Source of the DNA: Candidatus Nealsonbacteria bacterium
GTDB taxonomy: Bacteria; Patescibacteriota; Minisyncoccia; Minisyncoccales; JANBVM01
Assembly (NCBI GenBank): GCA_047456295.1
Contig: CP179887.1
Location: 303,159 to 367,158 of the forward strand
DNA length: 64,000 bases
Direction: 5' to 3'
The position numbers were made by a program, and so were the translations under genes. Numbering within the stretch: the stretch's first letter is position 1; each line of letters opens with the position of its first letter. Positions 1 to 64,000 of the stretch are shown here, in pieces. The notes beneath the pieces were generated by a model. That model ran no database searches. It saw nothing but the letters and a program-made list of their open reading frames with translations, and was not told where the DNA came from.

Positions 1-1198
1 TCATCCAGGGCTCTCTGATTTCTTTAATATGACTTGGATCTGGCCAATCACTGGCTGAAAAAATAGGCTTTTCCCTGTTTTTTTTATCAACCATTATATA
101 AATCACGGAAGGGGTTGATATTATTAAATCCAGATTAAACTCTCTTTTCAATCTTTCGCAGATTATTTCAGCATGCAGGGAACCCAAGAAACCGCATTGA
201 AAACCCCTTCCCAGAAACTCCTTTGTTTCCCTGTTAAAGGTTAAGGAAGCATCGTTTAATTTCAATTTATTCAGGGCATCTTTCAAGACTTCAAAATCAT
301 CAGGATTTTCAGGATATATGGAGGCAAAAACCATGGGCTTTGGTTCTTTATACCCGGGAAAAGGTTTAATTTCTCTGGTCTTTGATTGGGTTATTGTTTC
401 TCCCATCTTGACCCTTGTGGTGTCTTTAATGCCTGTAGCTATATAACCTATCTCTCCAGCTTTCAATTCCTCACAGGGTTTTAACTCAGGAGCAAAATAA
501 CCCACTTCCCTTATCTGGGCCTCTATTCCAGCTTGAATCAAATAAATCTTGTCACCAGCTTTCACCCTGCCATCAAACAACCTGACATAAGCGATTACTC
601 CTTTGTAAGAATCGTATTTTGAATCAAATATCAGGGCTTTTAAGGGTTTGTCAGTATCACCTGCAGGTGAAGGAATTTTTTTAATTACTTGTTCCAACAG
701 GTCTTTGGTATTTGTGCCCTGCTTGGCTGAAATAGCAAAAACCTCTTTCTTTGGGATTTCTAATAATTCTGCTATTTCTTTTTTTGTGCCTTCCACATCA
801 GCATGAGCTAAATCAATCTTGTTTACTGCTGAAATAACAATCAGGTTTTCTTTTCTGGCCAAATCCAAATTAGCCAGGGTCTGGGCCTGAATCCCTTTTG
901 TCCCGTCTACCAATAAAATTCCTCCTTCCACAGCTGCCAGGCTCCTGGAAACCTCATAATTAAAATCTACATGGCCCGGGGTATCAATTAAGTTCAAGAT
1001 GTATTTTCCAAACCTCATTCTTACTGGCTGCATTTTAATGGTGATTCCTTTTTCCCTTTCCAAATCCATCATGTCTAAAAACTGAGAACGCATCTTTTCT
1101 TTGGGAATGGTATTTGTCAAATCCAAAAACCTGTCAGCTAAGGTAGATTTTCCATGATCTATGTGGCTAAAAATTATAAAGTTTTTGATATGTGACAT
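1..1198 (-). CDS. lepA: Elongation factor 4 (LepA) GTPase, 5' part only; the gene continues past the left edge
   Basis: Not in the ORF track because it is truncated by the window edge. Reverse-complement translation from ATG at 1198..1196 gives MSHIKNFIIFSHIDHGKSTLADRFLDLTNTIPKEKMRSQFLDMMDLEREKGITIKMQPVRM, then ...NLIDTPGHVDF near 940-1000. The G1 (HIDHGKST) and G3 (DTPGH) motifs sit in the LepA-typical context. Confidence 0.85.
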   Translation of the reverse strand, partial: MSHIKNFIIFSHIDHGKSTLADRFLDLTNTIPKEKMRSQFLDMMDLEREKGITIKMQPVRMRFGKYILNLIDTPGHVDFNYEVSRSLAAVEGGILLVDGTKGIQAQTLANLDLARKENLIVISAVNKIDLAHADVEGTKKEIAELLEIPKKEVFAISAKQGTNTKDLLEQVIKKIPSPAGDTDKPLKALIFDSKYDSYKGVIAYVRLFDGRVKAGDKIYLIQAGIEAQIREVGYFAPELKPCEELKAGEIGYIATGIKDTTRVKMGETITQSKTREIKPFPGYKEPKPMVFASIYPENPDDFEVLKDALNKLKLNDASLTFNRETKEFLGRGFQCGFLGSLHAEIICERLKREFNLDLIISTPSVIYIMVDKKNREKPIFSASDWPDPSHIKEIREPWM

Positions 1199-1199
1199 A

Positions 1200-2864
1200 T
1201 TAATCTCTGCCAGAAAACTTTTTAAAAAACAATGTTCTGACTGTTTTAATTTCAGGTGAATGTAAAAAAAGGGTGGAGGAAAGATAAACCAAAGACCCAA
1301 TTAAACCTATTATTGCTATCTGTCCCAATAACCCTCCCAAGGATTGATTGTCAAAAAAAGGTTTAACAAAAGAGGAAACAGGATAAATTACAATAATCAT
1401 TAAAATAACAGATATTAAAATCTTTGAAAAAGAACTTGATATCTCTCTTAAATTAAAATTACCTATCCTTTTCCTAAAAAAAACAAACATCAGGATGAAT
1501 TGAAGAATAACAGTAATGGAAACTGCCAGGGGCAAACCCAAGACAGAAATATCTGTTATTCCCTGAAGGGAAAATACATCTTTAAAGAATCTCTGGAGCG
1601 TTATCTGCCATCCAGGCCTGACAGAAAGACTTAAGGTTTGGGTGAGAAAGAAACTCAAAACAACATTAATAGCCATTGAAACTACAGCAATTAAGGTGGG
1701 GGTCTTTGTGTCTTTTAAAGAAAAGAATGCCCGAAAAAATAAAGGGATGAAAGAAGAAGCAAAAATGCCAAAACAAAACAAGCCTAGGCTGGCTGCGGTA
1801 AGTCTTGCTGCTGCCGCAGAAAAGAGACCGTGTCTTAAAAAAATCTCAACAATCTGATTTCTCAAGACAAAGATTAAAACACTGATGGGCAATATTAAAT
1901 AAAGAATCTGACGGAAAACAGAAGAAAAATCATTGATAAATCTCTGCTTTTCTTTTTCCGCCCATCTCCTAGATAACATTGGGAAAGAAGCCATGGCAAA
2001 TGAAGCTCCCACAATCCCAATGGGAAAATATTGGATGTTGTTGGCAAAATTAAAAACAGAAATGGAACCTTTAGCCAGGGTTGAAGCAATGGCATTTATC
2101 ACCACCAGGTTTATTTGCATGGCTGATATGCCCAATGTCCGGGGAATCATTAAAAGAAAAACTTTTTTAATCTTTAAGTCTTTAAAATTAAGAATGGGTT
2201 TATAGGAAAAACCGCAAGCCACAGCTGAAGGAATCTGAACACTAAAATGCAGAAAAGCCCCCAGCACCACTCCAAAAGCCACTCCCAAGATTCCCCATTC
2301 AGGGGAAAGGAATAAAATACCAAAGATTATCCCGAGGTTATACAAAACAGGACAGAGACCGTAAATTAAGAATCGGTTGAAATACTGTAAGATTCCAGAA
2401 AAAATAGAACTCAAACCAAAAAAAATGGGACTTAAAAACAATATCCTGGTCAGGGTTATTGTTTTTTGCAGCTGGTCATAATTAAAACCAGGGGCAATGA
2501 ACCTTATCAAAAAAGGAGTGGTTAAAAAAAGAAGGAAACTGACAAAAATTAATAAAACCAAAAAAACATTTAAAAGATTGGATGAAAACTTCCAGGCTTC
2601 TTTTTCATCTCTTGAAAAATATTCAGAGAACAAGGGTAAAAAAGCAACCAACACCCCGCCTAAGATTAAAACATTGTACACAAAGTCAGGGATTTTAAAA
2701 GCAGTAAAATAAATATCCAGTTCAGCTCCAGCTCCAAAATGTTCAGCTAGCAACCAGTCTCTTGCCAATCCCAAAAGCCTGCTGATTAAAGAGGAAACAG
2801 CCAGTATTCCAGCTGCCATACCAACTGTCCTGGTTTGATGGTTTAAAAAACGATTAAGGTCCAT
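1200..2864 (-). CDS. murJ: Lipid II flippase MurJ/MviN
   Basis: 554-aa polytopic membrane ORF. The N-terminal region SSLISRLLGLARDWLLAEHFGAG..LDIYFTAFKIPDF is typical of MurJ/MviN (MOP superfamily). Confidence 0.9.
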   Translation of the reverse strand: MDLNRFLNHQTRTVGMAAGILAVSSLISRLLGLARDWLLAEHFGAGAELDIYFTAFKIPDFVYNVLILGGVLVAFLPLFSEYFSRDEKEAWKFSSNLLNVFLVLLIFVSFLLFLTTPFLIRFIAPGFNYDQLQKTITLTRILFLSPIFFGLSSIFSGILQYFNRFLIYGLCPVLYNLGIIFGILFLSPEWGILGVAFGVVLGAFLHFSVQIPSAVACGFSYKPILNFKDLKIKKVFLLMIPRTLGISAMQINLVVINAIASTLAKGSISVFNFANNIQYFPIGIVGASFAMASFPMLSRRWAEKEKQRFINDFSSVFRQILYLILPISVLIFVLRNQIVEIFLRHGLFSAAAARLTAASLGLFCFGIFASSFIPLFFRAFFSLKDTKTPTLIAVVSMAINVVLSFFLTQTLSLSVRPGWQITLQRFFKDVFSLQGITDISVLGLPLAVSITVILQFILMFVFFRKRIGNFNLREISSSFSKILISVILMIIVIYPVSSFVKPFFDNQSLGGLLGQIAIIGLIGSLVYLSSTLFLHSPEIKTVRTLFFKKFSGRD

Positions 2865-3016
2865 ACTACATTTATATATTAAGGTTTAATCTTAAAGTAA
2901 AAAGCCCTTGGAGAGCTACTTTACCTTAATTAATATATGCATACTATATCTTAAAATCAGTATAAGATAAACGATTCATTTTGTATATCTTTTTTTAAGA
3001 AACACTATTCAAGGGA

Positions 3017-3045
3017 TTGACAAACGATTCTGTAATTGATATTAT
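3017..3045 (+). promoter_or_regulatory. Sigma-70-type promoter of rnpB
   Basis: TTGACA (3017-3022), 17-nt spacer, TATTAT (3040-3045). It lies 5-6 nt upstream of the first base of the RNase P RNA terminal helix. Confidence 0.6.
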
Positions 3046-3050
3046 GAGGT

Positions 3051-3513
3051 GTCCTAGTAAGCTGGGTGGTTACCCTCTCGAGATTAAATATTATCGAGGG
3101 GGAGGAAAGTCCGAACACTCTCTTCCGTACCGTAAAACGGAGATAAAAAGATAGGGGGTAATACCCCCCGGCTGTAAAGCTAGAGGTGCGAGCAGAGACG
3201 CTGAGGTCCGAAAGGGCTGAAGTATCCAGATATTCTGGATAAGCTGCCTTATAAGAAGACGCTGATAAAGCATCTTTAAAGAGGCAGGTGAAACGGCTAA
3301 ATCCTTATCGGGTGCAAGAACAAATTCTTTGACAAGGCCAGGTTAACCAGTATGTACCTTTCAGGTGCTCAATAGGATCCTGCTTGGCAAAGTAAAAGTA
3401 GTTCGCATGAGCTTTGGGGCAACCCAGGGCCCAGACAAATGATCACCTAACCTCTTAGACAAGCTTTTCTTTAACGAGGGTGGACAAAATTCGGCTTATA
3501 GGCTTACTGGGAC
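3051..3513 (+). ncRNA. rnpB: RNase P RNA (bacterial type), ~463 nt
   Basis: Universal motifs are present: GAGGAAAGTCC at 3102-3112 and ACAAAATTCGGCTTATAG at 3484-3501 (the two P4 strands). Terminal helix P1 forms from GTCCTAGTAAGC (3051-3062) pairing with GCTTACTGGGAC (3502-3513). The region has no credible ORF. Confidence 0.9.
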
Positions 3514-3520
3514 ATCAAAA

Positions 3521-3546
3521 GACCCACATACATGGTGGGTTTTTTG
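3521..3546 (+). terminator. Rho-independent terminator after rnpB
   Basis: Hairpin ACCCAC-atacatg-GTGGGT followed by a T6 run. Confidence 0.65.
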
Positions 3547-3584
3547 ATAAAAGAATCTTTTTTAAAAATTCAGATAATAAAAAT

Positions 3585-4028
3585 CTACAGCAGTTTTTTA
3601 ACCTTAGCCTTGCTGTCCAGGGCTTCATTTACCAATAAATCAGCTTCTTTGTTCTTGTTGCGAGAAATAAGTTTGAATTTAACTTTTTTAAAATCCAGTC
3701 TTAGATTCCAGACCACAAGAAACAATGCCTGGATTTTAGAATCTACAATCTTATACTTTCCGTTTAACTGTTTTGTCAGTAATTCTGAGTCAGACCTTAA
3801 TTCAATTTCACTGACCTTGGCAATTTTTTTCCCAAAGAGCTGCTTAAATTTTTTTAAAGCAAAGATTACGGCCTGATATTCAGCTTCATTGTTGGTAAGT
3901 CTGTCACCCAAATACTGAGAATACTTTTTAAAGGATTGGCCTCTTTCATTACAAAAAACAACTCCAGCTGCCCCCGGTCCAGGATTGCCTCTTGACCCTC
4001 CGTCAGTATAGATTATTATTTTTTTCAT
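3585..4028 (-). CDS. rnhA: Ribonuclease HI-family protein
   Basis: 147 aa. IIIYTDGGSRGNPGPGAAGVV, NNEAEYQAVIFAL, DSELLTKQLNGKYK and NKEADLLVNEAL match the RNase H type-1 DEDD layout. Confidence 0.85.
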   Translation of the reverse strand: MKKIIIYTDGGSRGNPGPGAAGVVFCNERGQSFKKYSQYLGDRLTNNEAEYQAVIFALKKFKQLFGKKIAKVSEIELRSDSELLTKQLNGKYKIVDSKIQALFLVVWNLRLDFKKVKFKLISRNKNKEADLLVNEALDSKAKVKKLL

Positions 4029-5161
4029 AGATTTTTAATCAGACAATTCTTAAATTTCTCCAGATTCCTGTTTTTTATCCTGAAGCCAGAAGCCCTGGCA
4101 TGGCCTCCATAAGTCATCACATACTGCCTGCATTTTTCCATTAAAGAAACGCTGTCAATGTCAGAATTCACCCTGACCGTACCCTGGCTCTCTTCTTTTA
4201 ATTTTTTGTAAATAAAGGTGGGTTTTTTAAATTCTCTAGATAAAATAGAAGCTACTGAAGAAATCAAGGGATAATCCCATGTTGAATTTCCTTCAAAAAT
4301 AATTGGTTCTTTGCTTTTTAAAGCCTCTTCCCTGACCTGTTGAGTAATCTCCCTGATTCTCTCTTTTCTTATCTTATTTTTCCCTCTTAATCTCTGGATT
4401 ATTCCATTCAATTCTTCAAAAGAAGAACAGGTTAAAACATTAAAGGCAGCTGGCAAACCCTTTTCCACGTCCCGAACGTTTAATATGGAAATAATCTTTG
4501 AAACCTTTTCCTGTAAATTATAATGTTTTAAAAAATCAGCTTCAAAGAATGCCTTGATTCCCGGTCGCCAGGAATCCTCCAGATATCTCAATCCTTGTTC
4601 AATGAAAACCTTATTTTCATTGATCCTGGGCATCATATCAGCTATGGTGCCCAAAGCCACCAGCTCCAGAAAACTCCTTTTCAAACCTCCTCCCATTTTT
4701 TCTTTTAATAACACCTCTGAAAGCTTGAATAAAAGTCCTACATTAGCAAACTCCTTAAAAGGATATTTATCTCCTTTTTGTTTTGGGTCTACAATAATGT
4801 CAGCTTCTGGCAATTTATCTAAAACCTTATGATGGTCAATGACTATTACTTCAAAACCTATTTTTTTAGCCAGTTTTATCTCTTCAAAGTTTCCGATTCC
4901 GCAATCCAAAGCAATTAAAAGGGCAGGTGAAAATTTCTTCAAATGTTTCAATCCTGTCCTGGTTATCCCGTAACCCTCGATTTCTCTGTCTGGAAAATAA
5001 ACAGCAGAAATTCTGCTGCCCAAACTCTTAATGGTCTCTTTTAAGATGATGACTGAAGTCACCCCGTCCAAATCAGAGTCTCCGTAAAGAATTATTCTCT
5101 CCTTAAGCTTTACTGCCTTTAAAATACGATTGGCTGCTTTTTTTAAATTCTTAATAACCAC
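4025..5161 (-). CDS. DHH/DHHA1 phosphoesterase (short RecJ/NrnA-like)
   Basis: 378 aa. Contains DSDLDGVTS, VIVIDHH (DHH motif) and GGHARASGF (DHHA1 GGH motif). It has a 4-nt overlap with rnhA. Confidence 0.8.
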   Translation of the reverse strand: MVIKNLKKAANRILKAVKLKERIILYGDSDLDGVTSVIILKETIKSLGSRISAVYFPDREIEGYGITRTGLKHLKKFSPALLIALDCGIGNFEEIKLAKKIGFEVIVIDHHKVLDKLPEADIIVDPKQKGDKYPFKEFANVGLLFKLSEVLLKEKMGGGLKRSFLELVALGTIADMMPRINENKVFIEQGLRYLEDSWRPGIKAFFEADFLKHYNLQEKVSKIISILNVRDVEKGLPAAFNVLTCSSFEELNGIIQRLRGKNKIRKERIREITQQVREEALKSKEPIIFEGNSTWDYPLISSVASILSREFKKPTFIYKKLKEESQGTVRVNSDIDSVSLMEKCRQYVMTYGGHARASGFRIKNRNLEKFKNCLIKNL

Positions 5162-5173
5162 AAATCTTTATTA

Positions 5174-6328
5174 CTAATCTTCTAAGGCTTCAATCCCCGG
5201 CAGCTTTTCACCGGCTAAAAACTGCAACATTGCTCCTCCTCCAGTGGAGAGAAAATCGAATTTCTCCATTAAACCAAATGTGGTGATGGCTGAAATTGTC
5301 TCTCCTCCTCCGGCAATCTTAAAAGCAGGGTAAGTTCTCACAATAGCATTGGCAATCTCCTTTGTTCCTTTCTCAAACCTTTTGTCTTCATGCATTCCTA
5401 AGGTGCCGTTCCATAAGATTGTTTTAGCTGTCTTGATTATTTTTTTGAAGATTTTTATACTTTCGGGCCCTATATCAAAAACATCCTCTTCTTTTCTTAA
5501 TGTTCCCACTCCTCCTGTTCTCAAATACCCTTCCTTCAGATTTTTCAAACCTATTACCCCGTCTATGGGCATGTGGATTCTGGGATCTGTCAAATCAATC
5601 TTGTCTATCAGTTTCTCTTCAGTAAAGGCTCTTCCTATCAACTGCCCTTTCTGGATAAGGATCACTTCTCCGATTTTGCTTCCCAAAATCAAGTGGTCAG
5701 CTCTCTTCAAGATGTTTAAGATTGTTTTAATCTTTGTTTTAATCTTAATGCCGCCGATTATAACAACAAAAGGGGTTTTTGGTTTATTCAGAAGGTCAGA
5801 AAAAACCTTTATTTCTTTTTCCAACAAAAATCCGGCAGCCCTGGGTAAATACCTTGGAATGCCGACAATAGAAGCATGTTTTCTGTGACATGAAGGAAAG
5901 GCTTCATTCACAAAGATGTCTCCCAATTCTGAGATTTTTTGGGCAAAACCTTTATCATTTTCCTTTTCCTCCTTGTAAAACCTTAAATTTTCCAATAAAA
6001 CAACCTGTCCTGGCTCCAGTTTTTCTATTTCCCTTCTTACATTGTTCTGGAAATAATCAGTCAAAAGCTTTACTTTTTGATTCAACAAATCTTCTAATTT
6101 TAAAAGAATATTCTTTAAGCTGGTCTTCTTGCCTTTTGATTCCAGATGGCTCATCAAAATTACCTTAGCTTCCTGTTTTATCAAATATTTAATGGTGGGA
6201 AGAGCCATTTTAATTCGGAAATCATCTAAAACCTTGCCTTCCACAGAAACAGGAACATTGAAATCACATCTCACTAAAACATTCTTTCCTTTAAAATTAA
6301 AATCCTGAAGTTTTTTCATAAAAGACAA
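5174..6328 (-). CDS. pgk: Phosphoglycerate kinase
   Basis: 384 aa. KGKNVLVRCDFNVP at the N-terminus and STGGGAMLQFLAGEKLPG at the C-terminus. Confidence 0.95.
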   Translation of the reverse strand: MSFMKKLQDFNFKGKNVLVRCDFNVPVSVEGKVLDDFRIKMALPTIKYLIKQEAKVILMSHLESKGKKTSLKNILLKLEDLLNQKVKLLTDYFQNNVRREIEKLEPGQVVLLENLRFYKEEKENDKGFAQKISELGDIFVNEAFPSCHRKHASIVGIPRYLPRAAGFLLEKEIKVFSDLLNKPKTPFVVIIGGIKIKTKIKTILNILKRADHLILGSKIGEVILIQKGQLIGRAFTEEKLIDKIDLTDPRIHMPIDGVIGLKNLKEGYLRTGGVGTLRKEEDVFDIGPESIKIFKKIIKTAKTILWNGTLGMHEDKRFEKGTKEIANAIVRTYPAFKIAGGGETISAITTFGLMEKFDFLSTGGGAMLQFLAGEKLPGIEALED

Positions 6329-6336
6329 TGAAGGGC

Positions 6337-7971
6337 TTAAGAATTTTTATCTTTCCTGAATGCCCTTTTTAAAGCCTCTTTTAATTCTTTCACGTCAACC
6401 TTTTTCTTGGGCCTTTTTGACTTTATGCTTGGTTTTTTGGTGGGCGAAAAAGAAACAGGTTCCAATTTCTTTACCTCTTCCAGAGAAATAGTCCCTGCTT
6501 TATCTTCTTTTTCTATTTTCTTTAAACAAGGCTTGCAATAAACTGGCCTGATGCCGTCTGGAGGAAATACTACCTTTGTTTTCTTGCCGCACATAGAACA
6601 TGTGGCATCGTATAAAACAGGTTGGGTTCGGGCTTGAATAGCAGGTTGTTTGGCTCTTGAGGCTTTACTCACCAAACCACTCCAACGAGTAATTTTGTCT
6701 TCAACAATATCTCGATGGACACTATATCTTTCTCTTGAAGATTGAATTATCTTTTCCTGGTGGGATTTGTCTGGTTTTTTAAAGGGAAAAAGGGTCTCTG
6801 CTGAAAAAGGCCTTCCTGCTATTCCATCTACCATTAATTTTAAGTAGATATTATATTTACCCAGATTAACCAGATCCCCTGCTGTTAGTTCTGGAGTAAA
6901 TTCCTTTTCCAAAAACTCAGCGTCTTCAGCCCCTACCCGGAAGGTAATTAAGGTACCTATATTTCCGAAAATAGCATCTTTTACCTTGGTGCTTTTTCCG
7001 CTGGGAGTTATCTCTTCCAATTGGGCAATGTATTGGTTGGCCAGGGTTAAAGACAACTTATATTTTCTTGCCTCAGACAAAATACCGGCAAAGGCTTCTG
7101 TGGCAAAATTCTGGAACTCATCAACATACAAGAAGAAATCTCTCCTTTCTTCCTCCGGAATATCAACCCTTGACATGGCAGCTAGCTGCAGCTTCGTTAT
7201 TAAAAGAGCGCCTAAGAGTCTTGAGTTTTCTTCCCCTATCCTCCCTTTTGATAAATTGGCAATTAAAATCTTTCCCTCATCCATCAATTCTTTTATATCA
7301 ATCTTGGATTTCACCTGGCCAATAATGTTTCTAATCAAGGGATTGGAAATCAACTGACCGATTTTATTCTGAATGGCAGCTGTAGCCTCCACCTCATATC
7401 TCTGGGTATAACGAGCAAATTCATTAACCCAAAAGGATTTCACCATCGGGTCTTTTACTTTTTCTATTATCTTTCTTCTATACTCAGGATCAGACAACAT
7501 CCTGTTTACTCCTAACAGGGTTGTATTGGGATACTCCAGAAGAGCTAAAATAGAATTTCCTAAGATATATTCCATTCTGGCTGACCAGACATCAGGCCAT
7601 ATCTTCTTGAATACCTCCATTAAACCTGCAGCAACCAGATGCCTCTTATCTGCCCCTACCCCTTCCATTACGTTAAATGCAAGGGGATAATCCATATCAG
7701 CTGGATTAAAATAAACAACGTCATTAATCCTTTCCTTTGGAATAAAATCCAAAAGCTCTTCGGCAACCTCCCCATGAGGGTCAATAAAGCCTGTTCCCCT
7801 GCCAGCTAGAATGTCCTGAATTGCCATATTCTCCAACATTGCTGTTTTTCCCATTCCGGTCTTTCCAATAATGTAAATATGACGATACCTGTCATCTGTT
7901 TTTATCCCAACCTTCCTTCGTTGTCTTCGAAAGGTTGTTTCAGCAAAAAAAATTATGTTGTTATTCTTCAT
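6337..7971 (-). CDS. Soluble TraD/VirD4/TrwB-like (FtsK-HerA superfamily) P-loop ATPase with C-terminal CxxC-x17-CxxC zinc ribbon
   Basis: 544 aa. Walker A is GKTGMGKT and the Walker B-like motif is FFLYVDEFQNF. No N-terminal TM segment. The C-terminus carries CSMC-(17 aa)-CKPC (nt 6526-6600) plus a Lys-rich tail. Confidence 0.7.
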   Translation of the reverse strand: MKNNNIIFFAETTFRRQRRKVGIKTDDRYRHIYIIGKTGMGKTAMLENMAIQDILAGRGTGFIDPHGEVAEELLDFIPKERINDVVYFNPADMDYPLAFNVMEGVGADKRHLVAAGLMEVFKKIWPDVWSARMEYILGNSILALLEYPNTTLLGVNRMLSDPEYRRKIIEKVKDPMVKSFWVNEFARYTQRYEVEATAAIQNKIGQLISNPLIRNIIGQVKSKIDIKELMDEGKILIANLSKGRIGEENSRLLGALLITKLQLAAMSRVDIPEEERRDFFLYVDEFQNFATEAFAGILSEARKYKLSLTLANQYIAQLEEITPSGKSTKVKDAIFGNIGTLITFRVGAEDAEFLEKEFTPELTAGDLVNLGKYNIYLKLMVDGIAGRPFSAETLFPFKKPDKSHQEKIIQSSRERYSVHRDIVEDKITRWSGLVSKASRAKQPAIQARTQPVLYDATCSMCGKKTKVVFPPDGIRPVYCKPCLKKIEKEDKAGTISLEEVKKLEPVSFSPTKKPSIKSKRPKKKVDVKELKEALKRAFRKDKNS

Positions 7972-7974
7972 AGA

Positions 7975-9315
7975 TTATTCTTTAGGTAGCTCAGGCGGCG
8001 CTTTCTTTTTAGCCTCAATCCTTGAAACTCCAGGCACTGGTGCCACCTGCCAGGATGGGAAATGATAAAGAGAAGCTAATTCTTCTATATTTAGCATAAA
8101 CTTTGACTTGGGCCGCACCAAAGGAAAGAAAGGTGAAAACCTGCTTACATAATTTCTAAATATCTTTCTTTGTCTCAAATACACTCTTCTGGGATGTACA
8201 ATGTTTATAGGGAAAAACCACTCCTTAGGGATTTTAGTCAAGGTTTTACTAAAAGGTATCAAAGCATTAAGGTTGTGCGTATAAAAACTACCAAAAAAAG
8301 TAAAAGCAAGCCTGAGTTTTGCCTTCCGAAAAACATCCCTCTTGCCAAGATAAATGAATCTAATATTTGTTGCAAATGCTGGTTTGGAAATCTTTTCTTC
8401 TACTGCTGCCACTATTTCTCTTTCACCAGGCGTCATTCTCATTTCAGGAGGAATAAGCCGTTCTATCTCCGGTTTCTTTGGTTCTTCGGTTTTACCCTTA
8501 ATTAAGATTTCTGCAGCCTCAAATAGTATTGGTTTTCGCTGTGACCTTTTCTCAACATCTCTTTTAGCTAATTTATCCCTTAATTCCTTACCTTTTTCTA
8601 TCCAATCGCTCTCTATATCGGTTAATGGGGAAGCTCCCATCTGAATCCAAAATTGTTCTCCAGGCCCCATTTCAGCTAATGCCTCCAAAAGCAGTGATAC
8701 TGGATCTACCCTTTTTTCTTCAACCGGTTCCTGTTCTTTTTCAAATTTCTTGTAAGTTAAAATTGGGTAAGCATCTTCTTTCAATAATACATAGTCTGCT
8801 GCCCAGAGGTCCCAATCTTTATTAGGAATGTCCTGAGGAACCTTTTTTGTATAATCATCAACCAGGGTAATTTCAACATCAGGATACTGGCCATAAATGG
8901 CAGCACGGACAGCTTCTACATAGGCCTCGTGAACCCTGATAAAAAAACGGATGTCTCCTCCAACTGAAATAATCTCAAAAGAAAGAGAGGTTTGAACCTG
9001 ACCGTCTATCCATTTTTCCCACCAATTAGGAGGATGATACACAACGCTGTGGATGCTGTTCATTACCTCCTCCATTGCCCTGATTGGTTTTACAATCTCT
9101 TTTGGAATCTTAATTTCAAACAAAAGGGGTTTATATATTGTTATCAACCAATTTTCTACTTTACGCCACAACCAAAGATACAAAAAAGGTTTTATTAAAA
9201 GAAAAGGCAAAACCACCCACCACCAGTTTGTAATAATTTGCCATAGGGGTCCGACAGCCAATTTACTTATTGTCTCAGCTGCTGTTTTATAAAAACTCAA
9301 AGTTTCAGACAACAT
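7975..9315 (-). CDS. Membrane-anchored hypothetical protein, partner of the coupling-protein-like ATPase
   Basis: 446 aa. N-terminal hydrophobic helices (NWWWVVLPFLLIKPFLYLWLW). No domain recognised. Gaps of 1-3 nt to both neighbours imply co-translation. Confidence 0.6.
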   Translation of the reverse strand: MLSETLSFYKTAAETISKLAVGPLWQIITNWWWVVLPFLLIKPFLYLWLWRKVENWLITIYKPLLFEIKIPKEIVKPIRAMEEVMNSIHSVVYHPPNWWEKWIDGQVQTSLSFEIISVGGDIRFFIRVHEAYVEAVRAAIYGQYPDVEITLVDDYTKKVPQDIPNKDWDLWAADYVLLKEDAYPILTYKKFEKEQEPVEEKRVDPVSLLLEALAEMGPGEQFWIQMGASPLTDIESDWIEKGKELRDKLAKRDVEKRSQRKPILFEAAEILIKGKTEEPKKPEIERLIPPEMRMTPGEREIVAAVEEKISKPAFATNIRFIYLGKRDVFRKAKLRLAFTFFGSFYTHNLNALIPFSKTLTKIPKEWFFPINIVHPRRVYLRQRKIFRNYVSRFSPFFPLVRPKSKFMLNIEELASLYHFPSWQVAPVPGVSRIEAKKKAPPELPKE

Positions 9316-9316
9316 T

Positions 9317-10294
9317 TTAGACCTCTTTTATTCTATATCTACCTTCAGGATCTTTTAAAAAATATTGTTTATTGCTCAGGTTTAACAACACGGTGTTTTT
9401 CCTGACCAGTCTCTGTTTTAAAACCTTATTCAAAACATCTTCTCTGGTTAAGGGCTTTTCAGCTTCCTTTAAAATCTTTAAGATTATATCCTTTACCTGG
9501 CCTGGATAATATCCCCATTCAGATAAGGCATAAATCCCCCTGCCCACCAAAACGAATCTCTTATCCTTAATCAATTCGTTATGAACGGTTTGAATATGAC
9601 TGTCTTCAATCAAGCTGGCTGCCTCGCTGAAATGAAGGGGTTTTCCAGCTTTTTTGAAAGCTAGATAAGCCTTGTCCTTTATTCCCCGGGGATTGATTTC
9701 CGGCCAATCTGAAAGCCCATATAAATCTTCCTGGTTTTTCTGAATCTTCTTGGATGCTTCAAGGTAAGAAATCAAGCCTTTTTCCCCCAGGGAAACATAA
9801 GAATTCAGACTTTCCAAAGACAGAGGTTTTTTTCTTTTGTTAAGCTTGCCACCAAGAGTGGTAATGATTTTTTTAGCCAACAGATAAGAATCCTTGTTTA
9901 TTGTCCATAAAGAATGAAAGTCCTCATTCTCGTTAAATCTTTGAAAGGGTTCCCTAAGATTCAATAAAAAATAAACCTCATTCTTTTGATCTTTTCCTCC
10001 CAGTCCTTCCAATAAAACATCTTCTCTTCTCAAACCTCCAAAACCCTTAAGGTATTGTATAAAATAACAGAAAGCTTTTTGATGCTTTTCTGTTTTGGGC
10101 TTTATCTTTTCTAAACTAACCTTTTGTATCTGACGGACCCTCTCCCGGCAAATACCAAAATCCTTGCCAATGAACTCTAAGGTTTCCCTTTCCTTTCTTT
10201 TTAAACCAAAGCGGCGGGAAATAACTTCCTTTTGCCTTTTATTTAAATCAGAAAGTAAATGAGAACATATTTTTTGGTAATTAATATTCTTCAT
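9317..10294 (-). CDS. DNA-binding protein: sigma-70 region-4-like HTH plus HARE-HTH-like C-terminal domain
   Basis: 325 aa. N-terminus RQKEVISRRFGL..TLEFIGKDFGICRERVRQIQKVSLEKI resembles sigma region 4. C-terminus KPLHFSEAASLI...RFVLVGRGIYALSEWGY resembles a HARE-HTH. Confidence 0.65.
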   Translation of the reverse strand: MKNINYQKICSHLLSDLNKRQKEVISRRFGLKRKERETLEFIGKDFGICRERVRQIQKVSLEKIKPKTEKHQKAFCYFIQYLKGFGGLRREDVLLEGLGGKDQKNEVYFLLNLREPFQRFNENEDFHSLWTINKDSYLLAKKIITTLGGKLNKRKKPLSLESLNSYVSLGEKGLISYLEASKKIQKNQEDLYGLSDWPEINPRGIKDKAYLAFKKAGKPLHFSEAASLIEDSHIQTVHNELIKDKRFVLVGRGIYALSEWGYYPGQVKDIILKILKEAEKPLTREDVLNKVLKQRLVRKNTVLLNLSNKQYFLKDPEGRYRIKEV

Positions 10295-10383
10295 GTTGTT
10301 TTATTTAACCATTTCTTAAAAATATCGTCAAGCTCCTGTTTTCCTCAAATGCCAAATATTTTTAAAAAATAATTAATATCTTT

Positions 10384-11046
10384 TTAAAAACCAGAAATTA
10401 AAGCTGAAACAATTCCAACCAAGAATATCCCGTCAAACAAACCTGCTCCCCCAATAGAAAGATACCCCCTATAATGTCTTATCTTGTGTAAATTCAAGAG
10501 ATCAGCCCCTATCAAGCTTCCCAGAACCCCGGAGATGAAAGCACAAGGGGCTGCAAAACCAGGGGCCAAGATTAAAGCAAAGATGGCAGAAAAAACAGGA
10601 GGAATAAAAGCTGGTAAAACAATTCCTTTTCCAGGAATAACCTTGGAAAAAAGTTTAGAAACAACAATCATTAAAGCAACAGCTGTAAAAATAGGTTTTA
10701 ATTCAAAACCCTGAATCTTGGCAAAAAGCAAAAAATAAAGAGAGAGTAAAATAGGAATTACAGCTCCACCTACATTAATAGCCAAGTAATGGGCTTGTAC
10801 TCTTGGCACAGAAAAGAGACCGAAAAAACGGGGTTGCTGGACTAAGATTAATTTTTTCTTGGTTATAGGGATATTAATCAAAGAACCTGCCAAGATACAG
10901 AATAAAATTAACAGGGTTGCTTCAGGAGAAATCCCCAGGTTTTCAAAACCAATGATGATAACCTGAAAATAACCCAGGATAAACAAAAAGGGTAAAAATA
11001 AAATGAATAGGATAAAAACCAAAAAGGCAATGGGTAAAAAAAACAT
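10384..11046 (-). CDS. Integral membrane protein, DUF1614-like
   Basis: 220 aa and all hydrophobic. The INVGGAVIPILLSLYF segment resembles the DUF1614 family. Confidence 0.55.
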   Translation of the reverse strand: MFFLPIAFLVFILFILFLPFLFILGYFQVIIIGFENLGISPEATLLILFCILAGSLINIPITKKKLILVQQPRFFGLFSVPRVQAHYLAINVGGAVIPILLSLYFLLFAKIQGFELKPIFTAVALMIVVSKLFSKVIPGKGIVLPAFIPPVFSAIFALILAPGFAAPCAFISGVLGSLIGADLLNLHKIRHYRGYLSIGGAGLFDGIFLVGIVSALISGF

Positions 11047-11125
11047 GTATGCTAATTATTATTTTAACTTAAAAACAAATATATTAATATTTTGAATGTC
11101 TCTATGCTCTTTTGTTTTTAAGCCC

Positions 11126-13597
11126 TTAACCATACTTTGGATAGCAGCACTTTTTGTATTTTATTGGCCTGCCTGTTTCTGGATGAACCTTACCGCAGGG
11201 ACAGGGATCGTTTCTCCCAACCTTTTTTCTGGCTTGAGCTGGCTTATAATTTCTAACCGGCAAACCACCCTTAGCTTGGCTTTGGGGGGCGAGCCTTACC
11301 TTAAGAATGGTATTTACAACACTTGACTCTATGTTTGAAAGCAGTTTCTGAAACATTTTATAACCTTCCTTTTTATATTCAATCAAAGGATCTCTTCTTC
11401 CATAAGCCCTTAATCTCACCGAGCCTCTTAAATATTCCATGTTTTCCAAATGGCTCATCCAAAGCATGTCCAAGATTCTTAAAGAAATAATCTTTTCAAT
11501 TTTAGCCATATTCTCTTGTCCCACTTCTTTTATTTTTTTATCGTAATCTTCTTTTGAATATCCAGCTTTCTTAAGCATGTCTAAGATTAAAGAACCTAAT
11601 TCTCCTTTCTGGGATTTTTCTAAAATCTCTCTTCTTTTTTTATAAATCACCTCCCTGTGTTTGTTCATTATGTTGTCGTATTCCAACACGTGCTTCCTTA
11701 TATCAAAGTTTATCCCTTCAATCCTTGACTGAGCTTCTTCAATGGCTTTGGAAACCATACCAGCTTCAATGGGCTGATCTTCTGGAAGCTTCAACATGGT
11801 GGTCAAAGACTTCATTCTTTCTCCGCCAAAGATTCTCATTAAATCATCTTCCAAGGAAAGGAAAAACTGGCTGGAACCTGGATCCCCCTGTCTGCCAGAC
11901 CTTCCCCGGAGCTGATTATCAATCCTTCTGGCTTCATGCCTTTCTGTTCCTATTACATGGAGGCCTCCCAGTTTTTTAACTTTCTCTGCCTCCTCTAAAT
12001 TTAAAGGATTGCCTCCCAAGACTATGTCCACTCCCCTGCCTGCCATATTGGTGGCTATGGTTACGGCTTTTATTTTTCCTGCCTGAGCTATAATCTGACC
12101 TTCTTTCTGGTGGTTTTTGGCATTCAAAACCTGATGGGGAATTCCTGCTTTTTCCAATAATCTTACCAAATGCTCATTCTTCCTGACCGACCTTGTTCCA
12201 ACCAAAACAGGCTGTCCTTTCAAATGTCTTTTTTTAATTTCTTCCACCAATGCTTTTTTCTTTCCTTGTTCGGTCTTGTATATCCTGTCTGGTAAATATT
12301 TCCTTATCATTGTCTTGTTGGTAGGAACAACCATCACTCCCAATCCATAAACCTTGTCAAACTCTTCAGCTGAAGTGAGGGCTGTACCTGTCATTCCAGC
12401 TAACTTCTTACACATCCTGAATAGATTCTGAAAGGTAATGGAAGCTAAAGTAACAGATTCAGGATTAACCGTCACTTTTTCTTTTGCCTCAATTGCCTGA
12501 TGAAGACCCCTTGACCAACGACGACCAGGCATTAGTCTGCCGGTAAATTCATCAATAATAATAACCTTGCCGTCTTTAACCACGTAATCCCTGTCTCGCT
12601 TAAAAAGAGTTTCAGCTCGCAAAGCCTGCTCTAAATAATGTAAATATCTTATTCCTTTTTCTTCATAAATATTCTTCAATCCCAGGATTTTTTCTACTTT
12701 ATCAATTCCTTCCTCGGTTAAGGGAACCACCTTCATTTTTTCATCAATCTTGTAGTCTTTGGCTGTCTCAAGTCTGGGAATAATTCTGGCAAAGTCTTTG
12801 TACCACTTTGAACTTTCAACATCAGGCGCTGAAATAATCAGGGGTGTTCTGGCTTCGTCAATTAAAATTGAATCAACCTCATCAATGATGGCATAGTGAA
12901 ACCCTCTCTGAACCTGCTGGTTTAAATCATAAACCATGTTATCCCGCAGATAATCAAAACCGAATTCATTATTGGTTCCATAGATAATGTCAGCTGAATA
13001 AGCTTCTTTTCTAAGACAGGGTCTTAAAAAATCTTCCACCACATAAAAACCGCCCAGTTGATCTCTCATCTCTTCTCTTTCTTCAGCAGGCTTTTTATAT
13101 TCAGGGTCGTATAAAAAAGATTGCTGATGATTCAAACAACCCACGCTTAATCCTAAGGCGTGATAAATCTGCCCCATCCAGACCGTATCCCTTCTTGATA
13201 AATAATCATTAACAGTAACCAAATGGCATCCTTTTTCTTCCAAGGCGTTTAGATATAAAGGAAGGGTGGCAGCTAAGGTCTTTCCCTCCCCTGTCTTCAT
13301 TTCAGCTATCTTGCCTTCATGTAAAACAATCCCGCCAATTAATTGGCAATCGTAATGCCTCTGATTTAAGGTTCTTTTTGAAGCCTCTCTCGCCAAAGCA
13401 AAGGCTTCAGGCAATAAATCATCCAGGGTCTCTCCTTTTTTTAATCTCTCTTTAAATTCTTTTGTTTTTTCTTTTAATTTTTCATCAGAAAAACCCTCGA
13501 ATTCTTTCTCGAGGTTATTTATTTTATCAATCAAGGGCTGCAACTTCTTTAAATATTTTTCATTAGGGCTACCAAAAATTTTACTTATGATTGACAT
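11126..13597 (-). CDS. secA: Preprotein translocase ATPase SecA
   Basis: 823 aa. Contains [37 protein letters not shown] and a C-terminal zinc tail CPCG...KYKKCC. Confidence 0.97.
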
Positions 13598-13619
13598 ACT
13601 GATATTTTAAACTAGTCCA

Positions 13620-13645
13620 TAAAAAAAATAAAGCCCGAAGGCTTG
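13620..13645 (-). terminator. Putative intrinsic terminator or attenuator upstream of secA
   Basis: Minus sense: AAGCC-TTCG-GGCTT followed by TATTTTTTTT. It sits only ~20 nt before the secA start, so it may be partial. Confidence 0.45.
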
Positions 13646-13683
13646 AAATTTTAATTAAAATATATGATTTAAATGATAATGTG

Positions 13684-13917
13684 CTATTTTTCCTCTTGAA
13701 TATATGCCCTTTCTGAACCTGAGAAATCAACTAGTGAAACGTTAACCTCTTTTATCTTTGAAACGCCACTTTCTTTAAGCTCAAGGATAACTTCCTTCAG
13801 CTTTTCCTTTAACTCTTCTGGGTTGTCTATTAAGTTTTCTATCATATCTTTAGGAATAGCGCATCTACGAGTATTCGACAAGTCCAAAATACATATATTC
13901 AATTCTCCTATTTTCAA
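13684..13917 (-). CDS. Hypothetical small acidic protein
   Basis: 77-aa ORF with no recognisable motif. Supported only by being an intergenic-sized ORF co-oriented with its neighbours. Confidence 0.35.
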   Translation of the reverse strand: MKIGELNICILDLSNTRRCAIPKDMIENLIDNPEELKEKLKEVILELKESGVSKIKEVNVSLVDFSGSERAYIQEEK

Positions 13918-13995
13918 TTTTTAACATCCTCTTTTTGATAATTTTTTTTAATAAGACTAGTTTAAAATAAAAAAATAATTTTGTCAAATATAAAT

Positions 13996-15120
13996 TTAAA
14001 GGTAGGCATATATTGGTTCTTTGAATTTCACTTTTTTTGGTCTTAAGGGCAGATATTGAAAAATATAGAGAGCTGCTCCTAATTTGGGAGATTTTTTAAT
14101 AATCTTTTTATCAAACATCAAAGAAAGTCTTTTTGTGATTTCTTTGTCCTCTTTGTGAAGCATAATATAGGGATAATAAATTTTATTTAGAATCAACTCC
14201 TCTATAATCAAATTATTTTTAGTAAAGAAATCCTGCAAAAACAAGAATCTGTTTCCTATCGTCCCTTCCCCTACTTCCAAAAATACTATTCCTCCATCTT
14301 CACTCAATTGATTTTTTCCAAATTTAACAAACTCTTTCACCCCAGCTGCCGTATACATAGGGTTTGTTAAAAACCCGATAAATTTTTCTCCCAAGAATTT
14401 TTGCTTTCTTATATCAACTTTCCGGGTTTCAATTTTCAAATTGAATCTCAAAGCAAGGTTATCAATGCAGGAAAGCAACTCTTCATCTGCATCAATAACA
14501 AGAGATTCTATTTTCGGATTAACTAAACTTAAAATTATTGAAATGAAATCATCGTCTCCAACAAATAAAAACTTCTTATTTTTAGGAAGATATCTTAATA
14601 TCTTTTCAACAACAAAAAAAGCAGATTCTGTAGAAATTGGCATCTGGTCCCATTTACCTTTTATTTTAAAAGCCTGAAACTTTTTAAATAAATTAACAAC
14701 GGGTCCTTTGTCTCTAATCTTTAACTTTAATTTTATTTCAATCTTTCTTTTTATCTCCTTGCTATTTTGAGGTCTGGGAATTATTTCCTCAATTTCTTTT
14801 TTAACTAAAGAAACCTTACCGTTTTTTTTAATCTTAATTATCTTTTCCTTTTCTAAAAACTTTAGATAATACCAAAGATTCCAATCTTCTTCTGATTTTT
14901 TAACAATGAAATCAAAAACATTTCTGGAATAAATTATGTCTTTAACATAACTTAAAAATCCTAAAAAGGGAGTTTTTTGATAATTTTCATAAAATTCCTT
15001 AAGAATTTTTTTATTTAACTTAAGTTCTCCTACTCCAATCCAAATTTTTGCATCACAAAGAAAGTAATTTCTATCAAATTTTAAAAATTTCTTATAAAGA
15101 TTTTTCAAGAATTTTTCCAT
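13996..15120 (-). CDS. DUF43/BpsA-like aminopropyltransferase (candidate branched-chain polyamine synthase)
   Basis: 374 aa. KKFLFVGDDDFISIILSL carries the GDDD motif I recall from the N4-bis(aminopropyl)spermidine synthase family. Lies directly downstream of speE (1-nt gap). Confidence 0.55.
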   Translation of the reverse strand: MEKFLKNLYKKFLKFDRNYFLCDAKIWIGVGELKLNKKILKEFYENYQKTPFLGFLSYVKDIIYSRNVFDFIVKKSEEDWNLWYYLKFLEKEKIIKIKKNGKVSLVKKEIEEIIPRPQNSKEIKRKIEIKLKLKIRDKGPVVNLFKKFQAFKIKGKWDQMPISTESAFFVVEKILRYLPKNKKFLFVGDDDFISIILSLVNPKIESLVIDADEELLSCIDNLALRFNLKIETRKVDIRKQKFLGEKFIGFLTNPMYTAAGVKEFVKFGKNQLSEDGGIVFLEVGEGTIGNRFLFLQDFFTKNNLIIEELILNKIYYPYIMLHKEDKEITKRLSLMFDKKIIKKSPKLGAALYIFQYLPLRPKKVKFKEPIYAYL

Positions 15121-15121
15121 A

Positions 15122-15979
15122 TTATTTCAATCTTTTTCTATAAAATTTAGGTAGAATTCCTGAAGCTAAATGTATTTCAGGAGAATAGTATTTAATATCT
15201 TTGATCTTTTTAAATCTCTTTTCTATCTTTTTAATACCAAAACCTTCCAGATTTATCTTTTTAGAAGCTAAAGTAAAACTAAAATCCGAGCCTTGATAAT
15301 CAGGAGTAAATATCCGGTGTACTTTTACATAGGGGAAAAAAGGTTTTAGGTTTTTAATAGCTGTCTTGATTTCTGAGATTTGGTCTAAAAAATTTCCACT
15401 TTGGGTAATAAAAATTCCTTGTTTTTTTAAAGCCGAAAAACTATTCTTATAAAATCTTTTTTGAAACAAAGGAAAAGAAAAACCCATTGGATCGGTAGAG
15501 TCAACAATTATTACATCAAAGAAATCTTTAAATTTTTTAATAAAGGTTGTCCCGTCTTCAAAAAACAATCTCACTTTTTTTTGCTTTAAAGAATTCTTGA
15601 GATTTAGAAATGGAAGATATTTTTTTGAAACTTCCACTACTTTTGAATCCAATTCTGCTAAAAAAATTTCTTTTAAGGAGTGTTTTAAAACCTCGCGGAG
15701 GACGCCACCATCCCCTCCCCCTATAATCAAAATTCTTTTTGGATTTGGGTGATAAAATAAAGGCAGGTGAGAAATCATTTCATGATAGATAAATTCATAT
15801 TTTTCTGACAACTGTAAAATACCATCTAAAACAAAAATCCTTCCTAAAGCGAAGGTATCTAAGATTTCAATTTTCTGATATTTACTTTTTCCAAGATAAA
15901 CCCTCTTTTTTAATCGCAAACCAGTTCTATAATTCTGAACAGTATTGGGAAGTTTTTTTTCAAAAAACCATTCTTTCAT
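15122..15979 (-). CDS. speE: Spermidine synthase (aminopropyltransferase)
   Basis: 285 aa. Contains ILIIGGGDGGVLREVLKH and VIIVDSTDPMG. Confidence 0.9.
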   Translation of the reverse strand: MKEWFFEKKLPNTVQNYRTGLRLKKRVYLGKSKYQKIEILDTFALGRIFVLDGILQLSEKYEFIYHEMISHLPLFYHPNPKRILIIGGGDGGVLREVLKHSLKEIFLAELDSKVVEVSKKYLPFLNLKNSLKQKKVRLFFEDGTTFIKKFKDFFDVIIVDSTDPMGFSFPLFQKRFYKNSFSALKKQGIFITQSGNFLDQISEIKTAIKNLKPFFPYVKVHRIFTPDYQGSDFSFTLASKKINLEGFGIKKIEKRFKKIKDIKYYSPEIHLASGILPKFYRKRLK

Positions 15980-15983
15980 ATTC

Positions 15984-16346
15984 TCAGCGAGTGAGTGTTC
16001 TATTTTTAACTCTTTTTGCTTTAAAAAATTTCTTAGTAAAATCCTTGGCTATTTTATCGTCAAATGATTTACAAGAAAAGATATTAATGAATGCCCTGTT
16101 CCATTGCTCGGAAAAATGACCTGAAACCAAACTGGTTTCTATTAACTGAACCAAAGAGAAGCCAGCTGTAAAACCTGTTCCAAATCTTATGACAATCGCT
16201 TTGCCGTATTTTTTAACTTTAATCAATTTACAGATTTTATCTGAATATTCTGAAATTTTCTTCTTTGATTTTAAAATCTTTGGATCACAGTCATAAAGAT
16301 CCATAATCAATTCCTGCCCAAAAATTTTCGATTGATTTCCTTTCAT
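15984..16346 (-). CDS. S-adenosylmethionine decarboxylase-like paralog with altered processing motif
   Basis: 120 aa. GQELIMDLYDCD and INIFSCKSF align with SpeH, but the ES-H self-cleavage site reads LIETSLVSGHFSE. It has a 4-nt overlap with the upstream canonical speH. Confidence 0.7.
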   Translation of the reverse strand: MKGNQSKIFGQELIMDLYDCDPKILKSKKKISEYSDKICKLIKVKKYGKAIVIRFGTGFTAGFSLVQLIETSLVSGHFSEQWNRAFINIFSCKSFDDKIAKDFTKKFFKAKRVKNRTLTR

Positions 16347-16750
16347 ATCTTTCCTCTTTTTATATTCTTTATTTCAACTTTTTTTGGTTTAAATTCCTTT
16401 TTAAAATAATCCAAGGCTTTGGCAGGAATAGACTTATCACCACAGGTAAAAATATCTATTGCCAAATAATTGTACTCAGGCCAAGAATGAAAAGCAATGT
16501 GGCTTTCAGCTAACAAAACAACCCCAGTAATACCATGGGGTGAGAATTTATAAATATCTACTTTTAAAGGAGTGCTGTTTGCCTTTTTAGCAGCTGTAAT
16601 CAAAATCTTTTTTAATTCTTCTTTGTCTTCCACAATCTTCCCATACCAAAACTCGGCAATCAGATGAATGCCTGCATATCTTGTTTTTTCTTTGGCGTTT
16701 ATGACCCATCTTATGGATCTCTTTGTTTTTTGGAACATTTTTTTTGACAA
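16343..16750 (-). CDS. speH: S-adenosylmethionine decarboxylase proenzyme (pyruvoyl type)
   Basis: 135 aa. GIHLIAEFWYG, the canonical LLAESHIAFHSWPE processing site, and IDIFTCG. Confidence 0.9.
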   Translation of the reverse strand: MSKKMFQKTKRSIRWVINAKEKTRYAGIHLIAEFWYGKIVEDKEELKKILITAAKKANSTPLKVDIYKFSPHGITGVVLLAESHIAFHSWPEYNYLAIDIFTCGDKSIPAKALDYFKKEFKPKKVEIKNIKRGKI

Positions 16751-16778
16751 CCGCTTTATCTTTCAACATTGTTAATTA

Positions 16779-16818
16779 AAAAAATGCTGAAAAACTGTCT
16801 CAACAGATCTTGTTGAGA
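16779..16818 (-). terminator. Possible terminator after hpf
   Basis: Minus sense: TCTCAACA-AGATC-TGTTGAGA stem-loop followed by an interrupted T-rich stretch (CAGTTTTTCAGCATTTTTTT). Confidence 0.35.
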
Positions 16819-16855
16819 AAAACAAAGAGTGAAACAAAAAAGCGATTGAGGTTAA

Positions 16856-17302
16856 TTAAATACCTTCCTGTCTTATTCTCCCCTTCTCATTAAATCTGGC
16901 CTGGGGAGATAATTTTATTTCTTTTTTAAGAACTCTACTTTTTCTTTTTTTCTTTGAAATTATTCTTTCTTTTTGTTGTTTTAATTCTCTCTGCAGTTCA
17001 TCCTTCACTTGAGTTATTGCCAGTCTCAAATCTCTGGAACTAGCTTCTGACCTTACACTTTTTCCGAGAAACCTTATCTGGCATTCAGCCCGGAAAAATG
17101 GTCCCTTTCTATGATGTAAGGTTTCCTTTTCAATCTCCACCCAGGCCTCAAGTACCGGCTTTACCTTGCCTGAAGAAGGACTGCGATATTTTCCATCGTA
17201 CAATATCTTAATAAATTTTTCAAGAGGATCTATTCTTTCTCTGATAAAATTTTCAATGGCTCCAGTTAATAATATATTTTTAGCTTTAATAGTTATTTTC
17301 AT
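16856..17302 (-). CDS. hpf: Ribosome hibernation promoting factor (HPF/RaiA family) with basic C-terminal tail
   Basis: MKITIKAKNILLTGAIENFIRERIDPLEKF is the typical HPF N-terminus. The ORF track extends to 17350, but the internal Met at 17302 fits the family start. Confidence 0.8.
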   Translation of the reverse strand: MKITIKAKNILLTGAIENFIRERIDPLEKFIKILYDGKYRSPSSGKVKPVLEAWVEIEKETLHHRKGPFFRAECQIRFLGKSVRSEASSRDLRLAITQVKDELQRELKQQKERIISKKKRKSRVLKKEIKLSPQARFNEKGRIRQEGI

Positions 17303-17378
17303 AAAAAAAACCCCGCCTTTTAAGTTTATCATTTTTGAAAATCTTTTCAAGTATCTAAACTAAGACGGGGAAGAGTTT

Positions 17379-17477
17379 TTATCTTTTCTTTCTTTTTTTT
17401 CTCTTCTTGGTTTTCTTCTTTGCTTTCTTTTTCTTTGCTTTCTTTTTCTTTGCTCTCTTTTTTCTTTTTTTTGCCAT
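17379..17477 (-). CDS. Candidate 32-aa polybasic micro-protein (MAKKRKKRAKKKKAKKKKAKKKTKKRKKRKKR)
   Basis: Hand translation, ATG at 17477..17475 and TAA at 17381..17379. Below the ORF-track cut-off. No obvious SD, and it lies in a ~95-nt polypurine tract, so it may be non-coding. Confidence 0.3.
   Translation of the reverse strand: MAKKRKKRAKKKKAKKKKAKKKTKKRKKRKKR
17418..17462. repeat. 15-nt tandem repeat x3 (CTTTGCTTTCTTTTT) inside a polypyrimidine tract
   Basis: Read directly: ctttgctttcttttt / ctttgctttcttttt / ctttgctctcttttt. On the minus strand it encodes the (AKKKK)n core of the micro-ORF. Confidence 0.9.
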
Positions 17478-17625
17478 GTTTTAATTTTTTTTCAAAAAAT
17501 TATTTAAGCAAATAGTCGACCGCTATCGCCGAAAGAAACTTATTACTTTATTTTTTCACTTTAATAGATAATGTCAAGTGTGGAAAATTTTTATTTTTCA
17601 TTTTTTGCAAATTTTTGGAAAATAA

Positions 17626-18570
17626 TTAAAGATATTGGAGTTCTTCTTTCAAAATTATCCCAAATTTCTCTTTAACTTTCTTTTTTGTTAACCTTATTAA
17701 CTTTTTAACATCCTTTGCTTTTCCATTTTTCACATTAATAATGAAATTTGAATGCTTTTTTGAAATTTTTACACCTCCGATTCTCTTTCCGCTCAATCCA
17801 CATTCTGCAATTAATTTTCCAGCAGGAAGAGTTTGAACTTTTTTCTTTCTTAAACCTTTACCAATACGGGGATTTTCAAAAATACTTCCTACCGAAGGAA
17901 AGTCTAAAGGATGAAATTTCTTACGATAATTTACATATCCTTTCATTTCTTTTTCACTTTTCTTTCTGTTTCCTTTTTTAAATTGAACTTCGCAAGAAAG
18001 AATAATCAAATTGGGATTTTTTTTAAAGATACTGTTTCGATAACTGAATTTACAATCTTTATTTTTTACAATTATTCTTTTTTGCTTTTTTACATCAAAA
18101 ACCTCAACCTTTTTCACAATATCTTTCATTGATTTTCCAAAAGCCCCGGCATTTCCCCTTATAGCCCCTCCTACTGTCCCGGGAATTCCCGCTGCCCACT
18201 CTAATCCGCTTAAACTATTCTTTGAAGCAATCTTGGTCAGCTGTTCTATTGATAGACCAGCTTGTGCAAAAATCCTGCAATTTTGCACCTCAAATCCTGA
18301 ATGTTGAACCTTTATTATCAATCCATTAAAGCCTTTGTCTGAAATCAATAATTTGCTTCCTCCTCCCAAGATATAAAAAGGGAGATTGAATTTTTTTGCC
18401 GCCTTAACTGCCAGAATTAAATCTTCCTTTGTTTTGGCCTTAAAGAAATACTTAGCCCTGCCTCCGATCCTGAAAGTAGTGTGGTTTTTAAGCGATATAT
18501 CAAATCGTATTTTAGGAAAAAGTTTCTTTAGTTCCTGATATACTTTAGTTTTCATATTATAAAGGGCCAA
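17626..18570 (-). CDS. murB: UDP-N-acetylenolpyruvoylglucosamine reductase
   Basis: 314 aa. Contains NHTTFRIGGRAKYF, GGGSKLL, GIPGTVGGAIRGNAGAFG and a C-terminal SNFIIN. The TTG start at 18570 has AGGAG 8 nt upstream. Confidence 0.9.
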   Translation of the reverse strand: MALYNMKTKVYQELKKLFPKIRFDISLKNHTTFRIGGRAKYFFKAKTKEDLILAVKAAKKFNLPFYILGGGSKLLISDKGFNGLIIKVQHSGFEVQNCRIFAQAGLSIEQLTKIASKNSLSGLEWAAGIPGTVGGAIRGNAGAFGKSMKDIVKKVEVFDVKKQKRIIVKNKDCKFSYRNSIFKKNPNLIILSCEVQFKKGNRKKSEKEMKGYVNYRKKFHPLDFPSVGSIFENPRIGKGLRKKKVQTLPAGKLIAECGLSGKRIGGVKISKKHSNFIINVKNGKAKDVKKLIRLTKKKVKEKFGIILKEELQYL

Positions 18571-18642
18571 GAGAGTTACTCCTAAACTAAGTCTTTAATG
18601 AGTGCTACCTCCTGACCCAACTCTATTATATATTACTGAAAA

Positions 18643-18672
18643 TAAAAAAAACAGACCTCGCTCGAGTGAGGC
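18643..18672 (-). terminator. Intrinsic terminator inside the murB leader
   Basis: Minus sense: CCTCACTC-GA-GCGAGG stem (with a G-U pair) followed by TCTGTTTTTTTT. Confidence 0.6.
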
Positions 18673-18714
18673 CTGCCGACTTAGAGGAGTTTCAAAAGAA
18701 ACACTCATATTCAA

Positions 18715-18743
18715 ATATTAGCAGATTAGAAATATTTTGTCAA
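18715..18743 (-). promoter_or_regulatory. Near-consensus sigma-70 promoter upstream of the murB leader
   Basis: Minus sense: TTGACA (18743-18738), 17 nt, TAATAT (18720-18715). Confidence 0.6.
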
Positions 18744-18818
18744 TGCTTAATAACCTGAGAGTTGATTGATTTTGACTCTTGTTATTGGACCTGCAAAACC
18801 GGTTCCTCTAATCTAGTA

Positions 18819-21047
18819 TTATTGGGGTAATTCTTTTAAAAACTGCTCAACCTCGGGAGCTAAATCTGGATTAATCTCTATTACTTTTTGAGCTGCTTGT
18901 TTTGCTTTTTCAAATTGGCCCAGGTTGGCATAGCTGTTGGCTAAACCTGCCCAGACCTCGGCATTTTCAGGATGAATTTCTATTGCCTCTTGGTAAAGAT
19001 ATAACACGCTCAAATCATCTCTTAAAACCTGATAAATTTCAGCTACCTGTCTTAGATTGTTCACGTTCTTTTTCCAATTATAACCTGCTTTTTCTGCATC
19101 TTTTACCTTTTGTAAGGCTTCTTCATATTGACCTGTCGTCTTATGGGTCATAGCCAAATACCAATAAGATACACCCAGTCTTGGTTCCAGGTCAATTGCT
19201 TTTTGAAACAAGTCATAGGCCAGTTGAGATTCACCCTTTGACAGCTTGACTTCAGCTAAGTGCCAATAACCCTGCTGGTTGGTAGGGCTCAATTCTATTG
19301 CCCTTTCAAGGGTTTTTTCTGCCAAATCTAATCTTTTCCTGTCCTCGCTAAAGCTGTAGCCGCTAAAATAAAGTCTACCCAAAAAAATATGAGGACGGAA
19401 ATCCAAGGGGTTTTTTCTAATGCTCTCTTGCATCTGCTCTTCAGCCACAAGAAAGGCAGATTCCAAAACCTGCCTGTCTTCTGTTAAATCAAAACCAGCT
19501 TCATAAACCCTTTGGGCAAACTGTTCCCTTATTTCGTATTTTTCCATTAAGGTATTTAGGGCTTTTTTGTAAAAATCCAATCTCTTTTCCAGGTTAACAG
19601 AAGAAACAATCATGTGAACTGTGTCTACGGCGCTATTGGCAGGTTGAATATTTCCAAAGTAAAGTAAAGAAACAGTTAGAACCCCGATCACACCAAAAAT
19701 GAGATATCTGCCAAAACCCTTTTCAAGTACCCCTAAAGGGGAATTGGATGATTCTTCAGCTGGTTGAAAAAATGAATCTTCTTTCTCTGTTATCAAAAAA
19801 GTGACAAATCCCAGGCTCAAAAAAAAGACGGTATAGCTTGATATCATATCAAAAACTAACAGGTTCTGGAAAAAATAAACAATCAACAAAACCGCCATTC
19901 CCAAAAAAGAAAAAATATTCCTCTTTTCTTTAAGATAAACTCTTAAAAGACCAAAGATTGAAACAGCAAAAATTAACAAATAACTTAAAAGACCAACTAC
20001 CCCGGTGGCAACCAGGCTATCTAAAACAATATTGTGTGCCCTGTCAAACCAAATCTCTCCTCCGCATTCTGACAGAAACATACAGGGATTAAAAAATTTT
20101 GTAAAAACCACATTGAAGTTTTCAGGACCCCAGCCAAATATCGGCTTTTGTAAAAATCCTTTCCAGGCCTTTTCCCAAACAACAAATCTGGGTTTCATCT
20201 CTTGTAAAGTTATCTCAATTGTATTTTTAATAAAAGCAGGTTGATAAATTGCAAGAATTATTCCTAAAACTATTAAAAACAAAACTAAAAATACCCCCAT
20301 TTTTTTCAGGTTTTTTTCCCCTGAAAAAATTAAATAACCCAAAAGAAATAAAGCCAATCCTCCAAAGAAAGAAATGATTGCTCCCCTAGCCGTAGAAGTT
20401 AATAAAACCGGAATGAAAATTATCAAAGATATTCCAGAAAAAATTCTCCAGCCAGAAGTCTTTTTTTCCAAAAACAAAATCAAGGCAAAAAAAATGTCAA
20501 ACAGTAAGTAAGCTGCCATAAAAGAAGTATTTCCAATTGTCCCTCCTCCCCTGGTAGAGACTCCTATTTCTCCTGGAAGCAAAACATAGAAACAAAGCAA
20601 AATACCAACTAATATGGAAACAGAAAGAATCTTTTCCCAATCTTCTCTTTTGTTGAAACAGCTGGTCAAAATAATGAAAAAAACTAAAAGATGAAAAAAG
20701 GTAAAGAGACCCGTCATTCTTTCAAAAGTGCTCCAAAAACTTCTTTCAAAGTTAATTCCCAAAAAAGACGTCAGAATCAATACTCCGACAAAGATAAAGA
20801 TTGAAATAGACAGAATATTAATTTTTGGACGATAGCGAGGAAAATATATTACCAAAATCAAATATGCTGCAAAAATAATCTCAACCAAAACCCTAAAATA
20901 AATGGTTTTAGGAGTAACAAAAGGAAAAAAAGATCTTCTGCTTATAATTAAAGGCGTGAATAAAACCAAATAAGTCCCCCATCTAATTATTGAAAGGCAA
21001 AACCTTTTTAAGGCTAAATTCTCGTTTTCTCTAAATTTTTTACCCAT
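18819..21047 (-). CDS. O-antigen ligase/polymerase-like (Wzy_C-type) membrane protein with C-terminal TPR repeats
   Basis: 742 aa. About 12 TM segments, with LLTSTARGAIISFFGGLALF typical of O-antigen ligase-like domains. The C-terminal ~250 aa are TPR-like (AIELSPTNQQGYWHLAEVKL, AIDLEPRLGVSYWYLAM, AIEIHPENAEVWAGLANSY). Confidence 0.75.
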   Translation of the reverse strand: MGKKFRENENLALKRFCLSIIRWGTYLVLFTPLIISRRSFFPFVTPKTIYFRVLVEIIFAAYLILVIYFPRYRPKINILSISIFIFVGVLILTSFLGINFERSFWSTFERMTGLFTFFHLLVFFIILTSCFNKREDWEKILSVSILVGILLCFYVLLPGEIGVSTRGGGTIGNTSFMAAYLLFDIFFALILFLEKKTSGWRIFSGISLIIFIPVLLTSTARGAIISFFGGLALFLLGYLIFSGEKNLKKMGVFLVLFLIVLGIILAIYQPAFIKNTIEITLQEMKPRFVVWEKAWKGFLQKPIFGWGPENFNVVFTKFFNPCMFLSECGGEIWFDRAHNIVLDSLVATGVVGLLSYLLIFAVSIFGLLRVYLKEKRNIFSFLGMAVLLIVYFFQNLLVFDMISSYTVFFLSLGFVTFLITEKEDSFFQPAEESSNSPLGVLEKGFGRYLIFGVIGVLTVSLLYFGNIQPANSAVDTVHMIVSSVNLEKRLDFYKKALNTLMEKYEIREQFAQRVYEAGFDLTEDRQVLESAFLVAEEQMQESIRKNPLDFRPHIFLGRLYFSGYSFSEDRKRLDLAEKTLERAIELSPTNQQGYWHLAEVKLSKGESQLAYDLFQKAIDLEPRLGVSYWYLAMTHKTTGQYEEALQKVKDAEKAGYNWKKNVNNLRQVAEIYQVLRDDLSVLYLYQEAIEIHPENAEVWAGLANSYANLGQFEKAKQAAQKVIEINPDLAPEVEQFLKELPQ

Positions 21048-21244
21048 TTTGTTATACTACTATTTTAATTAACAAATCGTTATTTGTAAAATTGAGGGCT
21101 TACCCGGTAGAGAAATTTTGACTATCTGCGCTACTTAAGATTTTCTTTCAGAAAATCTGTCAAAATTCTTCTACTGGGCTTGATTTTTCCTTTTTTTCGC
21201 TTTAAACTTATCTTATATAGTTGTGTTGCTGCCTAAGTTAGATT

Positions 21245-22558
21245 ATGTTAAACACATTGACCCGTAAAAAGATTCTTCTTTTCCTTGGAGATGTTTTTTT
21301 ACTCTATCTTTCTCTTTTCATCACGGTATTTCTGGGATTTCTGGGGGAATTTAGTTCTGCAATCTTTATTCTACACTTATTCCCTTTCTCTATAATTTAC
21401 TTTTTCTGGCTGGTCATCTTCTATATTTTTGGTCTTTATGACCTTCATTTAATTAAGAGCAAGATTGATTTTTATGGCCGGACCCTGGGGGCTGTTCTGG
21501 TTGGCTTGATTTTAGGAATGGTTTTTTTCTATTTAGTTCCCTTTTTTGGAATTACCCCAAAAACTAATTTAATTCTGAATGCCTTAATTTTTGGAATCCT
21601 ATTCTTAGGCTGGCGCAATCTTCTTTATACTTTATTTTCTGTTCACTTCTTAAATAGGACAGCAATAGTGGGTGAAGGTCCGGAGGTTGAAAGCTTAAAA
21701 AAAGAAATTGGGGAAAAACCTTATTTGGGGTATAAACTAATTCCAATCGATTTAAAAAAAGACTTTCTTTCTCAAATTCAAAAACATAATATTGATACCG
21801 TAATCTTTACTGAAGAATTTGAGTCAGACCCCCAAATTCTTAAAGCTCTTTACCTTTGTTTGCCAGCTCAAGTAAATTTCTTAGATTTTGCTAGTGCTTA
21901 CGAAATGGTTTATGAAAAAATTCCTATCTCAATGGTTTCTCAAGCTTGGTTTTTAGAAAACCTGAGGGAAAGAGAAAAGAGTTTTTATGATGAAATAAAA
22001 AGATTTTTTGAGATAGTTTTAGCTATTTTTTTACTAATTTTGACCTCCCCTTTTTGGCCATTGATTGCCGTATTTATTAAATCAGAAGATAAAGGGTCAA
22101 TTTTTTATTCCCAAGAGAGAATTGGAAAAGATAAGAAACCATTTATCTTATATAAATTCAGGTCAATGAAAGTTGGGGCAGAAAAAGAGAAAGCAGTTTG
22201 GGCAGAAAAAGAAGATAAAAGAATAACCAGGGTGGGTAAATTTTTAAGAAGAACTCATTTGGATGAAATTCCCCAAATGCTCAACATAATAAAGGGAGAT
22301 ATTTCTTTAGTAGGTCCCAGACCGGAGAGACCTGAGTTTGTCAAAAAATTAGGGGAAGAAATCCCCCATTACTATTTACGACATATTATAAAACCCGGCT
22401 TTACCGGGTGGGCTCAGATTAAATTCAGGTATGGAAGATCTGTTATGGACAGTAAAGAAAAATTTGAGTATGACTTATATTATTTAAAAAACAGAAACTT
22501 TTTACTCGACATAGGAATTCTATTAAAAACCTTTCAATTATTTTTCAAAAAAGAATAA
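21245..22558 (+). CDS. Polyprenyl-phosphate hexose-1-phosphate transferase (WbaP/bacterial sugar transferase family), priming enzyme
   Basis: 437 aa. N-terminal TM segments, then a C-terminal sugar-transferase domain: KPFILYKFRSM...LDEIPQMLNIIKGDISLVGPRPERPEF. Confidence 0.88.
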   Translation: MLNTLTRKKILLFLGDVFLLYLSLFITVFLGFLGEFSSAIFILHLFPFSIIYFFWLVIFYIFGLYDLHLIKSKIDFYGRTLGAVLVGLILGMVFFYLVPFFGITPKTNLILNALIFGILFLGWRNLLYTLFSVHFLNRTAIVGEGPEVESLKKEIGEKPYLGYKLIPIDLKKDFLSQIQKHNIDTVIFTEEFESDPQILKALYLCLPAQVNFLDFASAYEMVYEKIPISMVSQAWFLENLREREKSFYDEIKRFFEIVLAIFLLILTSPFWPLIAVFIKSEDKGSIFYSQERIGKDKKPFILYKFRSMKVGAEKEKAVWAEKEDKRITRVGKFLRRTHLDEIPQMLNIIKGDISLVGPRPERPEFVKKLGEEIPHYYLRHIIKPGFTGWAQIKFRYGRSVMDSKEKFEYDLYYLKNRNFLLDIGILLKTFQLFFKKE

Positions 22559-23653
22559 TCAAAGAGTTTTGTAAATCTCGTTCGTTTTTTTTAACATTTT
22601 TTCTAAAGAAAATTCTTTAACAGTTTTTTCTTGAGCTGCTCGTCCCATTTCTTGAATTAATTCAGGATTTTTTAATAATTTCTCCAGGGCTTTTTTTAAT
22701 TCTTCTTTATCTCCTCTCTTTATTAGAATTCCACATTTCTCATCTATTGCCTCTCTTATTCCACCCACATCAGAAGCAATGATTCCTAAACCGCAACTCA
22801 TTGCCTCAATAACCGTATAAGGAAAACCTTCCCAATTTGAAATTAAAACAAAAATATGGCTCTTTTTTAAAATTTCAAAAACTTCTTTGCGGGGTAATCT
22901 GCCAAGCAATTTTATCTTTTTTTCTAATTTGTTTTCTTCAATAAACCTTTCTAACTCTTTTCTTTTTATACCTTCTCCGATAATAGAAATTTGGACTTTA
23001 TTCTTTATTTCAAAAGATAATTCATTAAATCCTTTAATTAAAAGTAAAGGATCTTTTTGCCTACCCAATCTCCCAACGAATACTATTTTAATCTTGTTAG
23101 GATCAATTTCCCTGGGGAATTCAGCTTGAATTTCCATCCCATTGTGAATAGTAACTATTTTCTCAGGAGAAGCAATTTTGTATTTCAAAGCTAATTTTTT
23201 GTCAAATTCTGAAACACATATAATCTTACTGCAAAATCTAGCTGCTATTTTTTCAGCAAGTAAAACTGGATATCTCCTCCACCAAGGCACTCCTGGGGTA
23301 AATCCCCAGCCATGAGCAGTAAAAATTGTGGGAATTTTATTTTTTACTACCAATCTACCCAAAAATCCGGCCTTGGTACTGTGGCAAGAAATTAAATCTG
23401 GTCTAAAATCTTTGATTGCTTTTTTAATTTCCTTTATTGTTTTAAAATCTCTAATTAAATTTATCTCATTAAACAAATATTTATTGGGATAAAATTTTAT
23501 TCCCAATTCCCCCATTTTTTTCTCTAGCCAACCTCCTAGATAACTCATCACGGCAATTTTTTCTCCCCTTTTTATAAAATACCGGCTAAGTTGATAAATA
23601 TGGGTTTGGGCCCCTCCTATCTCTGATTTAGTTATTAAATAAAAAATCCTCAT
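22559..23653 (-). CDS. Glycosyltransferase family 4 (GT-B)
   Basis: 364 aa. EGFPYTVIEAMSCGLGIIASDVGGIREAI is the E-x7-E region. Confidence 0.85.
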   Translation of the reverse strand: MRIFYLITKSEIGGAQTHIYQLSRYFIKRGEKIAVMSYLGGWLEKKMGELGIKFYPNKYLFNEINLIRDFKTIKEIKKAIKDFRPDLISCHSTKAGFLGRLVVKNKIPTIFTAHGWGFTPGVPWWRRYPVLLAEKIAARFCSKIICVSEFDKKLALKYKIASPEKIVTIHNGMEIQAEFPREIDPNKIKIVFVGRLGRQKDPLLLIKGFNELSFEIKNKVQISIIGEGIKRKELERFIEENKLEKKIKLLGRLPRKEVFEILKKSHIFVLISNWEGFPYTVIEAMSCGLGIIASDVGGIREAIDEKCGILIKRGDKEELKKALEKLLKNPELIQEMGRAAQEKTVKEFSLEKMLKKTNEIYKTL

Positions 23654-23660
23654 CTAAGTT

Positions 23661-24962
23661 TTAGAAAATTTTATACAATCGCCTTTGCCCTTTTAAAGCA
23701 GAAAGTAAAATATATTTTTTGAAAAAAGAATTCTCTATAATAAATTTTACAAAATCTTCTGCATTATAATTTTTATATGCTCCTTTCATTTGATACTCTT
23801 CTGGATTGTGTGTTTCAAAAAATAATTCTTTAGCTTTCATTTTGTGTAAAAGATTTCTCAACTTCTCATAAGTGCTTTTCCTTTTCAAAAAATGATGAAA
23901 TATATTCAGGGCTAAAACTATATCAAAATTTAGTACTTGACCTTTTTTATAATCAAATATTGATTGTTGAATAATCTTGAATTTTTCATTATTAGCATCT
24001 CTTAATCTCTGCATAAAGTAGGCATCTTCGGGATTAATTTCAACAGCCCAACAATCAAATCCAAGCTGTTCAAATCTATGACAAAAATAGCCGAGATTTG
24101 CGCCAATATCCAAAACCCTGCCTTTTAAAAAAGATGTGTTGTTTTTTATCAATTCAAAACGTTCTGGGCCATAAACAAAAGGAATATCTTCTAAATCACA
24201 ATAATATGCTGGCTGATATAATTTTCCTCCTTTTAATTCGGCATAGGATTTTAGTTTGTCTTTGAAATCCATCCATTTTTTATGTCTTACTAAAACCATA
24301 ACTGGAATCTTAGAAAGTTGAAGTATTTTGGCTATAGCAAGCCGATGAGCCCCGTCATTGAAAAGCAGTTGTCCATTTCTTCCTATGCTAATTAATATTT
24401 CATCAATTTTCCCGTAGTGTTTATCCGCTTTCCCTTGATAAGTATCCGATTGATTATTGTCTTGTCTTATATTTAGATAATAACCCTTGGTTTTAATACT
24501 TTCGTAAAGATTATCTATTAATTTCAATCTTTTTTCCCACTCTTCCTTGCTCCGGCAACGCCACATAATCTCTCCATTATTAATTCTTTTAAGAATATCC
24601 TTGTAGAATCTTGTTTCTTTCCATTCTTTGTGCTCAATAAATCTTTCTTTTAATCCTTGATATGTTTTGCTTTCTGAAAACTTCTTATCAGAAATATCCC
24701 AATTACCTCCCTTTACCATTCCTCTGTCGGCAAAAACATTAAACCTGCCATTGTAACAATATTGAATCTTTTCTGGATCTACTAAATATATTTTAAAAAT
24801 ATTAATATCCTTTGTTTGATTCTTGCGTAAGGAAAAAATGATTTTATAAAATATAAACCTTATATCGCGCAATAGTTTAATAGTAGGACGACCAATAAAA
24901 GGAAGATGGTCTTCTAAAAAGAAAAGGGGCTTTTTAAAATTGTCTAAGGTTTTTTTCTTCAT
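23661..24962 (-). CDS. Fusion protein: ParB/Srx-fold domain plus class I SAM-dependent methyltransferase
   Basis: 433 aa. The middle region ILISIGRNGQLLFNDGAHRLAIAKILQLSKIPVMV is a ParB-like DGxHR..IPV pattern. The C-terminus VLDIGANLGYFCHRFEQLGFDCWAVEINPED...LNIFHHF is a Rossmann MTase motif I plus following motifs. Confidence 0.6.
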   Translation of the reverse strand: MKKKTLDNFKKPLFFLEDHLPFIGRPTIKLLRDIRFIFYKIIFSLRKNQTKDINIFKIYLVDPEKIQYCYNGRFNVFADRGMVKGGNWDISDKKFSESKTYQGLKERFIEHKEWKETRFYKDILKRINNGEIMWRCRSKEEWEKRLKLIDNLYESIKTKGYYLNIRQDNNQSDTYQGKADKHYGKIDEILISIGRNGQLLFNDGAHRLAIAKILQLSKIPVMVLVRHKKWMDFKDKLKSYAELKGGKLYQPAYYCDLEDIPFVYGPERFELIKNNTSFLKGRVLDIGANLGYFCHRFEQLGFDCWAVEINPEDAYFMQRLRDANNEKFKIIQQSIFDYKKGQVLNFDIVLALNIFHHFLKRKSTYEKLRNLLHKMKAKELFFETHNPEEYQMKGAYKNYNAEDFVKFIIENSFFKKYILLSALKGQRRLYKIF

Positions 24963-25843
24963 TTTTTAAATACTCCCTTTATCATTCCAAACCCCTTTGA
25001 AAAATGCCCAACCAAAAACTGTCTCAAAATCCAACCAATACTTGACCAGATAAATTTCATCCGATTTTTGAAATTTTTTTGAACATTATCTCTATAAATA
25101 ACGCAGCGATTAAAACCCTCTTTTTCTCCTATTATAAAATCTGTGTCTTTAGAAACAGAAGATTCTTTATGAAACACTTTTGCTTCAGGAATAATGAGAA
25201 AATAATATCCTGCTTTCTTGGCTTTCATAAAAAAATCTACATCTTCTAAAGCTGTCCTCCCGGGACTCAAAGGACGAAACGGAATTTTTTCAATTAAATC
25301 CTTTCTAAAAGAAGAAACTCCTCCGCTTAAATAAAAAACTTTTCCACTCTTTTTAATGGAAGGATCCCAAACCTGAAAACCAATATCGGTAATATCCCAG
25401 CTTATAGGAGAAGACAAGAGAAAAATTTTATTAAAAATTTTTTCAAAAAAGAAGATTGGTCTGAGGTTCTCAATAATTCCCCCTATTCCTCCAAGATTTG
25501 GATCATCTTTGTATTTTTCCCATTCTTTTTTAAGTAGAGCGATATAATCTTTTTCTAAAATTACATCATCGTCAAGAAATAAAACAATATCGCTGGAAGC
25601 TTTTTTTGTTCCAAAATTTTTAGATTCGGCCAAACCAGGTACGTTTTTTTTAAAATATTTGAATCTAATATTTAAATTATATAACAAAGATTGGATGTGT
25701 TGTTTTTGGAGCTCGGAAATATTTCCATCATCAATAATAATAATTTCGTTCGGCAACACTGTTTGTCCTATAATTGATTCGATACAACCCACAAGATCTT
25801 GCTCTCTATCTTTTGTTGGAATAACAACGCTGAGATACAACAT
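24959..25843 (-). CDS. Glycosyltransferase family 2
   Basis: 294 aa. LSVVIPTKDRE..IIIIDDGN...FLDDDV (DxD). Confidence 0.85.
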   Translation of the reverse strand: MLYLSVVIPTKDREQDLVGCIESIIGQTVLPNEIIIIDDGNISELQKQHIQSLLYNLNIRFKYFKKNVPGLAESKNFGTKKASSDIVLFLDDDVILEKDYIALLKKEWEKYKDDPNLGGIGGIIENLRPIFFFEKIFNKIFLLSSPISWDITDIGFQVWDPSIKKSGKVFYLSGGVSSFRKDLIEKIPFRPLSPGRTALEDVDFFMKAKKAGYYFLIIPEAKVFHKESSVSKDTDFIIGEKEGFNRCVIYRDNVQKNFKNRMKFIWSSIGWILRQFLVGHFSKGFGMIKGVFKK

Positions 25844-25872
25844 GTATTCTTATTATTAAAATTTACCAAGGG

Positions 25873-26817
25873 TTAAAGTTTATTAAAGATTTTATATCTT
25901 CTTAACCGCATTTTTAATTGAGTTAAATGATGATAAAAATCTGAACCAAAAAAAGAAATTAGAAAATACAAATAACTTTTAATATTCAAGGGGTTGAGTT
26001 TAATCGATTTTAGAAAGTATTTTCTTGCTTTTTTAATTTCTTTTGCTAAAGCACATCTTGTTCCATCGTATCTTAATTTAGCACTATAAATCTTAGGATT
26101 TTTTTGATAGTAACTTTTATACTTATTAACAATATAGTCTAAGTCTTTCTTTGCTTTATTTTTAAGAACCGAACTTGTGTTCCCTGAATGAATATAATAT
26201 TTAAATAATGGCTCACTAACAAAATCAAAATCATATTCTCGGGCAATTCTTATCCACATATCCCAATCTTCCATAAATTTTAAAGATTCATCAAAAAAAC
26301 CCACCTTATTTATAATATTCTTTTTTACTATTATGCTACTAGAGCTCCAAATAAAATTACTCGTTAGAAGTTTACGAAAAATATTTTTACATTTTGGAAT
26401 TTTATATTCTTGTTTTTGGTTATTTTTTTTATTAATAACTAAGGCGTCGCAACCAACAAATCCCATTCTTGGATTTTTGGATTGATTAAATAAATCTATT
26501 TGTTTTTCTAGTTTTTTTGGTAGCCACTCATCATCACTATCTAAAAAAGCTATATATTCTCCTTTTGATTTCTTTATTCCAGTATTTCTAGTAGCTGCAA
26601 TTCCCTGATTTGCTTTATGTCGAATATAGCAGATTCTCTCATCATCAAAATTTTTAACAACTTCTTCTGTATTATCCATAGATCCATCATCTACAACAAT
26701 AATCTCAAAGTTTTGATAAGTCTGGTTTAAAACACTTTGAATGGCCCGAACCACTAAATGGGCCCTGTTATAGGTTGGGATAATTACTGATATCAAAAAT
26801 GTTTCCATTTTAATCAT
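25873..26817 (-). CDS. Glycosyltransferase family 2 (paralog A)
   Basis: 314 aa. ISVIIPTYNRA..IIVVDDGSMDNT..FLDSDDEWLPKKLEKQ. Confidence 0.85.
   Translation of the reverse strand: MIKMETFLISVIIPTYNRAHLVVRAIQSVLNQTYQNFEIIVVDDGSMDNTEEVVKNFDDERICYIRHKANQGIAATRNTGIKKSKGEYIAFLDSDDEWLPKKLEKQIDLFNQSKNPRMGFVGCDALVINKKNNQKQEYKIPKCKNIFRKLLTSNFIWSSSSIIVKKNIINKVGFFDESLKFMEDWDMWIRIAREYDFDFVSEPLFKYYIHSGNTSSVLKNKAKKDLDYIVNKYKSYYQKNPKIYSAKLRYDGTRCALAKEIKKARKYFLKSIKLNPLNIKSYLYFLISFFGSDFYHHLTQLKMRLRRYKIFNKL
26188..26268. repeat. 81-nt near-identical patch shared with 27141-27221 (79/81 identical)
   Basis: Direct comparison of the two GT2 paralogs. Both encode WIRIAREYDFDFVSEPLFKYYIH, while the rest of the genes are much more diverged. 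Confidence 0.85.
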
Positions 26818-26825
26818 AAGTATGT

Positions 26826-27767
26826 TTATTTATAATCTAAAAAAGGACTCTTTGTCATTTTTCTTTTTTGATTCAAGATTTTTTTATAAAGACTATATCC
26901 AAACAAAGAAACAATAAAATTTATACAACTTCTCAAATATAAAGGAGTAGTTATTGCCCTAATGAAACTTTTACGCGCTGTCTTTAAATCACCATTTAAT
27001 AAATAAGCTGTTCCAAGGTCTCTTAATCGAACACTATGAACCCTAGGATGTTTTTTATAAACTTCTTGGTATTTCTCTAAAATATATTTTAAGCCTCTTA
27101 CTTTGCTAAGTCCTTTCAGAGACCTCATAAAATTATTTTTATGAATATAATATTTAAATAATGGCTCGCTAACAAAATCAAAATCATATTCTCGGGCAAT
27201 TCTTATCCACGTATCCCAATCAGGAGCAAATTTAAAATTTTTATCAAATCTTTCACTTATAATTACTTCTCTTTTTAATAAAACCGAACTGGCACTAAAA
27301 ACAAAACAAGAACTTAAAATTTCCTCAATAATATTACCACGATAATTAGGTATTTTATGAATAAATCGTTTATCGTCTTTTATTATAATTGCATGACAAG
27401 CGACAAAGCCCAACTGCTTCCCAAAAACACTTTTCTTAAATAAATCTAGTTGTTTCTCTAGTTTCTCGGGCAACCATTCATCATCGCTATCCAAAAATGC
27501 AATGTATTTACCCTTAGTGGCCTTGAGTCCTGCATTTCTTGGAACAGCAGATCCTCCTGAATTTTCCTTAAGCCGAATATATTTTATCCTTTTATTATTA
27601 AAACCTTTCAATACCTCTTCTGTATTATCGGTGGAACCGTCATTAATAATAATCTCTAAATTTTTATAAGTTTGCTTAACTACACTTTCAATTGCTCCAT
27701 TTAAAAATTTCCCTGAATTATAACTTGGAATTATAACCGAGATCTTCTTTAAAGGATATTTAGTCAT
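26826..27767 (-). CDS. Glycosyltransferase family 2 (paralog B)
   Basis: 313 aa. ISVIIPSYNSG..IIINDGSTDNT..FLDSDDEWLPEKLEKQ. Paralog of the adjacent gene. Confidence 0.85.
   Translation of the reverse strand: MTKYPLKKISVIIPSYNSGKFLNGAIESVVKQTYKNLEIIINDGSTDNTEEVLKGFNNKRIKYIRLKENSGGSAVPRNAGLKATKGKYIAFLDSDDEWLPEKLEKQLDLFKKSVFGKQLGFVACHAIIIKDDKRFIHKIPNYRGNIIEEILSSCFVFSASSVLLKREVIISERFDKNFKFAPDWDTWIRIAREYDFDFVSEPLFKYYIHKNNFMRSLKGLSKVRGLKYILEKYQEVYKKHPRVHSVRLRDLGTAYLLNGDLKTARKSFIRAITTPLYLRSCINFIVSLFGYSLYKKILNQKRKMTKSPFLDYK
27141..27221. repeat. Second copy of the 81-nt patch (see 26188-26268)
   Basis: atgaatataatatttaaataatggctcGctaacaaaatcaaaatcatattctcgggcaattcttatccacGtatcccaatc differs at 2 positions from the first copy. 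Confidence 0.85.
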
Positions 27768-28840
27768 TTTATTAGTCCGATAACTTTAAAAATCTCATTA
27801 AATCTTTTTTCATAAGTATGATCTCTGAGGGTTTTTTCATAACCAACTTTAGCAATGGCTTCTCGTTCTTCATCGTGGATTAAATAATAACGAATTTTAT
27901 CAATAAGGTCTTTAGTGTCTTTATAAATTACAATTTCTTTACCGTCCCTATAGTATTCAGCTAAATTATCAGCACCACTGGTTAATAAAAATCCTCTACA
28001 GCCAGGAATTTCAAAATTTCGACCCTTAATTTGTTCTCGCCTTCTACCCAAAATAGACTTAAAATTATCAATCCATTCTCTGGGATTACAGGGTCGAATA
28101 GAGGCGTCGTGTCTCCGCCTCAAAAATATTTTAGCTAGTGTTTTCCAGTTCATAACTCCGGAACTCTTGGTTAAATTGAGATTAATTTTGCTCTGAGAAA
28201 ATATTTTTATCATTTCTTCCTGAGAAATTCTTCCTTCTGGCCAACCTTGGCCCCAACATTTTATATCTATACCAGCCTCTTTTATTTTCTCTACTACCTT
28301 TTTTCTATTTCCGTGGGGTTGACTAACAAAGGTAACATCATAAATCTTTGGCAAATTTAAGGGCTTATATAAAAAATAATTACAAGCCCATTGGCTTTTG
28401 ATAACATTGTTGAAACCTATATTTTGATATTTAGCTAGAGCTTTAGAATCCGTAGTCACCATCCAGTTGAAATAAGGTATCCAATATTTTGAATAATTAT
28501 CAAAACGCCAATGATCATCGGCAAACCAATTAAAGGTTATTGATCTGTTTTTTTCCGTAATTTCTCTAATGACTTCTTTTTTAATTTCGTCCTCAAAAAG
28601 AAAAAAGAAACATAAGTCTGGTTTTTCTTGATAAACAGTTTCTAAAAGTTGTTGATTCATCTTTTCCCGCCCTGCTTTTTGAATAATCTCATCGAAGGGA
28701 AAATAGACCACTTGATTTCTACCATTATCCATCTTTGTTAAGGAATCATAAAAATTATAATGCTCAAAAGAAAAACCTCTTTCAGGTTTTCCATAATCAT
28801 ATTTTAATGCTATATAGAGAATCTTCATTGTTTCAGCCAA
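27764..28840 (-). CDS. CgeB-family/DUF3880-like glycosyltransferase
   Basis: 358 aa. The C-terminus NFEIPGCRGFLLTS...EIVIYKDTKDLIDKIRYYLIHDEEREAIAKVGYEKTLRDHTYEKRF is typical of CgeB-like GT1_2 domains. Confidence 0.7.
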   Translation of the reverse strand: MAETMKILYIALKYDYGKPERGFSFEHYNFYDSLTKMDNGRNQVVYFPFDEIIQKAGREKMNQQLLETVYQEKPDLCFFFLFEDEIKKEVIREITEKNRSITFNWFADDHWRFDNYSKYWIPYFNWMVTTDSKALAKYQNIGFNNVIKSQWACNYFLYKPLNLPKIYDVTFVSQPHGNRKKVVEKIKEAGIDIKCWGQGWPEGRISQEEMIKIFSQSKINLNLTKSSGVMNWKTLAKIFLRRRHDASIRPCNPREWIDNFKSILGRRREQIKGRNFEIPGCRGFLLTSGADNLAEYYRDGKEIVIYKDTKDLIDKIRYYLIHDEEREAIAKVGYEKTLRDHTYEKRFNEIFKVIGLIK

Positions 28841-30360
28841 GTTCTTAGTAATTTGCCTTCTTCTGCCTCATATCCTACTAAGGACAATTTTAGTAAATCT
28901 TCTTTAATTTTTTCTCGGTTAATATTTCCTTTCTTTTTCTTAGCTTGGACCTCAATGTTCGGCAAGCGCAAATAAGAAATTTCTTTGTAAAATTTAGGAC
29001 CTAAAATTAATTTTAGAAAACTTAGCCTTCTTAAAATATAAGGAATAAAAGTTTTAAGAAAGCCAGGAGATTTTTTAAATTTCAATTGATAAAAACCGAG
29101 TTTGCTAAGAAAAAACTTAAACTTCTGTTTGTCCCAATAATCTTTATGATAAGCCCATTTTGCTTCCTGAGAGCCAAAAATATGTCTAGCTAATTGCATC
29201 CGTTCTGAGAAATTACCAATTCTAAAAAGAGAAATAGATTTGGTAAAATCTGGCGTTTCTATCCTTAAAACTCCATCTGTCTTTAACCACTTTCTCCATT
29301 TTAAAAGTAAATCAATAGCTTCTACTTTAGAAAAATGCTCAAACAAATGATGACTGCGAACTTCATCAACGCTTTCTTCCGGATATTCTAAATCGCGGAT
29401 ATCTTTATAAACATCCGCCTTCGGGGAAATAACAGTATGTCTCGAGGGAGGAAAATCTATATTAATATACCCCTCTAAATATTGCTCTCCACAACCGAGG
29501 TGGAGTCTTAAAAATTGTCCTTTCATGAATTGGTTGGTACGATGGTTTGAACAATCGTCAGCATGCAGTTTGCTTTTTAACAAGTGGTAAAAGCGGTATA
29601 ATTTAATTTTACGGATGATTATACCTACTATAGATCGCAGCCATCTTAAACTCATAAGCTTTACCTTAATTCCTTTGCTATACTTCCAAGCCAACCAGAA
29701 AGATTCCCAATTCTGCTTAAAGGCATGACGTTGACTTACAGCTCCAGTATGAACTAAATCATAAGAAATCGGCTTTGGTATCTTCTTAGGCTTATAATTC
29801 CTACCTACGCGGAGCCAAAATTCATAGTCTGGCGAATAAAGAATTTTTGGATTAAATAAGCCGACCTTACCAAATAGTTCCTTTTTAATGAAAGTATTCT
29901 CTAAACCGATGTAACAGCGTTTTAGTAACAGCTGATAATTAAATTCATTAGGTGCGTTTAATTTATCGATTTTATCTTCTTTTTCGTATACATTGTACGA
30001 ATCCCCATAAATCCATAGAACCTGAGGATTGTTCTTGAAAAACCTTATAACCGCACTTAAAATGTTCTTCTCATACCAATCATCTGATGCTAAATACCCT
30101 ATTATTTCTCCTTGTGAAACTTTGATACCATTATTAATTGCTATTGATATTCCTCTATTTGAAGTAGAAGAAAATAATTTAACTCGTTTATCTTTTTTTA
30201 TAAAAGATTTTACTATTTCTTGCGTTCTATCATTAGAACCGCCATCAACCACTATTATTTCTAAATCTTTATAATCTTGTTCAACAACACTTTTTAATGC
30301 TTTAGCAATATGCTTCTCTGAATTAAGTGTTGTAATTAATATACTTATCATTTTGAACAA
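28825..30360 (-). CDS. Fusion: N-terminal GT2 glycosyltransferase plus C-terminal SAM-dependent methyltransferase
   Basis: 511 aa. ISILITTLNSEKH..IIVVDGGSNDRT..LASDDWY is the GT2 part. LRLHLGCGEQYLEGYINID...HHLFEHF...LKTDGVLRIETPD is the MTase part. Confidence 0.75.
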   Translation of the reverse strand: MFKMISILITTLNSEKHIAKALKSVVEQDYKDLEIIVVDGGSNDRTQEIVKSFIKKDKRVKLFSSTSNRGISIAINNGIKVSQGEIIGYLASDDWYEKNILSAVIRFFKNNPQVLWIYGDSYNVYEKEDKIDKLNAPNEFNYQLLLKRCYIGLENTFIKKELFGKVGLFNPKILYSPDYEFWLRVGRNYKPKKIPKPISYDLVHTGAVSQRHAFKQNWESFWLAWKYSKGIKVKLMSLRWLRSIVGIIIRKIKLYRFYHLLKSKLHADDCSNHRTNQFMKGQFLRLHLGCGEQYLEGYINIDFPPSRHTVISPKADVYKDIRDLEYPEESVDEVRSHHLFEHFSKVEAIDLLLKWRKWLKTDGVLRIETPDFTKSISLFRIGNFSERMQLARHIFGSQEAKWAYHKDYWDKQKFKFFLSKLGFYQLKFKKSPGFLKTFIPYILRRLSFLKLILGPKFYKEISYLRLPNIEVQAKKKKGNINREKIKEDLLKLSLVGYEAEEGKLLRTWLKQ

Positions 30361-30366
30361 GTCATT

Positions 30367-31662
30367 TTATACAAGATATTGTACAGGACCTTGAGCAGCT
30401 ATTATCCTAGGTCTTGGTAAAGGAACAATAAATTTTCCTCCCTTAAGTAAATAATTTCTCTCTCGTTTTTTGAAAGCTTCAAGAAAATGCCAAGGCAACA
30501 CTAAAAAGTAGTCTGGGTTATTCTTCCTTGCCTCCTCCTCAGAAATAATCGGAATCAAAGTACCAATGGTCTTTTTGCCGTACTTTCGTGGGTCTCTTTC
30601 GGCAGCAGCAACAATCAAATCAGAGTTAAGATTAAAAAATTGCAAAAGTGTATTTCCTCTTGTTGAAGCTCCATAAACATAGACTTTTTTGTTTTTTTGC
30701 GTTTCGCTTTTAATAAAATCATTGATGGCATCTTTGATTTTATTTATTCGTAAGCCAAATTCATCATACACTTTTCGTTGATTAAGACCTATGTTCTTTT
30801 CATACTCCCTAACTCTTTTTAATCTTTCTTCTGCGCCCTCAAAAACTTTAAGGGATTTACACTCTGTATGTCTAATATATGCCCGGATACTTCCACCATT
30901 AACATCATTCAATAAAATATCAAATACTTCTAATCTGTATTTTTTCAAAAGATTTTCTAAAGCAAGTAGTGAATAATATTCAAGGTGTTCATGGACTATG
31001 TTATCAAAAGCATTTCGTTCTAACATCGAAACGAGATAATTCATCTGGATAATAAACAAACCATCTTTATCAAGCACTTTTACAATATCTTTAATAAATT
31101 CGTTCGGATCGTCTAAATCATAAAACATTGAAATAGCTGTAATAATTTTTACCTTTTGATTGCCAAACTCTTTTTTAAAGTTGTTTGTATTAAAATAATC
31201 ATTAAATATTTTTGTCGTACCAACCTGCGCATATTGTACTAAATCTTTTGCCGGATCAAATCCAACAAGTTTAAGTCTTTTGACTTTTCCTCTATAAAAA
31301 CGAAGCATAGTCCCGTCATTACAGCCGATATCAAGGACAATATCTCCAGTATATAAATCCCTTATTTGAACAGCCTTCTCAACAATATCAGCTAATTCGC
31401 TTTTCATTGTTTCATTAATCGCAGACCGGTACCAATATCCTTTTCTGTAGAGCAAATCTCGATCAACTGTATGTCTAAGCTGAAGCAAACCACACCCTCC
31501 TGAGTTTGCATTGCATAAAACAATATCAAGGGGTGCTTTTGAAACTCCAGTATTAGAGCTTTCAACAAAACAAGAAGGATAAATATTTCCTAAAGAAAGA
31601 ATAGGAATAAGATTTTTTGCACCACAGGCACAACAAGTATAAATAGTTTTTAGACCAGACAT
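30367..31662 (-). CDS. NDP-hexose C-methyltransferase-like enzyme (zinc-ribbon N-domain + MTase + C-methyltransferase C-domain, TylCIII-like)
   Basis: 431 aa. N-terminus CCACGAKNLIPILSLG (putative Zn site). Also VLDIGCNDGTMLRF and an architecture like sugar C3-methyltransferases. Confidence 0.65.
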   Translation of the reverse strand: MSGLKTIYTCCACGAKNLIPILSLGNIYPSCFVESSNTGVSKAPLDIVLCNANSGGCGLLQLRHTVDRDLLYRKGYWYRSAINETMKSELADIVEKAVQIRDLYTGDIVLDIGCNDGTMLRFYRGKVKRLKLVGFDPAKDLVQYAQVGTTKIFNDYFNTNNFKKEFGNQKVKIITAISMFYDLDDPNEFIKDIVKVLDKDGLFIIQMNYLVSMLERNAFDNIVHEHLEYYSLLALENLLKKYRLEVFDILLNDVNGGSIRAYIRHTECKSLKVFEGAEERLKRVREYEKNIGLNQRKVYDEFGLRINKIKDAINDFIKSETQKNKKVYVYGASTRGNTLLQFFNLNSDLIVAAAERDPRKYGKKTIGTLIPIISEEEARKNNPDYFLVLPWHFLEAFKKRERNYLLKGGKFIVPLPRPRIIAAQGPVQYLV

Positions 31663-31676
31663 AAATACATAATTAC

Positions 31677-32651
31677 TTATTGTTCATTTGCAAATTCTTT
31701 ATGTTCAAGATACCAACTAATAGTTTTCTCAAGACCCTGCTCAAAGTTCGTTTTTGCCTTAAAACCAAATTCTTTTTCTGCTCTCGTCGTATCTAATCTT
31801 CGTCTTGGTTGTCCATCTAGTTTAGATGTATCCCAATGAATTTCTCCTTTAAAATTCATTAATTTACAAATCAATTTTGTCAAATCTGTAATAGAAATTT
31901 CCATACCTGAACCAAGATTAATCGGTTCCATTTTATTATATTTTTCTGTGGCAAGTAAAATTCCCTCAGCAGCATCCTCAACATATAAAAACTCTCTTGT
32001 AGGATTGCCACTACCCCAAACTTCAATATAATCTCTACCTTCATCTTTAGTCTCAGCTATTTTTCTTATCAAGGCAGGTATAACATGAGAAGTTTTTAAA
32101 TTAAATTTGTCAAAAGGTCCATACATATTTACTGGCAAGAGATAAATTGCGTTAAATCCGTATTGCTGACGATAGGCTTGAGCTTGGACTAAAAGCATTT
32201 TTTTTGCTAAACCGTAAGGGGCATTTGTTTCTTCGGGATAGCCATTCCATAAATCTTCTTCTTTAAAAGGAACAGGGGTAAATTTTGGATAGGCACAGAT
32301 AGTCCCAATTGCTACAAATTTTTCAATACCTGTTTGACGAGCGGCCTCTATTAATTGAATACCCATTATGGCGTTGTCGTAAAACATCTCTCCTGGTATT
32401 TTTTGATTTAAACCAATACCACCGACTTTGGCTGCTAAATGTATAACTATATCTTGGCCAGCGACCGCTTTTTGGCAATTCTTCCATTTTCTTAAATCTA
32501 ATTGTTCAAAAGTGGGCAAAAATAGATTCTCTTTTGGAATTTTTCTTTTCTCTAATAAATTTCTAACCAGATGTTTACCTAAAAATCCCTGAGCGCCAGT
32601 AATTAAAATCTTCTTTTTAGTTAAATCAATCATAAATTGTTTGTTATTCAA
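31677..32651 (-). CDS. fcl: GDP-L-fucose synthase (GDP-4-keto-6-deoxy-D-mannose 3,5-epimerase/4-reductase)
   Basis: 324 aa. [39 protein letters not shown]. Overlaps gmd by 8 nt. Confidence 0.9.
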
Positions 32652-33735
32652 AGTGATTTTTTACTTCAAAACCCCCATTTTTCAAATGGGCATCTCTTTT
32701 TGCTTCCTCTAAATCTGAATGAACCATTTCTTTTACCAATTCTTCAAAACTGGTTTTTGGTCTCCAACCGAGTTTTTCTCTTGCTTTAGTTGAATCGCCT
32801 AATAGTGATTCCACTTCGGCTGGTCGAAAATATCTTGGGTCAATTTCTACTATTATTCTGCCTGTCTTCTTGTCTATTCCCTTTTCATTTAAACTTTCTC
32901 CTTGCCATTCTAAATCAATCCCTAGTTCTTCGAAGGCAAACTCGCAAAATTCTCTAACCGAGTGTTGCTGTCCGGTTGCTATTACATAATCATCAGGTTC
33001 TGGCTGTTGTAACATTAACCACATTGCCTCAACGCTATCTTTGCTGTGCCCCCAATCTCTTTTGGCATTAAGATTTCCTAAATACAATTTATCTTGCAGT
33101 CCTAAACTAATTCGGCTAGCTGCTCGGGTAATCTTCCGGGTGACAAAGGTTTCTCCTCGCCGTGAACTCTCGTGATTGAATAAAATGCCGTTGCAGGCAA
33201 AGATATTGTAGGCCTCACGATAATTAATAGTAATCCAATAAGCATACAACTTAGCTACTCCATAAGGACTTCTTGGATGAAAGGGAGTATTTTCGTTTTG
33301 AGGCGCTTCGCCTGGCTTGCCGGAAAACAACTCACTGGTTGAGGCCTGGTAAAATTTTGTTTTTTTCTCTAAACCAAGAATTCTAATGGCTTCTAATAAT
33401 CTTAAACATCCTAAAGCATCAGTATTTGCCGTATATTCCGGCATCTCAAAGGAAACTTTAACGTGCGACATAGCCGCCAAATTATAAATCTCGTCTGGTT
33501 GGATTTTTTGGATAATTCTCATCAAATTAGTAGCATCAGTCATATCACCATAATAAAGAATAAACCTTCTATTTTTTTCGTGAGGGTCTTGAAATAAATG
33601 GTCTATTCTTGCCGTATTAAAAGAAGAGGCGCGTCTTTTAATTCCATGGACCTCGTAACCTTTATTTAATAAAAACTCAGCCAGATACGAACCGTCTTGT
33701 CCCGAGACGCCAGAGATTAGTGCTTTTTTTGCCAT
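32644..33735 (-). CDS. gmd: GDP-mannose 4,6-dehydratase
   Basis: 363 aa. [72 protein letters not shown]. Confidence 0.95.
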
Positions 33736-33775
33736 ATATTTTGCTGATTTTTTATTTTGCTATATAATCAAGAAT

Positions 33776-35014
33776 ATGAAACTAAAACAAAAAATTAAAA
33801 GTTTATTGCTCTGGAGCCAAAAATACACTCAAACTGATATGGTTTATGTGGCCAAGGGAGGGTTTTGGTGGATTTTTGGTGAAATTGTGGTGGTTGGGAT
33901 TTCTTTTTTGACGATGATTGCTTTCAGTCACTGGGTACCAAAAGAGATTTTCGGTGCTTATCAGTATATTCTTTCTATAATAGGAACTTTAGCCATCTTT
34001 ACATTACCGGGAATAAATACTGCCTTAGTAAGAGCGGTGGCAAAAGGAAAAGAGGGAATGCTTTGGCTTTCAGCTAAAACAAGTTTTAAATGGTCTTTCA
34101 TTGGAGTGGCGGGTTGTCTGGCTATTTCTGGTTGGTATTTCTTACATCAAAATTTTATCTTAGGAAACTCTTTTTTAATTGCCAGTTTTCTCTTCCCAAT
34201 TCCCAGAATTTCTAATCTCCTTTTTAATTTCTGGCAAGGAAGAAAGAAGTTTGACATACAAGCTAAATATTCAATAATAATCAACATCTTAGAAGCTTTA
34301 GCTTTTATTCCAGTTCTTTTTTTAACTAACAACTTAATTTTAATTATCTTGGCTTATTTTATCTCAAGAAGTATATTCAGAGGTATCCTTTTTAAACTTA
34401 CTTTAAAAAAAGTAAAAAATCAAGAAAAAGATAAGGAAACTTTATCTTTTGGTAAGCATTTAACTTTGATGCAAAGCATTGCTCTTTTTGGAGGACAAAT
34501 AGATAAAGTTATTATTTGGCAGTTTTTGGGACCAATTCCGGTAGCAATATATTCTTTTGCCCAACTTTCACTTCTAAGAATCCAAGGATTAATTCCAATC
34601 GCTCCTCTGGCCTTGCCAAAGCTTAGTCAGAAGAATATTAAAGAAATAAAAAAAGGAATCTTTAAGAAATTTTCCAAACTCTTTTTAATCTCTGTGCCTC
34701 TTACTCTCTTTCTTGTCCTAATCGCTCCTCTAATTTATAAAATCTTGTTTCCTCAATATTTAGAATCTATTCCCTATTTCCAAGTTTTAGCCCTAACTTT
34801 AGCTTTAGCTCCTTTCTCGCTTCTGGGAACTTCTTTAGTGGCTGAAATGAAAAAAAAGGAACTTTACATCAGTTCAGTGGTAACCCCTGTTTTGCAAATT
34901 ATTTTATTTTTAACATTAATCCCTTTCTATGGAATCTGGGGCATAATCACTGCTATCTTAATTACTCAAGTTTGTGGAAGTGCCTTAACTTTTTATCTCT
35001 TCAAAAAGATTTAA
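33776..35014 (+). CDS. Oligosaccharide-unit flippase (Wzx-like, MOP superfamily)
   Basis: 412 aa, about 12 TM segments, sitting in a glycan locus. The sequence is typical of polysaccharide biosynthesis (Wzx) proteins, but the assignment rests on topology and context. Confidence 0.7.
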   Translation: MKLKQKIKSLLLWSQKYTQTDMVYVAKGGFWWIFGEIVVVGISFLTMIAFSHWVPKEIFGAYQYILSIIGTLAIFTLPGINTALVRAVAKGKEGMLWLSAKTSFKWSFIGVAGCLAISGWYFLHQNFILGNSFLIASFLFPIPRISNLLFNFWQGRKKFDIQAKYSIIINILEALAFIPVLFLTNNLILIILAYFISRSIFRGILFKLTLKKVKNQEKDKETLSFGKHLTLMQSIALFGGQIDKVIIWQFLGPIPVAIYSFAQLSLLRIQGLIPIAPLALPKLSQKNIKEIKKGIFKKFSKLFLISVPLTLFLVLIAPLIYKILFPQYLESIPYFQVLALTLALAPFSLLGTSLVAEMKKKELYISSVVTPVLQIILFLTLIPFYGIWGIITAILITQVCGSALTFYLFKKI

Positions 35015-35964
35015 CTTTTTATCTTTTTTTTAAACCAACTTATGGTTTCTTTAAGTCCTTTTTCTAAACTGTATTTCGGCTGCCAGTTGAGGGCTTTTTT
35101 TATTTTGGAAAAATCAAGACAGCTTCTCTTTTGTTCGCCTGATTTTATTGGACCATGAATTTCCTGACAATCAGAATTGGTCAATTCTTTAATTTTTCTG
35201 AAAATCTCATTGATGCTCGTTTCCTTAGCGATACCAATATTATAAATACCGCTTTTTTCTTTTTTTATAGCTGAAAGAGCTGCTTCAACTACATCATCAA
35301 CATAAACGAAATCTCTGGTCTGTTCTCCGTCACCATTAATTACAACTTTCTCATTTCTCAACATTTTATCACAAAAAATAGCTATTACTCCGGCTTCTCC
35401 TTTTGAATTTTGGCGAGGACCGTAAACATTTGAAAAACGCAAAGAAACATAATCTAAACCATAGGTTTTTTTATAAAAGTTGAGGTATTTTTCAATGGCA
35501 AGTTTTTCTATTCCGTAAGGCGATTCGGGATTTTCTAAATGATTTTCCGGTGTAGGAATGACATCTGTATCGCCGTAGATAGCGCCACCGCTTGACGCAA
35601 AAATTATCTTTGGAACCGCTGATTTATACTGATTCGGCTGATTTACGATGATAAAGTTTTGGAGGATGTTTAGAGAGCCGAGGATATTGATCTTGGCATC
35701 TTCGATTGGGTCTTTTACTGATTTTCTGATATCAATTTGGGCGGCAAAATGAAAAATTGTTTCTGGTTTTTCTTTTTTAAAAATCTGAGAAATTTTGGAA
35801 TCACAAATATCCAGCTCATAAAATTTAGCTTTAGGATTCAGGTTCTCTTTTTTGCCGGTAGATAAATTATCAATCACTATTACTTGATGGCCTTGCTCTA
35901 TTAATTTGTCTGTGAGGTGAGAGGCGATAAATCCAGCCCCTCCACTTACTAATATTTTAGACAT
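35011..35964 (-). CDS. NAD-dependent sugar epimerase/dehydratase (UDP-glucose 4-epimerase-like SDR)
   Basis: 317 aa. ILVSGGAGFIASHL, YGIEKLAIEKY (YxxxK). Confidence 0.85.
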   Translation of the reverse strand: MSKILVSGGAGFIASHLTDKLIEQGHQVIVIDNLSTGKKENLNPKAKFYELDICDSKISQIFKKEKPETIFHFAAQIDIRKSVKDPIEDAKINILGSLNILQNFIIVNQPNQYKSAVPKIIFASSGGAIYGDTDVIPTPENHLENPESPYGIEKLAIEKYLNFYKKTYGLDYVSLRFSNVYGPRQNSKGEAGVIAIFCDKMLRNEKVVINGDGEQTRDFVYVDDVVEAALSAIKKEKSGIYNIGIAKETSINEIFRKIKELTNSDCQEIHGPIKSGEQKRSCLDFSKIKKALNWQPKYSLEKGLKETISWFKKKIKS

Positions 35965-36000
35965 ATATATAATTAGTTATTACTGAATAGTTATTAATGA

Positions 36001-36705
36001 TTACTCCCAGGTTCTGATGGCTTTTTCATAGCGCTGCCATGTTCCACAATCTGTCCATTTCCCATTAAATTTAAATCCGGCTAACTCTCCCTTTTTAGCT
36101 AATTTAGGAAAAAGATTTGTTTCTATCATAGAAAACTTGGAGCCGGGATGATATTCAAAAATTTCCGGAGAAAGAAGATACAATCCCGAATTAATATATT
36201 TTGAAGGAGGATTTTTAGGTTTCTCTAAAAATTTCTGAACTATTCCATCTTTACAAATTACTACTCCGTAATCTTGAGGATTTGGCACCTTTACCAAGGC
36301 AATTGTTGCAAGGATTCCTTTCTTTTGGTGAAAATCTTTCATTTTCTTTAAATTAATTTTTTTCAGTTCATCTCCATTAGTAAGAAAAAACTCCTTCCCT
36401 AAAAGTTCTTTTTTTAAATAATAAAGGCCACCAAAAGTTCCTAATGGCTCACTTTCTTCAACTAATTTAATGTTATTTTTGGGATAATATCTTTTCTTCC
36501 ACCAGTCAAACTCTTCTTTAAATTCTTTATTTATCAATACAAAAATATCCTTTATTCCTTGTTCAGAAAAAAGCTCTACCAGATGATTTATAATCGGTTT
36601 CTTTTTTACTGGTAAAAGAGGTTTGGGGATTTCATAGGTTATAGGATAAAGCCTAGTCCCCTTTCCCCCAGCCAAAATCACTGCTTTAAGATTATTTTGG
36701 ATCAT
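36001..36705 (-). CDS. Sugar-1-phosphate nucleotidylyltransferase
   Basis: 234 aa. AVILAGGKGTRLYPITYEIPKPLLPV. Confidence 0.85.
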   Translation of the reverse strand: MIQNNLKAVILAGGKGTRLYPITYEIPKPLLPVKKKPIINHLVELFSEQGIKDIFVLINKEFKEEFDWWKKRYYPKNNIKLVEESEPLGTFGGLYYLKKELLGKEFFLTNGDELKKINLKKMKDFHQKKGILATIALVKVPNPQDYGVVICKDGIVQKFLEKPKNPPSKYINSGLYLLSPEIFEYHPGSKFSMIETNLFPKLAKKGELAGFKFNGKWTDCGTWQRYEKAIRTWE

Positions 36706-36759
36706 ATTTATGCTATGCTGTATAATATAATATAAGTTGCCAAAAAATCAAGATTTATT

Positions 36760-37887
36760 ATGTATTTTGTCCATCCTCAAATTAAATTAACAAAGCAGAC
36801 CCTGAAGTCGTTTCTTGGAAACTTCATTAAAGCGCCTGACCTAACTCTTATCAAAAAAGAGCTCTCTTTTAATTTCCCCGGAAAGCAACTGGTATTTACC
36901 GACATGGCAAGGTCTGCCTTTAAAATCGCTATTGAAAAATTGAATTTAAGAGATTCCAAGATTGTTTTGCCAGCCTATATTTGTGATATTTTCTATCCGA
37001 TTTTGAAAGAATATAATATAGAACCCATTTTTTTAGATATTGAATTAGACACTTTTCACATCAAAACAGGAGAAGATTTACAAAAAATTAAGACTAAAGC
37101 AAAAGCAATTCTTGTTTCCCACACCTATGGACTGCCCATTAAAAAAGAAAGAATAGAGCAAATCAAGAACCTGTTGCTAATTGAGGACTGCGCTCATGCC
37201 TTTGGAGCCACCGTAGGCAATTTAGGAGATGTTTCTTTTTTTAGCCTCTATAAACAATTCCCTATGTTCAGGGGAGGTTTGTTGGTTTGCCCTCAGAGTT
37301 GGGAAATCAACCTGCCAAAAACAAATTTCAGTTTCAGGGATTTTATTTCCTTTTTGAACTGTTTTCCTTTTTTTGCTTTTCTCTTTAAAACCTTTGGTCA
37401 AAAAATTGCCCCTAAATTTATTAAGGGAGAAAAAATACCAAAACCCGCTTCCTTAAATCCTGTTTCCTTGAACTTTTTTTCTCAATATTCAAGAGACTAT
37501 GACCTTACCTTAAAAAAAAGAAAAGAACTCGGTTTGTTTTTCCAAAAAGAGCTTAAAAAATTAGGCTTCCAAGTCCAAGAATCTGAAAATAATGTTTTTT
37601 GTTATTTATCAGCTTTAACTCCTAAAGAGCTCAAGGATAAAAGAGATAAACTGGTAAGGGAATTAAAAAAGAAAAGGGTCTTTTGTACTCGAATCTGGCA
37701 CACCCCTATAGTTCTCAATCCAGAAGTCCAAGAAGAATACAATCTAAATTTAGACAAATTTCCAAATACGGTTGAGGTAGCTAAAAGAATAATTAATTTT
37801 CCTCTTCAAACCTGGTACTCAAAAAAGAATATCAAAAAGATAATTTTAAGCGTGAAAAAGGTTCTTATTGAGCTAAAAGCTGGTTGA
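36760..37887 (+). CDS. DegT/DnrJ/EryC1/StrS-family sugar aminotransferase (divergent)
   Basis: 375 aa. IEDCAHAFGA and FSLYKQFPMFRGG (candidate PLP-lysine). The 3' end overlaps the convergent gene by 23 nt. Confidence 0.7.
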   Translation: MYFVHPQIKLTKQTLKSFLGNFIKAPDLTLIKKELSFNFPGKQLVFTDMARSAFKIAIEKLNLRDSKIVLPAYICDIFYPILKEYNIEPIFLDIELDTFHIKTGEDLQKIKTKAKAILVSHTYGLPIKKERIEQIKNLLLIEDCAHAFGATVGNLGDVSFFSLYKQFPMFRGGLLVCPQSWEINLPKTNFSFRDFISFLNCFPFFAFLFKTFGQKIAPKFIKGEKIPKPASLNPVSLNFFSQYSRDYDLTLKKRKELGLFFQKELKKLGFQVQESENNVFCYLSALTPKELKDKRDKLVRELKKKRVFCTRIWHTPIVLNPEVQEEYNLNLDKFPNTVEVAKRIINFPLQTWYSKKNIKKIILSVKKVLIELKAG

Positions 37888-39607
37888 TTTTGGTTCTTGT
37901 CATCAAACCGACAAAACCTGTTCCCCCTTCTAATTCCAAAGGAGCCAAAATTTCATCAGCATATTTTTCTTGAAAACGAACAACTGCAGTTCTGGTCAAA
38001 GAAAGAAAATTTCCAGTTACCAAGCCCTCGGGATAAATCTCTAGACCTTGAGATTTTAAAAACTGCTGAAGGCAGTAGACCCTATCATCGTTTCTTAAAC
38101 CGTAGAAAAGATTCTCTTCAAATTTTTGACAAGAAACAGGGGCTAATTCCTCTTCATCTGCAGCTATAATTTGGGCAAGTTGAGCTTTAAGTCTGTTAAG
38201 TAATTCTTCAATTTCAGAAATTTTAGCCAAAAGCTCTTGCTTTGACATCTCCAAAATTGGTTTTTCCAAATTAGGGTTTTCTTTCTCTTCAACGACTATA
38301 GTCGAGGCTTCCCAGAAAAACGGAAAAGCCTGTTCAGAATCTGAAAACCCCGAAGTCTTACTTTGAATTGAAGGAATAATGGTTACAGAACTAACTTCTG
38401 TTCCAAATTCAGGAACTAAAACTTCCCCTCTTTGATATTCATCAAGTTGGAAAAAGTCAAGTAAGTGTTCACCCCAAAAATCTCGAACAATATAAGGGGC
38501 TTTAAATAAATTTCCTGGATTACCAATAAACTCAATCTTTAAAGTCCCTTTGCCGCCAATAAATTTAAACCAGTTACCCGACCAATTTTTAGTACTTTGA
38601 CTAACTCCTAAAGTGCTCTTACCTTTAAGTGGCAAGAAATTAATTGAAGGGGTAACCCTTAAATTTTTTAAGCTTTCATTTTTATAACAATACTTTTCTC
38701 CTAAAGAGCAGTCATTAGCCAAAACTGCAATAGTCCAATCAGTGAAAATTTGAGAGAAATCAGTATCTGAGTCATTTTTTTCTAAAGATTCATTTAAGCT
38801 TTTAATCCCCACTTTTTCTGATTTTAAGGAATCAGCTAAAACTTCTACTCCATACTGCTCAACCAAATACTGAATAAAAAGATTTAGCGCTCCGTAATCT
38901 GCGGGCTTGTTCTGCCATTCAGTGATAGAATCAGAAGGATTGGAAATAAAAGATTGAACTCTTTTTTGAAGATTGCTTCCCTCATATTCATCATCATAAC
39001 CTAGTAGCGTTGGTGCGTATTCAGCCCGAGCTTCGTTTAACCAGACCTCCTCTTCTACTCCGTAATTTTTCTCTTTTTGATTAAAGGTAATCAAATGAAC
39101 AAATTCGTGAGCTAAGAAACTTTTAGCTAAAGTATCTGTAATGTAATCAGCATTTAGATAAAGCATTTCTCTTTCATTTGACTCTGGATTCTGTATCCTT
39201 GGGTACTCATCCCCATTATTAAAATATCCACGAGCTCCTTCTATCATTGGATGAATTAAAATCGTAATATACGAAGTTTTATCAATCCCCGGCTTCCATT
39301 CTGAGCCAAAAGTCGAAGTTAAAGTTGGATAAATTTTATAATAAAATTCGTAATCCAAGGTTTGAAGGGCTTGTTTTACCTTTTGCTTTTCTTGATAACC
39401 TAAAACTTCCCACCATTGCTCATCAATATAAAAATATATTCTTTTACCTACTCTCTGCAAAGTAGCTGAGGCTTTTTCTCTTCCGGATAAATCATAAGTA
39501 GAGTTAATGAAAAAATTAGTTCTTTCTCCCAAAGAAATAGCCGAAACAAAAACCGGTAAAGAAAGAAAAATTATCCCAAGAAAAATTATCTTAAAACTTT
39601 TTGTCAT
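37865..39607 (-). CDS. Secreted HExxH (zinc-metallopeptidase-like) protein with C-terminal coiled-coil + PG-binding domain
   Basis: Signal/anchor MTKSFKIIFLGIIFLSLPVFVSA (start at 39607; the track start at 39682 adds 25 unlikely aa). HEFVHLI motif. C-terminus CLQQFL...TRTAVVRFQEKYADEIL...GTGFVGLMTRTKINQLL is PG_binding_1-like. Confidence 0.7.
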   Translation of the reverse strand: MTKSFKIIFLGIIFLSLPVFVSAISLGERTNFFINSTYDLSGREKASATLQRVGKRIYFYIDEQWWEVLGYQEKQKVKQALQTLDYEFYYKIYPTLTSTFGSEWKPGIDKTSYITILIHPMIEGARGYFNNGDEYPRIQNPESNEREMLYLNADYITDTLAKSFLAHEFVHLITFNQKEKNYGVEEEVWLNEARAEYAPTLLGYDDEYEGSNLQKRVQSFISNPSDSITEWQNKPADYGALNLFIQYLVEQYGVEVLADSLKSEKVGIKSLNESLEKNDSDTDFSQIFTDWTIAVLANDCSLGEKYCYKNESLKNLRVTPSINFLPLKGKSTLGVSQSTKNWSGNWFKFIGGKGTLKIEFIGNPGNLFKAPYIVRDFWGEHLLDFFQLDEYQRGEVLVPEFGTEVSSVTIIPSIQSKTSGFSDSEQAFPFFWEASTIVVEEKENPNLEKPILEMSKQELLAKISEIEELLNRLKAQLAQIIAADEEELAPVSCQKFEENLFYGLRNDDRVYCLQQFLKSQGLEIYPEGLVTGNFLSLTRTAVVRFQEKYADEILAPLELEGGTGFVGLMTRTKINQLLAQ

Positions 39608-39632
39608 CAATAATATTTTACCAAATTTCTTT

Positions 39633-39665
39633 CCAAAACAAAAGACCCCGTTCCGGAGAACGAGG
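39633..39665 (-). terminator. Intrinsic terminator after the 1162-aa surface protein gene
   Basis: Minus sense: CCTCGTTC-TCCG-GAACGGGG followed by TCTTTTGTTTTGG. Confidence 0.6.
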
Positions 39666-39738
39666 CCCTTTGGTGCCCACAAGGAAAGGCATTTAGGATC
39701 TCACTACCTCACAAAACGTGAGGGTCTGTTTCAGAGAA

Positions 39739-42700
39739 TTAGTTAGACAAAGTACCACCAAATACTTCACTGATAGTTAGCTTACAATCACCGCCATTAG
39801 AGGTTGTGCCATCGCTGTAGTAAAGGTCGGCACTCAAATTATTAATTTCAGTCTGGAGGTAATCACCTTCACCGTCAGTTTCAACGGTAGCAATGATAAC
39901 TATGGTCACCGTGCCGTCAACTTCATTAGCCTCACCATCTAATGTGGTCATATCAATAGTAGTAACACCATCGGAAAGAGCAACTCCATCAGTTTTATTA
40001 GATGAATCACCTTCAATGTAAGCCTGGATACTGGTACTAGTAACAGCTGCAGCACCACCCGTAGTCACCGTTATTGTTGTTGTAGCTAAAACAGCTTTCG
40101 TATCAGTATTTTCAGTATCTCTATTGGCACCGCTATCAATCGTCAGAGTATATTTGCCAATGATTTTACCAACACCACCAGTTAAAGTACCATTTGCCAT
40201 GGCATTCTCAATGTGAGTGATAGCAGCACCTAACACTGTACCTGTTCTACTTACATCAGTAGAAGTAGACCACTCACCAAAAGCTAAGGTACCGTCGACA
40301 TCTACTACCATGGTGATATCTTCTCCAGAATTTACACCTTCAGCTACCACACCTAGCGTAGTGGGGAAACTATACTGAATTGTCTTACCACTTATCGCAG
40401 TAGCGGTAGGATCACCGGCAACATTAATACCGTTTACATCAGCTACAACAAATAAGGAAGTGGCTTCATTGGCAGCAAACTCTAAGTCAAGATTGGTGAA
40501 ATTAACATCTCCGTTTGACGATACTCCTTTGGTTTCAACAACTGTTCCATTTGCCTCAACCAAGGAAACAGAGGCAATGGTGGTATTGGTTGCGTCACCA
40601 CCATCATTGTCTAATCTTAATGTCGTGACTTTAACAGGTTCATCCTTAGTAGTGAAGACTAATTCTCCAAGATATCTACCAGTTGGACCAGAACTACCAG
40701 CAACGATATACATATCTTTATTGGCTTTTACATCGGTGATCTTTAACTCAACCTTCAAATCACCTGCTGTCGCTAGGGTTACCGTTCTTGATTCTGTAGA
40801 TGTACTGATAATGTTTTCAACAATAAGCTCGTTATCAATATCTCTAGAGATTACGTCAGCAGTTGAATCAGTGATACCTAAAGCAAAAGTACCATCTCCA
40901 TTTAAGGAAGAAGCAAAAGTAGCCTTCAAAACTAAGCTAACTGTTTTACCAGCTGAAATGACATTGTTGGTATCTAAAGAAGAGAAGATAATTGAACCCA
41001 TCCCGGAATCAACGTATCCTGCTTCTGCAATCCTGTTAGATCTTGTTTTCATTAAATCCCCATCAAGATAGAGATCTAATTTAGTGATATTAGTGTCAGA
41101 GAACAAGGTTGAACTACTATTACTATCTGTGGAAACCTCGGAAATGGCAACTGTTTTTAGGGTAACCAGAGAAGAATCCCCAGCCTCTAACGTGGCCTGG
41201 TAGATTATTTCATCTACAGCTCCCCCGACAACTGAGACATCAGTCAATGTTACAGTAGTAACATCGAGAGAAGAGATCTCAACAGTTGATATACCAGAGG
41301 TGATTTGACTCGGGAGAATGTCGGCAATTGATTCACCAGAAACATCACCGGTTATGGTGAATGCTCCATCCTCAAGAACGACTTTTAGAGTGTCGGTGTT
41401 GCTAATTGAAGAAGTTAAGTCTAACCTAATCTCAAAGGTTCTAGTTACGCCCTTTACCAAACTAATTTCTTCTGTCATAGACAAGTAACCTTCCGTGTCG
41501 CTCTCCCAAGTTTCGGCAAGGTCGTAAATAGCGCCGGTCTCAACATCCCTCATTTCTATACTACCAGTCGTAATATCAGTTGATGACGCTATTCCTGTAC
41601 CTTGAATTTCAAACTGATGAGTTCCGTTACCAGTAATAGATTCAATGGTTGCATTCTCAGCATTGGAGGTCATTTTTAAGGTGGCTATGACTACGTTCTT
41701 AGTATCGGGCCTGACATCCTGATTTGGAGTACCAGTGATTGACGACTTGTCAAAATCAATGGTGAAATCACCGACAGCTAAAGTAACATTCTGGGCTTCA
41801 CCAGTAATATCTAGATTTGTGGTATCAACAGCGGCTCTAAAACCAGTATTCTTACAAATCATCGTAACGTCTGTCTCGTCTTTTATGTACAATTTAATGG
41901 TGTCTCCAGCTGAGCCGGTGCCTATGTCTCCCCTAACCTCACAAGTAACTGTGTCGCTTTTCTCAATCAAAATATTGGAGATACTAAAGGCAGCATATCT
42001 ATCCTCTAATTCGGTGGTGGCAATTTCCTCTCCATCGCAGATTAGTCTCAAGTTTGAGGCCAAAGAATCATCATTTGTTCCACCGTTTCTGAATCTAATG
42101 GCTGAAAATAGTAAATCTTCAGCTGCTCCAACATCAATATCAAAATCAGCCAGCAGGACATCATCTTCGCCAAAGGGAACGCTTGGCCCCAGGTCAGCTG
42201 CCGCAGTTATTGTAGCTGTCCCAACGGTGGCACCCAAAACATTCATTGGATTACCATTAATTGGGAAAGTGCCATTAACCGCCGAAGCATTAGAGAGAAT
42301 ATCTGAACTATCTGAAATCCCTAAATAAAAGACATGGCCTGCTCCAGCGTAAGCTGCGGTAGCCTTTACCGTTAAAATTTGGAGAACTCCTGCCTCAACA
42401 ACCAGCGGGGTCGGGAAATTAAAGATAGCGCTCCCATCAGAACTAATATTCTTGGTAGAGCTAATCCTTATTCCGTCCTCATCAAAAATCGCCACCGAAT
42501 CTATATTAGTATAGGTACCTATTCCCCCGGCAGTTATCTCAATAGAATTAATGTTTACATCTTCACCAGAAACCAATGTAAATTTAAGAAATTCCACTGA
42601 AGAACCATAGGGAACACCGGTAGAAGCCGGAGTGTCAGCAGCTAAAGAAACAGAAAGGCCTGTTGCGGGAATTACGGGACCAGGAACTACACCAGAAGAG

Positions 42701-43227
42701 AGAATCGCATTCAGTTTAGTTCTGGTTGTTGTACCAACAAAACCAGTACCAGTAGTTAAGCCGTAAGTAGCAAGAATTTCACTGGCGTATTTTTCCTGGA
42801 ATTTAATCACAGCTGCTTTGGTTATAGGACCAAAGTAGTTGGTTTCATTACCAGAAGAACCTACACCGCTTGCAGCTAATTGGGTGTCGGCAGATGAATT
42901 CAAGACGATTTGCAAGCATTTTACATCATCACCCGACATTGCCTGCTGAAGGTTTCTATCAAAGGAAGTGATAGTACAACCAGTAACGGCTGTTCCCTGA
43001 AGTGCAGCTAGTTGAGTCTGTAAGGCATTTATTGAGGCCAATAGGGTAGCTATCTGTGCTTGAAGCTCTTCTACTGTTATAGCAAAAGCAGGTGTTGCAA
43101 TCGAAATCGAAGCCCAAACAGTCAAAACAGTAATAATCGCTATAGTCTTTTTCTTTGTTATTAAATTCATTTTTTTCTTTAAGTTTTTGTTTGTTAATTT
43201 TTTATTTATTTCCATCGCGTCGACCAA
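39739..43227 (-). CDS. Giant cell-surface (S-layer/adhesin-like) protein with N-terminal signal anchor, coiled-coil + PG-binding domain, and ~950 aa of Thr/Ser/Gly/Val/Ala-rich beta-type repeats
   Basis: 1162 aa. TM/signal IAIITVLTVWASISIATPAFA. LQAQIATLLASINALQTQLAALQG. DVKCLQIVL...ITKAAVIKFQEKYASEIL...GTGFVGTTTRTKLNAIL. Visibly more G+C-rich than the flanks because of composition. Confidence 0.8.
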   Translation of the reverse strand: MVDAMEINKKLTNKNLKKKMNLITKKKTIAIITVLTVWASISIATPAFAITVEELQAQIATLLASINALQTQLAALQGTAVTGCTITSFDRNLQQAMSGDDVKCLQIVLNSSADTQLAASGVGSSGNETNYFGPITKAAVIKFQEKYASEILATYGLTTGTGFVGTTTRTKLNAILSSGVVPGPVIPATGLSVSLAADTPASTGVPYGSSVEFLKFTLVSGEDVNINSIEITAGGIGTYTNIDSVAIFDEDGIRISSTKNISSDGSAIFNFPTPLVVEAGVLQILTVKATAAYAGAGHVFYLGISDSSDILSNASAVNGTFPINGNPMNVLGATVGTATITAAADLGPSVPFGEDDVLLADFDIDVGAAEDLLFSAIRFRNGGTNDDSLASNLRLICDGEEIATTELEDRYAAFSISNILIEKSDTVTCEVRGDIGTGSAGDTIKLYIKDETDVTMICKNTGFRAAVDTTNLDITGEAQNVTLAVGDFTIDFDKSSITGTPNQDVRPDTKNVVIATLKMTSNAENATIESITGNGTHQFEIQGTGIASSTDITTGSIEMRDVETGAIYDLAETWESDTEGYLSMTEEISLVKGVTRTFEIRLDLTSSISNTDTLKVVLEDGAFTITGDVSGESIADILPSQITSGISTVEISSLDVTTVTLTDVSVVGGAVDEIIYQATLEAGDSSLVTLKTVAISEVSTDSNSSSTLFSDTNITKLDLYLDGDLMKTRSNRIAEAGYVDSGMGSIIFSSLDTNNVISAGKTVSLVLKATFASSLNGDGTFALGITDSTADVISRDIDNELIVENIISTSTESRTVTLATAGDLKVELKITDVKANKDMYIVAGSSGPTGRYLGELVFTTKDEPVKVTTLRLDNDGGDATNTTIASVSLVEANGTVVETKGVSSNGDVNFTNLDLEFAANEATSLFVVADVNGINVAGDPTATAISGKTIQYSFPTTLGVVAEGVNSGEDITMVVDVDGTLAFGEWSTSTDVSRTGTVLGAAITHIENAMANGTLTGGVGKIIGKYTLTIDSGANRDTENTDTKAVLATTTITVTTGGAAAVTSTSIQAYIEGDSSNKTDGVALSDGVTTIDMTTLDGEANEVDGTVTIVIIATVETDGEGDYLQTEINNLSADLYYSDGTTSNGGDCKLTISEVFGGTLSN

Positions 43228-43408
43228 TTTACCCTGTTAGACATTAGATAGTAGAAATATCACAAGCTCAAATAATTGAGCTCTATCTAACCAAGGTTGC
43301 TCGCGACCTTACGTATTAGCCACGAGTGCGACTTTTAATTTTCTAATTTTAAATTTTAGCAAATTGTAAAGAAAATACCTGTTGGAAAAGTATCAATTCT
43401 CTCCATAT

Positions 43409-44155
43409 TTATTGACTTAACAAAATCCTCTCTAGAGCCTCAGAATAATTTCCATTTTCAAAATCTTGTTTTGCTTGTTCTAAAATCTCCTCACCTTCTT
43501 CAGTGAAAGTGGTCTTTTCCATGTCTTTAATCAGCAATTCCGCCACTACTTTAACAGGATTTAATTTTTCATCAATTTCCAATCCTGCTATTCCATATAA
43601 CGTCCCTAATATTTCCTTGTTTTTATCTAATTTTTGGGTTTCTTCAGCTATCCCTTTTATTACCAACGAATCAGAGGTAGTAGCTGCCATCTTTGTCAAG
43701 CTTTTAACTGCTTCAAAAACGCTTGCCTGATATTCTTTTAGAGCTGGTGCTAATTTCCTCACTTCATTATTCTGGGCAATCTGGTTTAATTCCTCCAGTC
43801 TCTTGTTGACCAACTCTAAATTCAACCTGGGTCTTTCTTGTTCAGAAGACAAGATTATCTGGCTCCTTTCTGTTATTTTTTTTAAATAATACAATGATTC
43901 ACCAGGCAAAGCACCCTGGGAAAACTCAAAAAAGCCCAACAAAAGTAAAACCAAAAACAAACCAGCATAGGCTGGCCTGAAAAAAGGAAATAACACTGCT
44001 CTTTTTTCCTCTCCTAAAATCTGGGTTTTAGTCAGCAAAACCCAGTCTTTTCTGGGTTTAATCTTTCTTAATTCTTTTATTTGTTTGATTAGTTTGGTTT
44101 CAGTCATAAAACAGCCCTTTTTTAGGCTTATCTTTATATATGACGAGTGAGACAA
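43409..44155 (-). CDS. Single-pass membrane protein, putative anti-sigma factor (DUF5667-like ectodomain)
   Basis: 248 aa. TM FFRPAYAGLFLVLLLLGFF, followed by LYYLKKITERSQIIL. Lies immediately downstream of the ECF sigma gene (8-nt gap). A start at 44107 (MTETK) is also possible. Confidence 0.55.
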   Translation of the reverse strand: MSHSSYIKISLKKGCFMTETKLIKQIKELRKIKPRKDWVLLTKTQILGEEKRAVLFPFFRPAYAGLFLVLLLLGFFEFSQGALPGESLYYLKKITERSQIILSSEQERPRLNLELVNKRLEELNQIAQNNEVRKLAPALKEYQASVFEAVKSLTKMAATTSDSLVIKGIAEETQKLDKNKEILGTLYGIAGLEIDEKLNPVKVVAELLIKDMEKTTFTEEGEEILEQAKQDFENGNYSEALERILLSQ

Positions 44156-44163
44156 GCTTTTTA

Positions 44164-44679
44164 TTACACCTCTTTTATTTTGCTTTTTAGGGCTTTTAAA
44201 GCCCGGTGAAGCAGAACACGGGTAGCTTCCTCTGTCCTGCCTAAAAGCTCAGCTGTCTCGGGAATAGATAGGTCATCTAAATAGTGCCAGATAATGACAT
44301 TTTGATAATCTTCCTTTAAATCAGATAGGGTTTTTTTAATATTCTGGATATCTGAATTCAATTCAGCTTGCTTTTCCAAATCATGTCTTGGATCAATAAT
44401 AAGAGGATTATCAACAGAAATAATGTGAATCTTGCCTTTCTGCCTGTAATAATCAATAACTAAATTCCTGGCGGTTTTATATAAAAATGCCTGAATATTT
44501 TCAATTTCCTCACCCTTTTTCTTAAAAACCGCCCAGGTTCTTGAAAAAGCTTCAGAAGTCAAATCTTCTGCTGTTTCTTGAGAATCCACCTTTAACACAA
44601 CAAATCTATAGATTTTATCTATATATTTATCGTAGATTTTACTAAACAGTTCTCGTGGTTTTTGCATAGGAAATTTCAA
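44164..44679 (-). CDS. ECF-type RNA polymerase sigma factor (sigma-70 regions 2 and 4)
   Basis: 171 aa. AEDLTSEAFSRTWAVF and FLYKTARNLVIDYYR are region 2. LSIPETAELLGRTEEATRVLLHRALKALK is region 4. Confidence 0.88.
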   Translation of the reverse strand: MKFPMQKPRELFSKIYDKYIDKIYRFVVLKVDSQETAEDLTSEAFSRTWAVFKKKGEEIENIQAFLYKTARNLVIDYYRQKGKIHIISVDNPLIIDPRHDLEKQAELNSDIQNIKKTLSDLKEDYQNVIIWHYLDDLSIPETAELLGRTEEATRVLLHRALKALKSKIKEV

Positions 44680-44748
44680 AATTTACTCTAAAAAAGGATC
44701 AAAGGGTTAGGACATATGTATTGTATATAGTCTCAAATCTAATCTGTC

Positions 44749-45471
44749 CTACCCTTGTCCTATCATTAAGGCTTGTGTCCTATCTTTAATTGTGTAAAAA
44801 GTGTTATTCTTCTCCCCCATCCTCTCAACCAAACCTTGTTTTAACAAATCTCTAAAATCTCTCCTCAGGGTTCTTTTGCTCACATCTGAGAGAATCTCCT
44901 TTATCTCCCAGACCTGCCCCCTTCCTTTTTCTTCTAAGAGCTTTAATATCTTTTTCTGCCGCTCAGAAACTACTAGTTTTTCCTGTTTTTTAAAACCTGA
45001 AACTGGTGCAGATTCATGCTCTGTTTTTTTATCTTGCTTCTCTGGTTTTCTATCCTTTTCTTTTCTCTCAATTTTTATCAAATCTTCTTTTATTTTACTA
45101 TACTCTTCTTGAAGGCTCAATAAATCAAAAGGTTTCACCCAGTTTTGGGCTTTTGCCACATTTAAAAAACCGTCAAGAATATCAATTATTTTAGCAGAAT
45201 TTCTGACAAGTGTAAATTTGGTCTGATAATGGGTTTCTTGAGAAAGAGAAATAAGGTTGGCCAAAACCTCATCAGACAACTCCCTCATTTTATATCTTAA
45301 GGGTTCTTTTTTAGGGAAAAGTAAGGTCAATCGATAGAGGTTATTTGTAACTTGAATCAGATAATTTTTATCCAAATTATTTTCATCCATAATTAGCTGT
45401 AAGAAAACTATACCAAAAATATAAAAAGGGGTCAAAGCTTTTGCTGCCGTAGAACACATAGAGTTTTCCAC
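44749..45471 (-). CDS. Transcriptional regulator with C-terminal DeoR-type wHTH
   Basis: 240 aa. RQKKILKLLEEKGRGQVWEIKEILSDVSKRTLRRDFRDLLKQGLVERMG. The N-terminal helical domain resembles four-helix-bundle proteins. The start is more likely at the internal Met (45390). Confidence 0.65.
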   Translation of the reverse strand: MENSMCSTAAKALTPFYIFGIVFLQLIMDENNLDKNYLIQVTNNLYRLTLLFPKKEPLRYKMRELSDEVLANLISLSQETHYQTKFTLVRNSAKIIDILDGFLNVAKAQNWVKPFDLLSLQEEYSKIKEDLIKIERKEKDRKPEKQDKKTEHESAPVSGFKKQEKLVVSERQKKILKLLEEKGRGQVWEIKEILSDVSKRTLRRDFRDLLKQGLVERMGEKNNTFYTIKDRTQALMIGQG

Positions 45472-45499
45472 AGTTTTAAAGTTGTTGTGTTTTCAATCA

Positions 45500-45523
45500 T
45501 TGGACAGGCTTAGCCTGTCCAAA
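45500..45523. repeat. 24-nt palindromic element TTGGACAGGCTTAGCCTGTCCAAA (copy 1, intergenic)
   Basis: 11-bp arms around a single central base. An exact reverse-complement copy lies at 48704-48728. Confidence 0.9.
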
Positions 45524-45556
45524 CTCAAACTATCGAGAACGTTCTGATATTTTAAG

Positions 45557-45609
45557 TTGAGTTTTCCACAATTGCATTTTGTTTTAAGTATCGTAAAATT
45601 AAAAAAATG
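45557..45609 (+). repeat. Degenerate duplicate of the promoter/leader of the 46987 gene
   Basis: GAGTTTTCCACAATTGCATTTTGTTTT..GTAAAATTAAAAAAATG aligns with 46929-46989, including an identical 17-mer GTAAAATTAAAAAAATG. Here the ATG opens only an 8-codon ORF. Confidence 0.6.
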
Positions 45610-45626
45610 GTGCTTATCGCACCATT
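45598..45626 (-). terminator. Intrinsic terminator after the DUF4177-like micro-gene
   Basis: Minus sense: AATGGTGC-gataa-GCACCATT followed by T7. Confidence 0.55.
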
Positions 45627-45657
45627 TTACTAAATAGCTAACTTTTTCTCTTTCTGG

Positions 45658-45822
45658 TTAGTTTTTCTTTCTTTTGAAATATGAGTAATGACCATCAATA
45701 CATCCTGCGCTTCCGTACGGACTAACGGCTACCAATTCCCATCCTTTAAATCCAAGCGCATTCATCTTTTCTTCGGTTGAATCCCTTACTATTTTATACT
45801 CAAACTGCTCGCCATCTGGCAC
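45658..45822 (-). CDS. DUF4177-like small protein (54 aa)
   Basis: Hand translation. AGGAGG lies 8 nt before GTG at 45822: VPDGEQFEYKIVRDSTEEKMNALGFKGWELVAVSPYGSAGCIDGHYSYFKRKKN*. The YEYK..(x)n..LNxLGxxGWELV pattern recalls DUF4177. Below the ORF-track cut-off. Confidence 0.6.
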   Translation of the reverse strand: MPDGEQFEYKIVRDSTEEKMNALGFKGWELVAVSPYGSAGCIDGHYSYFKRKKN

Positions 45823-46273
45823 GCCTATCGCCTCCTTTTTAATTTACTAATTCTGTCTAAACCATTTTTCAGTTTTTGTCAAAGATTTGTATGAGATGAG
45901 TACATAGGTAACACTTTAGCTGTTTTCTGATAGTAAAAATAGTGTCAACTCTGATTTTTTCGATTTTGTATAAAATAGTTTCAACCCTTTTTTTATACTG
46001 TCTCGTTTTAGCTTAAAAAGCCCTGACCGAGACGTGTTATTTGAAACCCTCAAAACCCTCTAAGTTTCCCCTTAAAACACATGTTCTAGACCGACTACGG
46101 GAGCCGAGTTGTTCAATGCGAACTTGTTTTTAGGAGAGAAAATAGGAAAAAACAGGTTTGACACCACTTTACACAAGTCAATTTGCTATTGACAATACTC
46201 CGTAAAAGAAACAAAATGAAAATGAAACTTATTTTTATTAGTTTTTTAGAAAAGCCTAAAAGGTTTTAAAAAG

Positions 46274-46615
46274 ATGGTTAAAAAGCTTGAAGAATTAATT
46301 AAATATCAGAGCCAACTTCCTGATAAACTTAAGGTTCAAATCACAAAATCTGACGATTGGGGCTATGCAGTTAAGATTTTGAATCTTCCGGGATGTTTCA
46401 CTCAGGTAAAAAATGCAGGAGAATTATTTATTATGGTAAACGATGCTGTTTACACTTATTTTGATATTCCTGAGGGTATTATTTCTTCAATGCCTCGTTA
46501 TTTTCCTATTGAAAGAATAAGAAAAGAGCTACAAAAATGGGAAAAATCTATTCCAACCAACCTCTTAGGAAGGCCTATTGTATTTACTCATTCAGGTGTT
46601 GGTGTTAACTCATAA
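46274..46615 (+). CDS. hicB: HicB-like antitoxin (UPF0150 fold)
   Basis: 113 aa. GYAVKILNLPGCFTQVKNAGELFIMVNDAVYTYFDIPE matches the HicB N-domain pattern (..VPDLPGCxSQGxTxEEAxxNxxEAI..). Confidence 0.6.
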   Translation: MVKKLEELIKYQSQLPDKLKVQITKSDDWGYAVKILNLPGCFTQVKNAGELFIMVNDAVYTYFDIPEGIISSMPRYFPIERIRKELQKWEKSIPTNLLGRPIVFTHSGVGVNS

Positions 46616-46622
46616 GAATTTC

Positions 46623-46874
46623 ATGAGTGATTTTTATATTTCTTGTAAATACAGTAGAATGATTAGGGCTTTAAAAAAATTAGGACTTGATGTCAATAAA
46701 AAGGCTTCAAGACATGCCAAGGCAGAATGTCTTATAAACAAGAAAAAAATCACTATTCCCAGACATCCAAGTAAAGAAATCAATAAGGAAACAGTAAAAA
46801 ATATTTGCGATTTTCTTCTTGTAAAAGAATATCCTGCACAGAAAATACTAGAAGCGTTAGGGATAAAAAAATGA
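46623..46874 (+). CDS. hicA: HicA-like mRNA interferase toxin
   Basis: Read from the internal ATG at 46623: MSDFYISCKYSRMIRALKKLGLDVNKKASRHAKAECLINKKKITIPRHPSKEINKETVKNICDFL. This fits the HicA/YcfA pattern (..LxKLGF...GSHxxx......TIPxHxxKEIxxGTLxxI). Confidence 0.65.
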   Translation: MSDFYISCKYSRMIRALKKLGLDVNKKASRHAKAECLINKKKITIPRHPSKEINKETVKNICDFLLVKEYPAQKILEALGIKK

Positions 46875-46928
46875 TGTGGGTGTGTAAAATTTCTACGACA
46901 ACAATTGAGAAGATTTCCCAATCAAAGA

Positions 46929-46989
46929 AGGAGTTTTTCACAGTTTAGGGTTTGTTTTTTGGTTTAGGACTTGTAAAATTAAAAAAATG
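46929..46989 (+). promoter_or_regulatory. Putative promoter of the 46987-52059 operon, possibly leaderless
   Basis: TTGTTT (46952-46957), 16 nt, TAAAAT (46974-46979). The ATG at 46987 is only 7 nt past the -10 box and has no SD. Confidence 0.4.
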
Positions 46990-47547
46990 AACAAGCTTAT
47001 AAGGCTTTTATTTTTAATTATTGTTTTACTTCTCATTGTTGGAGGTTTTTTTTATTGGGAAAATCAAAAAGATGTAATGAAATTAAATAAGAATTTACCC
47101 GAAGGAGTAAGGGTAGTAAAAACTTTAAATGGAAAGTATAAAGTAGTGAATAAAATAGATGGATATGAATTTAAGGTTCGTGATGAATGGGGAGGAATAG
47201 AAGAAATTGAATATATACCAGAAAGAACAGAAAAAGGATATACTGCGGCTAGTATTGAGTTTGAGGGAAGAAAAGGAGGATCAAGAATTATTTCTATTGA
47301 TCGTTTTAAAACTGAATTGTTAGATTTTAACTTAGGAATTTGGGCCAGAACCTTTTTTGATACTTTTGAACTAGTTGGTAATTTTAAGGAAGATAAAGTA
47401 GGAGAATTTGAAATATTAAAAACTAAAGAAGAAGTACACTTGATGGGTATGTATGTATATTTTTTTAAAAAGAATTCTATAATCTATGCAGTTACTTGTG
47501 GTTCAGAAGAATTTATTCAAGATATTATTATTAATGGAAAATGGTAA
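46987..47547 (+). CDS. Membrane-anchored hypothetical protein
   Basis: 186 aa. N-terminal TM LIRLLFLIIVLLLIVGGFFYW. The stop overlaps the next start (ATGGTAA, 47541-47547). Confidence 0.6.
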   Translation: MNKLIRLLFLIIVLLLIVGGFFYWENQKDVMKLNKNLPEGVRVVKTLNGKYKVVNKIDGYEFKVRDEWGGIEEIEYIPERTEKGYTAASIEFEGRKGGSRIISIDRFKTELLDFNLGIWARTFFDTFELVGNFKEDKVGEFEILKTKEEVHLMGMYVYFFKKNSIIYAVTCGSEEFIQDIIINGKW

Positions 47548-48860
47548 AGCGCAATTATATTAATAGAATTAAACTTTATCTAAAAAGAGCATTGTTTTTG
47601 GCGATTACGTTATGTGTAATCGCCAATTTTATATTAGGAAATATCGTTTTTGCCCAAAAAATAGAAATTAGTGATAAGGATGTAGAAAGAATAAAAACAG
47701 GTTTAGATTTAATGAAAGCACTAGTAAACTTTACTATTTCAGAAGATAAACTAAAAACTATTTTAAATACAACAATCAGTGTCGGGGAAGTCTCTACCGA
47801 TATCACTTACGGATTACTTGTTTTAAGTGCCTTAAACGAGATGGAGTTAATAGATTTAGTGGTCTCTCAGAGATATAAGACAGAGGCAAGAACTTATTTC
47901 AACAGTGTTTTAAATCAACGATTAAATCTGATTAATTACTATACAGGCATAGGCTATGATCTTCCCAGGGTAGTATCGGGAGCTATTACCAGTCCGATAT
48001 CAGCTCTCACTTTAAATACATTTTCAATTACTAATAAGGCTATTGATATCTTTATTGCTTTTGAGAATATAAGAACGATGAAATTATATGATGGTTTGTG
48101 GTTTTATTTTGATTTAAGGAGAAATAATGAATCTCATGAAACAGCTTGGGATGATGTGAGGGAAATAATTGGTTTTGCAATTCAAACAACTTCCTTTTTA
48201 GGTTCAGCAAGAAGAGAAGATAATAACTCTCAATTAGAATCTCAATTCATCACTCTCTGGGATAAATGGGGACCTTATATTACTCCTAATGGAATAAGTG
48301 AAGAAGTTAAACAACAGGCTCGGATAGAACTTAGGGATAGTCTTATTTTTGCAATTAAAAAATATCAATTTGTTGAAGAAGAACCTAAGCCTTCTTTTTC
48401 AGATAAAGCGAAATTATCTTTAAATAATTTATTGGAGAAAATAAACAAAATAGGAGTATTTGTGGCAAATACTGGCAAAAATATTCAAGAAACAGCCCAA
48501 GAACAATTAAATAAAATAAGCTCACAGATTCAAACATTAACAGCTTTTGTAAGTAGTTTTACACCAGGTATGGCTGTAAAAGTAGAGGAGGTTTTAGAAC
48601 AGTTAGTTGAGCCAGAAATTGTAGAAAAAGAAACAGAAATAAGTAAATTATCAGTAGTAGTAGAAACACAAGAATTGTTACAGACAGGAGGGCCAGAACC
48701 AAGTTTGGACAGGCTAAGCCTGTCCAAAGAAGAAATTCAAGAAATAATTGATGATATTTCTGAAAGAGTTGATGTTCTTTCACAAGAGGTGGCGAAATTG
48801 ACGGGGGGGGGGGGAGAAAGACACCCCCAGACAAAAGTTCGAGGAATCGGATATTACTGA
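47541..48860 (+). CDS. Membrane-anchored hypothetical protein; probably the N-terminal part of a larger G-tract-interrupted surface protein
   Basis: 439 aa. TM/signal ALFLAITLCVIANFILGNIVFA. The frame terminates 46 nt after a G12 run, and the +1 frame is open from 48802 into the next ORF. Confidence 0.6.
   Translation: MVKRNYINRIKLYLKRALFLAITLCVIANFILGNIVFAQKIEISDKDVERIKTGLDLMKALVNFTISEDKLKTILNTTISVGEVSTDITYGLLVLSALNEMELIDLVVSQRYKTEARTYFNSVLNQRLNLINYYTGIGYDLPRVVSGAITSPISALTLNTFSITNKAIDIFIAFENIRTMKLYDGLWFYFDLRRNNESHETAWDDVREIIGFAIQTTSFLGSARREDNNSQLESQFITLWDKWGPYITPNGISEEVKQQARIELRDSLIFAIKKYQFVEEEPKPSFSDKAKLSLNNLLEKINKIGVFVANTGKNIQETAQEQLNKISSQIQTLTAFVSSFTPGMAVKVEEVLEQLVEPEIVEKETEISKLSVVVETQELLQTGGPEPSLDRLSLSKEEIQEIIDDISERVDVLSQEVAKLTGGGGERHPQTKVRGIGYY
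48704..48728. repeat. Palindromic element TTTGGACAGGCTAAGCCTGTCCAAA (copy 2, inside the coding sequence)
   Basis: Contains the exact reverse complement of 45500-45523. Encodes SLDRLSLSK. Lies 75 nt upstream of the G12 tract. Confidence 0.9.
48803..48814 (+). repeat. Homopolymeric G12 tract at the junction of two ORFs (candidate slipped-strand phase-variation site, or an assembly indel)
   Basis: acGGGGGGGGGGGGagaaag read directly. Loss of one G joins frame 47541.. to frame ..52059. Confidence 0.9.
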
Positions 48861-48984
48861 AACCGAAGAAATATCAGAGGATATTGAAAAAACAGAGGTT
48901 AAAGAGTTAGAACAGAAATTATGTGAAAAAACTCCAACCAATTATCCGGCAAGGAATACAATAATCATTAATGAAATTGCCTGG

Positions 48985-51900
48985 ATGGGAACTACTAATT
49001 CGGCAAATAATGAGTGGATTGAATTAAAAAATATTTCTGGAAGTGAGATTAATTTAGATAATTGGCAGTTTTTAGATAAGGATAAAAAAATTAAAATAAT
49101 CTTTACCGATCAGCACATTATTCAGAGGAACGGATTTTTTCTTTTAGAAAGAACAGATGATGAATCTCTACCAGGATTATCAGCTGATTTAATTTATACT
49201 GGCACTCTTGGTAATATAAACGAAGCCCTATATCTTTTTGATAAAAATTGTCAGCTTCAAGATGAAGTCCTGGCTTCCCCAAACTGGCCGGCTGGAGACA
49301 ATTCTTCAAAGAGGACAATGGAACGAAGATATGATTTAGAATGGCAAACCAGTGGTAATATTGGAGGTACACCTAAAAAGGAGAATAGTAGCGGTTATTA
49401 TGAATATTATGGCGGTGGAGGCGGAGGTACAACCCCTACCCCTTCTCCAGTAAAAATTTTAATTACAGAAGTCCAAATAGCTAGTGCTTCTAGCACCAAT
49501 GATGATTTTATTGAGCTTTATAATCCAAATCTTGAAGATGTTGATCTAACTAATTGGTATATCCAAAGAAAAACAGAAAATGCATCTGATTTTTCAACTT
49601 ATGCTAAAAAAGATTCATTTTCAGCAAAGAAAATTTTAGCTAAAAGTTATTTTCTTATTGCTAATGCTTTATCCACCTTTTCAGCTGACATCACAACTAC
49701 TTACCCTTTAACTAAAAATAATACTCTTTACTTAAAAAATCCGGAGGGAGAAATAATTGATATGGCTGGATGGGGCCAAGCCCAAGATTCTGAAACTGCT
49801 CCAGCAGAAAATCCGCAACCTGGTAAAAGTATTGGCAGAAAGTGGTCAACAACTACCGAGAGTTATATTGATACTGATAACAATTACGAGGATTTTAAAA
49901 TTCAAGAGCCAACACCTAAAGCAAAAAATAAAGCAGAAATAGAGCCAGAATCAGAGCCGGAAAATCAAATACCGATTGCTTCATTCACTTATACTCCACA
50001 AAATCCTGCTGTTGGCGAGCAAATTTTCTTTCATGCTGCTTCTTCCACTGATCCTGATGGAAAAATTATTAGTTTTATCTGGGATTTTGGTGATGGTAAC
50101 TCAACAACTACAAATCAAACTACGACAATTCATCTTTTTACCACTTCAAGTGATTTTATAATCACACTTATGGTGATAGATAATGCTGGAGCGACGAGTT
50201 CTCCTGCCACGACAACTATAGGGGTAACAGAGACTCCAGAAGAAGAAACGCCGAGCTTTTCTGTTGTTATCAACGAGATTGGATGGATGGGAACCAAAAA
50301 CTCTTCATCTGATGAGTGGATGGAATTATATAACAATACTGATGAGAATATTAACATTGCTAACTGGTCAATTTATGGAGCTGATACTGAAGAATGTTTG
50401 AATTTCTCAGATGCCGATGGTACATCAACCATAATTATTGCTCCTCACGATTATTTGATATATGCCAATAATAAAGAAAGCATAAAGAATTCTGAGGGTT
50501 TAAGCATTATTGATATCTGGGATGCTACCATAGGAATGAATAATACATCTCCTGGACAATTGATTCTTTATAGTGCCCCAGATTGCCAGGGTAATATGGT
50601 AGATATTGCCAATCAGTCTACTGGAAACTGGTTTGCTGGTGAAGCTTCTCCGTCTTATATCTCAATGGAAAGAATCAATCCGAATGCCCCAGCAACAGAC
50701 TCTGCCAATTGGGCAAGCAACAATTTAATTACCAGAAATGGATTAGATACCGAAGGGAATAAAATTAACGGCACCCCAAAATCAGAGAATAGTGTTTCCA
50801 AATCAGAAACTCAAACTCCCACCCTGCTGCCTTTTGATGAATTTGATGAACTTACCTTTACCTATCTTGGCAGTCCCTATATTATTAGAAATACCCTATA
50901 TGTCTTGGAAGGAAAGACCTTGAAGATTGAACCAGGAGTAACAATAAAATTTGTCCCCCGGTGGGGAGCTGAAATTAGAGGAACCTTGGAAGCAGTAGGT
51001 AAAGAAGGAAAAGAGATTATTTTTACTGCAAAAGGTGATGGATATTGGTCGGGAATTAAATTTAAAAATCATCAACCGGAAAATCAGATTACTTCTCGAC
51101 TGGAACACATTAAAATAGAAAAAGCCAGAATATGTCTGAATACGGATTGCACTAGAACTACTATGTTAAGCGTTGATCAAGCTACCATTAGTCTTAAAAA
51201 CTCGGTGTTGGAGAGCGATAACTGGAGTAAAATAGCAATCTACTTAAATAATTCTTCTTCAACCTTAGAGAATATTGTTTTTTCAAGATTTAATATTTCT
51301 ATTCATATTCAAGGAGGATCGCAAAAAATAAAGAATTGCAGCTTCTTTGAAAATTCTTCTGGAATTCATATAGCTTACGGTTCTAATACTAAAATCGAAG
51401 GAAACACTTTCAGAAACAATGGAACTCCAATTTATCTTAATGCTGCTTCTTCTTTTTTTGAAGGAAATATAGTTGAAGATAACATTCTTGACGGAATCTC
51501 AGTGGGAGCAGGCTATCTTCCTACCACAACCTGGCAGGCTGATTTACCTTATATTCTTGAAAAGGGAGCAGTGGCGCTTGGTTCAATTCTCACCCTTGAA
51601 CCAGGAACGATAGTAAAATTCAGTAATGGCGGAGGAATGGAAATTTATGGAAAAATTATAGCTCAAGGAACTTCCGCTCAACAGATTATTTTCACCTCTC
51701 TAAAAGATGACAGTTATGGTGGTGACACTAACAATGATGCTACCACCACTCAACCTGCTCGTGGGAGTTGGCGTAATATTCGTTTTAATTCTTCTGATTC
51801 TATTTTGGATAACGTCATTATTAAATACGGCGGAAGAGAAGTAAAAGATTTGCCTTGGAGCATGAATGTTGGAGCTATCAGCTTGAATGAGGATGTTGAA

Positions 51901-52059
51901 ATTTCAATTAAGAACTCATTAATTGAAGAAAATGTTTATGCTATTTCTTTTCCAAACACTACTAGTTGTGAAACAATTATTGCAAGAATTAATCAATTTG
52001 AAACAGAAAATACTATCTTTAAGGATAATAAATATCTTACCTATCCTAAGTGCCCTTAA
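48985..52059 (+). CDS. Large secreted surface protein with three lamin-tail domains (LTD), a PKD domain and C-terminal right-handed beta-helix repeats
   Basis: 1024 aa from the first ATG. LTD signatures are (IIINEIAW)MGTTNSANNEWIELKN, ILITEVQ...DDFIELYNP and VVINEIGWMGTKNSSSDEWMELYN. The PKD signature is PIASFTYTPQNPAVGEQIFFHAASSTDPDGKIISFIWDFGDGN. Repetitive N/G/I-rich beta-helix turns fill the last ~380 aa. The first LTD starts upstream of the annotated ATG. Confidence 0.8.
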   Translation: MGTTNSANNEWIELKNISGSEINLDNWQFLDKDKKIKIIFTDQHIIQRNGFFLLERTDDESLPGLSADLIYTGTLGNINEALYLFDKNCQLQDEVLASPNWPAGDNSSKRTMERRYDLEWQTSGNIGGTPKKENSSGYYEYYGGGGGGTTPTPSPVKILITEVQIASASSTNDDFIELYNPNLEDVDLTNWYIQRKTENASDFSTYAKKDSFSAKKILAKSYFLIANALSTFSADITTTYPLTKNNTLYLKNPEGEIIDMAGWGQAQDSETAPAENPQPGKSIGRKWSTTTESYIDTDNNYEDFKIQEPTPKAKNKAEIEPESEPENQIPIASFTYTPQNPAVGEQIFFHAASSTDPDGKIISFIWDFGDGNSTTTNQTTTIHLFTTSSDFIITLMVIDNAGATSSPATTTIGVTETPEEETPSFSVVINEIGWMGTKNSSSDEWMELYNNTDENINIANWSIYGADTEECLNFSDADGTSTIIIAPHDYLIYANNKESIKNSEGLSIIDIWDATIGMNNTSPGQLILYSAPDCQGNMVDIANQSTGNWFAGEASPSYISMERINPNAPATDSANWASNNLITRNGLDTEGNKINGTPKSENSVSKSETQTPTLLPFDEFDELTFTYLGSPYIIRNTLYVLEGKTLKIEPGVTIKFVPRWGAEIRGTLEAVGKEGKEIIFTAKGDGYWSGIKFKNHQPENQITSRLEHIKIEKARICLNTDCTRTTMLSVDQATISLKNSVLESDNWSKIAIYLNNSSSTLENIVFSRFNISIHIQGGSQKIKNCSFFENSSGIHIAYGSNTKIEGNTFRNNGTPIYLNAASSFFEGNIVEDNILDGISVGAGYLPTTTWQADLPYILEKGAVALGSILTLEPGTIVKFSNGGGMEIYGKIIAQGTSAQQIIFTSLKDDSYGGDTNNDATTTQPARGSWRNIRFNSSDSILDNVIIKYGGREVKDLPWSMNVGAISLNEDVEISIKNSLIEENVYAISFPNTTSCETIIARINQFETENTIFKDNKYLTYPKCP

Positions 52060-52080
52060 TTGCGGCTAAAAGAATAAAAA

Positions 52081-52104
52081 GCCCATCGCTGTGGGCATTT
52101 TTTA
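52081..52104 (+). terminator. Intrinsic terminator after the LTD protein gene
   Basis: GCCCA-tcgctg-TGGGC followed by ATTTTTT. Confidence 0.6.
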
Positions 52105-52175
52105 TTATATCAAATGATTCCAAATCTATTAATAACAGTCTATTGACATAAGGTTTTCCTTATGCCAATATAATA

Positions 52176-53357
52176 TTGATTATTGGTATAATGATTTACC
52201 ATTATTTTATGTTTACAGAAGAACAAATAAAATCAATAAGAGGGAAGGAAATAGTGCCTGAATATAAAAACATTTTTCCACCAACTTTAAGTAGGCTTTA
52301 TAGTAATGAACTGGTTAGCTTAATAGGTGAAGCAAATCGGGCTATAGGTAATCTAAATAGCTATGCGAGAATTGTTCCCAATCCCGATTTGTTGATAGGG
52401 CCTATGTTGTTAAGAGAGGCGTTGGCAAGTTCAAGGATTGAGGGCACTGAAGCTACCGCAAGAGATATTGTTCAACACGATGCGGGAATAAAGTTGCCTC
52501 CCAAGATAAGGGGGGAGGCCCTTGAAGTAATAAACCACAGGGAATCGACTAAATTAGGTTTATATTTATTAGACAAAAAAGGTCTTCCGTTAGTTAATCG
52601 GGTAATTAAAGAAATGCATAAAAAATTGATGTTCGCAGTAAGGGGCGAAATGCGTCGCCCAGGCGAGTTCAGAGAAGGCTCTAATGCTGTAGCAAGAAAA
52701 AATGATATCGATTCAATTATATTTTTACCGCCTCCCGCAGATAAAGTCGAAGGTTTAATGAAAAATTTGGAAAAATATTTGAATGAAAAAAATTCAGACA
52801 TCGACACTATCTTAAGATGTGCGATAGCTCATTATGAATTTGAAGCAATTCATCCTTTCGCCGATGGAAATGGAAGACTAGGGAGAGTCTTAATTTCTCT
52901 ATTTTTAATAAAAGAGAGGGTGCTTGAGTATCCATTATTATATTTAAGCGGTTATTTACTTAGAGAAAAAGATTTATATTATAAAGCATTATTAGAAATA
53001 ACAACGCAAGAAAATTGGGGGCTTTGGTTCAAATTCGTTCTACGAGGAGTAAAAGAACAGGCATTAAGGTCTCGAAATATATTAGAAAGAATTTATTCTT
53101 TATATAAAAAAGATAAAGATATTGTAGAAAATAATATTAAAAAAAGTATATATGCACCTCGATTAGTAGAAAAAATTTTTATGTTCCCTGTTATTACAGG
53201 CACACAGGCCTCTAAACTACTTCGATCAAGACACACTACTGCTATGAATCTTTTAAAAGAAATGACAAAACTTGGGTTGTTAAAATCGGATATCAGGAAG
53301 AAGCGTAATATTCCTTTCTATAATGAGAGGTTAATCGCGTTATTAGAAGAAGCTTGA
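52176..53357 (+). CDS. Fic-family protein (AMPylase-type) with N-terminal inhibitory-helix motif and C-terminal wHTH-like region
   Basis: Active-site motif HPFADGNGRLGR. SSRIEG matches the (S/T)xxxE(G/N) auto-inhibition motif. The track start is TTG 52176; ATG at 52209 (MFTEEQIK) is more plausible. Confidence 0.88.
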   Translation: MIIGIMIYHYFMFTEEQIKSIRGKEIVPEYKNIFPPTLSRLYSNELVSLIGEANRAIGNLNSYARIVPNPDLLIGPMLLREALASSRIEGTEATARDIVQHDAGIKLPPKIRGEALEVINHRESTKLGLYLLDKKGLPLVNRVIKEMHKKLMFAVRGEMRRPGEFREGSNAVARKNDIDSIIFLPPPADKVEGLMKNLEKYLNEKNSDIDTILRCAIAHYEFEAIHPFADGNGRLGRVLISLFLIKERVLEYPLLYLSGYLLREKDLYYKALLEITTQENWGLWFKFVLRGVKEQALRSRNILERIYSLYKKDKDIVENNIKKSIYAPRLVEKIFMFPVITGTQASKLLRSRHTTAMNLLKEMTKLGLLKSDIRKKRNIPFYNERLIALLEEA

Positions 53358-53381
53358 TAATTACAACTAAATAAAGGTATT

Positions 53382-53404
53382 ACTGCCTTCGGGCAGTTTT
53401 TGTT
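53382..53404 (+). terminator. Intrinsic terminator after fic
   Basis: ACTGCC-TTCG-GGCAGT followed by TTTTTGTTT. Confidence 0.7.
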
Positions 53405-54091
53405 TATCTAAACTTTAACTTCTAATTCAAATTTAAGATAATTATTCGACCATTGTACACGGTCTTTCAAAGATATCTCGAGGGAATCTGGAAATTCATA
53501 TCTTTTTATTTTTAAATTAATATCTAAGAATATTATATAAGAATATTATAAAATGGGTACAGATTTGTTGCAATTTCGTCACAAATGGGAATCCATTTTT
53601 ATTATAATTACCTTAAATGGTATTCCTGTATGTGGATAACTCTGAACAACCTTACTTATTTAAACATCACAATTGAAAGAAAAAAAAGAAAAGCATATAT
53701 TGCTTTCTTAAAAGAATAAGGAGGATCCTTCTTCTGGGTTAGAAGGAGGTGAATGATAAGGCGATTGTTGAACACAAAGAAGGATCCATCTTTTTAAAAA
53801 AATTAGAAGTCTATCTCTTTATATAAAGTAAGGGGAGATTAGACTCAAGAGTGTTTATAAGGTTTATAAGGAGAGAACTAATATTCTCCAAAAAAACCCT
53901 TACTGTATTATACGAAATAGACCTCTTTCTAGTTTTATATCTTAATCACCTTTTAAAATCTTGTCAAATGTATAAGATTTTTTCAATAAAGCAAGAGATA
54001 ATTTTTGTAAAGTGAAAAAGGTTTAAAATAAAGAGACTTCACTTCCTTATTTTTTTAATAAAAACTGGAAATGAAAAGGAATGATAAGTAT

Positions 54092-54205
54092 TTAACCCCA
54101 AAAAGACTGAAGGGCAAAATAAAACATCACGCCCATCAAGATTAAACTGAATATTAAATCAATTAAAAAAATATGATTTCCTTTTTGTTGATTCATTAAT
54201 TTCAT
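54092..54205 (-). CDS. Possible 37-aa single-TM micro-protein
   Basis: Hand translation: MKLMNQQKGNHIFLIDLIFSLILMGVMFYFALQSFWG*. It starts 14 nt after the stop of the upstream gene. Support is weak. Confidence 0.25.
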   Translation of the reverse strand: MKLMNQQKGNHIFLIDLIFSLILMGVMFYFALQSFWG

Positions 54206-54218
54206 AAACATTAATTCT

Positions 54219-54944
54219 TTAAAAGCCGGCAAAGCTCTTTATCTTTGAAACAGGTATTACAATAACCCTTCCCCAGAAATCAATTGTATTCAATCCCAAC
54301 ACCTCGCCTTTGATGTTAAATAAAGGGCTGCCTCTTAGAAGATTTGTCTCAAAGATATTTGTCTCAATAAGGTCTTTGTCAAAATATTTTACAATTCCCT
54401 CATTGGTCACTTTTTTCATTTCTCCTTCCTTAAAAACTGCTCCCACTAAAAAAACCCTTTCTCCCAGCTTTATTTTCTCAAAATTGGCGAAACTTACGGT
54501 AGGCAGATTATTTTTCTCAAGCTTTACCAGAGCCAGATTCTCCTTCAAATCCCTTTTCAGGACCTGGTAATGGGTTAGTTCTCCATCAACAAAAAAACTG
54601 AATTTATATCCCTGGGGAATCAAGCTTGCCAGGGTGATTATTAAACCATCTGAGGTTAAAATCAAGCCTGAACCCTCTAAGATTTTTTCTTCTGTTTTTG
54701 TTTTTACGCCAATGACTGTTTTGTCCACTTTTTCAATGCTATTCTGCAGGGCAACGTTCTCCTGAATAGTGATTTCTTTCCTTTCAGTAACGTAAATGGG
54801 TGTTTGATCCAGGCCATATTGGTAAAAAAGAGGCCTTTCAACAAAATAAGGCCAGAGAATCTGGTCAGCAAATATACCGCCTACCATGCCTATTATAAAA
54901 ATTGCTAAAATCTTCAAAAGGTTTTTTTTCATGCCAAAACCCAT
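54219..54944 (-). CDS. HtrA/trypsin-fold protein lacking the catalytic triad (pseudo-protease), membrane anchored, no PDZ
   Basis: 241 aa. It aligns with the active HtrA at 57749-59038, but GSGLILTSDGLIITLASLI replaces ..TNKHVV (His lost), NLALVKL replaces DIAILKI (Asp to Asn), and NLLRGSPLFN replaces KGNSGGPLLN (Ser to Arg). Confidence 0.7.
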   Translation of the reverse strand: MGFGMKKNLLKILAIFIIGMVGGIFADQILWPYFVERPLFYQYGLDQTPIYVTERKEITIQENVALQNSIEKVDKTVIGVKTKTEEKILEGSGLILTSDGLIITLASLIPQGYKFSFFVDGELTHYQVLKRDLKENLALVKLEKNNLPTVSFANFEKIKLGERVFLVGAVFKEGEMKKVTNEGIVKYFDKDLIETNIFETNLLRGSPLFNIKGEVLGLNTIDFWGRVIVIPVSKIKSFAGF

Positions 54945-54946
54945 AT

Positions 54947-57655
54947 TTAAACAGCTACCTTCTGTTTTTTAGCCCGGGTTTTCATTTTAATTAAATCCCT
55001 GGGACCTTGAAAAATTATCTCTCCATCTTTTATGTCAATTATAATCCTGTCTCCTTTTTTAATCTCTCCAGACACAATCTTTAAGGAAAGGGGGTCTAAA
55101 ATCTTTTTTTGTATTACCCTTTTTAAGGGTCTGGCCCCTAGACTCTGGTCAAAACCCTTTTCTGCTATCAATTCTTTGACATCTTCTGTAATCTTGATTT
55201 CAATTTTTTTCTGAACCAATCTTTTAATAACTTTCTGAAGCTCTAAATCAGTTATCTTTTTAATCTCAGGTTTCCTCAAGTAGTTAAAGATAATGATTTC
55301 GTCAATTCTATTCAAAAACTCTGGCCTGAAATTTTCTTTCAAGGCTGTTAAGACCTTTTCTTTCAATGCTTGTTTTTGGCTTTTTTCCTTGTCCCCGCCC
55401 ACAAAACCCAAGGAAGCTTCCCTGGCAATAATATCTGAACCAACGTTTGAAGTCATGATTAAGATTGTGTTTTTAAACGAAGCTACCCTGCCCTTGGCGT
55501 CGGTCAATCTTCCGTCTTCTAAAATCTGAAGTAAGATATTGAAAACCTCAGGATGGGCTTTCTCAATCTCATCCAATAAAACCACGCTATAGGGCCTTCT
55601 CCGTATCTTTTCGGTTAATTGACCTCCTTCATCATAACCCACGTAACCAGGAGGGGAACCTATCATTTTGGAAACAGTATGCTTTTCCATATATTCAGAC
55701 ATATCAAGCCGAATCATGGCATTTTCATCACTGAACAGGAATTGAGCCAAGGCCTTGGCAGTTTCAGTCTTTCCTACTCCAGTAGGTCCTAAAAACATAA
55801 AAGAGCCCAAAGGTCTGTTTTCTTCAGAAATACCAGCCCTTGCTCTTCTTACAGCATTGGAAATAGCTACAATGGTCTGCTCCTGACCAACCACCCTCCT
55901 GCCAATGATTTTCTCCATTCTTTCCAGTTTCTTAATTTCTTTTTCCAGTAATCTGGTGGTGGGAATGCCTGTCCATCTGGAAACTACCCTGGCCACATCT
56001 TCTTCAAGGATCTCTCCTTTTAAAAGAGAATGTTTTTTCTGAATCCTGACCAGTTTCCTTTCAGCAGATTTTAAGTCTTTTAAGAGATTGGGGATTTTCC
56101 CGTATTTTATTTCTGCAACCTTCTGTAAATCAGCTTCACTGATTCCTTTTTCAGCTTCAAATCTGGCATTTTCTATTTCTTTTTTAAGGTTTTTTATCTT
56201 TGAAATTAATTCTTTTCCTGTCTGCCACTTAGTCCCGATTGCTCTTTCTTTTTCCTTGAGGTCTGAAAGCTGTCTTGAGATGACTCTCTGTCTCCTTTGC
56301 TTTCCTTTTTCTTTCTTGATTGCCTCTTTTTCAATTTCTAACTCTTTAATTTCTTTTTTTAAATTCTCCAGCTCAGCAGGTTCTGATTCAATCTCCAGTC
56401 TCAAGGCGCTCATGGATTCATCCATTAAATCAACTGCCTTGTCAGGTAAAAACCTGTCAGTAATGTATCTGGCAGCCAACTGGGCACAGGTGATTAAAGC
56501 TGAATCCTTTATTTTCACGCCATGATGGAGCTCATACTTTTCCTTTATCCCTCTCAAGATTAAGATGGTGTCTTTAATTGAGGGTTCTGCAACATAAATG
56601 GGCTGAAACCTCCTTTCTAAAGCCTGATCCCTCTCAATGTATTTTTGGTATTCCCTGAGAGTGGTAGCTCCTATTGCCCTTAACTCTCCTCTGGCTAAGG
56701 CAGGCTTCAATAAATTTGAAGCGTCAATGGCTCCTTCAGCAGCTCCTGCTCCAACCAGGGTGTGTAATTCATCAATGAATAATAAATATCTGCCACCTGC
56801 CCGGTTGATTTCCCTTAAAAGAGCCTTTACCCTGTCTTCGAATTCTCCCCGATATCTTGTCCCAGCCACCAAAGCACCTAAATCCAAAGCTATAATCTCT
56901 TTTTCTTTTAAACTTTCCGGAACATGACCAGAAAGAATTCTCTGAGCCAAGCCCTCGACAATAGCTGTTTTTCCCACCCCGGCCTCTCCAATTAAAACAG
57001 GATTGTTCTTTGTTCTGCGGGAGATAATCTGCATCAATCTCTTTATTTCATTCTCCCGGCCAATAACCGGGTCCAATTTCCCTTTCCTGGCCAGAGATAT
57101 CAGATTCCGGGCATATTTTTCAATCACCTGATATTTTGTCTCGGGTTTGGGGTCAGTAATTCTCTGCCCTCCCCTAATCTTGGACAATTCCTTTAAAACC
57201 GTATCATAATCCAATTTTCCGAATTTAAGTGAGTCTGTCCTGCTTTCAGGTTTTAAAAACCTGGCTTTATCCAAGAGTTCTTTTGCTTTTGTTTCAGTAC
57301 TAAAAAGGGCTAAAAACAAATGTTCAACTGAGATATATTCATCTCCCATTTTTGCAGCTTCTTTCTTTGCCTCGTTTAACACCTTGGCCATATCCTGGGT
57401 TAAATAAAACTGGCCTAAGGTCTTGGGAGTGACGATGGTAGGAATCTTGCCCAGAGAGTCTTGTGTTTTTTTCTTCAGATTCTCAATGTTCACCCCTATT
57501 TTCTCAAGCAAACTCAAAACAATGCTTTCTTCCTGGTTAAGCAAAGAATAAAGTAAATGCAGGGCATCTATCTGTTGCTGATCCTTTTTCCTGCTCAGTT
57601 CCTGGGCAGAAATTATGGCCTCCTGGGCCTTGTGAGTAAATTGACCTCCGTTCAT
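54947..57655 (-). CDS. clpB: Chaperone disaggregase ClpB
   Basis: 902 aa. Clp N-domain, two AAA+ modules ([15 protein letters not shown]; [15 protein letters not shown]), a long coiled-coil middle domain and [23 protein letters not shown]. Confidence 0.97.
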
Positions 57656-57748
57656 ATAATTTTATTTTATATCAAAAACTTAAAAAATCAAGTTAAAAAG
57701 AAAAACAGGTAGGTTTGAATTTGTCTGTTTACATTATTTGTTTCAAAA

Positions 57749-59038
57749 CTATTCACTCATTTCACCCAACACCACATTAATGATTTCTTCCTCCTTTCCC
57801 CTTAATATCTTTAAAGAAACCTCGTCTCCTGGATTATATTTTATAATAATCTTTGCCAGACTATTATCAATGGTAATCTTTTCTTCATTAAACTCCAAAA
57901 TAATATCTTTTTCTTTTAAACCAGCTTTTTCAGCTGGTGACCCAGGGGAAATAGCAGGTTGTCCTTTGTCTCCTATTATCAAGGCACCTGAATCCACCTG
58001 GAGATTGTTGTCTTTCTGGACATCCTCATTAATTAAAATATATCTTACCCCTAAAAAAGGATAAACTATTTTACCCAGGTTCTTTACCTGTTCAATGTCT
58101 CTTTTCGCTTTATTGATAGGAATAGCAAACCCTATATTTTGTCCCTCAATATCAATGGCTGTATTAATCCCTATCACTTCACCTTTTAGATTTAAAAGAG
58201 GGCCTCCAGAATTTCCTTTGTTAATGGCAGTATCTGTTTGAATGACATCTTCAATGGTTTCATAAAATCCTCCGCCTGAAGCTGTGATTGTTCTTCCTAA
58301 TCCTGAAACAACCCCAACAGAAATAGTATTCTGATATCTTCCCAAAACATAACCTATGGCAATCACTGTCTGGCCAACCTGTATTTTGTCAGAATTGCCG
58401 AGTTTCACCTGAGGAAAAGATTTAAAAGCACCTTCCTGTTTAATCTTCAGTATTGCTATATCTTGAACAGGATCCCTTGCTAAAACCCCGGCTGAAAAGC
58501 TTTCGCCATCTAAGGTTAAAACAGTATAATCTGCATCCTGGTCTAAAACCACGTGTTTGTTTGTTAAAACCATTCCATCTTCAGAAATAATGAATCCTGT
58601 TCCTCCGCCCACTTCTTTTTTTTCAACCCCTTTTTCCCGATATCTAGGAACTTTAAATTCAAAAAATGGATCGTTAAAAAATTCCTCAAAAGGAGAGTAA
58701 TAATATTCTTCAAGCACAGGAAGGTCTTTGGTCACAATGATACTTACCACAGCCGGGGAAACCTCTTTTACTACTTTAATGACTGATTGTTCCTGAAGGG
58801 TCTGGGGCAGATAAACTTCTTGTCCAACTGGTTCAGGCTTCAGTTTATTTAAATAATCCTTCATCTCTAAATAAAAATATCCCCCAGAAATTGCTCCAGC
58901 TAAAAACCCGAAAACTGAAGAAACAAAAATAGTTAAGATTAAAATTGGAAAGACCTTGTTTTTCCCAGGCTTCAAAAACTTAATCTTTTGCATTCCCAAT
59001 TGAGGTTTTTTAATTTGTGGCAACCTATAGTCTATCAT
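57749..59038 (-). CDS. htrA: HtrA/DegP-family serine protease with one PDZ domain
   Basis: 429 aa. N-terminal TM. GTGFIISEDGMVLTNKHVV (His), DIAILKI (Asp), GNSGGPLLN (Ser), and PDZ SPAEKAGLKEKDIILEFN. Confidence 0.9.
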   Translation of the reverse strand: MIDYRLPQIKKPQLGMQKIKFLKPGKNKVFPILILTIFVSSVFGFLAGAISGGYFYLEMKDYLNKLKPEPVGQEVYLPQTLQEQSVIKVVKEVSPAVVSIIVTKDLPVLEEYYYSPFEEFFNDPFFEFKVPRYREKGVEKKEVGGGTGFIISEDGMVLTNKHVVLDQDADYTVLTLDGESFSAGVLARDPVQDIAILKIKQEGAFKSFPQVKLGNSDKIQVGQTVIAIGYVLGRYQNTISVGVVSGLGRTITASGGGFYETIEDVIQTDTAINKGNSGGPLLNLKGEVIGINTAIDIEGQNIGFAIPINKAKRDIEQVKNLGKIVYPFLGVRYILINEDVQKDNNLQVDSGALIIGDKGQPAISPGSPAEKAGLKEKDIILEFNEEKITIDNSLAKIIIKYNPGDEVSLKILRGKEEEIINVVLGEMSE

Positions 59039-59056
59039 ATCAAATCTTATTGTCTC

Positions 59057-59782
59057 TTAATCTCTTTTATTTCTCAATGAATTGATGAATTTATACTGAA
59101 AAATATCTGTTTTTATGGGTCCCAAGAACAACATGTAGGCTCCAGCTAAAATATATTTTAAATATATTTTAACCCTTCCTTGTCTTTCAAATCTCCTAGA
59201 AGAAGTGAAGACACCTTTGGTTTCAATAAACCCGAATTTCCCGTATTTTCCAGCTCTCCTGGCATAATAATGGTCTTCCCCCAGCCTTATTTCCTCATCA
59301 AATCCCTTGACTTTCTGATGGATTTCTCTTTTTACCAGGACAGAATTGGTAGCATGGGGTAAAAAACTCTGACTCAGTTTTACCCACAGATTGTAAAGCC
59401 AGAAAGCGAATTTATCAACCAGAGCTCCATTGGGATAAATGGAGAAAGAAGCCACTCCTAAATTCCTTTTTTCAAATTCTTCCACAAGTTTCTCTAAAAA
59501 ATCATCTGCTAAAATCTTATTATCTGCATCCATAAATAAAAACAAATTCCCTTGAGCAATCTCAGCTCCTTCATTTCTTCCTTTGGCCGGCAGTCCCCCT
59601 TTTACAATCTTGCAGCCAAAGTGTTCAGCTATCTCTGTTGTTTTATCCATGGAACCTCCATCTGCAATAATTATTTCATAATCTTTAAGGGTTTGTTTGT
59701 TAATCCCCTCAAGCAAAACAGGGAGGTTTTTTTCCTCGTTCAAGGCTGGAATAATAATGCTTAACATGTTTTTTATTTCCAT
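59057..59782 (-). CDS. Glycosyltransferase family 2 (polyprenyl-phosphate glycosyltransferase-like)
   Basis: 241 aa. LSIIIPALNEEKNL..IIIADGGSMDKT..FMDADN. Confidence 0.8.
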   Translation of the reverse strand: MEIKNMLSIIIPALNEEKNLPVLLEGINKQTLKDYEIIIADGGSMDKTTEIAEHFGCKIVKGGLPAKGRNEGAEIAQGNLFLFMDADNKILADDFLEKLVEEFEKRNLGVASFSIYPNGALVDKFAFWLYNLWVKLSQSFLPHATNSVLVKREIHQKVKGFDEEIRLGEDHYYARRAGKYGKFGFIETKGVFTSSRRFERQGRVKIYLKYILAGAYMLFLGPIKTDIFQYKFINSLRNKRD

Positions 59783-60759
59783 AATTTTTTAGCTTCCTGC
59801 CATATCTCAGGTTTATTATGTTTTTCCTTCATCTGATACCACCACTCGCTTCCCCATAAATAGAATCTATCAAGGCCGGTTCTTTTGGCAAAATCAATGT
59901 TATGCCTGAACTGCTCTAAATCCATTGTTTTTTCCTGTTCCTCTAAAGGACAAACATAAAGTAATTTAGAGCACCAGGGTTCTGCCTGCAGTTCAGTACA
60001 GATTACTTTTTTATTAAAAATCTTTTTTATGACCTGGGACTTTCTCCAGTAAAAAACAGGGGGGAAAGGATAAGAAACTGAAACACCCAATTCTCCAAAC
60101 CAGACCTTTTTATATATTGTCATTCCCACCAGATCACCCAGTCTGGCAGCCTCTATCCAGAAAGAACCTTCACCACTGGCTGAAATTAAAACCTGTCTTC
60201 CTGAATCTATTGATTTTACTAAATCTACCTCTTTTTTCAAGAAATCCCTGTCTTTCCAGGGACATTCACCAAAAGGAAAGAAAGGTTCATTTTCAATCAT
60301 CCAGACAGATATGGAAGATTCCTCCTGATACCTCAGGACAATCTTTTTAATAAGGTTTAAGATTCTTTCCTGCTGTTCTTTTTTATCCAGACCCTTTGCC
60401 CATTCCGGGATATGACATTCCGGCCAACGACCGGTTTTCATGCCAATGACCAGAATAATCTTTGCATTATTTTTTTCCGCCTCATTAATCTGCCAATCCA
60501 GAGCATTAAAATGAAATCCATCTCTTTCTGGTTCAATCAAGTCCCAGTGGGTAATTAATTTTATGTCTTTTATTCCTAAATCAGACAACAAGGCTGTATA
60601 GTTTTTCTGCCAATCCAGGCCTAAATCCTGGGCATGTTTCTGGGAAAAATTAACCCCAAAGACAATCTCTTCTGCCTCAGGAGGGACACCAATAAAAAAA
60701 TAACCTAGCAAAATCAAAAAAATAATCAATACACTAAATAAGAACATTTTGGGTTTCAT
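59773..60759 (-). CDS. Membrane-anchored clan GH-A (TIM-barrel) glycoside hydrolase-like protein
   Basis: 328 aa. N-terminal TM. HWDLIEPERDGFHFNALDWQINEAEKNNAKIILVIG and WMIENEPF (NEP acid/base motif). Confidence 0.6.
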   Translation of the reverse strand: MKPKMFLFSVLIIFLILLGYFFIGVPPEAEEIVFGVNFSQKHAQDLGLDWQKNYTALLSDLGIKDIKLITHWDLIEPERDGFHFNALDWQINEAEKNNAKIILVIGMKTGRWPECHIPEWAKGLDKKEQQERILNLIKKIVLRYQEESSISVWMIENEPFFPFGECPWKDRDFLKKEVDLVKSIDSGRQVLISASGEGSFWIEAARLGDLVGMTIYKKVWFGELGVSVSYPFPPVFYWRKSQVIKKIFNKKVICTELQAEPWCSKLLYVCPLEEQEKTMDLEQFRHNIDFAKRTGLDRFYLWGSEWWYQMKEKHNKPEIWQEAKKLWK

Positions 60760-60770
60760 TTAAAAATGTT

Positions 60771-62069
60771 TTAATGCTGAGAAATTATTTTTTGTATGTT
60801 AAAAACTCCTCTTTTTTGTCCTTCCACAAATCCCTGCATGGCAGCCTCTGCAAACCATCCAGTTTTTAATAAATCAAAAAGCCATTCATTGGTGTATTTT
60901 GGATTCTGCTGCTCAATGGCAGAACCCAACCTTAGAATCCATTCACGATTAAAACCTTCCTGGGAGCCTATTAAAGGAGCGATAATAATTGGCAGGCCTA
61001 AAGCAGTATAAAAAGACAATTCACTTGGCTTTGTCCATAAAATATCTGTTTTTCTCAATGCAAGATTGAATTCCTTAAAATATCCTCCTATTTCTTTGTT
61101 AAAAATTATCTCTATATTTTCATTCAAACTGTCTTTTAAATTTAAATCCTTTATTTTCTTCACAAAATATTCCTTAATCCAGTCTCTGATTCCAGCCACT
61201 AAAATGATTTTAATTTCCTTGTTCTTAATTTTTTTCCGCAAGGTTTTTAAAATATTGAACCCAATTTCCTTTTGAGCTCCTGCTCCCCCTATTGCAAACA
61301 TCAGTGTTAAAGGACGGCTTGGTTTTTTGGGCAGCTCACCTAAATATCTTTCAATTAAAGATTGGTATCGCTGAAAATATTTCCTTTTTGGGTCAAGAAT
61401 TAAAAGGCGCTCAGCCAAATCATGCTTTAATATTTCCAGGTTTTCAGAACCAATATTTTCCAAAGGCAAGGGAAAACCGGTAAAAAAGATATTTTTGGCT
61501 CTTATCCCATAAAGCTTTAATCTCTCCATCACCCTTTCAGTGGGAGCAAAATATTTAATCCTGCTCAAAGAAGGCTTTAAAGGAGCCCAGGATCTAGCAA
61601 TGTCAGCATCGCACACAATACAGAAAATCTCTCCAGGATAATTGAAAAACTCAGCCATGAAAGCAGGGATAAAAAAGGTGGAAACAAAGGGCAAGGGTTC
61701 TTTTTTTAATCTGTCAATCAAATCCTTCCCCCAGCCGCTTTTAAATAAAGAATAGAATCTTCTTAAAGAAAAATTGGGTTTGGATAAATCCCTTCTGGGA
61801 TAAAAACTGAGAATTTTTTGGAATTGGTCATAGAGAGAAAAAGAAAATTCACCAATCAAGGGAATCCTTTTAAAATTTGAAATAAATTCATAAAATCTCT
61901 TTGATTCCTCCCAAATCGCCCTGTCTCTTTCCGGGATTCCTTGATAGCTGTTGGCATTAATAATTTCTCCCTTAAAAGCTAAACTTTTCAAAGGATAAGC
62001 TGTTCTCTGGTGACCATAACCCATATTCACATCTACCACCCAAGCTTTCTGATTGATAGATTGTTTCAT
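60771..62069 (-). CDS. GT-B glycosyltransferase, UgtP/MGDG-synthase-like (GT28-type)
   Basis: 432 aa. VVDVNMGYGHQRTAYPL resembles the N-terminal G-GH..A motif. TKPSELSFYTALGLPIIIAPLIGSQEGFNREWILRLGSAI resembles TKPGG...P.I...PGQE..N of diglucosyl-DAG synthases. Confidence 0.55.
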   Translation of the reverse strand: MKQSINQKAWVVDVNMGYGHQRTAYPLKSLAFKGEIINANSYQGIPERDRAIWEESKRFYEFISNFKRIPLIGEFSFSLYDQFQKILSFYPRRDLSKPNFSLRRFYSLFKSGWGKDLIDRLKKEPLPFVSTFFIPAFMAEFFNYPGEIFCIVCDADIARSWAPLKPSLSRIKYFAPTERVMERLKLYGIRAKNIFFTGFPLPLENIGSENLEILKHDLAERLLILDPKRKYFQRYQSLIERYLGELPKKPSRPLTLMFAIGGAGAQKEIGFNILKTLRKKIKNKEIKIILVAGIRDWIKEYFVKKIKDLNLKDSLNENIEIIFNKEIGGYFKEFNLALRKTDILWTKPSELSFYTALGLPIIIAPLIGSQEGFNREWILRLGSAIEQQNPKYTNEWLFDLLKTGWFAEAAMQGFVEGQKRGVFNIQKIISQH

Positions 62070-62207
62070 ATATATTATTTTATCAAAATTCTTCTAATTT
62101 AGCATTCTTTTATATAAAAGCTTGATAAATTTTTGTTTTATAATAATTTTTTAAAAATACTAAAATTTAATAAAAGAAAGATGAATCGTCTTATTTGGTG
62201 ACATATT

Positions 62208-62235
62208 TTGACAAATTATAAAAAAGATGTATAAC
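62208..62235 (+). promoter_or_regulatory. Sigma-70-type promoter for the 80-aa ORF
   Basis: TTGACA (62208-62213), 16 nt, TATAAC (62230-62235). An AAGGTG SD lies 6 nt before TTG at 62265. Confidence 0.5.
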
Positions 62236-62264
62236 AAAAACAGATATTTAAAAAGGTGTAAAAA

Positions 62265-62507
62265 TTGAAAGGGGAATTGATAGATTTGGAAGACTTAAAT
62301 TTTAATAGAGGTGGAATAGTAATATATAAAAGACAGCATATCTTTTACCTCATCATTGAAGAAAATATAATGGTATTAGGAAAAGTAATTGACTGGAAAA
62401 AAAATTTTTCTCTCCCTAAAACAGTTGAAACCATAACGGAAAGCAAGGCAAAAAAGGGAATACAAGAGTTACTATCCAAGAAGATACCGGTTTTTTTCTT
62501 CAATTAA
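62265..62507 (+). CDS. Hypothetical small protein
   Basis: 80 aa with a TTG start. It has its own promoter-like element, an SD and a downstream terminator. No recognisable domain. Confidence 0.5.
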   Translation: MKGELIDLEDLNFNRGGIVIYKRQHIFYLIIEENIMVLGKVIDWKKNFSLPKTVETITESKAKKGIQELLSKKIPVFFFN

Positions 62508-62539
62508 TCGTCTCTAACTTATTTATTATTAAACACACA

Positions 62540-62581
62540 AGAGAAATAATTCTTTTGAAAAGAAAATTTCTCTTTTTTTTT
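62540..62581 (+). terminator. Intrinsic terminator (long imperfect hairpin + T9), possibly bidirectional
   Basis: AGAGAAATAATTCTTT-TGAA-AAGAAAATTTCTCT followed by TTTTTTTTT. It abuts the comEC stop. Confidence 0.5.
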
Positions 62582-64000
62582 ATCCTAAAAACTTTAATCT
62601 TTGTCTCTCCTGCAGCTTCCAAGCCACAAAACCCAAAATTAAATAACAAACCAACAACCAAACAAAAGAAACATTTTTAAAACTCAAGGTGGCATAGGGA
62701 ATCTTTGAAGAAACATCAACTATTTTTAATATATAGGTTAAAAGCAGCCAAACAGGAAAAGAAAGCAAATAAGAGAAAGGGGGAAACATGGCTCCCAGAA
62801 AAGCAAGGATAAATCCCAAAATAGTAATTAAAGGTAAAAGAGGAACAATGAAAATGTTGGCTAAGGGACCTGCCAATGGTATCTGTCCAAAATTATATAT
62901 TAAAACAGGAAGGGTGAAAAATTGAGCGGCAAGAGTAGAAGCTAAAGAATATCTGAGCTGAAAAACATTGGGAACCTTTTTTAAAAACTCCAAAAAAACA
63001 GGCTGTAAAAAAACCAATCCCAATATTGCTAAAAAAGATAATTGAAATCCAGCATCTGATTTCAAAAGCAAGGGATTAAAAAACAACATTAAAGCTGCTG
63101 ACAAAATGATTGTCCTCAAACCATTGGAGGCCCTGCCAAAATGCTGGGCTGTTAAAAAAAGAATACCCATGATAGCTGCCCTGACAGCTGAAGACGAAGC
63201 ACCAATAGATAAGACATAAAATAAAATCAATGCTATTGAAAGATAAAATGCCTGTTTCCTCCAGAATCCCAAAAACAAGAGAAACCCTAAAATCAAAGAA
63301 GATATAATGGTAATGTTCATTCCAGAAACAGCAGTAATGTGACGGGTGCCTGTAAGATTAAATTTTTCCTTCCAGGCCTTTGGAATGTTTTCCTCATTAC
63401 CAAAGAACAAGGCTTCCAAGAGTCCTGCCTGGGGTGAAGGCATTATTTTCCCTACGCTCTCTTTCAATCTATCGGTTAAAGAAAATAGTGTTTTAATTAT
63501 CAGATTGCCAAACCCCTCCCCTATCAACTCTATCTCTGGGAAATACATTACAGAATAAATTCCGTCTTTTGCTAAATACTCCATATAATTAAAATCTTCA
63601 AAAACCCTGGGTTCCTCTATTAATCCTGTGATTTTTAATTTATCTCCATATTTGTACTGAGGATACCTCCAGCAGGTCACTAAGATCTTGCCTTTTAAAT
63701 CTTGAAGCTGAATTGTTAATTTAGTGGTTTTTTCTCCCAAGACCGGTTGTTTATTAACCATTCCTATCAAACTAACAACTTGCTTTTGTCTGGTATAATC
63801 TTCTAATTCATTGTTTTCCCCTCTTAAAATAAATGTTTGGTGGCGCCAGATTCCCAGGACAAAAAACAATAAACAAAAACCAATCACCACTATCTTTTTA
63901 TATCCCCAGAAAAGGGAAACAAGGACAATTCCCAGCATTAAAATTCCCAGAAAATAAATCTGGGAACTTGCAATAAAGGAGTTTACAAAGATTCCTCCAA
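62580..64000 (-). CDS. comEC: ComEC/Rec2-family DNA internalisation channel, short form (OB/DUF4131 + competence domain, no beta-lactamase domain); the 5' end lies beyond the window
   Basis: The frame stays open to the right edge (..GGIFVNSFIASSQIYFLGIL before the track Met at 63938). The DUF4131-like region is KILVTCWRYPQYKYGDKLKITGLIEEP. The competence domain is TGTRHITAVSGMNITII...SSSAVRAAIMG. The stop comes directly after the last TM. Confidence 0.85.
   Translation of the reverse strand, partial: GGIFVNSFIASSQIYFLGILMLGIVLVSLFWGYKKIVVIGFCLLFFVLGIWRHQTFILRGENNELEDYTRQKQVVSLIGMVNKQPVLGEKTTKLTIQLQDLKGKILVTCWRYPQYKYGDKLKITGLIEEPRVFEDFNYMEYLAKDGIYSVMYFPEIELIGEGFGNLIIKTLFSLTDRLKESVGKIMPSPQAGLLEALFFGNEENIPKAWKEKFNLTGTRHITAVSGMNITIISSLILGFLLFLGFWRKQAFYLSIALILFYVLSIGASSSAVRAAIMGILFLTAQHFGRASNGLRTIILSAALMLFFNPLLLKSDAGFQLSFLAILGLVFLQPVFLEFLKKVPNVFQLRYSLASTLAAQFFTLPVLIYNFGQIPLAGPLANIFIVPLLPLITILGFILAFLGAMFPPFSYLLSFPVWLLLTYILKIVDVSSKIPYATLSFKNVSFVWLLVCYLILGFVAWKLQERQRLKFLG

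Follow-up and report, generated by a model that had tools for sequence, protein, structure and literature searches.

A Candidatus Nealsonbacteria genome encodes, in a Wzx/Wzy-type glycan locus, a protein of 433 residues that joins two folds, that of ParB and sulfiredoxin (Srx) and that of the class I SAM methyltransferases (MTases); conserved motifs mark both, the second is specifically related to O9a WbdD, and the context is that of glycan synthesis. The function favoured here, put forward tentatively and with a confidence that falls just short of even, is that of a bifunctional glycan modifier, in which a ParB/Srx-fold kinase is combined with a phosphate methyltransferase, making the protein an analogue of WbdD with a non-homologous kinase. 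An earlier note on this DNA, made from the letters alone, had speculated about a phosphotransferase and methyltransferase acting on a glycan; the two folds, the GxxR motif, the kinship of the MTase with O9a WbdD and the glycan context speak for this idea, of which the phosphotransfer itself is the proposed part.

Gene, locus and family

The open reading frame is present on the minus strand of the window (the whole stretch of 64,000 nucleotides that was analysed), starts with ATG and encodes a protein 100% identical to P0001, which is labelled 'MAG: methyltransferase [Candidatus Nealsonbacteria bacterium]'. Both peptides quoted in the earlier note exist in its translation, namely ILISIGRNGQLLFNDGAHRLAIAKILQLSKIPVMV as residues 189-223 and VLDIGANLGYFCHRF...LNIFHHF as residues 283-358. 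The features discussed below are as follows.

22559..23653, minus strand: downstream GT4 glycosyltransferase, separated by a 7-nt gap from the target stop codon
23661..24962, minus strand: whole open reading frame, 433 aa plus stop codon
24959..25843, minus strand: upstream GT2 glycosyltransferase, with a 4-nt overlap between its stop codon and the start codon of the target
24795..24962, minus strand: two basic amphipathic helices, residues 1-56 (model helices 3-19 and 21-45)
24228..24794, minus strand: ParB/sulfiredoxin-fold domain, residues 57-245, from the AlphaFold model and Foldseek, with no Pfam model
24549..24710, minus strand: family-specific insertion, residues 85-138, with G86, W88, D89, W114, T117, Y120 and C136 near-invariant
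24486..24548, minus strand: Box I (C-motif) helix, residues 139-159, predicted from the model, with the motif defined as in PMC12704722
24342..24353, minus strand: Box II P-motif GxxR, here GAHR, residues 204-207, the ParB/Srx phosphate-binding motif
24273..24287, minus strand: RHxxW motif, here RHKKW, residues 226-230, directly after the IPV strand
23664..24227, minus strand: class I SAM methyltransferase of the WbdD(O9a) type, residues 246-433, including the pre-Rossmann extension YQ..H..R
24216..24218, minus strand: Y249, aligned with WbdD Y16 and conserved at 99% in group A
24090..24116, minus strand: SAM-binding motif I, VLDIGANLG, residues 283-291
24039..24041, minus strand: E308, the acidic residue of motif II
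23892..23900, minus strand: F355-H356-H357, with H356 and H357 aligned with WbdD H132 and H133 (phosphate-binding site)
23682..23684, minus strand: R427, aligned with WbdD R203

The gene is thus packed between two glycosyltransferase (GT) genes with the small spacing that had been described from the sequence, and the overlap of the GT2 stop codon with the target start codon suggests translational coupling of these two genes. The same glycan locus also encodes a Wzy_C-TPR protein, an initiating sugar transferase, four additional GTs, a sugar C-methyltransferase, a GDP-mannose dehydratase, epimerases, Wzx, a nucleotidyltransferase and DegT. Kinase Pfam families are found neither in this locus nor in four annotated homologue loci; within the window locus, no phosphate-installing enzyme was seen other than the candidate N-terminal domain (N-domain), and there are no obvious genes for a UDP-sugar dehydrogenase or a uronic-acid pathway.

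The N-domain defines a family that makes up at least 4,575 clusters when grouped at 50% identity (representatives at E<=1e-3) in bacteria and archaea; it is common in archaea and includes CPR bacteria and Asgard archaea. Conservation was counted over 286 full-length relatives, with a main group of 244, and genomic context over 83 loci. A GT lies within 10 kb in 66 of these loci and is directly adjacent in 42, GT4 enzymes being the commonest neighbours, and one 1,559-aa protein, P0228, combines the module with GT2 and GT4 domains in a single chain. Every annotated homologue context is a glycan locus, while phage or restriction-modification contexts were not found among the annotated loci, so that the survey of homologues proposed in the earlier note places the family with glycan synthesis. 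The N-domain is the mark of a large, strongly conserved and unannotated family tied to glycan assembly. Two apparent stand-alone N-domain proteins, from matches of 230-290 aa, proved unclean on inspection, P0131 ending within the MTase domain and P0141 carrying an aberrant C-terminal tail.

The methyltransferase domain and its relation to O9a WbdD

The presence of a class I MTase after the ParB-like segment, as first read from the sequence, is confirmed by Pfam matches at about residues 278-392 (Methyltransf_12, 6.5e-8; Methyltransf_23, 1.8e-7), with Methyltransf_11 also matching. The AF2 model of the domain has a pLDDT above 95, and the SAM-motif residues D285 and E308 are conserved in 96% and 97% of the 286 members, respectively. 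By profile, hhalign and Foldseek, the closest solved relative of the domain is O9a WbdD (E. coli O9a / Klebsiella O3; mannose-3-kinase and phosphate methyltransferase; 4azs, 4azw, 4uw0). WbdD is the top match of the family profile among PDB sequences (E 2.4e-4) and is homologous over the full length of the MTase in hhalign (95% probability, E 3.8e-8, WbdD residues 14-208), where the O99 WbdD homologue of E. coli, with its O9a-like MTase, gave a second positive (94.7%). In Foldseek, WbdD occupies ranks 1-3, 5 and 6, with a small lead over other class I MTases (6e-9 vs 4e-8). The O8 WbdD of strain IAI1, a direct 3-O-methyltransferase terminator with no kinase, was taken as the negative control; it is likewise a glycan-modifying class I MTase from an O-antigen locus, but it reached only 37% probability in hhalign over the generic Rossmann core, and equivalents of YQ, FHH and R are absent from its alignment.

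The likeness to O9a WbdD extends to the YQ..H..R extension and to four essential residues common to both proteins. In WbdD, the phosphate site is formed by H132, H133 and R203, and the substitutions Y16F, H132A, H133A and R203A each abolish phosphate methylation (PMC3482155). The corresponding Y249, H356, H357 and R427 show no variation in A1, and their conservation in the main group is 98-100%. NodS or RebM, although not phosphate methyltransferases, also have a His-His pair at the position of H132/H133, but R203 is not conserved in them (PMC3482155). Beyond the shared His-His, specificity is added only by R427 and Y249, and the Y/HH/R pocket could bind another anion, for example a carboxylate or sulfate. 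The window protein itself deviates in having Y254 where the family (98%) and WbdD (H22) have His.

Both proteins are encoded in a glycan locus beside GT4 enzymes, and both pair the MTase with a phosphotransferase, which in the present case is a proposed one. They differ in the partner domain, since O9a WbdD carries a eukaryotic-like protein-kinase fold C-terminal to the MTase, whereas the window protein lacks such a kinase domain and has the ParB/Srx-fold domain N-terminal to it; the window protein also ends with the MTase, without the C-terminal coiled-coil ruler or the membrane-anchoring helix region. Furthermore, O9a WbdD is a chain terminator in an ABC-transporter pathway, whereas the window locus, like most of the family loci, is Wzx-type: Wzx-like flippases lie near the family in 35 of the 83 loci and ABC-transporter permeases (Wzm-like) in 7, and a kinase-domain profile found no WbdD-type kinase in any of the 83. 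The analogy with WbdD drawn in the earlier note is strengthened for the MTase by its O9a kinship and invariant phosphate-methylation residues; a chain-terminating cap is indicated neither by the transporter counts nor by the absent ruler.

The ParB/sulfiredoxin-fold domain

The central region likewise deserves the ParB/Srx label it had been given, on structural grounds and despite the absence of any Pfam or NCBIfam model for residues 1-270, ParBc included, even at E<=10. PF02195 (ParBc) matched none of 59 family members at E<=1, and membership of the fold therefore rests on structure and motif and not on a curated sequence model; single-sequence phmmer of the 433-aa protein against the PDB gave no useful matches, and the ParB-like match among PHROGs is non-significant (E 0.083). 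With the AlphaFold2 model of residues 55-262 (pLDDT 84.9), in contrast, the structure prediction and Foldseek comparison suggested at the outset returned ParB/Srx-fold proteins as 49 of the top 50 PDB matches, with E-values of 0.01-0.7 and a probability up to 0.95; these matches include Srx (some with ATP), ParB, Noc, KorB, SbnI, SerK, PadC and Atu1540. Individually, the E-values are weak (0.002-0.7) because of the large insertion in the N-domain, and the BFVD matches that have names are nearly all ParB/Sulfiredoxin. On the model, the N-domain thus has a ParB/Srx fold. The best PDB sequence for the family profile over DGxHR..IPV is SbnI, whose DGVHR aligns with the P-motif of the family in a weak match (E 0.1-0.19, ~47 residues). 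The full-length model has a pTM of 0.86, which indicates that the predicted protein is a defined two-domain assembly.

Ahead of this domain, the helical residues 1-56 are rich in basic side chains (K/R 13 vs D/E 5) and are missing from the fusion protein P0228; they may serve for peripheral membrane association. No transmembrane segment occurs in residues 1-56, and a transmembrane anchor was rejected, the maximum 19-residue hydropathy being 1.51 and located in a core strand.

Within the domain, the insertion carries the family motif GDWD, which reads GGNWD in the window protein and covers G86, W88 and D89, and it is a candidate acceptor-sugar binding site. The Box I helix ends at the conserved G160 and is followed by a variable, low-confidence and disordered loop of ~27 residues (residues 160-186, window 24405-24485); the usual base-contacting Box I loop in the ParB-CTPase fold has ~6 residues (PMC12704722). 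In the P-motif, whose Arg is needed for NTP binding in the ParB-CTPase fold (PMC12704722), G204 is conserved at 93%, H206 at 97% and R207 at 98% of the 286 members; for the RHxxW motif, the values are 97% for R226 and 100% for both H227 and W230. The invariant polar or aromatic residues beyond the P-motif are W88, D89, W114, Y120, R195, R226, H227 and W230.

Two free-serine kinases, SerK (T. kodakarensis TK0378) and SbnI (Staphylococcus), share the core of the fold with the N-domain and align at DGxHR...IPV, the core RMSD with SbnI being 2.8 Å over 78 columns. Once annotated as ParB, SerK is an ADP-dependent Ser kinase (PMC5120207). These enzymes give the precedent that a ParB-annotated protein can be a small-molecule O-kinase. 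They differ from the N-domain in several respects: sequence similarity is non-significant (E about 0.1), the N-domain has a ~55-residue insertion in addition to the ~27-residue Box I loop, the acceptor is serine where a glycan is proposed here, neither kinase is fused to a methyltransferase, and the Asp of DGxHR varies within the window family. This last position (residue 203) is equivalent to D58 of SbnI and is D in 59%, N in 30% and E in 5% of the 286 members. We take the catalytic acidic residues of the ParB/Srx-fold kinases to be E20 and D58 in SbnI and E30 in SerK, and the PDB title of 5x0k reads 'E30Q mutant' (SerK). D89 and D187, which are invariant in the N-domain, are candidates only for a catalytic acidic residue. 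The similarity of the N-domain to SbnI and SerK is weak and does not exceed its similarity to ParB, Noc and Srx, which are not kinases.

Among the Foldseek matches, the best E-values belong to Srx; GAHR in the window protein corresponds to the GCHR motif of Srx, whose His-Arg contacts the ATP phosphates. Srx also performs ATP-dependent phosphoryl transfer to an oxygen nucleophile, but as a 100-aa single domain that acts on a protein sulfinic acid with a catalytic Cys, a position occupied by Ala or Arg in the window family. With SerK and SbnI as precedents and Srx using ATP, phosphoryl transfer to O-nucleophiles is known on the ParB/Srx fold, and the N-domain is proposed to be an NTP-dependent phosphotransferase. 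As for the conservation of the nucleotide-binding residues of the Srx fold, the GxxR motif is kept.

A further observation concerns 35 of the 286 members in which the catalytic and SAM residues of the MTase are decayed, although W88, D89, H206, R207, H227 and W230 are still 100% conserved. This retention is hard to explain for a domain serving the MTase alone, and the N-domain would appear, judging from the sequences, to function autonomously.

Proposed reaction and competing readings

With an O9a-type MTase coupled to a phosphotransferase, the enzyme would work like O9a WbdD, the kinase being replaced by the ParB/Srx-fold domain. The protein would be cytoplasmic and probably membrane-peripheral. 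In a first putative step, residues 57-245 would bind an NTP via the P-motif G204-R207 and transfer its terminal phosphate to a sugar hydroxyl of the lipid-linked glycan made by the neighbouring GTs, the insertion (W88, D89, W114, Y120) and the RHxxW motif providing the likely acceptor site. In a second step, which is suggested by homology, residues 246-433 would use SAM to methylate that phosphate, presumably held by Y249, H356, H357 and R427. The product would be a methyl-phosphate substituent on the glycan, with both the phosphate as acceptor and the identity of the sugar being suppositions; in a Wzx/Wzy-type locus, decoration of the repeat unit would be more likely than chain termination. 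Speaking against the kinase step, 17 of the 28 ParB-fold proteins that were purified in a PNAS 2025 survey showed no NTP binding in vitro (PMC12704722). Extended to the whole family, and with somewhat greater reserve, the proposal is that the ParB/Srx fold may have been recruited as a sugar-hydroxyl kinase which, together with a WbdD-type MTase, adds methyl-phosphate, or plain phosphate in the ~12% of members whose MTase site has decayed, in a non-homologous replacement of the WbdD kinase.

Doubtful, but to be taken seriously, is the alternative that the MTase is the sole catalyst and that the ParB/Srx domain is no kinase but a module for ligand binding or regulation. Its GxxR pocket might bind the diphosphate of an undecaprenyl-PP acceptor or the nucleotide of an NDP-sugar, or the domain might, as in ParB, form an NTP-dependent switch or dimerisation clamp; the acceptor of the methyl group would be either a sugar hydroxyl or a phosphate put on by another enzyme. 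Such a role would be in line with the fact that most characterised ParB-fold proteins are NTP-binding switches and not kinases, and that a bacterial ParB-fold-SAM-MTase fusion bound ATP with no kinase role claimed (PMC12704722). The structural match of the N-domain to ParB and Noc is also as good as that to SbnI, the residue equivalent to SbnI D58 varies, and TagF-like glycerophosphotransferases, which are carried by one family locus (L007), could provide the phosphate. A catalytic N-domain is favoured, on the other side, by the complete conservation of its motifs in the 35 members with a decayed MTase, by the invariant polar and aromatic residues listed above, which look like an active or acceptor site, and by the retention of the WbdD phosphate site in a protein whose locus shows no other phosphate-installing enzyme.

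It is improbable that another anionic group is methylated, for example the carboxylate of a uronic acid to give a methyl ester, by analogy with archaeal AglP; the Y/HH/R residues would then bind this anion, while the ParB/Srx domain might use ATP to activate this group, or its role might be an unrelated one. The family is common in archaea, and methyl-esterified hexuronic acids are found in archaeal N-glycans. The pocket of Y249, H356, H357 and R427 by itself shows an anionic or polar acceptor only, and HH occurs in non-phosphate MTases too (PMC3482155). Against this stand the whole-domain homology with O9a WbdD, including R203, which is tied to phosphate binding (PMC3482155), and the lack of an obvious uronic-acid pathway in the window locus.

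The ParB-CTPase-fold-MTase fusions of the PNAS 2025 survey share the fold and the class I MTase architecture with the window protein, but they were found by PF02195, which the window family does not match, they are phage/prophage-enriched and predicted to act on DNA or RNA, and neither a glycan context nor a WbdD-type MTase is mentioned for them (PMC12704722). That the window protein is a nucleic-acid methyltransferase of this type (phage, restriction-modification or anti-defence), by chance in a glycan locus, is very improbable and already largely refuted: fusions of the ParB fold to N6/N4 MTases and to Methyltransf_23 are known (PMC12704722) and PADLOC gives a weak match to the mad2 MTase core (1.9e-6), but the PADLOC and PHROG matches span the generic Rossmann core only, PF01555 and PF02195 are unmatched, the DPPY-type motif noted as missing at the outset ([DNS]PP[YFWH]) occurs neither in the window protein nor in any of the 286 full-length relatives, the solved structure nearest to its MTase is that of a glycan enzyme, and the glycan context is kept across phyla and domains of life, with one GT2/GT4 fusion.

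If the kinase and phosphate methyltransferase reading is true, the ParB/Srx fold, which already serves as a serine kinase and as a sulfinic-acid phosphotransferase, would gain glycan phosphorylation as a third kind of catalysis. The protein would then also exemplify how one domain of a two-step glycan-capping module is displaced by a non-homologous one: the kinase is exchanged and the phosphate methyltransferase stays. To our knowledge, phospho-methylated glycans are so far restricted to a few enterobacterial O antigens; they would then occur widely in both bacteria and archaea, and an unrecognised, chemically distinctive glycan decoration would be predicted in thousands of lineages. Among these are CPR bacteria and Asgard archaea, about whose cell surfaces hardly anything is known. 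The residues to probe would be R207, D89 and H227 in the N-domain and Y249, H356, H357 and R427 in the MTase. Should the kinase idea fail, the N-domain would still represent a large unannotated family linked to glycan assembly, which escapes the Pfam model used by the latest ParB-fold survey. We know of no methyl-phosphate glycan from any organism carrying the family; its cultured carriers include Catenovulum agarivorans YM01, Neptunicella marina S27-2 and Saliphagus sp. JCM 18423.

The gene and its glycan locus

The open reading frame described in the earlier note stands, with an ATG start and 433 aa, and lies on the minus strand; its protein is a 100% match to a deposited 'MAG: methyltransferase [Candidatus Nealsonbacteria bacterium]'. 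The annotated genes around this target define a glycan locus, laid out in the window as follows:

~18.8-37.9 kb, glycan locus
22559-23653, minus strand, GT4 gene beginning 7 nt past the end of the target
23661-24962, minus strand, target gene
24959-25843, minus strand, GT2 gene upstream of the target, with a 4-nt overlap

The glycosyltransferases of the locus comprise GT4, four GT2 genes and one Glyco_trans_1_2 protein, accompanied by an initiating sugar transferase, a Wzx flippase, a Wzy_C-TPR protein, a nucleotidyltransferase, a DegT aminotransferase and sugar-modifying genes (sugar C-methyltransferase, GDP-mannose 4,6-dehydratase and epimerases). With glycan genes at 18.8-37.9 kb around the target and GT2 and GT4 genes at its flanks, the earlier claim that the gene is embedded among glycosyltransferases is correct. 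Low G+C is the usual signature of surface-polysaccharide loci, and the value of the target gene (29.6%, versus 32.4% for the locus and 34.5% for the window) is read as such.

Several neighbouring genes deserve mention. The 742-aa Wzy_C (O-antigen ligase/polymerase-like) protein (18819-21047, minus) carries fused C-terminal TPR repeats and adjoins MurB (17626-18570); an unrelated 602-kb metagenomic contig (L005:18232-21242) repeats this Wzy_C-TPR-MurB arrangement close to a family member. In a 511-aa GT2 protein (28825-30360, minus), the GT2 domain is confined to residues 6-209 and the C-terminal ~300 aa have no Pfam match. An NDP-hexose C-methyltransferase (Methyltransf_13/14) with an epimerase/reductase and a GDP-mannose 4,6-dehydratase as neighbours (30367-33735, minus) suggests that this glycan contains a branched-chain or 6-deoxy sugar. 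The small CPR (Patescibacteria) genome from which the window comes also has a polyamine gene cluster (13996-16750, minus), in which a spermidine synthase gene is accompanied by two AdoMet-decarboxylase ORFs side by side (120 and 135 aa) and by a gene for a BpsA_C-like protein (branched-chain polyamine synthase C-terminal domain).

Methyltransferase and ParB/sulfiredoxin-fold domains

METHYLTRANSFERASE, the C-terminal class I SAM methyltransferase (MTase) domain, is WbdD(O9a)-like, an unexpected result. E. coli O9a WbdD came first when the family profile was compared with all PDB sequences (E 2.4e-4), and Foldseek with the full model placed WbdD entries at ranks 1-3, 5 and 6. With the WbdD of E. 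coli HS (L008:17966-20092), hhalign matched WbdD residues 14-208 to target residues 247-432 (95% probability, E 3.8e-8). The phosphate site of WbdD is made of R203, H132 and H133, the nearest generic MTases being without R203, and each of the mutations Y16F, H132A, H133A and R203A kills 3-phosphate methylation while leaving the kinase intact (Hagelueken et al., PMC3482155). The alignments pair Y16 with Y249, H132/H133 with H356/H357 and R203 with R427, and likewise WbdD H22 and R36 with target positions 254 and 268. Columns 249, 268, 356, 357 and 427 are invariant in the 59-sequence family alignment and 98-100% conserved in the main family group.

Position 254 is Tyr in the target versus His in WbdD and in 98% of the family: residues 254-257 (window 24192-24203) read YCDL, with Tyr-Cys in place of the family His-Pro (98% and 74%) of the motif YQPxxHPDL. 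His254 is kept in most of the closest homologues of the target in that alignment, and is 97% conserved even where the MTase site has decayed.

As controls, the O99 WbdD homologue behaved like O9a (hhalign, 94.7%), whereas O8 WbdD (L010:43456-44733), which methylates the mannose 3-OH directly without a kinase, matched the generic Rossmann core only (37% probability), with no equivalents of YQ, FHH and R in its alignment. The O9a/O99 match, the O8 mismatch and the conserved phosphate-site residues together indicate that the C-terminal domain is specifically of the phosphate-methylating type.

Pfam and NCBIfam detect only the class I SAM methyltransferase (~residues 278-392); at E<=10 no model, ParBc included, matches residues 1-270, and ParBc matches 0/59 aligned relatives. 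The full-length AlphaFold2 model, built from the 59-sequence alignment, has a pLDDT of 90.4 and a pTM of 0.86, a loop at ~residues 165-185 being its sole poorly defined part. A second model, restricted to residues 55-262 (pLDDT 84.9), was searched against PDB structures, and 49 of the 50 best matches were ParB/sulfiredoxin (Srx)-fold proteins (E-values 0.01-0.7, probabilities up to 0.95), among them human and plant Srx, ParB of Caulobacter, Myxococcus and Bacillus, Noc, KorB, PadC, Atu1540 and the serine kinases SbnI and SerK. The BFVD viral library returned the same fold, the core superposes on SbnI-ADP with an RMSD of 2.8 A across 78 columns, and SbnI was the best, though weak, PDB sequence match of the family profile in this region (E about 0.1, over DGxHR...IPV). 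Individual fold scores are weak because the domain is interrupted by a family-specific insertion at residues 85-138 and, past the Box I helix, has an atypically long loop. Since the matches are unanimous and the Box II GxxR P-motif, with which ParB/Srx proteins bind phosphate, is retained (G204-A-H206-R207, with R207 in 98% of 286 members), the modelled ParB/Srx assignment of the N-domain (residues 57-245), proposed earlier for the central region, is secure. Residues 1-56 form basic amphipathic helices with no transmembrane segment and may tether the enzyme to the membrane.

Family size, spread and loci

The N-domain defines a very large, unannotated domain family. At E<=1e-3, 945 relatives of the full-length target turn up in a database clustered at 90% identity, and the best 120 are nearly all full-length, at about 420-460 aa. 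The N-domain profile, in an exhaustive search, yielded 4,575 representatives at 50% identity, 1,326 of them with E<1e-30, and nearly all top matches share the two-domain architecture. Of the short matches two were inspected, and neither was a clean stand-alone protein; P0131, for one, breaks off within the MTase domain. In a 1,559-aa protein (P0228, L007:2396-7075) the two domains are followed by GT2 and GT4, with two TagF-like glycerophosphotransferases flanking and a sulfotransferase-TPR protein as neighbours; in P0203 (792 aa) an unassigned N-terminal region of ~430 aa precedes the module.

A pattern scan found 197 carriers among GTDB species genomes, including Patescibacteria, Chloroflexota, Planctomycetota, Gammaproteobacteria, Desulfobacterota, Acidobacteriota and Bacteroidota and, in Archaea, Bathyarchaeia, Promethearchaeota, Thermoplasmata and one haloarchaeon; Catenovulum agarivorans YM01, Neptunicella marina S27-2 and Saliphagus sp. 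JCM 18423 are cultured. Homologues too lie in glycan loci. Precomputed annotations show glycan genes in 5/5 loci from different phyla, and a survey of 83 loci, in which locally built profiles make the counts lower bounds, found a glycosyltransferase within 10 kb in at least 66 and directly adjacent in at least 42, and a Wzx-like flippase in at least 35 versus a Wzm-like permease in at least 7. One Asgard archaeon MAG (Promethearchaeota contig JBHLNF010000005.1) has two paralogues ~43 kb apart (L040:10001-11296 and L052:10001-11140), both departing from the canonical residues at the GxHR position (FS and IG), the second flanked by five GT4-like ORFs.

A candidate two-step reaction

The target is proposed to be a capping or decorating module akin to WbdD, in which the phosphotransferase has been swapped. 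The ParB/Srx domain would phosphorylate a sugar hydroxyl of a lipid-linked glycan and the MTase would methylate the phosphate so placed, the overall reaction being that of WbdD run with a non-homologous kinase. Such a two-step enzyme is the most economical reading, because the MTase is of the phosphate type, no kinase other than the putative N-domain is visible in the loci (a locally built profile of the WbdD-type protein-kinase domain matched 0/83) and the N-domain, fused to the MTase and conserved independently of it, has the appropriate fold and an intact P-motif; we favour it tentatively, with confidence a little under even. Phosphoryl transfer to oxygen nucleophiles has two precedents on this fold: the kinases SerK and SbnI (PMC5120207), and Srx, which uses ATP. 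The WbdD analogy of the earlier note holds for the MTase (profile, hhalign, Foldseek). For the enzyme as a whole, decoration of repeat units is expected more than chain termination, since the locus in the window, like the majority in the family, is Wzx-type and the coiled-coil ruler of WbdD is absent from the target. Full-text literature searches, WbdD itself excepted, returned no paper that connects a ParB-like domain with a glycan methyltransferase or with a methyl-phosphate glycan.

The N-domain could instead be a non-kinase ligand-binding or regulatory module, a credible reading to which we give about one chance in three, as its likeness to SbnI/SerK is no better than to the non-kinases ParB, Noc and Srx, and the equivalent of SbnI D58 varies as D/N/E. 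Against it stands the decay pattern of the family. Whereas 244/286 full-length members retain three or all four of the Y/H/H/R residues with intact SAM motifs (D285 and E308, 100%), 35/286 are without this signature (Y249 0%, H356 17%, R427 9%) and show erosion of SAM motif I (D285 77%, G287 63%); yet W88, D89, W114, H206, R207, H227 and W230 of the N-domain are still 100% conserved in these 35, so that the N-domain has a function independent of an active MTase. This autonomous conservation would be expected if the N-domain were itself an enzyme, and would be hard to explain if it merely positioned the MTase substrate. The decayed subgroup (for example P0125, P0129, P0130, P0139, P0147 and P0151; locus L089) may represent 'kinase-only' or pseudo-MTase variants.

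Methylation of an anion other than phosphate is improbable given the conserved phosphate-site residues, even if HH at the H132/H133 position of WbdD occurs in non-phosphate MTases too (PMC3482155). ParB-fold-MTase fusions already known, found via PF02195, are phage-enriched with predicted DNA/RNA targets (PMC12704722), but a nucleic-acid MTase is very improbable here, as PADLOC and PHROGs matches are confined to the generic MTase core and the catalytic motif [DNS]PP[YFWH], of which the earlier note saw no instance in the target, occurs in 0/286 relatives.

Follow-up and report, generated by a model that had tools for sequence, protein, structure and literature searches.

The 64,000-nucleotide stretch of DNA analysed here (the window) belongs to a Candidatus Nealsonbacteria MAG and carries five genes, A to E, which together with the gap between C and D are all organized on the minus strand (Table 1). 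The gene order proposed in the initial annotation, i.e., a regulator, an ECF sigma factor, a DUF5667 protein, a structured gap, a giant protein and an HExxH protein, is present as described, and an exact-sequence look-up shows that the NCBI start codons agree with our analysis. Two lengths required correction. The giant protein D is present, but the 1162 aa first assigned to it correspond to the maximal TTG ORF, with 1158 aa given by NCBI and 1143 aa by the start conserved in relatives; likewise, B and C are 8 nt apart only if an upstream TTG is taken as the start, and 56 nt apart if the conserved ATG is used. The terminator noted between D and E is recovered as a hairpin with a U-tract, beyond which TGGTAAAAT lies 9 nt upstream of the E start codon; E forms its own terminator-separated transcription unit with its own -10-like element.

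Table 1. Features of the locus, with positions in the window.
Feature	Positions	Strand	Description
Cassette copy 2, E C-terminus	37868..38272	-	BLASTP to D copy; PG_binding_1
E, predicted secreted zinc metallopeptidase, M30-like	37865..39607	-	580 aa
Terminator-like hairpin and U-tract, D-E gap	39646..39658	-	consensus scan; CTCCGGAACGGGG then TCTTTTGTTT
D, putative secreted major surface protein	39739..43170	-	1143 aa from start conserved in relatives
Cassette copy 1, D N-terminus	42691..43080	-	heptad helix, Cys pair, PG_binding_1 three-helix bundle
Structured RNA, 5' leader of D	43206..43337	-	MFE fold, covariance model, covarying stems
-10-like elements TGCTAAAAT, TAGAAAAT	43338..43361	-	just upstream of leader; probable D promoter
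C, single-pass membrane protein	43409..44107	-	232 aa; Pfam DUF5667 40 bits, cut-off 27
B, ECF-type sigma factor	44164..44667	-	167 aa; Sigma70_r2 and Sigma70_r4_2
Operator-like array before sigma gene	44708..44782	-	TAGGACA repeats
A, regulator	44749..45390	-	213 aa; Pfam HTH_DeoR 34.3 bits; NCBI start by exact look-up

Comparison with related loci separates a conserved core from a variable neighbour. In 28/28 loci with room to score, A immediately precedes the sigma gene B, and the B-C-D adjacency is kept in every scorable locus, including a genome in which E is located ~35 kb away. A-B-C-D are syntenic across all scorable loci, and the genes for the regulator, sigma factor and DUF5667 protein are tightly linked to D. 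E follows D in 16 of the 31 loci with enough upstream sequence, i.e., about half. A-B-C-leader-D forms the conserved core, next to which E is common but dispensable.

D and E share a cassette, as claimed initially: residues 42-178 of D align with 471-605 of E by BLASTP (E = 4e-20, 37% identity), a homology far beyond chance. The PG_binding_1 profile recognizes the D copy at 28.1 bits, above the cut-off of 23, but scores the E copy at 22.7 bits, just below it. AF2 models place four helices in each copy (33-57, 81-90, 115-132 and 147-159 in D; 456-483, 508-519, 536-553 and 568-579 in E), the first of which in D carries a heptad of hydrophobic residues at 36, 40, 43, 47, 50, 54 and 57, and C493 and C512 of the E copy are invariant. 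A tblastn search found no third copy in the 64-kb window. A cassette profile, however, matched 14,547 cluster representatives, in which the cassette is placed N- or C-terminally and joined to unrelated passenger domains, such as fn3, Big_7, GLUG+Laminin_G_3, beta-helix, CarboxypepD_reg and Peptidase_M23; the full cassette occupies residues ~22-160 in proteins of 200-1650 aa or lies C-terminally in proteins of 134-1458 aa, and four E variants (L015, L023, L032 and L039) carry it at both ends. Within this group, the ~130-aa cassette is used generally as a portable anchor for surface display, in line with the portable wall-anchoring module proposed earlier; its binding to the wall is predicted. 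Like the PG_binding_1 domain (PF01471) of cell-wall enzymes, it contains a three-helix bundle placed N- or C-terminally in extracellular proteins; it differs from plain PG_binding_1 in its preceding heptad helix, conserved Cys pair, fixed length of ~130 aa and use as a display anchor on non-enzymatic passengers. In the mechanism we propose, the helix would oligomerize and the bundle would bind the cell's own peptidoglycan non-covalently.

Both D and E possess cleavable Sec signal peptides and are predicted to be exported. D consists of a signal peptide (1-30, AFA/I), the cassette (31-160) and ~8 beta-sandwich (Ig-like) domains (172-1143), modelled by AF2 with a pLDDT of 82. It is acidic and Thr/Ser-rich (pI 4.05; T 13.6%, S 9.4%, G 9.4%, A 9.1%, C 0.5%) and fast-evolving, with only 27-44% identity among homologues versus 60-70% for E. 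Foldseek returns multi-Ig adhesins, e.g., PrgB and SdrD, and integrin legs, all generic Ig-like matches, with no S-layer protein among the results, and an adhesin is therefore as compatible with the fold of D as a coat protein. The plan of D nevertheless resembles the S-layer proteins of Bacilli (SbsC, SbsB and Sap) and SLH/CWB2-anchored proteins: a Sec signal peptide, one N-terminal wall-binding domain, a beads-on-a-string chain of ~8 beta-sandwich domains, an acidic, Thr/Ser/Ala-rich and Cys-poor composition, and an anchor re-used on many other surface proteins. Nine such beads-on-a-string domains are described for SbsC (PMC13635256). The anchors differ, being a coiled coil plus PG_binding_1 in D and an SLH, CWB2 or SCWP-binding domain in S-layer proteins; D shows neither detectable sequence similarity nor a specific fold match to the latter, and a lattice is putative for D.

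E contains a signal peptide (1-23), an M30-like catalytic domain (~28-315), a PPC/collagen-binding-like beta sandwich (320-437) and the cassette (446-580). Its AF2 model (pLDDT 84) matches lugdulysin (7bb8) in Foldseek with E = 1.7e-15 and a TM score of 0.69 on the target, and a profile of E finds 7bb8 among PDB sequences with E = 5.7e-13, aligning the HExxH, WLNE and Tyr positions. The corresponding residues are H167, E168 and H171, E192 within WLNE, and Y238, aligned with Y315 of lugdulysin; none of the HExxH, Glu-ligand and Tyr positions varies among 38 homologues. Both the third zinc ligand and the peptidase fold on which the initial annotation had hinged are thus predicted in E. Pfam Peptidase_M30 gives no match at E<=0.1, and identity to family M30 (hyicolysin, lugdulysin) is ~20%, yet fold, HExxH, Glu ligand and Tyr are common to both, with the PPC-like sandwich and wall anchor added in E. 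From its sequence and model, E is predicted to be a distant, lugdulysin-like member of the M30 zinc peptidases. Its homologues number >2,200, in at least 476 species genomes.

The three upstream genes encode candidate regulators. A possesses a winged HTH, as implied by the label "DeoR-type", but it is C-terminal (residues 144-190) and follows an uncharacterised N-terminal domain; Pfam detects no further domain beside HTH_DeoR, and the DeoR sensor domain is missing, and we reject A as a canonical DeoR-family protein. A consensus scan places a sigma70-like promoter (TTGACC-17-TATAGT, 45435-45407) with A. The array before the sigma gene comprises three direct TAGGACA repeats (44776-82, 44756-62 and 44745-51) and one inverted (44708-14), accounting for 4/8 matches in the window. 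Across related loci, TAGGACA reaches 15.3 per kb in the A-B zone versus 0.13 per kb elsewhere; many of these zones hold perfect palindromes, e.g., GTAGGACATATGTCCTAC, and lineage variants include GTATGACA and GCGGACA. We infer that A binds this array, through which it would control the sigma gene B. B matches the ECF model TIGR02937 at 83.6 bits (cut-off 42.9), and its best NCBIfam subfamily is the BldN-type TIGR02952 at 112.9 bits, under that family's cut-off of 206. C has a TM segment at approximately residues 45-62, a presumably extracytoplasmic DUF5667 domain (65-164) and a presumably cytoplasmic N-terminal segment of ~40 aa that is conserved in 34 homologues (MTExELIxKIxELRQIKPRKDW) and too short for a canonical anti-sigma domain; a Pfam search at E<=10 found no anti-sigma domain in C. 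C is a putative anti-sigma factor or sensor, the former role being suggested by its position, and B and C may form a sigma/membrane-sensor pair reporting the state of the envelope.

Published data bear on the expression of this locus. In Ca. Yanofskyibacterium, the same four genes lie on one strand, and the D counterpart, a PGBD protein, is among the most highly expressed genes of the metatranscriptome (HTH 10.4, sigma 7.6, DUF5667 12.5, PGBD protein 16.7; PMC10936435). It stands ~9 units over sigma on the scale of that table, ~500-fold if the scale is log2, and stays high where sigma reads fall to zero (PMC10936435). Together with composition and fast divergence, these values make it plausible, as first suggested, that D is an abundant surface protein. 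Moreover, an apparent S-layer is visible on Ca. Nealsonbacteria by cryo-EM, and the genome concerned encodes three PG-binding proteins (10.1101/2022.04.20.488981).

With moderate confidence, we favour an explanation in which D and E are anchored to the wall by the cassette, D forms a coat and is transcribed from its own promoter, and A-B-C-leader-D constitutes a "major surface protein" locus that is conserved in Nealsonbacteria and in Paceibacteria (CPR) related to them. The fast-evolving ~8 Ig-like domains of D would project outward as an S-layer-like or sheath coat, and E, with its M30-like endopeptidase domain and PPC-like beta sandwich, would be kept in the same wall zone. A giant wall-tethered protein, regulator genes, a structured mRNA leader and a zinc protease likewise tethered to the wall, each a known kind of component, would thus make up what looks like this phylum's way of building an outer coat, here in a tiny uncultured CPR bacterium.

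More tentatively, D could be a host-attachment adhesin and E a nutritional or predatory protease acting on the host (archaeal sheath or S-layer) or on environmental proteins, their adjacency reflecting a "surface display" island. The fold matches of D are Gram-positive adhesins, its rapid divergence fits host-range adaptation, and host attachment was proposed by the authors of PMC10936435 for the highly expressed PGBD proteins. An independent role of E is consistent with its high conservation, its frequent separation from D and its nearest structure, a secreted staphylococcal protease, and the island with the presence of the same anchor on many other passenger domains. Because the hosts known for Nealsonbacteria and Yanofskyibacterium are murein-free methanogens, the PG-binding end is expected to sit on the bacterium's own wall, which fits a coat or an adhesin alike. 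However, the extreme expression, the acidic Thr/Ser-rich composition, the SbsC-like combination of anchor and beta-domain chain and the apparent S-layer in cryo-EM (10.1101/2022.04.20.488981) favour the coat.

It appears unlikely that the ECF sigma factor, released from a DUF5667 anti-sigma factor under envelope stress, transcribes D (and E), and that E matures or trims D on the wall. B, C and D do remain adjacent in all scorable loci despite divergence of D to ~30% identity, and in several loci the leader begins ~10 nt after the C stop codon, which would physically permit read-through from the sigma operon. The subfamily closest to B is BldN, a surface-sheath-dedicated sigma factor that, with its anti-sigma factor RsbN, controls the chaplin and rodlin genes of Streptomyces (PMC6101532). 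Both systems place an ECF sigma factor beside a single-pass membrane protein lacking a recognisable anti-sigma domain, and BldN/RsbN is tied to abundant self-assembling surface proteins as B/C is to D, whose self-assembly is putative; yet B scores under the BldN cut-off, C is unrelated to RsbN, and the direct control exerted by BldN has no parallel in our promoter analysis. The shared motif that the initial annotation had suggested seeking in the sigma-upstream and D-upstream regions did not emerge, as they share no k-mer beyond the AT-rich background. Upstream of the leader, an alignment of loci anchored on the RNA 5' end displays T.AAA.T ~7 nt before GUCGCG, with TGnTAAAAT or TGTTATAAT in several loci; this TAAAAT-like -10 is conserved, whereas no conserved ECF-type -35/-10 is seen. 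With the D counterpart of Ca. Yanofskyibacterium expressed far above sigma, and even at zero sigma reads, direct ECF control of D is unsupported. The -10-like elements are, judging from sequence, the probable promoter of D, presumably of a strong housekeeping type, although the conserved AAAAUUGAGA could alternatively be part of the RNA.

As for trimming of D by E, their frequent neighbourhood and the common anchor, which would co-localise them, are consistent with it. Clostridioides difficile offers a precedent, in which Cwp84 cleaves SlpA, both proteins bear a CWB2 anchor and their genes are neighbours. The likeness lies in a protease and a major surface protein encoded side by side with the same anchoring module; however, Cwp84 is a cysteine protease whereas E is M30-like, and about half of the genomes lack the linkage of E to D. 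E is also served by a terminator and a -10-like element of its own, and its sequence has diverged far less than that of the substrate proposed for it. That E processes D is speculation.

The C-D gap is structured, as anticipated, with an MFE of -38.8 kcal/mol (z = -3.1) that none of 200 shuffles equalled. The leader comprises a closing stem P1 (GUCGC/GCGAU) around hairpin P2 (CUCGUGGC-UAAUACGUAAG-GUCGCGAG) and a variable hairpin P3; immediately before the 3' strand of P1 is an unpaired junction that ends in GGUCGA. A covariance model (R1) scores it at 68.3 bits (E = 5e-15) and, in 1.2 Mb searched, returns a single strong match per scoring locus, in every case within the interval that separates the DUF5667 gene from the giant gene; Rfam families give no match at E<=10. 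In the alignment, 95.8% of cells are paired versus 20-62% in slid controls and 6 pairs are changed on both sides, covariation being modest among close relatives and the alignment fitted to the model. It is most improbable that the conserved sequences are instead DNA-level palindromic GTCGCGAC transcription-factor sites, for although GTCGCGAC is itself palindromic and the element contains three GTCGCGA-like words in direct orientation, P1 strands in divergent loci are non-palindromic yet complementary and still close the fold (GUCGUUA/UAACGAC, AUCGUUGUC/GGCAACGAU, CUGUUAU/AUAACAG; also GUCGUG/CACGAC), their spacing ranges from ~10 to ~135 nt, and 8 sequences have compensatory changes from C-G to U-A in P2. 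The leader is a previously undescribed conserved RNA structure with covarying stems. The D mRNA would begin with this multi-stem leader, P1 lying near its 5' end, and the leader may stabilise the mRNA, or control the translation, of a gene that is very highly expressed. The slpA and cry mRNAs carry long structured leaders, and the highly expressed S-layer mRNAs of Bacilli resemble the D mRNA in this respect.

The minus-strand ORF layout described in the initial annotation was recovered in the window, which comes from a 689-kb contig of a low-GC (~30-40%) Candidatus Nealsonbacteria MAG: an HTH regulator (A), an ECF sigma factor (B) and a single-pass DUF5667 protein (C) are followed by a giant secreted surface protein (D) and an HExxH protein (E). 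Exact-sequence look-up showed that NCBI starts coincide with the conservation-derived starts for A (213 aa), B (167 aa), C (232 aa) and E (580 aa); D measures 1158 aa in NCBI and 1143 aa from an ATG at 43170 (MNLITKKK...AFA/I), a start kept in relatives. E is 100% identical to ACKKMR_01970, and D to ACKKMR_01975. Related loci were gathered from two independent entries, via E in species genomes and via C in metagenomes. A lies directly 5' of B in all 28 loci with room to score it, and the order B, C, then a protein with an N-terminal cassette (the ~130-aa module of coiled coil and PG_binding_1 common to D and E) recurs in every locus with enough sequence. By comparison, E is found directly 3' of D in only 16 of the 31 loci having at least ~10 kb upstream of E; the other 15, many from Staskawiczbacteria, contain no sigma, DUF5667 or D gene within 10 kb of E, and one of these genomes carries an intact A-B-C-D core ~35 kb from E. 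Thus, the conserved unit is A-B-C-D, with E a frequent neighbour; the conservation of gene order makes the coupling of A-B-C to D certain. The coordinates of individual features are collected in the table.

Features of the window and of related loci (L numbers denote the related loci compared)
Feature	Location	Strand	Remarks
Bacterial RNase P RNA class A	window 3054-3514	+	103.8 bits, just above gathering score 100
Leader RNA	window 43206-43337	-	
Leader RNA, relatives	L002 6190-6299; L014 7249-7348; L090 1222-1286		~25 more loci
TAGGACA direct repeats plus one inverted copy	window 44708-44782		5' of sigma gene B
TAGGACA array variants	L064; L033, L075		GTATGACA (L064); GCGGACA (L033, L075)
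Second palindrome	L086 5836-5863; L087 5853-5880; L088 5824-5851; L092 673-700; L098 3482-3509; L101 1423-1450		
Inserted small ORF	L103 6460-6684; also L012, L013, L075, L097		between DUF5667 gene and giant gene
E-family peptidases, ~750 aa	L015 4374-6619; L023 3923-6169; L032 10028-12321; L039 2083-4345		cassette at both termini

B is an ECF (group 4) sigma-70 factor, its 167 residues containing sigma2 and sigma4 only (Sigma70_r2, 40.5 bits; r4_2, 46.8 bits) and scoring 83.6 on TIGR02937 (ECF) against a cut-off of 42.9; none of the named NCBIfam subfamilies reached its own cut-off, the BldN type being nearest. C, a putative sigma binder, is encoded directly 3' of the sigma gene and has single-pass topology in all loci; a conserved ~40-aa N-terminal segment is followed by one transmembrane (TM) segment and then by the DUF5667 domain. 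The class I type of anti-sigma factor (ASD / zf-HC2) possesses a ~80-aa cytoplasmic N-terminal domain of four helices; in C, ~40 residues precede the TM segment, and Pfam gave no match to an ASD-type anti-sigma domain at E≤10. The term DUF5667 is absent from the papers in the literature searched. Members of the DeoR family combine an N-terminal HTH_DeoR with a C-terminal DeoRC sugar-phosphate sensor domain. In A, the HTH_DeoR match forms a C-terminal winged helix (residues 144-190 of 213), the DeoRC sensor domain gave no match, and DeoR equivalog models score 13-27 bits against cut-offs of 250-450. The label "DeoR-type" originally attached to A is therefore a misnomer, the likeness being limited to that winged helix.

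The TAGGACA array ahead of the sigma gene holds four of the eight matches to this word in the window. Across loci L001-L102, TAGGACA is enriched 120-fold in the A-B intergenic zone relative to the rest of the loci, and the A-B zones of many related loci harbor perfect TAGGACA palindromes or lineage-specific variants, with no recurrence of the array 5' of D or E. The array resembles an operator for an HTH protein acting as a dimer, and A is the simplest and a probable candidate for that protein. ECF factors that regulate themselves use promoters with an AAC-type -35 and a CGT-type -10, placed 5' of their own operon and of their targets. A crude search by k-mers and anchored alignment found no ECF promoter motif 5' of B, where the TAGGACA repeats and palindromes stand instead. 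Several relatives have a second palindrome (TAGGACA-N14-TGTCCTA), absent from the window, within the 3'-terminal part of the sigma gene and immediately preceding C. It may belong to a regulated promoter from which C is transcribed separately, which would fit the higher level of C mRNA than of sigma mRNA in published data.

The spacer between C and D folds well and is conserved. Its structured RNA, here called the leader, is closed by stem P1; the other elements are hairpin P2, whose loop UAAUACGUAAG is conserved, a second hairpin that varies, and an unpaired junction ending in GGUCGA directly 5' of the P1 3' strand. A covariance model built from 12 sequences yields one strong match per scoring locus; across the 1.2 Mb searched, all matches fall in the interval that separates the DUF5667 and giant genes. 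Among 26 sequences, 95.8% of cells are paired versus 20-62% when the partners are slid, and six pairs change on both sides, a number reached by 0 of 500 shuffles; these figures are supportive rather than decisive, because the alignment was fitted to the model and comes from related sequences. Loci outside the model provide independent support: their P1 differs (GUCGUUA/UAACGAC, AUCGUUGUC/GGCAACGAU, GAUCGC/GCGAUU and CUGUUAU/AUAACAG), and in four of five cases the divergent P1 still closes the minimum-energy fold with GGUCGA left unpaired. The GGUCGA core is kept in L065, L069, L075, L102 and L103 although the stems differ. Searching the leader with Rfam (4,227 covariance models) gave no relevant match at E≤10 or at gathering thresholds. 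TTGAGA-N17-TAATAC, considered as a promoter inside the leader, was rejected because the covariation of P1 and P2 needs both strands in the RNA; its spacing is also broken in L033 and L007 by an inserted hairpin. In some lineages, a ~74-aa coiled-coil-like ORF (...DERLERIEIKLENVVYHNEFE...) lies between C and the leader.

When the loci are aligned on the RNA 5' end, a conserved T.AAA.T emerges ~7 nt ahead of P1, occupied in several loci by an extended -10 (TGnTAAAAT), and no ECF-like motif is conserved 5' of the leader in this alignment. From this pattern, we infer a separate housekeeping-type promoter for D, with P1 close to the 5' end of the mRNA; such an arrangement would be in keeping with a leader that stabilises a very abundant transcript. 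An ECF promoter shared by B and D found no footing: a motif common to the sigma and D upstream regions was searched for and not found, k-mer sharing over 28 loci being no better than in the reversed-sequence control. GGTCGACGCGAC was likewise rejected as an ECF -10, because no conserved -35 accompanies it at constant spacing. The initial annotation had suggested, from gene order, that D is under ECF control, and that E may process D. The regulatory link is unsupported by what is testable here, as D seems to be served by a promoter and leader of its own, and the same holds for the enzymatic link, E being an independent transcription unit that is often encoded elsewhere in the genome. There is no clear Shine-Dalgarno sequence at D (43170) or E (39607). 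The -10-like TGGTAAAAT of E stands only 9 nt ahead of the ATG, a spacing that hints at a leaderless or near-leaderless E mRNA.

D bears a signal peptide and a wall anchor, and its composition (pI 4.05, T+S+G+A 41%, Cys 0.5%) is typical of S-layer proteins. The AF2 model (pLDDT 82) predicts a helix and a PG-binding bundle, followed by ~eight beta-sandwich domains. D evolves far faster than its neighbours, its homologues sharing 27-44% identity where those of E share 60-70%; on one contig, for example, the D homologue (P0159) is 32% identical and the E homologue (P0085) 61%. A Foldseek search of D returned generic multi-Ig adhesins only, with no S-layer match; D may have an adhesin role. In Ca. 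Yanofskyibacterium, the same four genes lie on one strand, with expression values of 10.4 for HTH_DeoR (00353), 7.6 for the ECF sigma factor (00352), 12.5 for DUF5667 (00351) and 16.7 for a signal-peptide PGBD protein (00350), and the counterpart of D is among the highest-expressed genes (PMC10936435 and its supplement). Moreover, an apparent S-layer has been observed by cryo-EM on Ca. Nealsonbacteria (10.1101/2022.04.20.488981). Given its architecture, composition and divergence, the expression of its counterpart and the S-layer seen by cryo-EM, we read D as a candidate major coat protein.

The cassettes of D (residues 42-178) and E (residues 471-605) align in BLASTP with 37% identity (E=4e-20), each consisting of a 25-residue heptad helix, a conserved Cys pair and a PG_binding_1 bundle. 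Against PG_binding_1 (PF01471, cut-off 23), the D cassette scores above the cut-off at 28.1 bits and the E cassette is borderline at 22.7 bits; PF01471 is already annotated on many E homologues. A cassette profile built from two sequences, searched against 1.84 billion cluster representatives, matched 14,547 proteins at E≤1e-3, 6,346 at E≤1e-10 and 426 at E≤1e-30. In the top 150 carriers, the full cassette sits at residues ~22-160 when the protein has 200-1650 aa, or else at the very C-terminus of a protein of 134-1458 aa, and sampled carriers display unrelated passengers, i.e., fn3/Pur_ac_phosph_N, Big_7, GLUG+Laminin_G_3+Big_5, beta-helix/NosD, CarboxypepD_reg, CHB_HEX_C_1 and Peptidase_M23. 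Because of the D-E homology, the many matches, the placement at either terminus and the unrelated passengers, the proposal of a portable wall-anchoring module is well borne out in sequence and architecture; attachment to peptidoglycan would follow from the Pfam family. A weak tblastn match at 18759-19025 (E=0.001), tried as a third copy in the window, was treated as chance because the alignment continues past the point where a TPR/O-antigen-ligase-like ORF stops. L002 encodes another giant protein, of 1134 aa and with an N-terminal cassette, directly 3' of E (11777-15181); no copy of the leader RNA lies ahead of it.

Across 38 E homologues (57-86% identity), H167, E168, H171, E192 (in WLNE) and Y238 are invariant, the WLNE Glu being a ligand as in M1/MA gluzincins. 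Foldseek aligned the AF2 model of E (pLDDT 84) to lugdulysin, an M30 zinc metallopeptidase (E=1.7e-15, TM 0.69 on target), and residues 320-437 to PPC / collagen-binding-type beta sandwiches, which they resemble. The E-family profile also reaches lugdulysin by sequence (E=5.7e-13), pairing LAHEfvH with LAHEYQH and WLNEA with WLNEA; the single E sequence had no match in the PDB, lugdulysin being reached by the family profile only. The invariant Tyr of E aligns with the Tyr in lugdulysin NYSLSY; a hand count, with a margin of one residue, identifies that lugdulysin Tyr as Y315, the position mutated in 7bb9. Among curated models, Pfam Peptidase_M30 gave no match on E, and Peptidase_MA_2 (17 bits, cut-off 32) and MXAN_6640_HExxH (29 bits, cut-off 140) fell below threshold. 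Since these curated models are not reached, E is a distant M30 relative and not a curated family member. With E192 as third zinc ligand and a lugdulysin-like fold in the model, its assignment as a genuine peptidase holds, as does the portable anchor, and the initial observation is confirmed. The E family comprises >2,200 proteins in at least 476 species genomes from Nealson-, Staskawicz- and Wildermuthbacteria and other Paceibacterota.

CPR/Patescibacteria make up a huge, almost uncultured share of bacterial diversity and live attached to other cells; their envelope is visible by cryo-EM yet molecularly undefined. The locus supplies a concrete candidate for the main coat protein, a putative wall anchor for surface proteins that recurs in thousands of protein families, a putative wall-tethered protease, a compact regulatory module with a candidate operator and a new candidate structured RNA. 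Coat, anchor, protease, regulation and RNA all lend themselves to tests in heterologous systems or in the handful of enrichment cultures that exist, and a search for the cassette could list the surface proteome encoded by any genome from Paceibacteria. Each component belongs to a known kind. As far as our searches show, the literature contains no description of the leader RNA in particular, nor of the operator array, the general use made of the cassette, or the way in which the components are combined and this combination is conserved throughout a CPR class. Speculatively, and in our judgement rather improbably, A, B, C, the leader and D could constitute a dedicated coat-homeostasis circuit in CPR. 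The leader would then be a new cis-regulatory RNA class, defined by P1, P2 with its characteristic loop and the invariant unpaired GGUCGA, via which the sigma/DUF5667/HTH module or unassembled D would set the amount of coat protein, and the cassette would correspond, in this phylum, to the SLH/CWB2 display systems.

Beyond these genes, GC skew and gene orientation change sign near 46 kb (~45400-46300), and DnaA-box-like words TTTTCCACA occur at 45464 and 45562; a replication origin there is possible at most, because the window's count of such boxes (13, against 8.5 expected) does not amount to significant enrichment. Envelope-polysaccharide genes flank the locus in relatives and, judging from ORF translations, probably in the window too. 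The long gene run beside E (window ~21000-37900) displays flippase-like, NAD-epimerase-like and nucleotidyltransferase-like motifs in its translations, and the genes adjoining E in L001 (12526-21731) and L002 (15246-21755) match Pfam DegT, epimerase, UDP-glucose dehydrogenase and glycosyltransferase families. The surroundings suggest a larger envelope-biogenesis neighbourhood, possibly glycosylating D or making a wall polymer.

Follow-up and report, generated by a model that had tools for sequence, protein, structure and literature searches.

In Campylobacter, Neisseria, Haemophilus and Helicobacter, G or C tracts of 8 or more nucleotides act as hypermutable contingency sequences, frequently within genes for surface proteins. 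Among the known systems closest to the locus described here are the poly-G/C contingency loci of Campylobacter jejuni and Neisseria, such as pilC and the lgt genes. In Helicobacter pylori, the phase-variable outer-membrane and fucosyltransferase genes contain poly-C/G or CT tracts and, in the case of futA/futB, the OFF state is relieved in part by a translational frameshift cassette. Genes that are frameshifted at poly-A tracts and rescued by transcriptional slippage are known from Buchnera and Blochmannia. The bacteria of the CPR/Patescibacteria are ultrasmall, mostly uncultivated and live attached to other cells and, to our knowledge, little is known about surface variation and the control of attachment in this group. 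A literature search found no paper linking simple-repeat phase variation to CPR/Patescibacteria, and searches on Nealsonbacteria homopolymers, on the lamin tail domain (LTD) in Patescibacteria and on the run accessions used here returned nothing relevant; apparently, the slippage switch known from pathogens has not yet been described in CPR.

The locus analyzed here, from Candidatus Nealsonbacteria, shares with the C. jejuni and Neisseria loci an intragenic G run (about 8-13 nt) in a putative surface or host-interaction gene, a reading frame that is flipped by a one-base change, and a tract length that varies between close strains. It differs from these loci in the organism, which is an ultrasmall, uncultivated member of the Patescibacteria with 34% GC, in the presence of a single tract in a 64 kb view, in the OFF state, which leaves a complete anchored N-terminal module instead of a short peptide, and in that the three strain assemblies contain OFF lengths only. 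As in H. pylori, the homopolymer frameshift decides between C-terminally truncated and full-length products, and leakiness of the OFF state may result from slippage during expression, but the protein belongs to another family, and no conserved slippery heptamer or stimulator is found here. The similarity to Buchnera and Blochmannia lies in the small, symbiont-type genome and in purifying selection acting on a homopolymer-interrupted gene, whereas the run consists of G and is compositionally anomalous, in contrast to the poly-A/T tracts in the AT-rich genomes of these symbionts. The same N-domain and the same LTD/PKD/beta-helix architecture are present in lamin tail domain-containing proteins of Patescibacteria, dozens of which (1,200-1,660 aa) are encoded in MAGs of Nealsonbacteria, Wildermuthbacteria and other CPR; those are uninterrupted ORFs, whereas poly-G at the junction is confined, among the homologues compared, to the close clade of the genome analyzed here.

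In the window (that is, the entire 64 kb stretch of DNA that was analyzed), the G12 tract is the only run of G or C longer than 6, and the expected number of G runs of at least 12 under a first-order model is 0.0017. The frame of the upstream ORF (ORF A) crosses the tract and ends at a TGA (48858-48860), 46 nt past it. In the +1 frame, a TGA at 48799-48801 is directly followed by an open stretch that extends from 48802 to 52059, and its first ATG, GTG or TTG codon, at 48985, is preceded by 61 codons that include neither a stop nor a start. Such a start-less leader is the longest among the 47 ORFs of at least 150 aa in the window (the runner-up has 39 codons), and the chance estimated from the base composition is ~0.015 for the lack of stops and ~0.001 for the lack of both stops and starts. 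The first-pass annotation, which was made from the sequence alone, had given the positions of the tract and of the TGA codon downstream, the extent of the +1 frame and the length of the start-less stretch; every coordinate was reproduced, our recount of the codons agrees, and the assertion that an open stretch of this kind is unlikely to arise by chance is consistent with the above estimate.

Removal of one G in silico produces a single ORF of 1,505 aa plus the stop codon. A tract of 11 G, as well as 8 or 14, is in frame and allows the full reading, in accord with the earlier claim that loss of one G or gain of two would fuse the two ORFs. With G12, the downstream part is placed in the +1 frame and with G10, in the -1 frame, so that the product is 1,505 aa for G11, 439 aa for G12 and 461 aa for G10. 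The junction peptide KLTGGGG that had been suggested for the fused protein is correct with regard to the Gly run but not to its length: G11 gives KLTGGGEKDT, with three Gly, and four Gly correspond to G14. The tract exceeds the instability threshold that we applied for G/C simple-sequence tracts (about 7-8 or more), and its length toggles between the full-length and truncated frames. It is located 28% into the gene, at the boundary of a coiled coil (...EVAKLT) and an acidic linker (EKDTPRQ...). GGG accounts for just 14% of the Gly codons, and a run of six Gly elsewhere in the gene is encoded by GGC GGT GGA GGC GGA GGT, identically in all three strains compared below. At the site of the tract, the more distant homologues L008 and L004 contain ACA GGT and ACG GGT, respectively.

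Features of the locus, in coordinates of the window
Feature	Coordinates	Strand	Basis
Upstream partner ORF, 186 aa	46987..47547	+	ORF list; N-terminal hydrophobic segment
Whole reconstructed gene, 1,505 aa	47541..52059	+	One-G deletion; full-length homologues including L009, L010, L012, L013, L014
Predicted N-terminal secretion signal or signal-anchor	47541..47657	+	Translation by eye; pattern kept in homologues
ORF A, 439 aa with G12	47541..48860	+	Translation
61-codon stop-less and start-less leader	48802..48984	+	Frame scan; homologue alignment
G12 homopolymer, candidate slipped-strand switch	48803..48814	+	Sequence
ORF B as called, 1,024 aa	48985..52059	+	ORF list, Pfam, alignment
Second LTD, best Pfam LTD stretch	49441..49776	+	PF00932, E = 2.4e-35; residues 214-325 of the frame starting at 48802
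PKD domain	49963..50220	+	PF18911 (8e-16), PF00801
Terminator-like element (GC hairpin, then T run)	52081..52096	+	Sequence; 22 nt past the stop

The reconstructed protein consists of a signal or anchor, a family-specific alpha-helical N-domain, a coiled coil, the acidic linker, two LTDs, a PKD domain, a third LTD and a parallel beta-helix. Residues 1-39 (MVKRNYINRIKLYLKR, then a 22-residue hydrophobic stretch with VFA/QK at the end) can be predicted to function as a secretion signal or signal-anchor. In ORF A, the N-domain and the coiled coil (together residues 1-421) are followed by the Gly run and by a tail of 14 out-of-frame residues, ERHPQTKVRGIGYY. ORF A appears in the NCBI annotation of a Candidatus Nealsonbacteria MAG as a hypothetical protein and showed no match in a Pfam search; a PDB match to its coiled coil (E = 0.006) was dismissed as meaningless. 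The AlphaFold2 model of ORF A, based on a 10-sequence alignment, is all-alpha, with a mean pLDDT of 45.6, and is therefore too poor for a fold search. In the downstream part, Pfam identifies LTD in three stretches, the PKD domain and, with a weak match, NosD/beta-helix, in agreement with the three LTDs, PKD domain and beta-helix recognized earlier by inspection of the translation. The PKD domain, which was the only region of the downstream part matched in a PDB sequence search, is similar to the PKD domains of collagenase ColH.

The comparison of homologous proteins fully supports the prediction that the two ORFs belong to a single gene that has been split by frameshifting in the G tract. At 43-67% identity, the homologues are encoded by uninterrupted ORFs of about 1,300-1,560 aa that span the same junction; 34 of the 53 family representatives (E<=1e-30) are at least 1,000 aa long, and the junction is read through in a single frame in nine loci (L008, L009, L010 and L012-L017). 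A database search with the 1,505-aa reconstruction yielded many full-coverage matches of 1,450-1,560 aa, and L009, L010, L012 and L013 can be aligned with the reconstructed protein over its entire length. ORF A matches the N-termini of the proteins of 1,200-1,660 aa; in the members of this family, the N-terminal domain, marked by the YDGLWFYFD motif and others, is contained in one polypeptide with the LTDs and the beta-helix. Gene callers and the NCBI annotation nevertheless give two ORFs, as would be expected of two separate genes, each with its own start. This interpretation appears extremely improbable given that the single-ORF structure of the nine homologous loci excludes independent genes with their own start signals. 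Furthermore, the start-less leader encodes the acidic linker together with a conserved LCEK..P.RN motif and the beginning of LTD1 (IIINEIAW). The extended motif, LCEK..P.RN.IIINE[IV]AWMGT, is conserved in the alignment of homologues and lies 5' of the called ATG, confirming that the called start of ORF B is an internal Met of LTD1, as had been noticed before; taken alone, ORF B would come without a signal peptide. A search of the + strand from 48600 to 48985 for promoter-like or terminator-like sites gave none, which led us to reject the possibility of an internal promoter or terminator.

The window and a Logan contig assembled independently from run DRR463593 (28.5 kb, with 100% identity over 8,114 bp) both have G12, as does the strain from run DRR463592 (96.2% DNA identity); the strain from the JGI metagenome 3300029812 (L003, about 92% identity) has G10. 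Thus, the tract is found in two different wrong frames, and its length varies between close strains with conserved flanks, the 12 nt on each side being identical across all three. We also considered a chimeric join with a poly-G sequencing tail as the source of the tract and rejected this possibility because the flanks are contiguous in homologues (...LTG|E...) and the tract is present in three assemblies, which come from two centres. An in-frame allele (G11, G8 or G14) was not detected in the three strain-level assemblies; with random tract lengths, there is about a 30% chance that all three are OFF (n=3), so that this absence is only weak evidence against switching. The closest full-length database protein to the 1,505-aa reconstruction is only 62% identical, in a search with imperfect sensitivity for close relatives, which did not list ORF B of the window itself. 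No close relatives were among the matches in a protein search with the linker and LTD1-2, all of which were short, generic LTD proteins. The protein search seems to prefer matches near the query length and, therefore, a long ON-state allele could have been missed by the search with ORF A. Exact-sequence look-ups with ORF B and with the 186-aa upstream ORF returned only the same Logan contig.

The 1,082 codons downstream of the tract evolve under purifying selection, with dN/dS ratios in the range of 0.28 to 0.53, compared to 0.31 to 0.34 for ORF A and 0.13 to 0.26 for LTD1-2. In the comparison with L003, the downstream part accumulated 228 substitutions and zero stops, and none of 5,000 neutral simulations at the observed divergence remained stop-free; outside the tract, the indels add up to multiples of 3. 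The coding sequence 3' of the tract is thus kept functional, and the features of a decaying pseudogene, namely dN/dS close to 1 and further disabling mutations, are not observed, although a very recent lesion would still be compatible with these data. The divergent PKD-LTD3 segment looks like a recombinational mosaic.

Taken together, these observations make it probable that the tract mediates slipped-strand ON/OFF switching in which the distal part of the protein is lost and the membrane-anchored N-terminal module is left. Of the evidence that bears on the phase variation proposed in the first-pass annotation, the length polymorphism and the preserved downstream coding are in its favour, but no assembly contains an in-frame allele. 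Under the switching scenario, the poly-G would have grown, in the lineage of the window, from a Thr-Gly codon pair at the boundary of the N-terminal module and the acidic linker in a secreted or membrane-anchored surface protein of ~1,505 aa. The tract would change its length by slipped-strand mispairing during replication, with G11 (or G8, G14) being read through to give the full protein, and G12 or G10 shifting the frame such that translation would stop 5-40 codons on, leaving the anchored N-terminal module of 439-461 aa. The sampled populations would be mostly in the OFF (truncated) state; because the tract is expected to be hypermutable, this state would be reversible and the downstream 3.2 kb would remain under selection. 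The length changes would be frequent and reversible within a population, and the switching could be adaptive. Surface exposure and a role in attachment are suggested by the domain content, that is, the N-terminal signal or anchor recognized by eye together with the LTD, PKD and beta-helix domains.

The alternatives to switching differ in what they predict for the tract and for the sequence downstream. If every strain actually had an in-frame tract, such as G11, and G12 and G10 were consensus miscalls, the gene would be intact, and strong conservation downstream would be exactly as expected. Indel errors of long-read platforms occur mainly in long homopolymers, the 689 kb contig of the source MAG suggests that long reads were used, and an in-frame allele is recorded neither in the assemblies nor in the database search. 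However, G12 was obtained in two independent assemblies of the strain of the window and again in a second strain from another run, whereas a third dataset, from another centre, has G10 and, therefore, the errors would need to have opposite directions. The k-mer based Logan contig of 28.5 kb also implies accurate reads. Systematic homopolymer miscalling is thus unlikely, and even then, an unusual, intrinsically unstable G11 tract would be left. We consider equally unlikely a recent, irreversible loss of the gene, with the tract being merely the site of the first lesion: second lesions are absent over 3.2 kb in three strains, dN/dS is well under 1, simulated neutral sequences did not stay free of stops, and a frameshift in a run of 10-12 G is mechanistically easy to reverse. 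This possibility is brought up by the out-of-frame state of all three close strains, by the truncation of L005 and L006 inside LTD1 by rearrangement and the frameshift in L004, and by the mosaic segments, which suggest a locus in flux; gene loss is common in reduced symbiont genomes. The different tract lengths in two lineages indicate that the frame state changed after their split while the rest of the gene stayed intact, and long-fixed pseudogenisation is unlikely.

Slippage of RNA polymerase or of the ribosome on the G run, whereby some full-length protein would be made and the isoforms would coexist without a change in the DNA, appears still less likely as the principal explanation. Identical bases re-pair perfectly after a one-base shift in either direction, which would rescue both G12 (+1) and G10 (-1), and lasting selection despite the out-of-frame state of every sampled genome would be explained. 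In L004, which is broken no more than 10 codons from the same site, A AAA AAT directly precedes the stop. Conversely, programmed frameshifts keep a fixed frame relation whereas here the relation is +1 in the window and in the strain from run DRR463592 (L002) and -1 in L003, and homologues outside the clade need no shift at all. Folding of 48780-48880 gave a z-score of -1.2 against shuffled sequences, which is not significant, so that a stimulatory RNA structure for programmed frameshifting was rejected. In bacteria, transcriptional slippage is documented mainly on A/T runs. Slippage during expression can nonetheless coexist with DNA-level switching, as leakiness. It is also conceivable, although doubtful, that the tract is a selected domain-boundary switch between the N-terminal module alone and display of the full 1,505-aa protein, in which case both isoforms may coexist through slippage during expression, and truncation would have arisen more than once; L004 belongs to an independent lineage and is frameshifted within 10 codons of the same 'KLTG' site. 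A selected switch of this kind would represent the first contingency locus described in an episymbiotic member of the CPR and would implicate the protein as a host- or phage-facing determinant.

If the slipped-strand switching that we favour is correct, contingency loci operate in minimal CPR genomes, and the LTD/PKD/beta-helix family is marked as evolving under fluctuating selection, be it from host attachment, phage or predation. For annotation, it would serve as a warning that 'two hypothetical proteins' at such sites can be one gene.

The large gene appears to be part of a short transcription unit. The upstream ORF, which had no match in a Pfam search, is conserved as a 186/187-aa neighbour in L003, L005 and L006, and its stop codon overlaps the start of the large gene (ATGGTAA); hence, the two genes are probably co-transcribed and translationally coupled. 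The terminator-like hairpin beyond the stop codon of the large gene likely marks the end of the transcription unit.

The sequence at positions 48790-48820 reads tggcgaaattgac-G12-agaaagac, and the G12 tract is an outlier in the 64 kb window: the next longest run of G or C is 6 nt, A and T runs extend to at most 8 and 9 nt, respectively, and a first-order model of the window yields an expectation of 0.0017 for G runs of 12 nt or longer. ORF A, which reads through the tract, ends in …EVAKLTGGGGERHPQTKVRGIGYY*, and the +1 frame is open up to the end of the called downstream ORF B. The first ATG, GTG or TTG of this frame is preceded by a leader of 61 codons containing neither stop nor start, the longest among the 47 window ORFs of at least 150 aa (the runner-up is 39 codons); from base composition, the chance of such a stretch is about 0.015 for lack of stops and about 0.001 for lack of both stops and starts. 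Removal of one G in silico produces a single 1,505-aa ORF with the junction …KLTGGGEKDTPRQ…. All coordinates in the first-pass annotation were borne out when re-derived, as were its statements that a start-less open stretch is unlikely by chance and that G11 fuses the two ORFs. The tract is not a mere by-product of glycine coding because GGG accounts for 14% of the Gly codons in the window and a Gly6 run in the same gene has mixed codons (GGC GGT GGA GGC GGA GGT) in all three strains compared.

Features of the locus in the window and in homologous loci
Sequence	Positions	Strand	Feature
Window	43409-44679	-	ECF-type sigma factor and DUF5667 protein
Window	46987-47547	+	186-aa membrane-anchored ORF
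Window	47541-52059		Full gene
Window	47541-48860		ORF A, 439 aa
Window	~48150-48240		Second mosaic segment (ORF A residues ~205-232)
Window	48704-48728		Perfect palindrome
Window	48799-48801		TGA preceding the open +1 frame
Window	48803-48814		G12 tract
Window	48858-48860		TGA, stop of ORF A
Window	48985-52059		ORF B, from the first ATG
Window	49411-49428		Gly6 run
Window	~50333-50629		First mosaic segment (PKD-LTD3)
Window	52081-52096		Terminator-like hairpin after the final stop
Window	52176-53357		Fic/DOC-family gene (region 52060-53538)
L004	1413-1480		Frameshift past 'KLTG'
L005	4831-5100		Gene cut off within the first LTD
L006	3615-3650		Gene cut off within the first LTD
L007	2267-2284		G8 run at a scaffold gap
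L016	10216-10224		Intergenic G9 run

All comparative lines agree that the two called ORFs are one gene, a reading as firmly proven as sequence comparison allows. Among homologous loci fetched using the N-terminal domain, L008 (67% identity), L009, L010 and L012 (62%), as well as L013-L017, continue across the junction without a change of frame, with ORFs of about 1,290-1,565 aa, and these homologues confirm the split of one gene by the tract, as originally proposed. An exhaustive search of 1.84 billion representatives identified 53 family members (E<=1e-30), 34 of which are at least 1,000 aa long; most of the short members cover only a portion of ORF A, probably as contig fragments. Querying with the reconstructed 1,505-aa sequence returned many end-to-end matches of 1,450-1,560 aa from Nealsonbacteria, Wildermuthbacteria and other Patescibacteria. 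In the alignment of homologues, an acidic linker comes after a coiled-coil motif (EEIQEIIDDISERVDVLSQEVAKL) and leads to the conserved LCEK.PG.YP.RN.IIINE[IV]AWMGT.NSANDEWIELKNIS; the start codon called for ORF B encodes the Met within AWMGT and so lies inside the first lamin-tail domain (LTD). This position, the single-frame homologues and the lack of promoter-like or terminator-like sites between the two ORFs effectively exclude two separate genes. Downstream of the tract, Pfam detects three LTD stretches, a PKD domain and a weak NosD/beta-helix match; ORF A had no Pfam match, and its AlphaFold model (pLDDT 45.6) was unusable. PDB sequence searches were informative for the PKD domain only, and one protein search retrieved only generic short LTD proteins.

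The tract is confined to the close clade of the window. The homologous codons are ACA GGT GAA GAA in L008 and ACG GGT AAA in L004; the tract therefore arose from a Thr-Gly codon pair. An independent Logan assembly of run DRR463593 (L001) is 100% identical to the window across 8,114 bp, including G12, and ORF A exactly matches a hypothetical protein from a Candidatus Nealsonbacteria MAG (locus tag ACKKMR_02015, on a 689-kb contig); exact sequence look-ups recovered no further samples of this strain. L002 (run DRR463592; 96.2% DNA identity) also carries G12 and L003 (JGI 3300029812; ~92%) carries G10, the bases directly beside the tract being identical in all three strains. With G12, the downstream part falls into the +1 frame and with G10 into the -1 frame, hence the different out-of-frame tail of the L003 ORF A protein (…KLTGGGRKTPPDKSS…); G11 would be in frame.

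The part of the gene past the tract differs between the window and L003 by 228 substitutions and is open in both, whereas none of 5,000 replicates with 228 random substitutions remained stop-free in simulation (7.8% with 53 substitutions); indels outside the tract add up to multiples of three. The dN/dS ratios (Nei-Gojobori) are 0.31-0.34 for ORF A and 0.28-0.53 for the whole post-tract part, with 0.13-0.26 for LTD1-2 and 0.28-0.39 for the beta-helix; within the post-tract part, only PKD-LTD3 is a highly diverged mosaic (dS 0.35, dN 0.21 against L003), and blastn fails to align it. A second hypervariable segment, within ORF A, is entirely different in the window, in L002 and in L003, and the two segments suggest recombinational cassette exchange in the surface protein. 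Given that tract lengths differ and the downstream part is open, the frame state has changed between lineages while 3.2 kb of downstream sequence was kept by selection.

This combination fits a fast reversible switch, and slipped-strand mispairing at the G run is the best-supported mechanism and a probable one: changes in tract length would switch the reading frame, as at a classical contingency locus, and the sampled populations would mostly be in the truncated (OFF) state. The tract marks the exact boundary between an N-terminal module, made up of signal or anchor, helical domain and coiled coil, and the linker that leads to the distal domains; therefore, the OFF product would be a complete anchored module with a tail of 14-40 residues rather than a random fragment. 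An intact gene that was miscalled at the homopolymer would fit the same pattern, but two assemblers and a second strain agree on G12 and the third dataset would have to err in the opposite direction, making this explanation unlikely. Recent decay of the gene appears improbable as well considering the low dN/dS, the stop-free post-tract part and the frame-keeping indels, and a long-standing pseudogene does not fit. Frame correction by slippage during expression is very unlikely as the main route because strains differ in how the two frames relate, folding gives no stimulatory structure (z = -1.2) and the relatives need no correction, being in frame already; slippage could nevertheless make the OFF state leaky.

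Campylobacter, Neisseria, Haemophilus and Helicobacter possess poly-G/C contingency genes, and the mechanism proposed for the tract would be the same. Of the phase-variation claim, tract length, frame toggling, strain polymorphism and selection on the downstream sequence all stood, and the in-frame (ON) length was absent from the three strain assemblies (G12, G12 and G10), which is weak counter-evidence given a ~30% likelihood by chance with three assemblies; we accordingly grade the tract as a candidate contingency locus. The literature searched yielded no description of simple-repeat phase variation for CPR/Patescibacteria. The mechanism itself is a textbook one; what stands out is the organism, how large the protein is and how it is built, and the placement of the tract at a domain boundary.

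Several other irregularities were observed in this family. The palindrome, which lies in ORF A ~75 nt upstream of the tract, has an 11-bp stem (TTTGGACAGGCT AAG CCTGTCCAAA) and encodes SLDRLSLSK, a 7-residue insertion relative to L008. L004 (ENA ERZ27293342, contig k141_457762), a 48%-identity homologue from an independent lineage, is frameshifted within 10 codons past the homologous 'KLTG' (ACG GGT AAA GAA AAG TTG AGA ATG AGA AAA AAT TAG), with the linker and LTD carrying on in the -1 frame; the site has no long homopolymer, its only runs being A4 and A6, and the stop is immediately preceded by an A AAA AAT heptamer. Among the 53 family representatives, no other matches ORF A in full and ends at ~435 aa, and the frameshift may reflect coincidence, an error or repeated truncation at the domain boundary where the window has its G tract. 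In L007 (Rifle ANAN16 scaffold_57244), the G8 run adjoins a 10-N gap at the Gly-rich LTD1-LTD2 linker, the counterpart of the Gly6 run, and poly-G tracts may recur at such linkers, breaking assemblies. In L016 (GTDB MAG contig CAZKCH010000002.1), the G9 run follows closely after the terminator of the homologous large gene; it is flanked by TTGACT and TAGGGT with a 16-nt spacer and resembles a promoter-spacer homopolymer, a classical phase-variation layout. In L005 and L006, the truncated gene is followed by opposite-strand genes, which in L005 include, further along, a type I restriction-modification and GmrSD-like cluster; this locus seems to rearrange readily.

The remainder of the window, with MurJ, SecA, a polysaccharide-synthesis cluster, ClpB and HtrA-like proteases, has the appearance of a typical CPR chromosome. 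The Fic/DOC-family gene directly downstream of the large gene is missing in L002 and therefore represents a strain-specific insertion or deletion. Upstream, the divergent ECF sigma factor and DUF5667 genes and the 186-aa ORF overlapping the large-gene start are arranged alike in L005, and L003 and L006 likewise have the 186-aa partner; the surface-protein gene may be under ECF sigma control.
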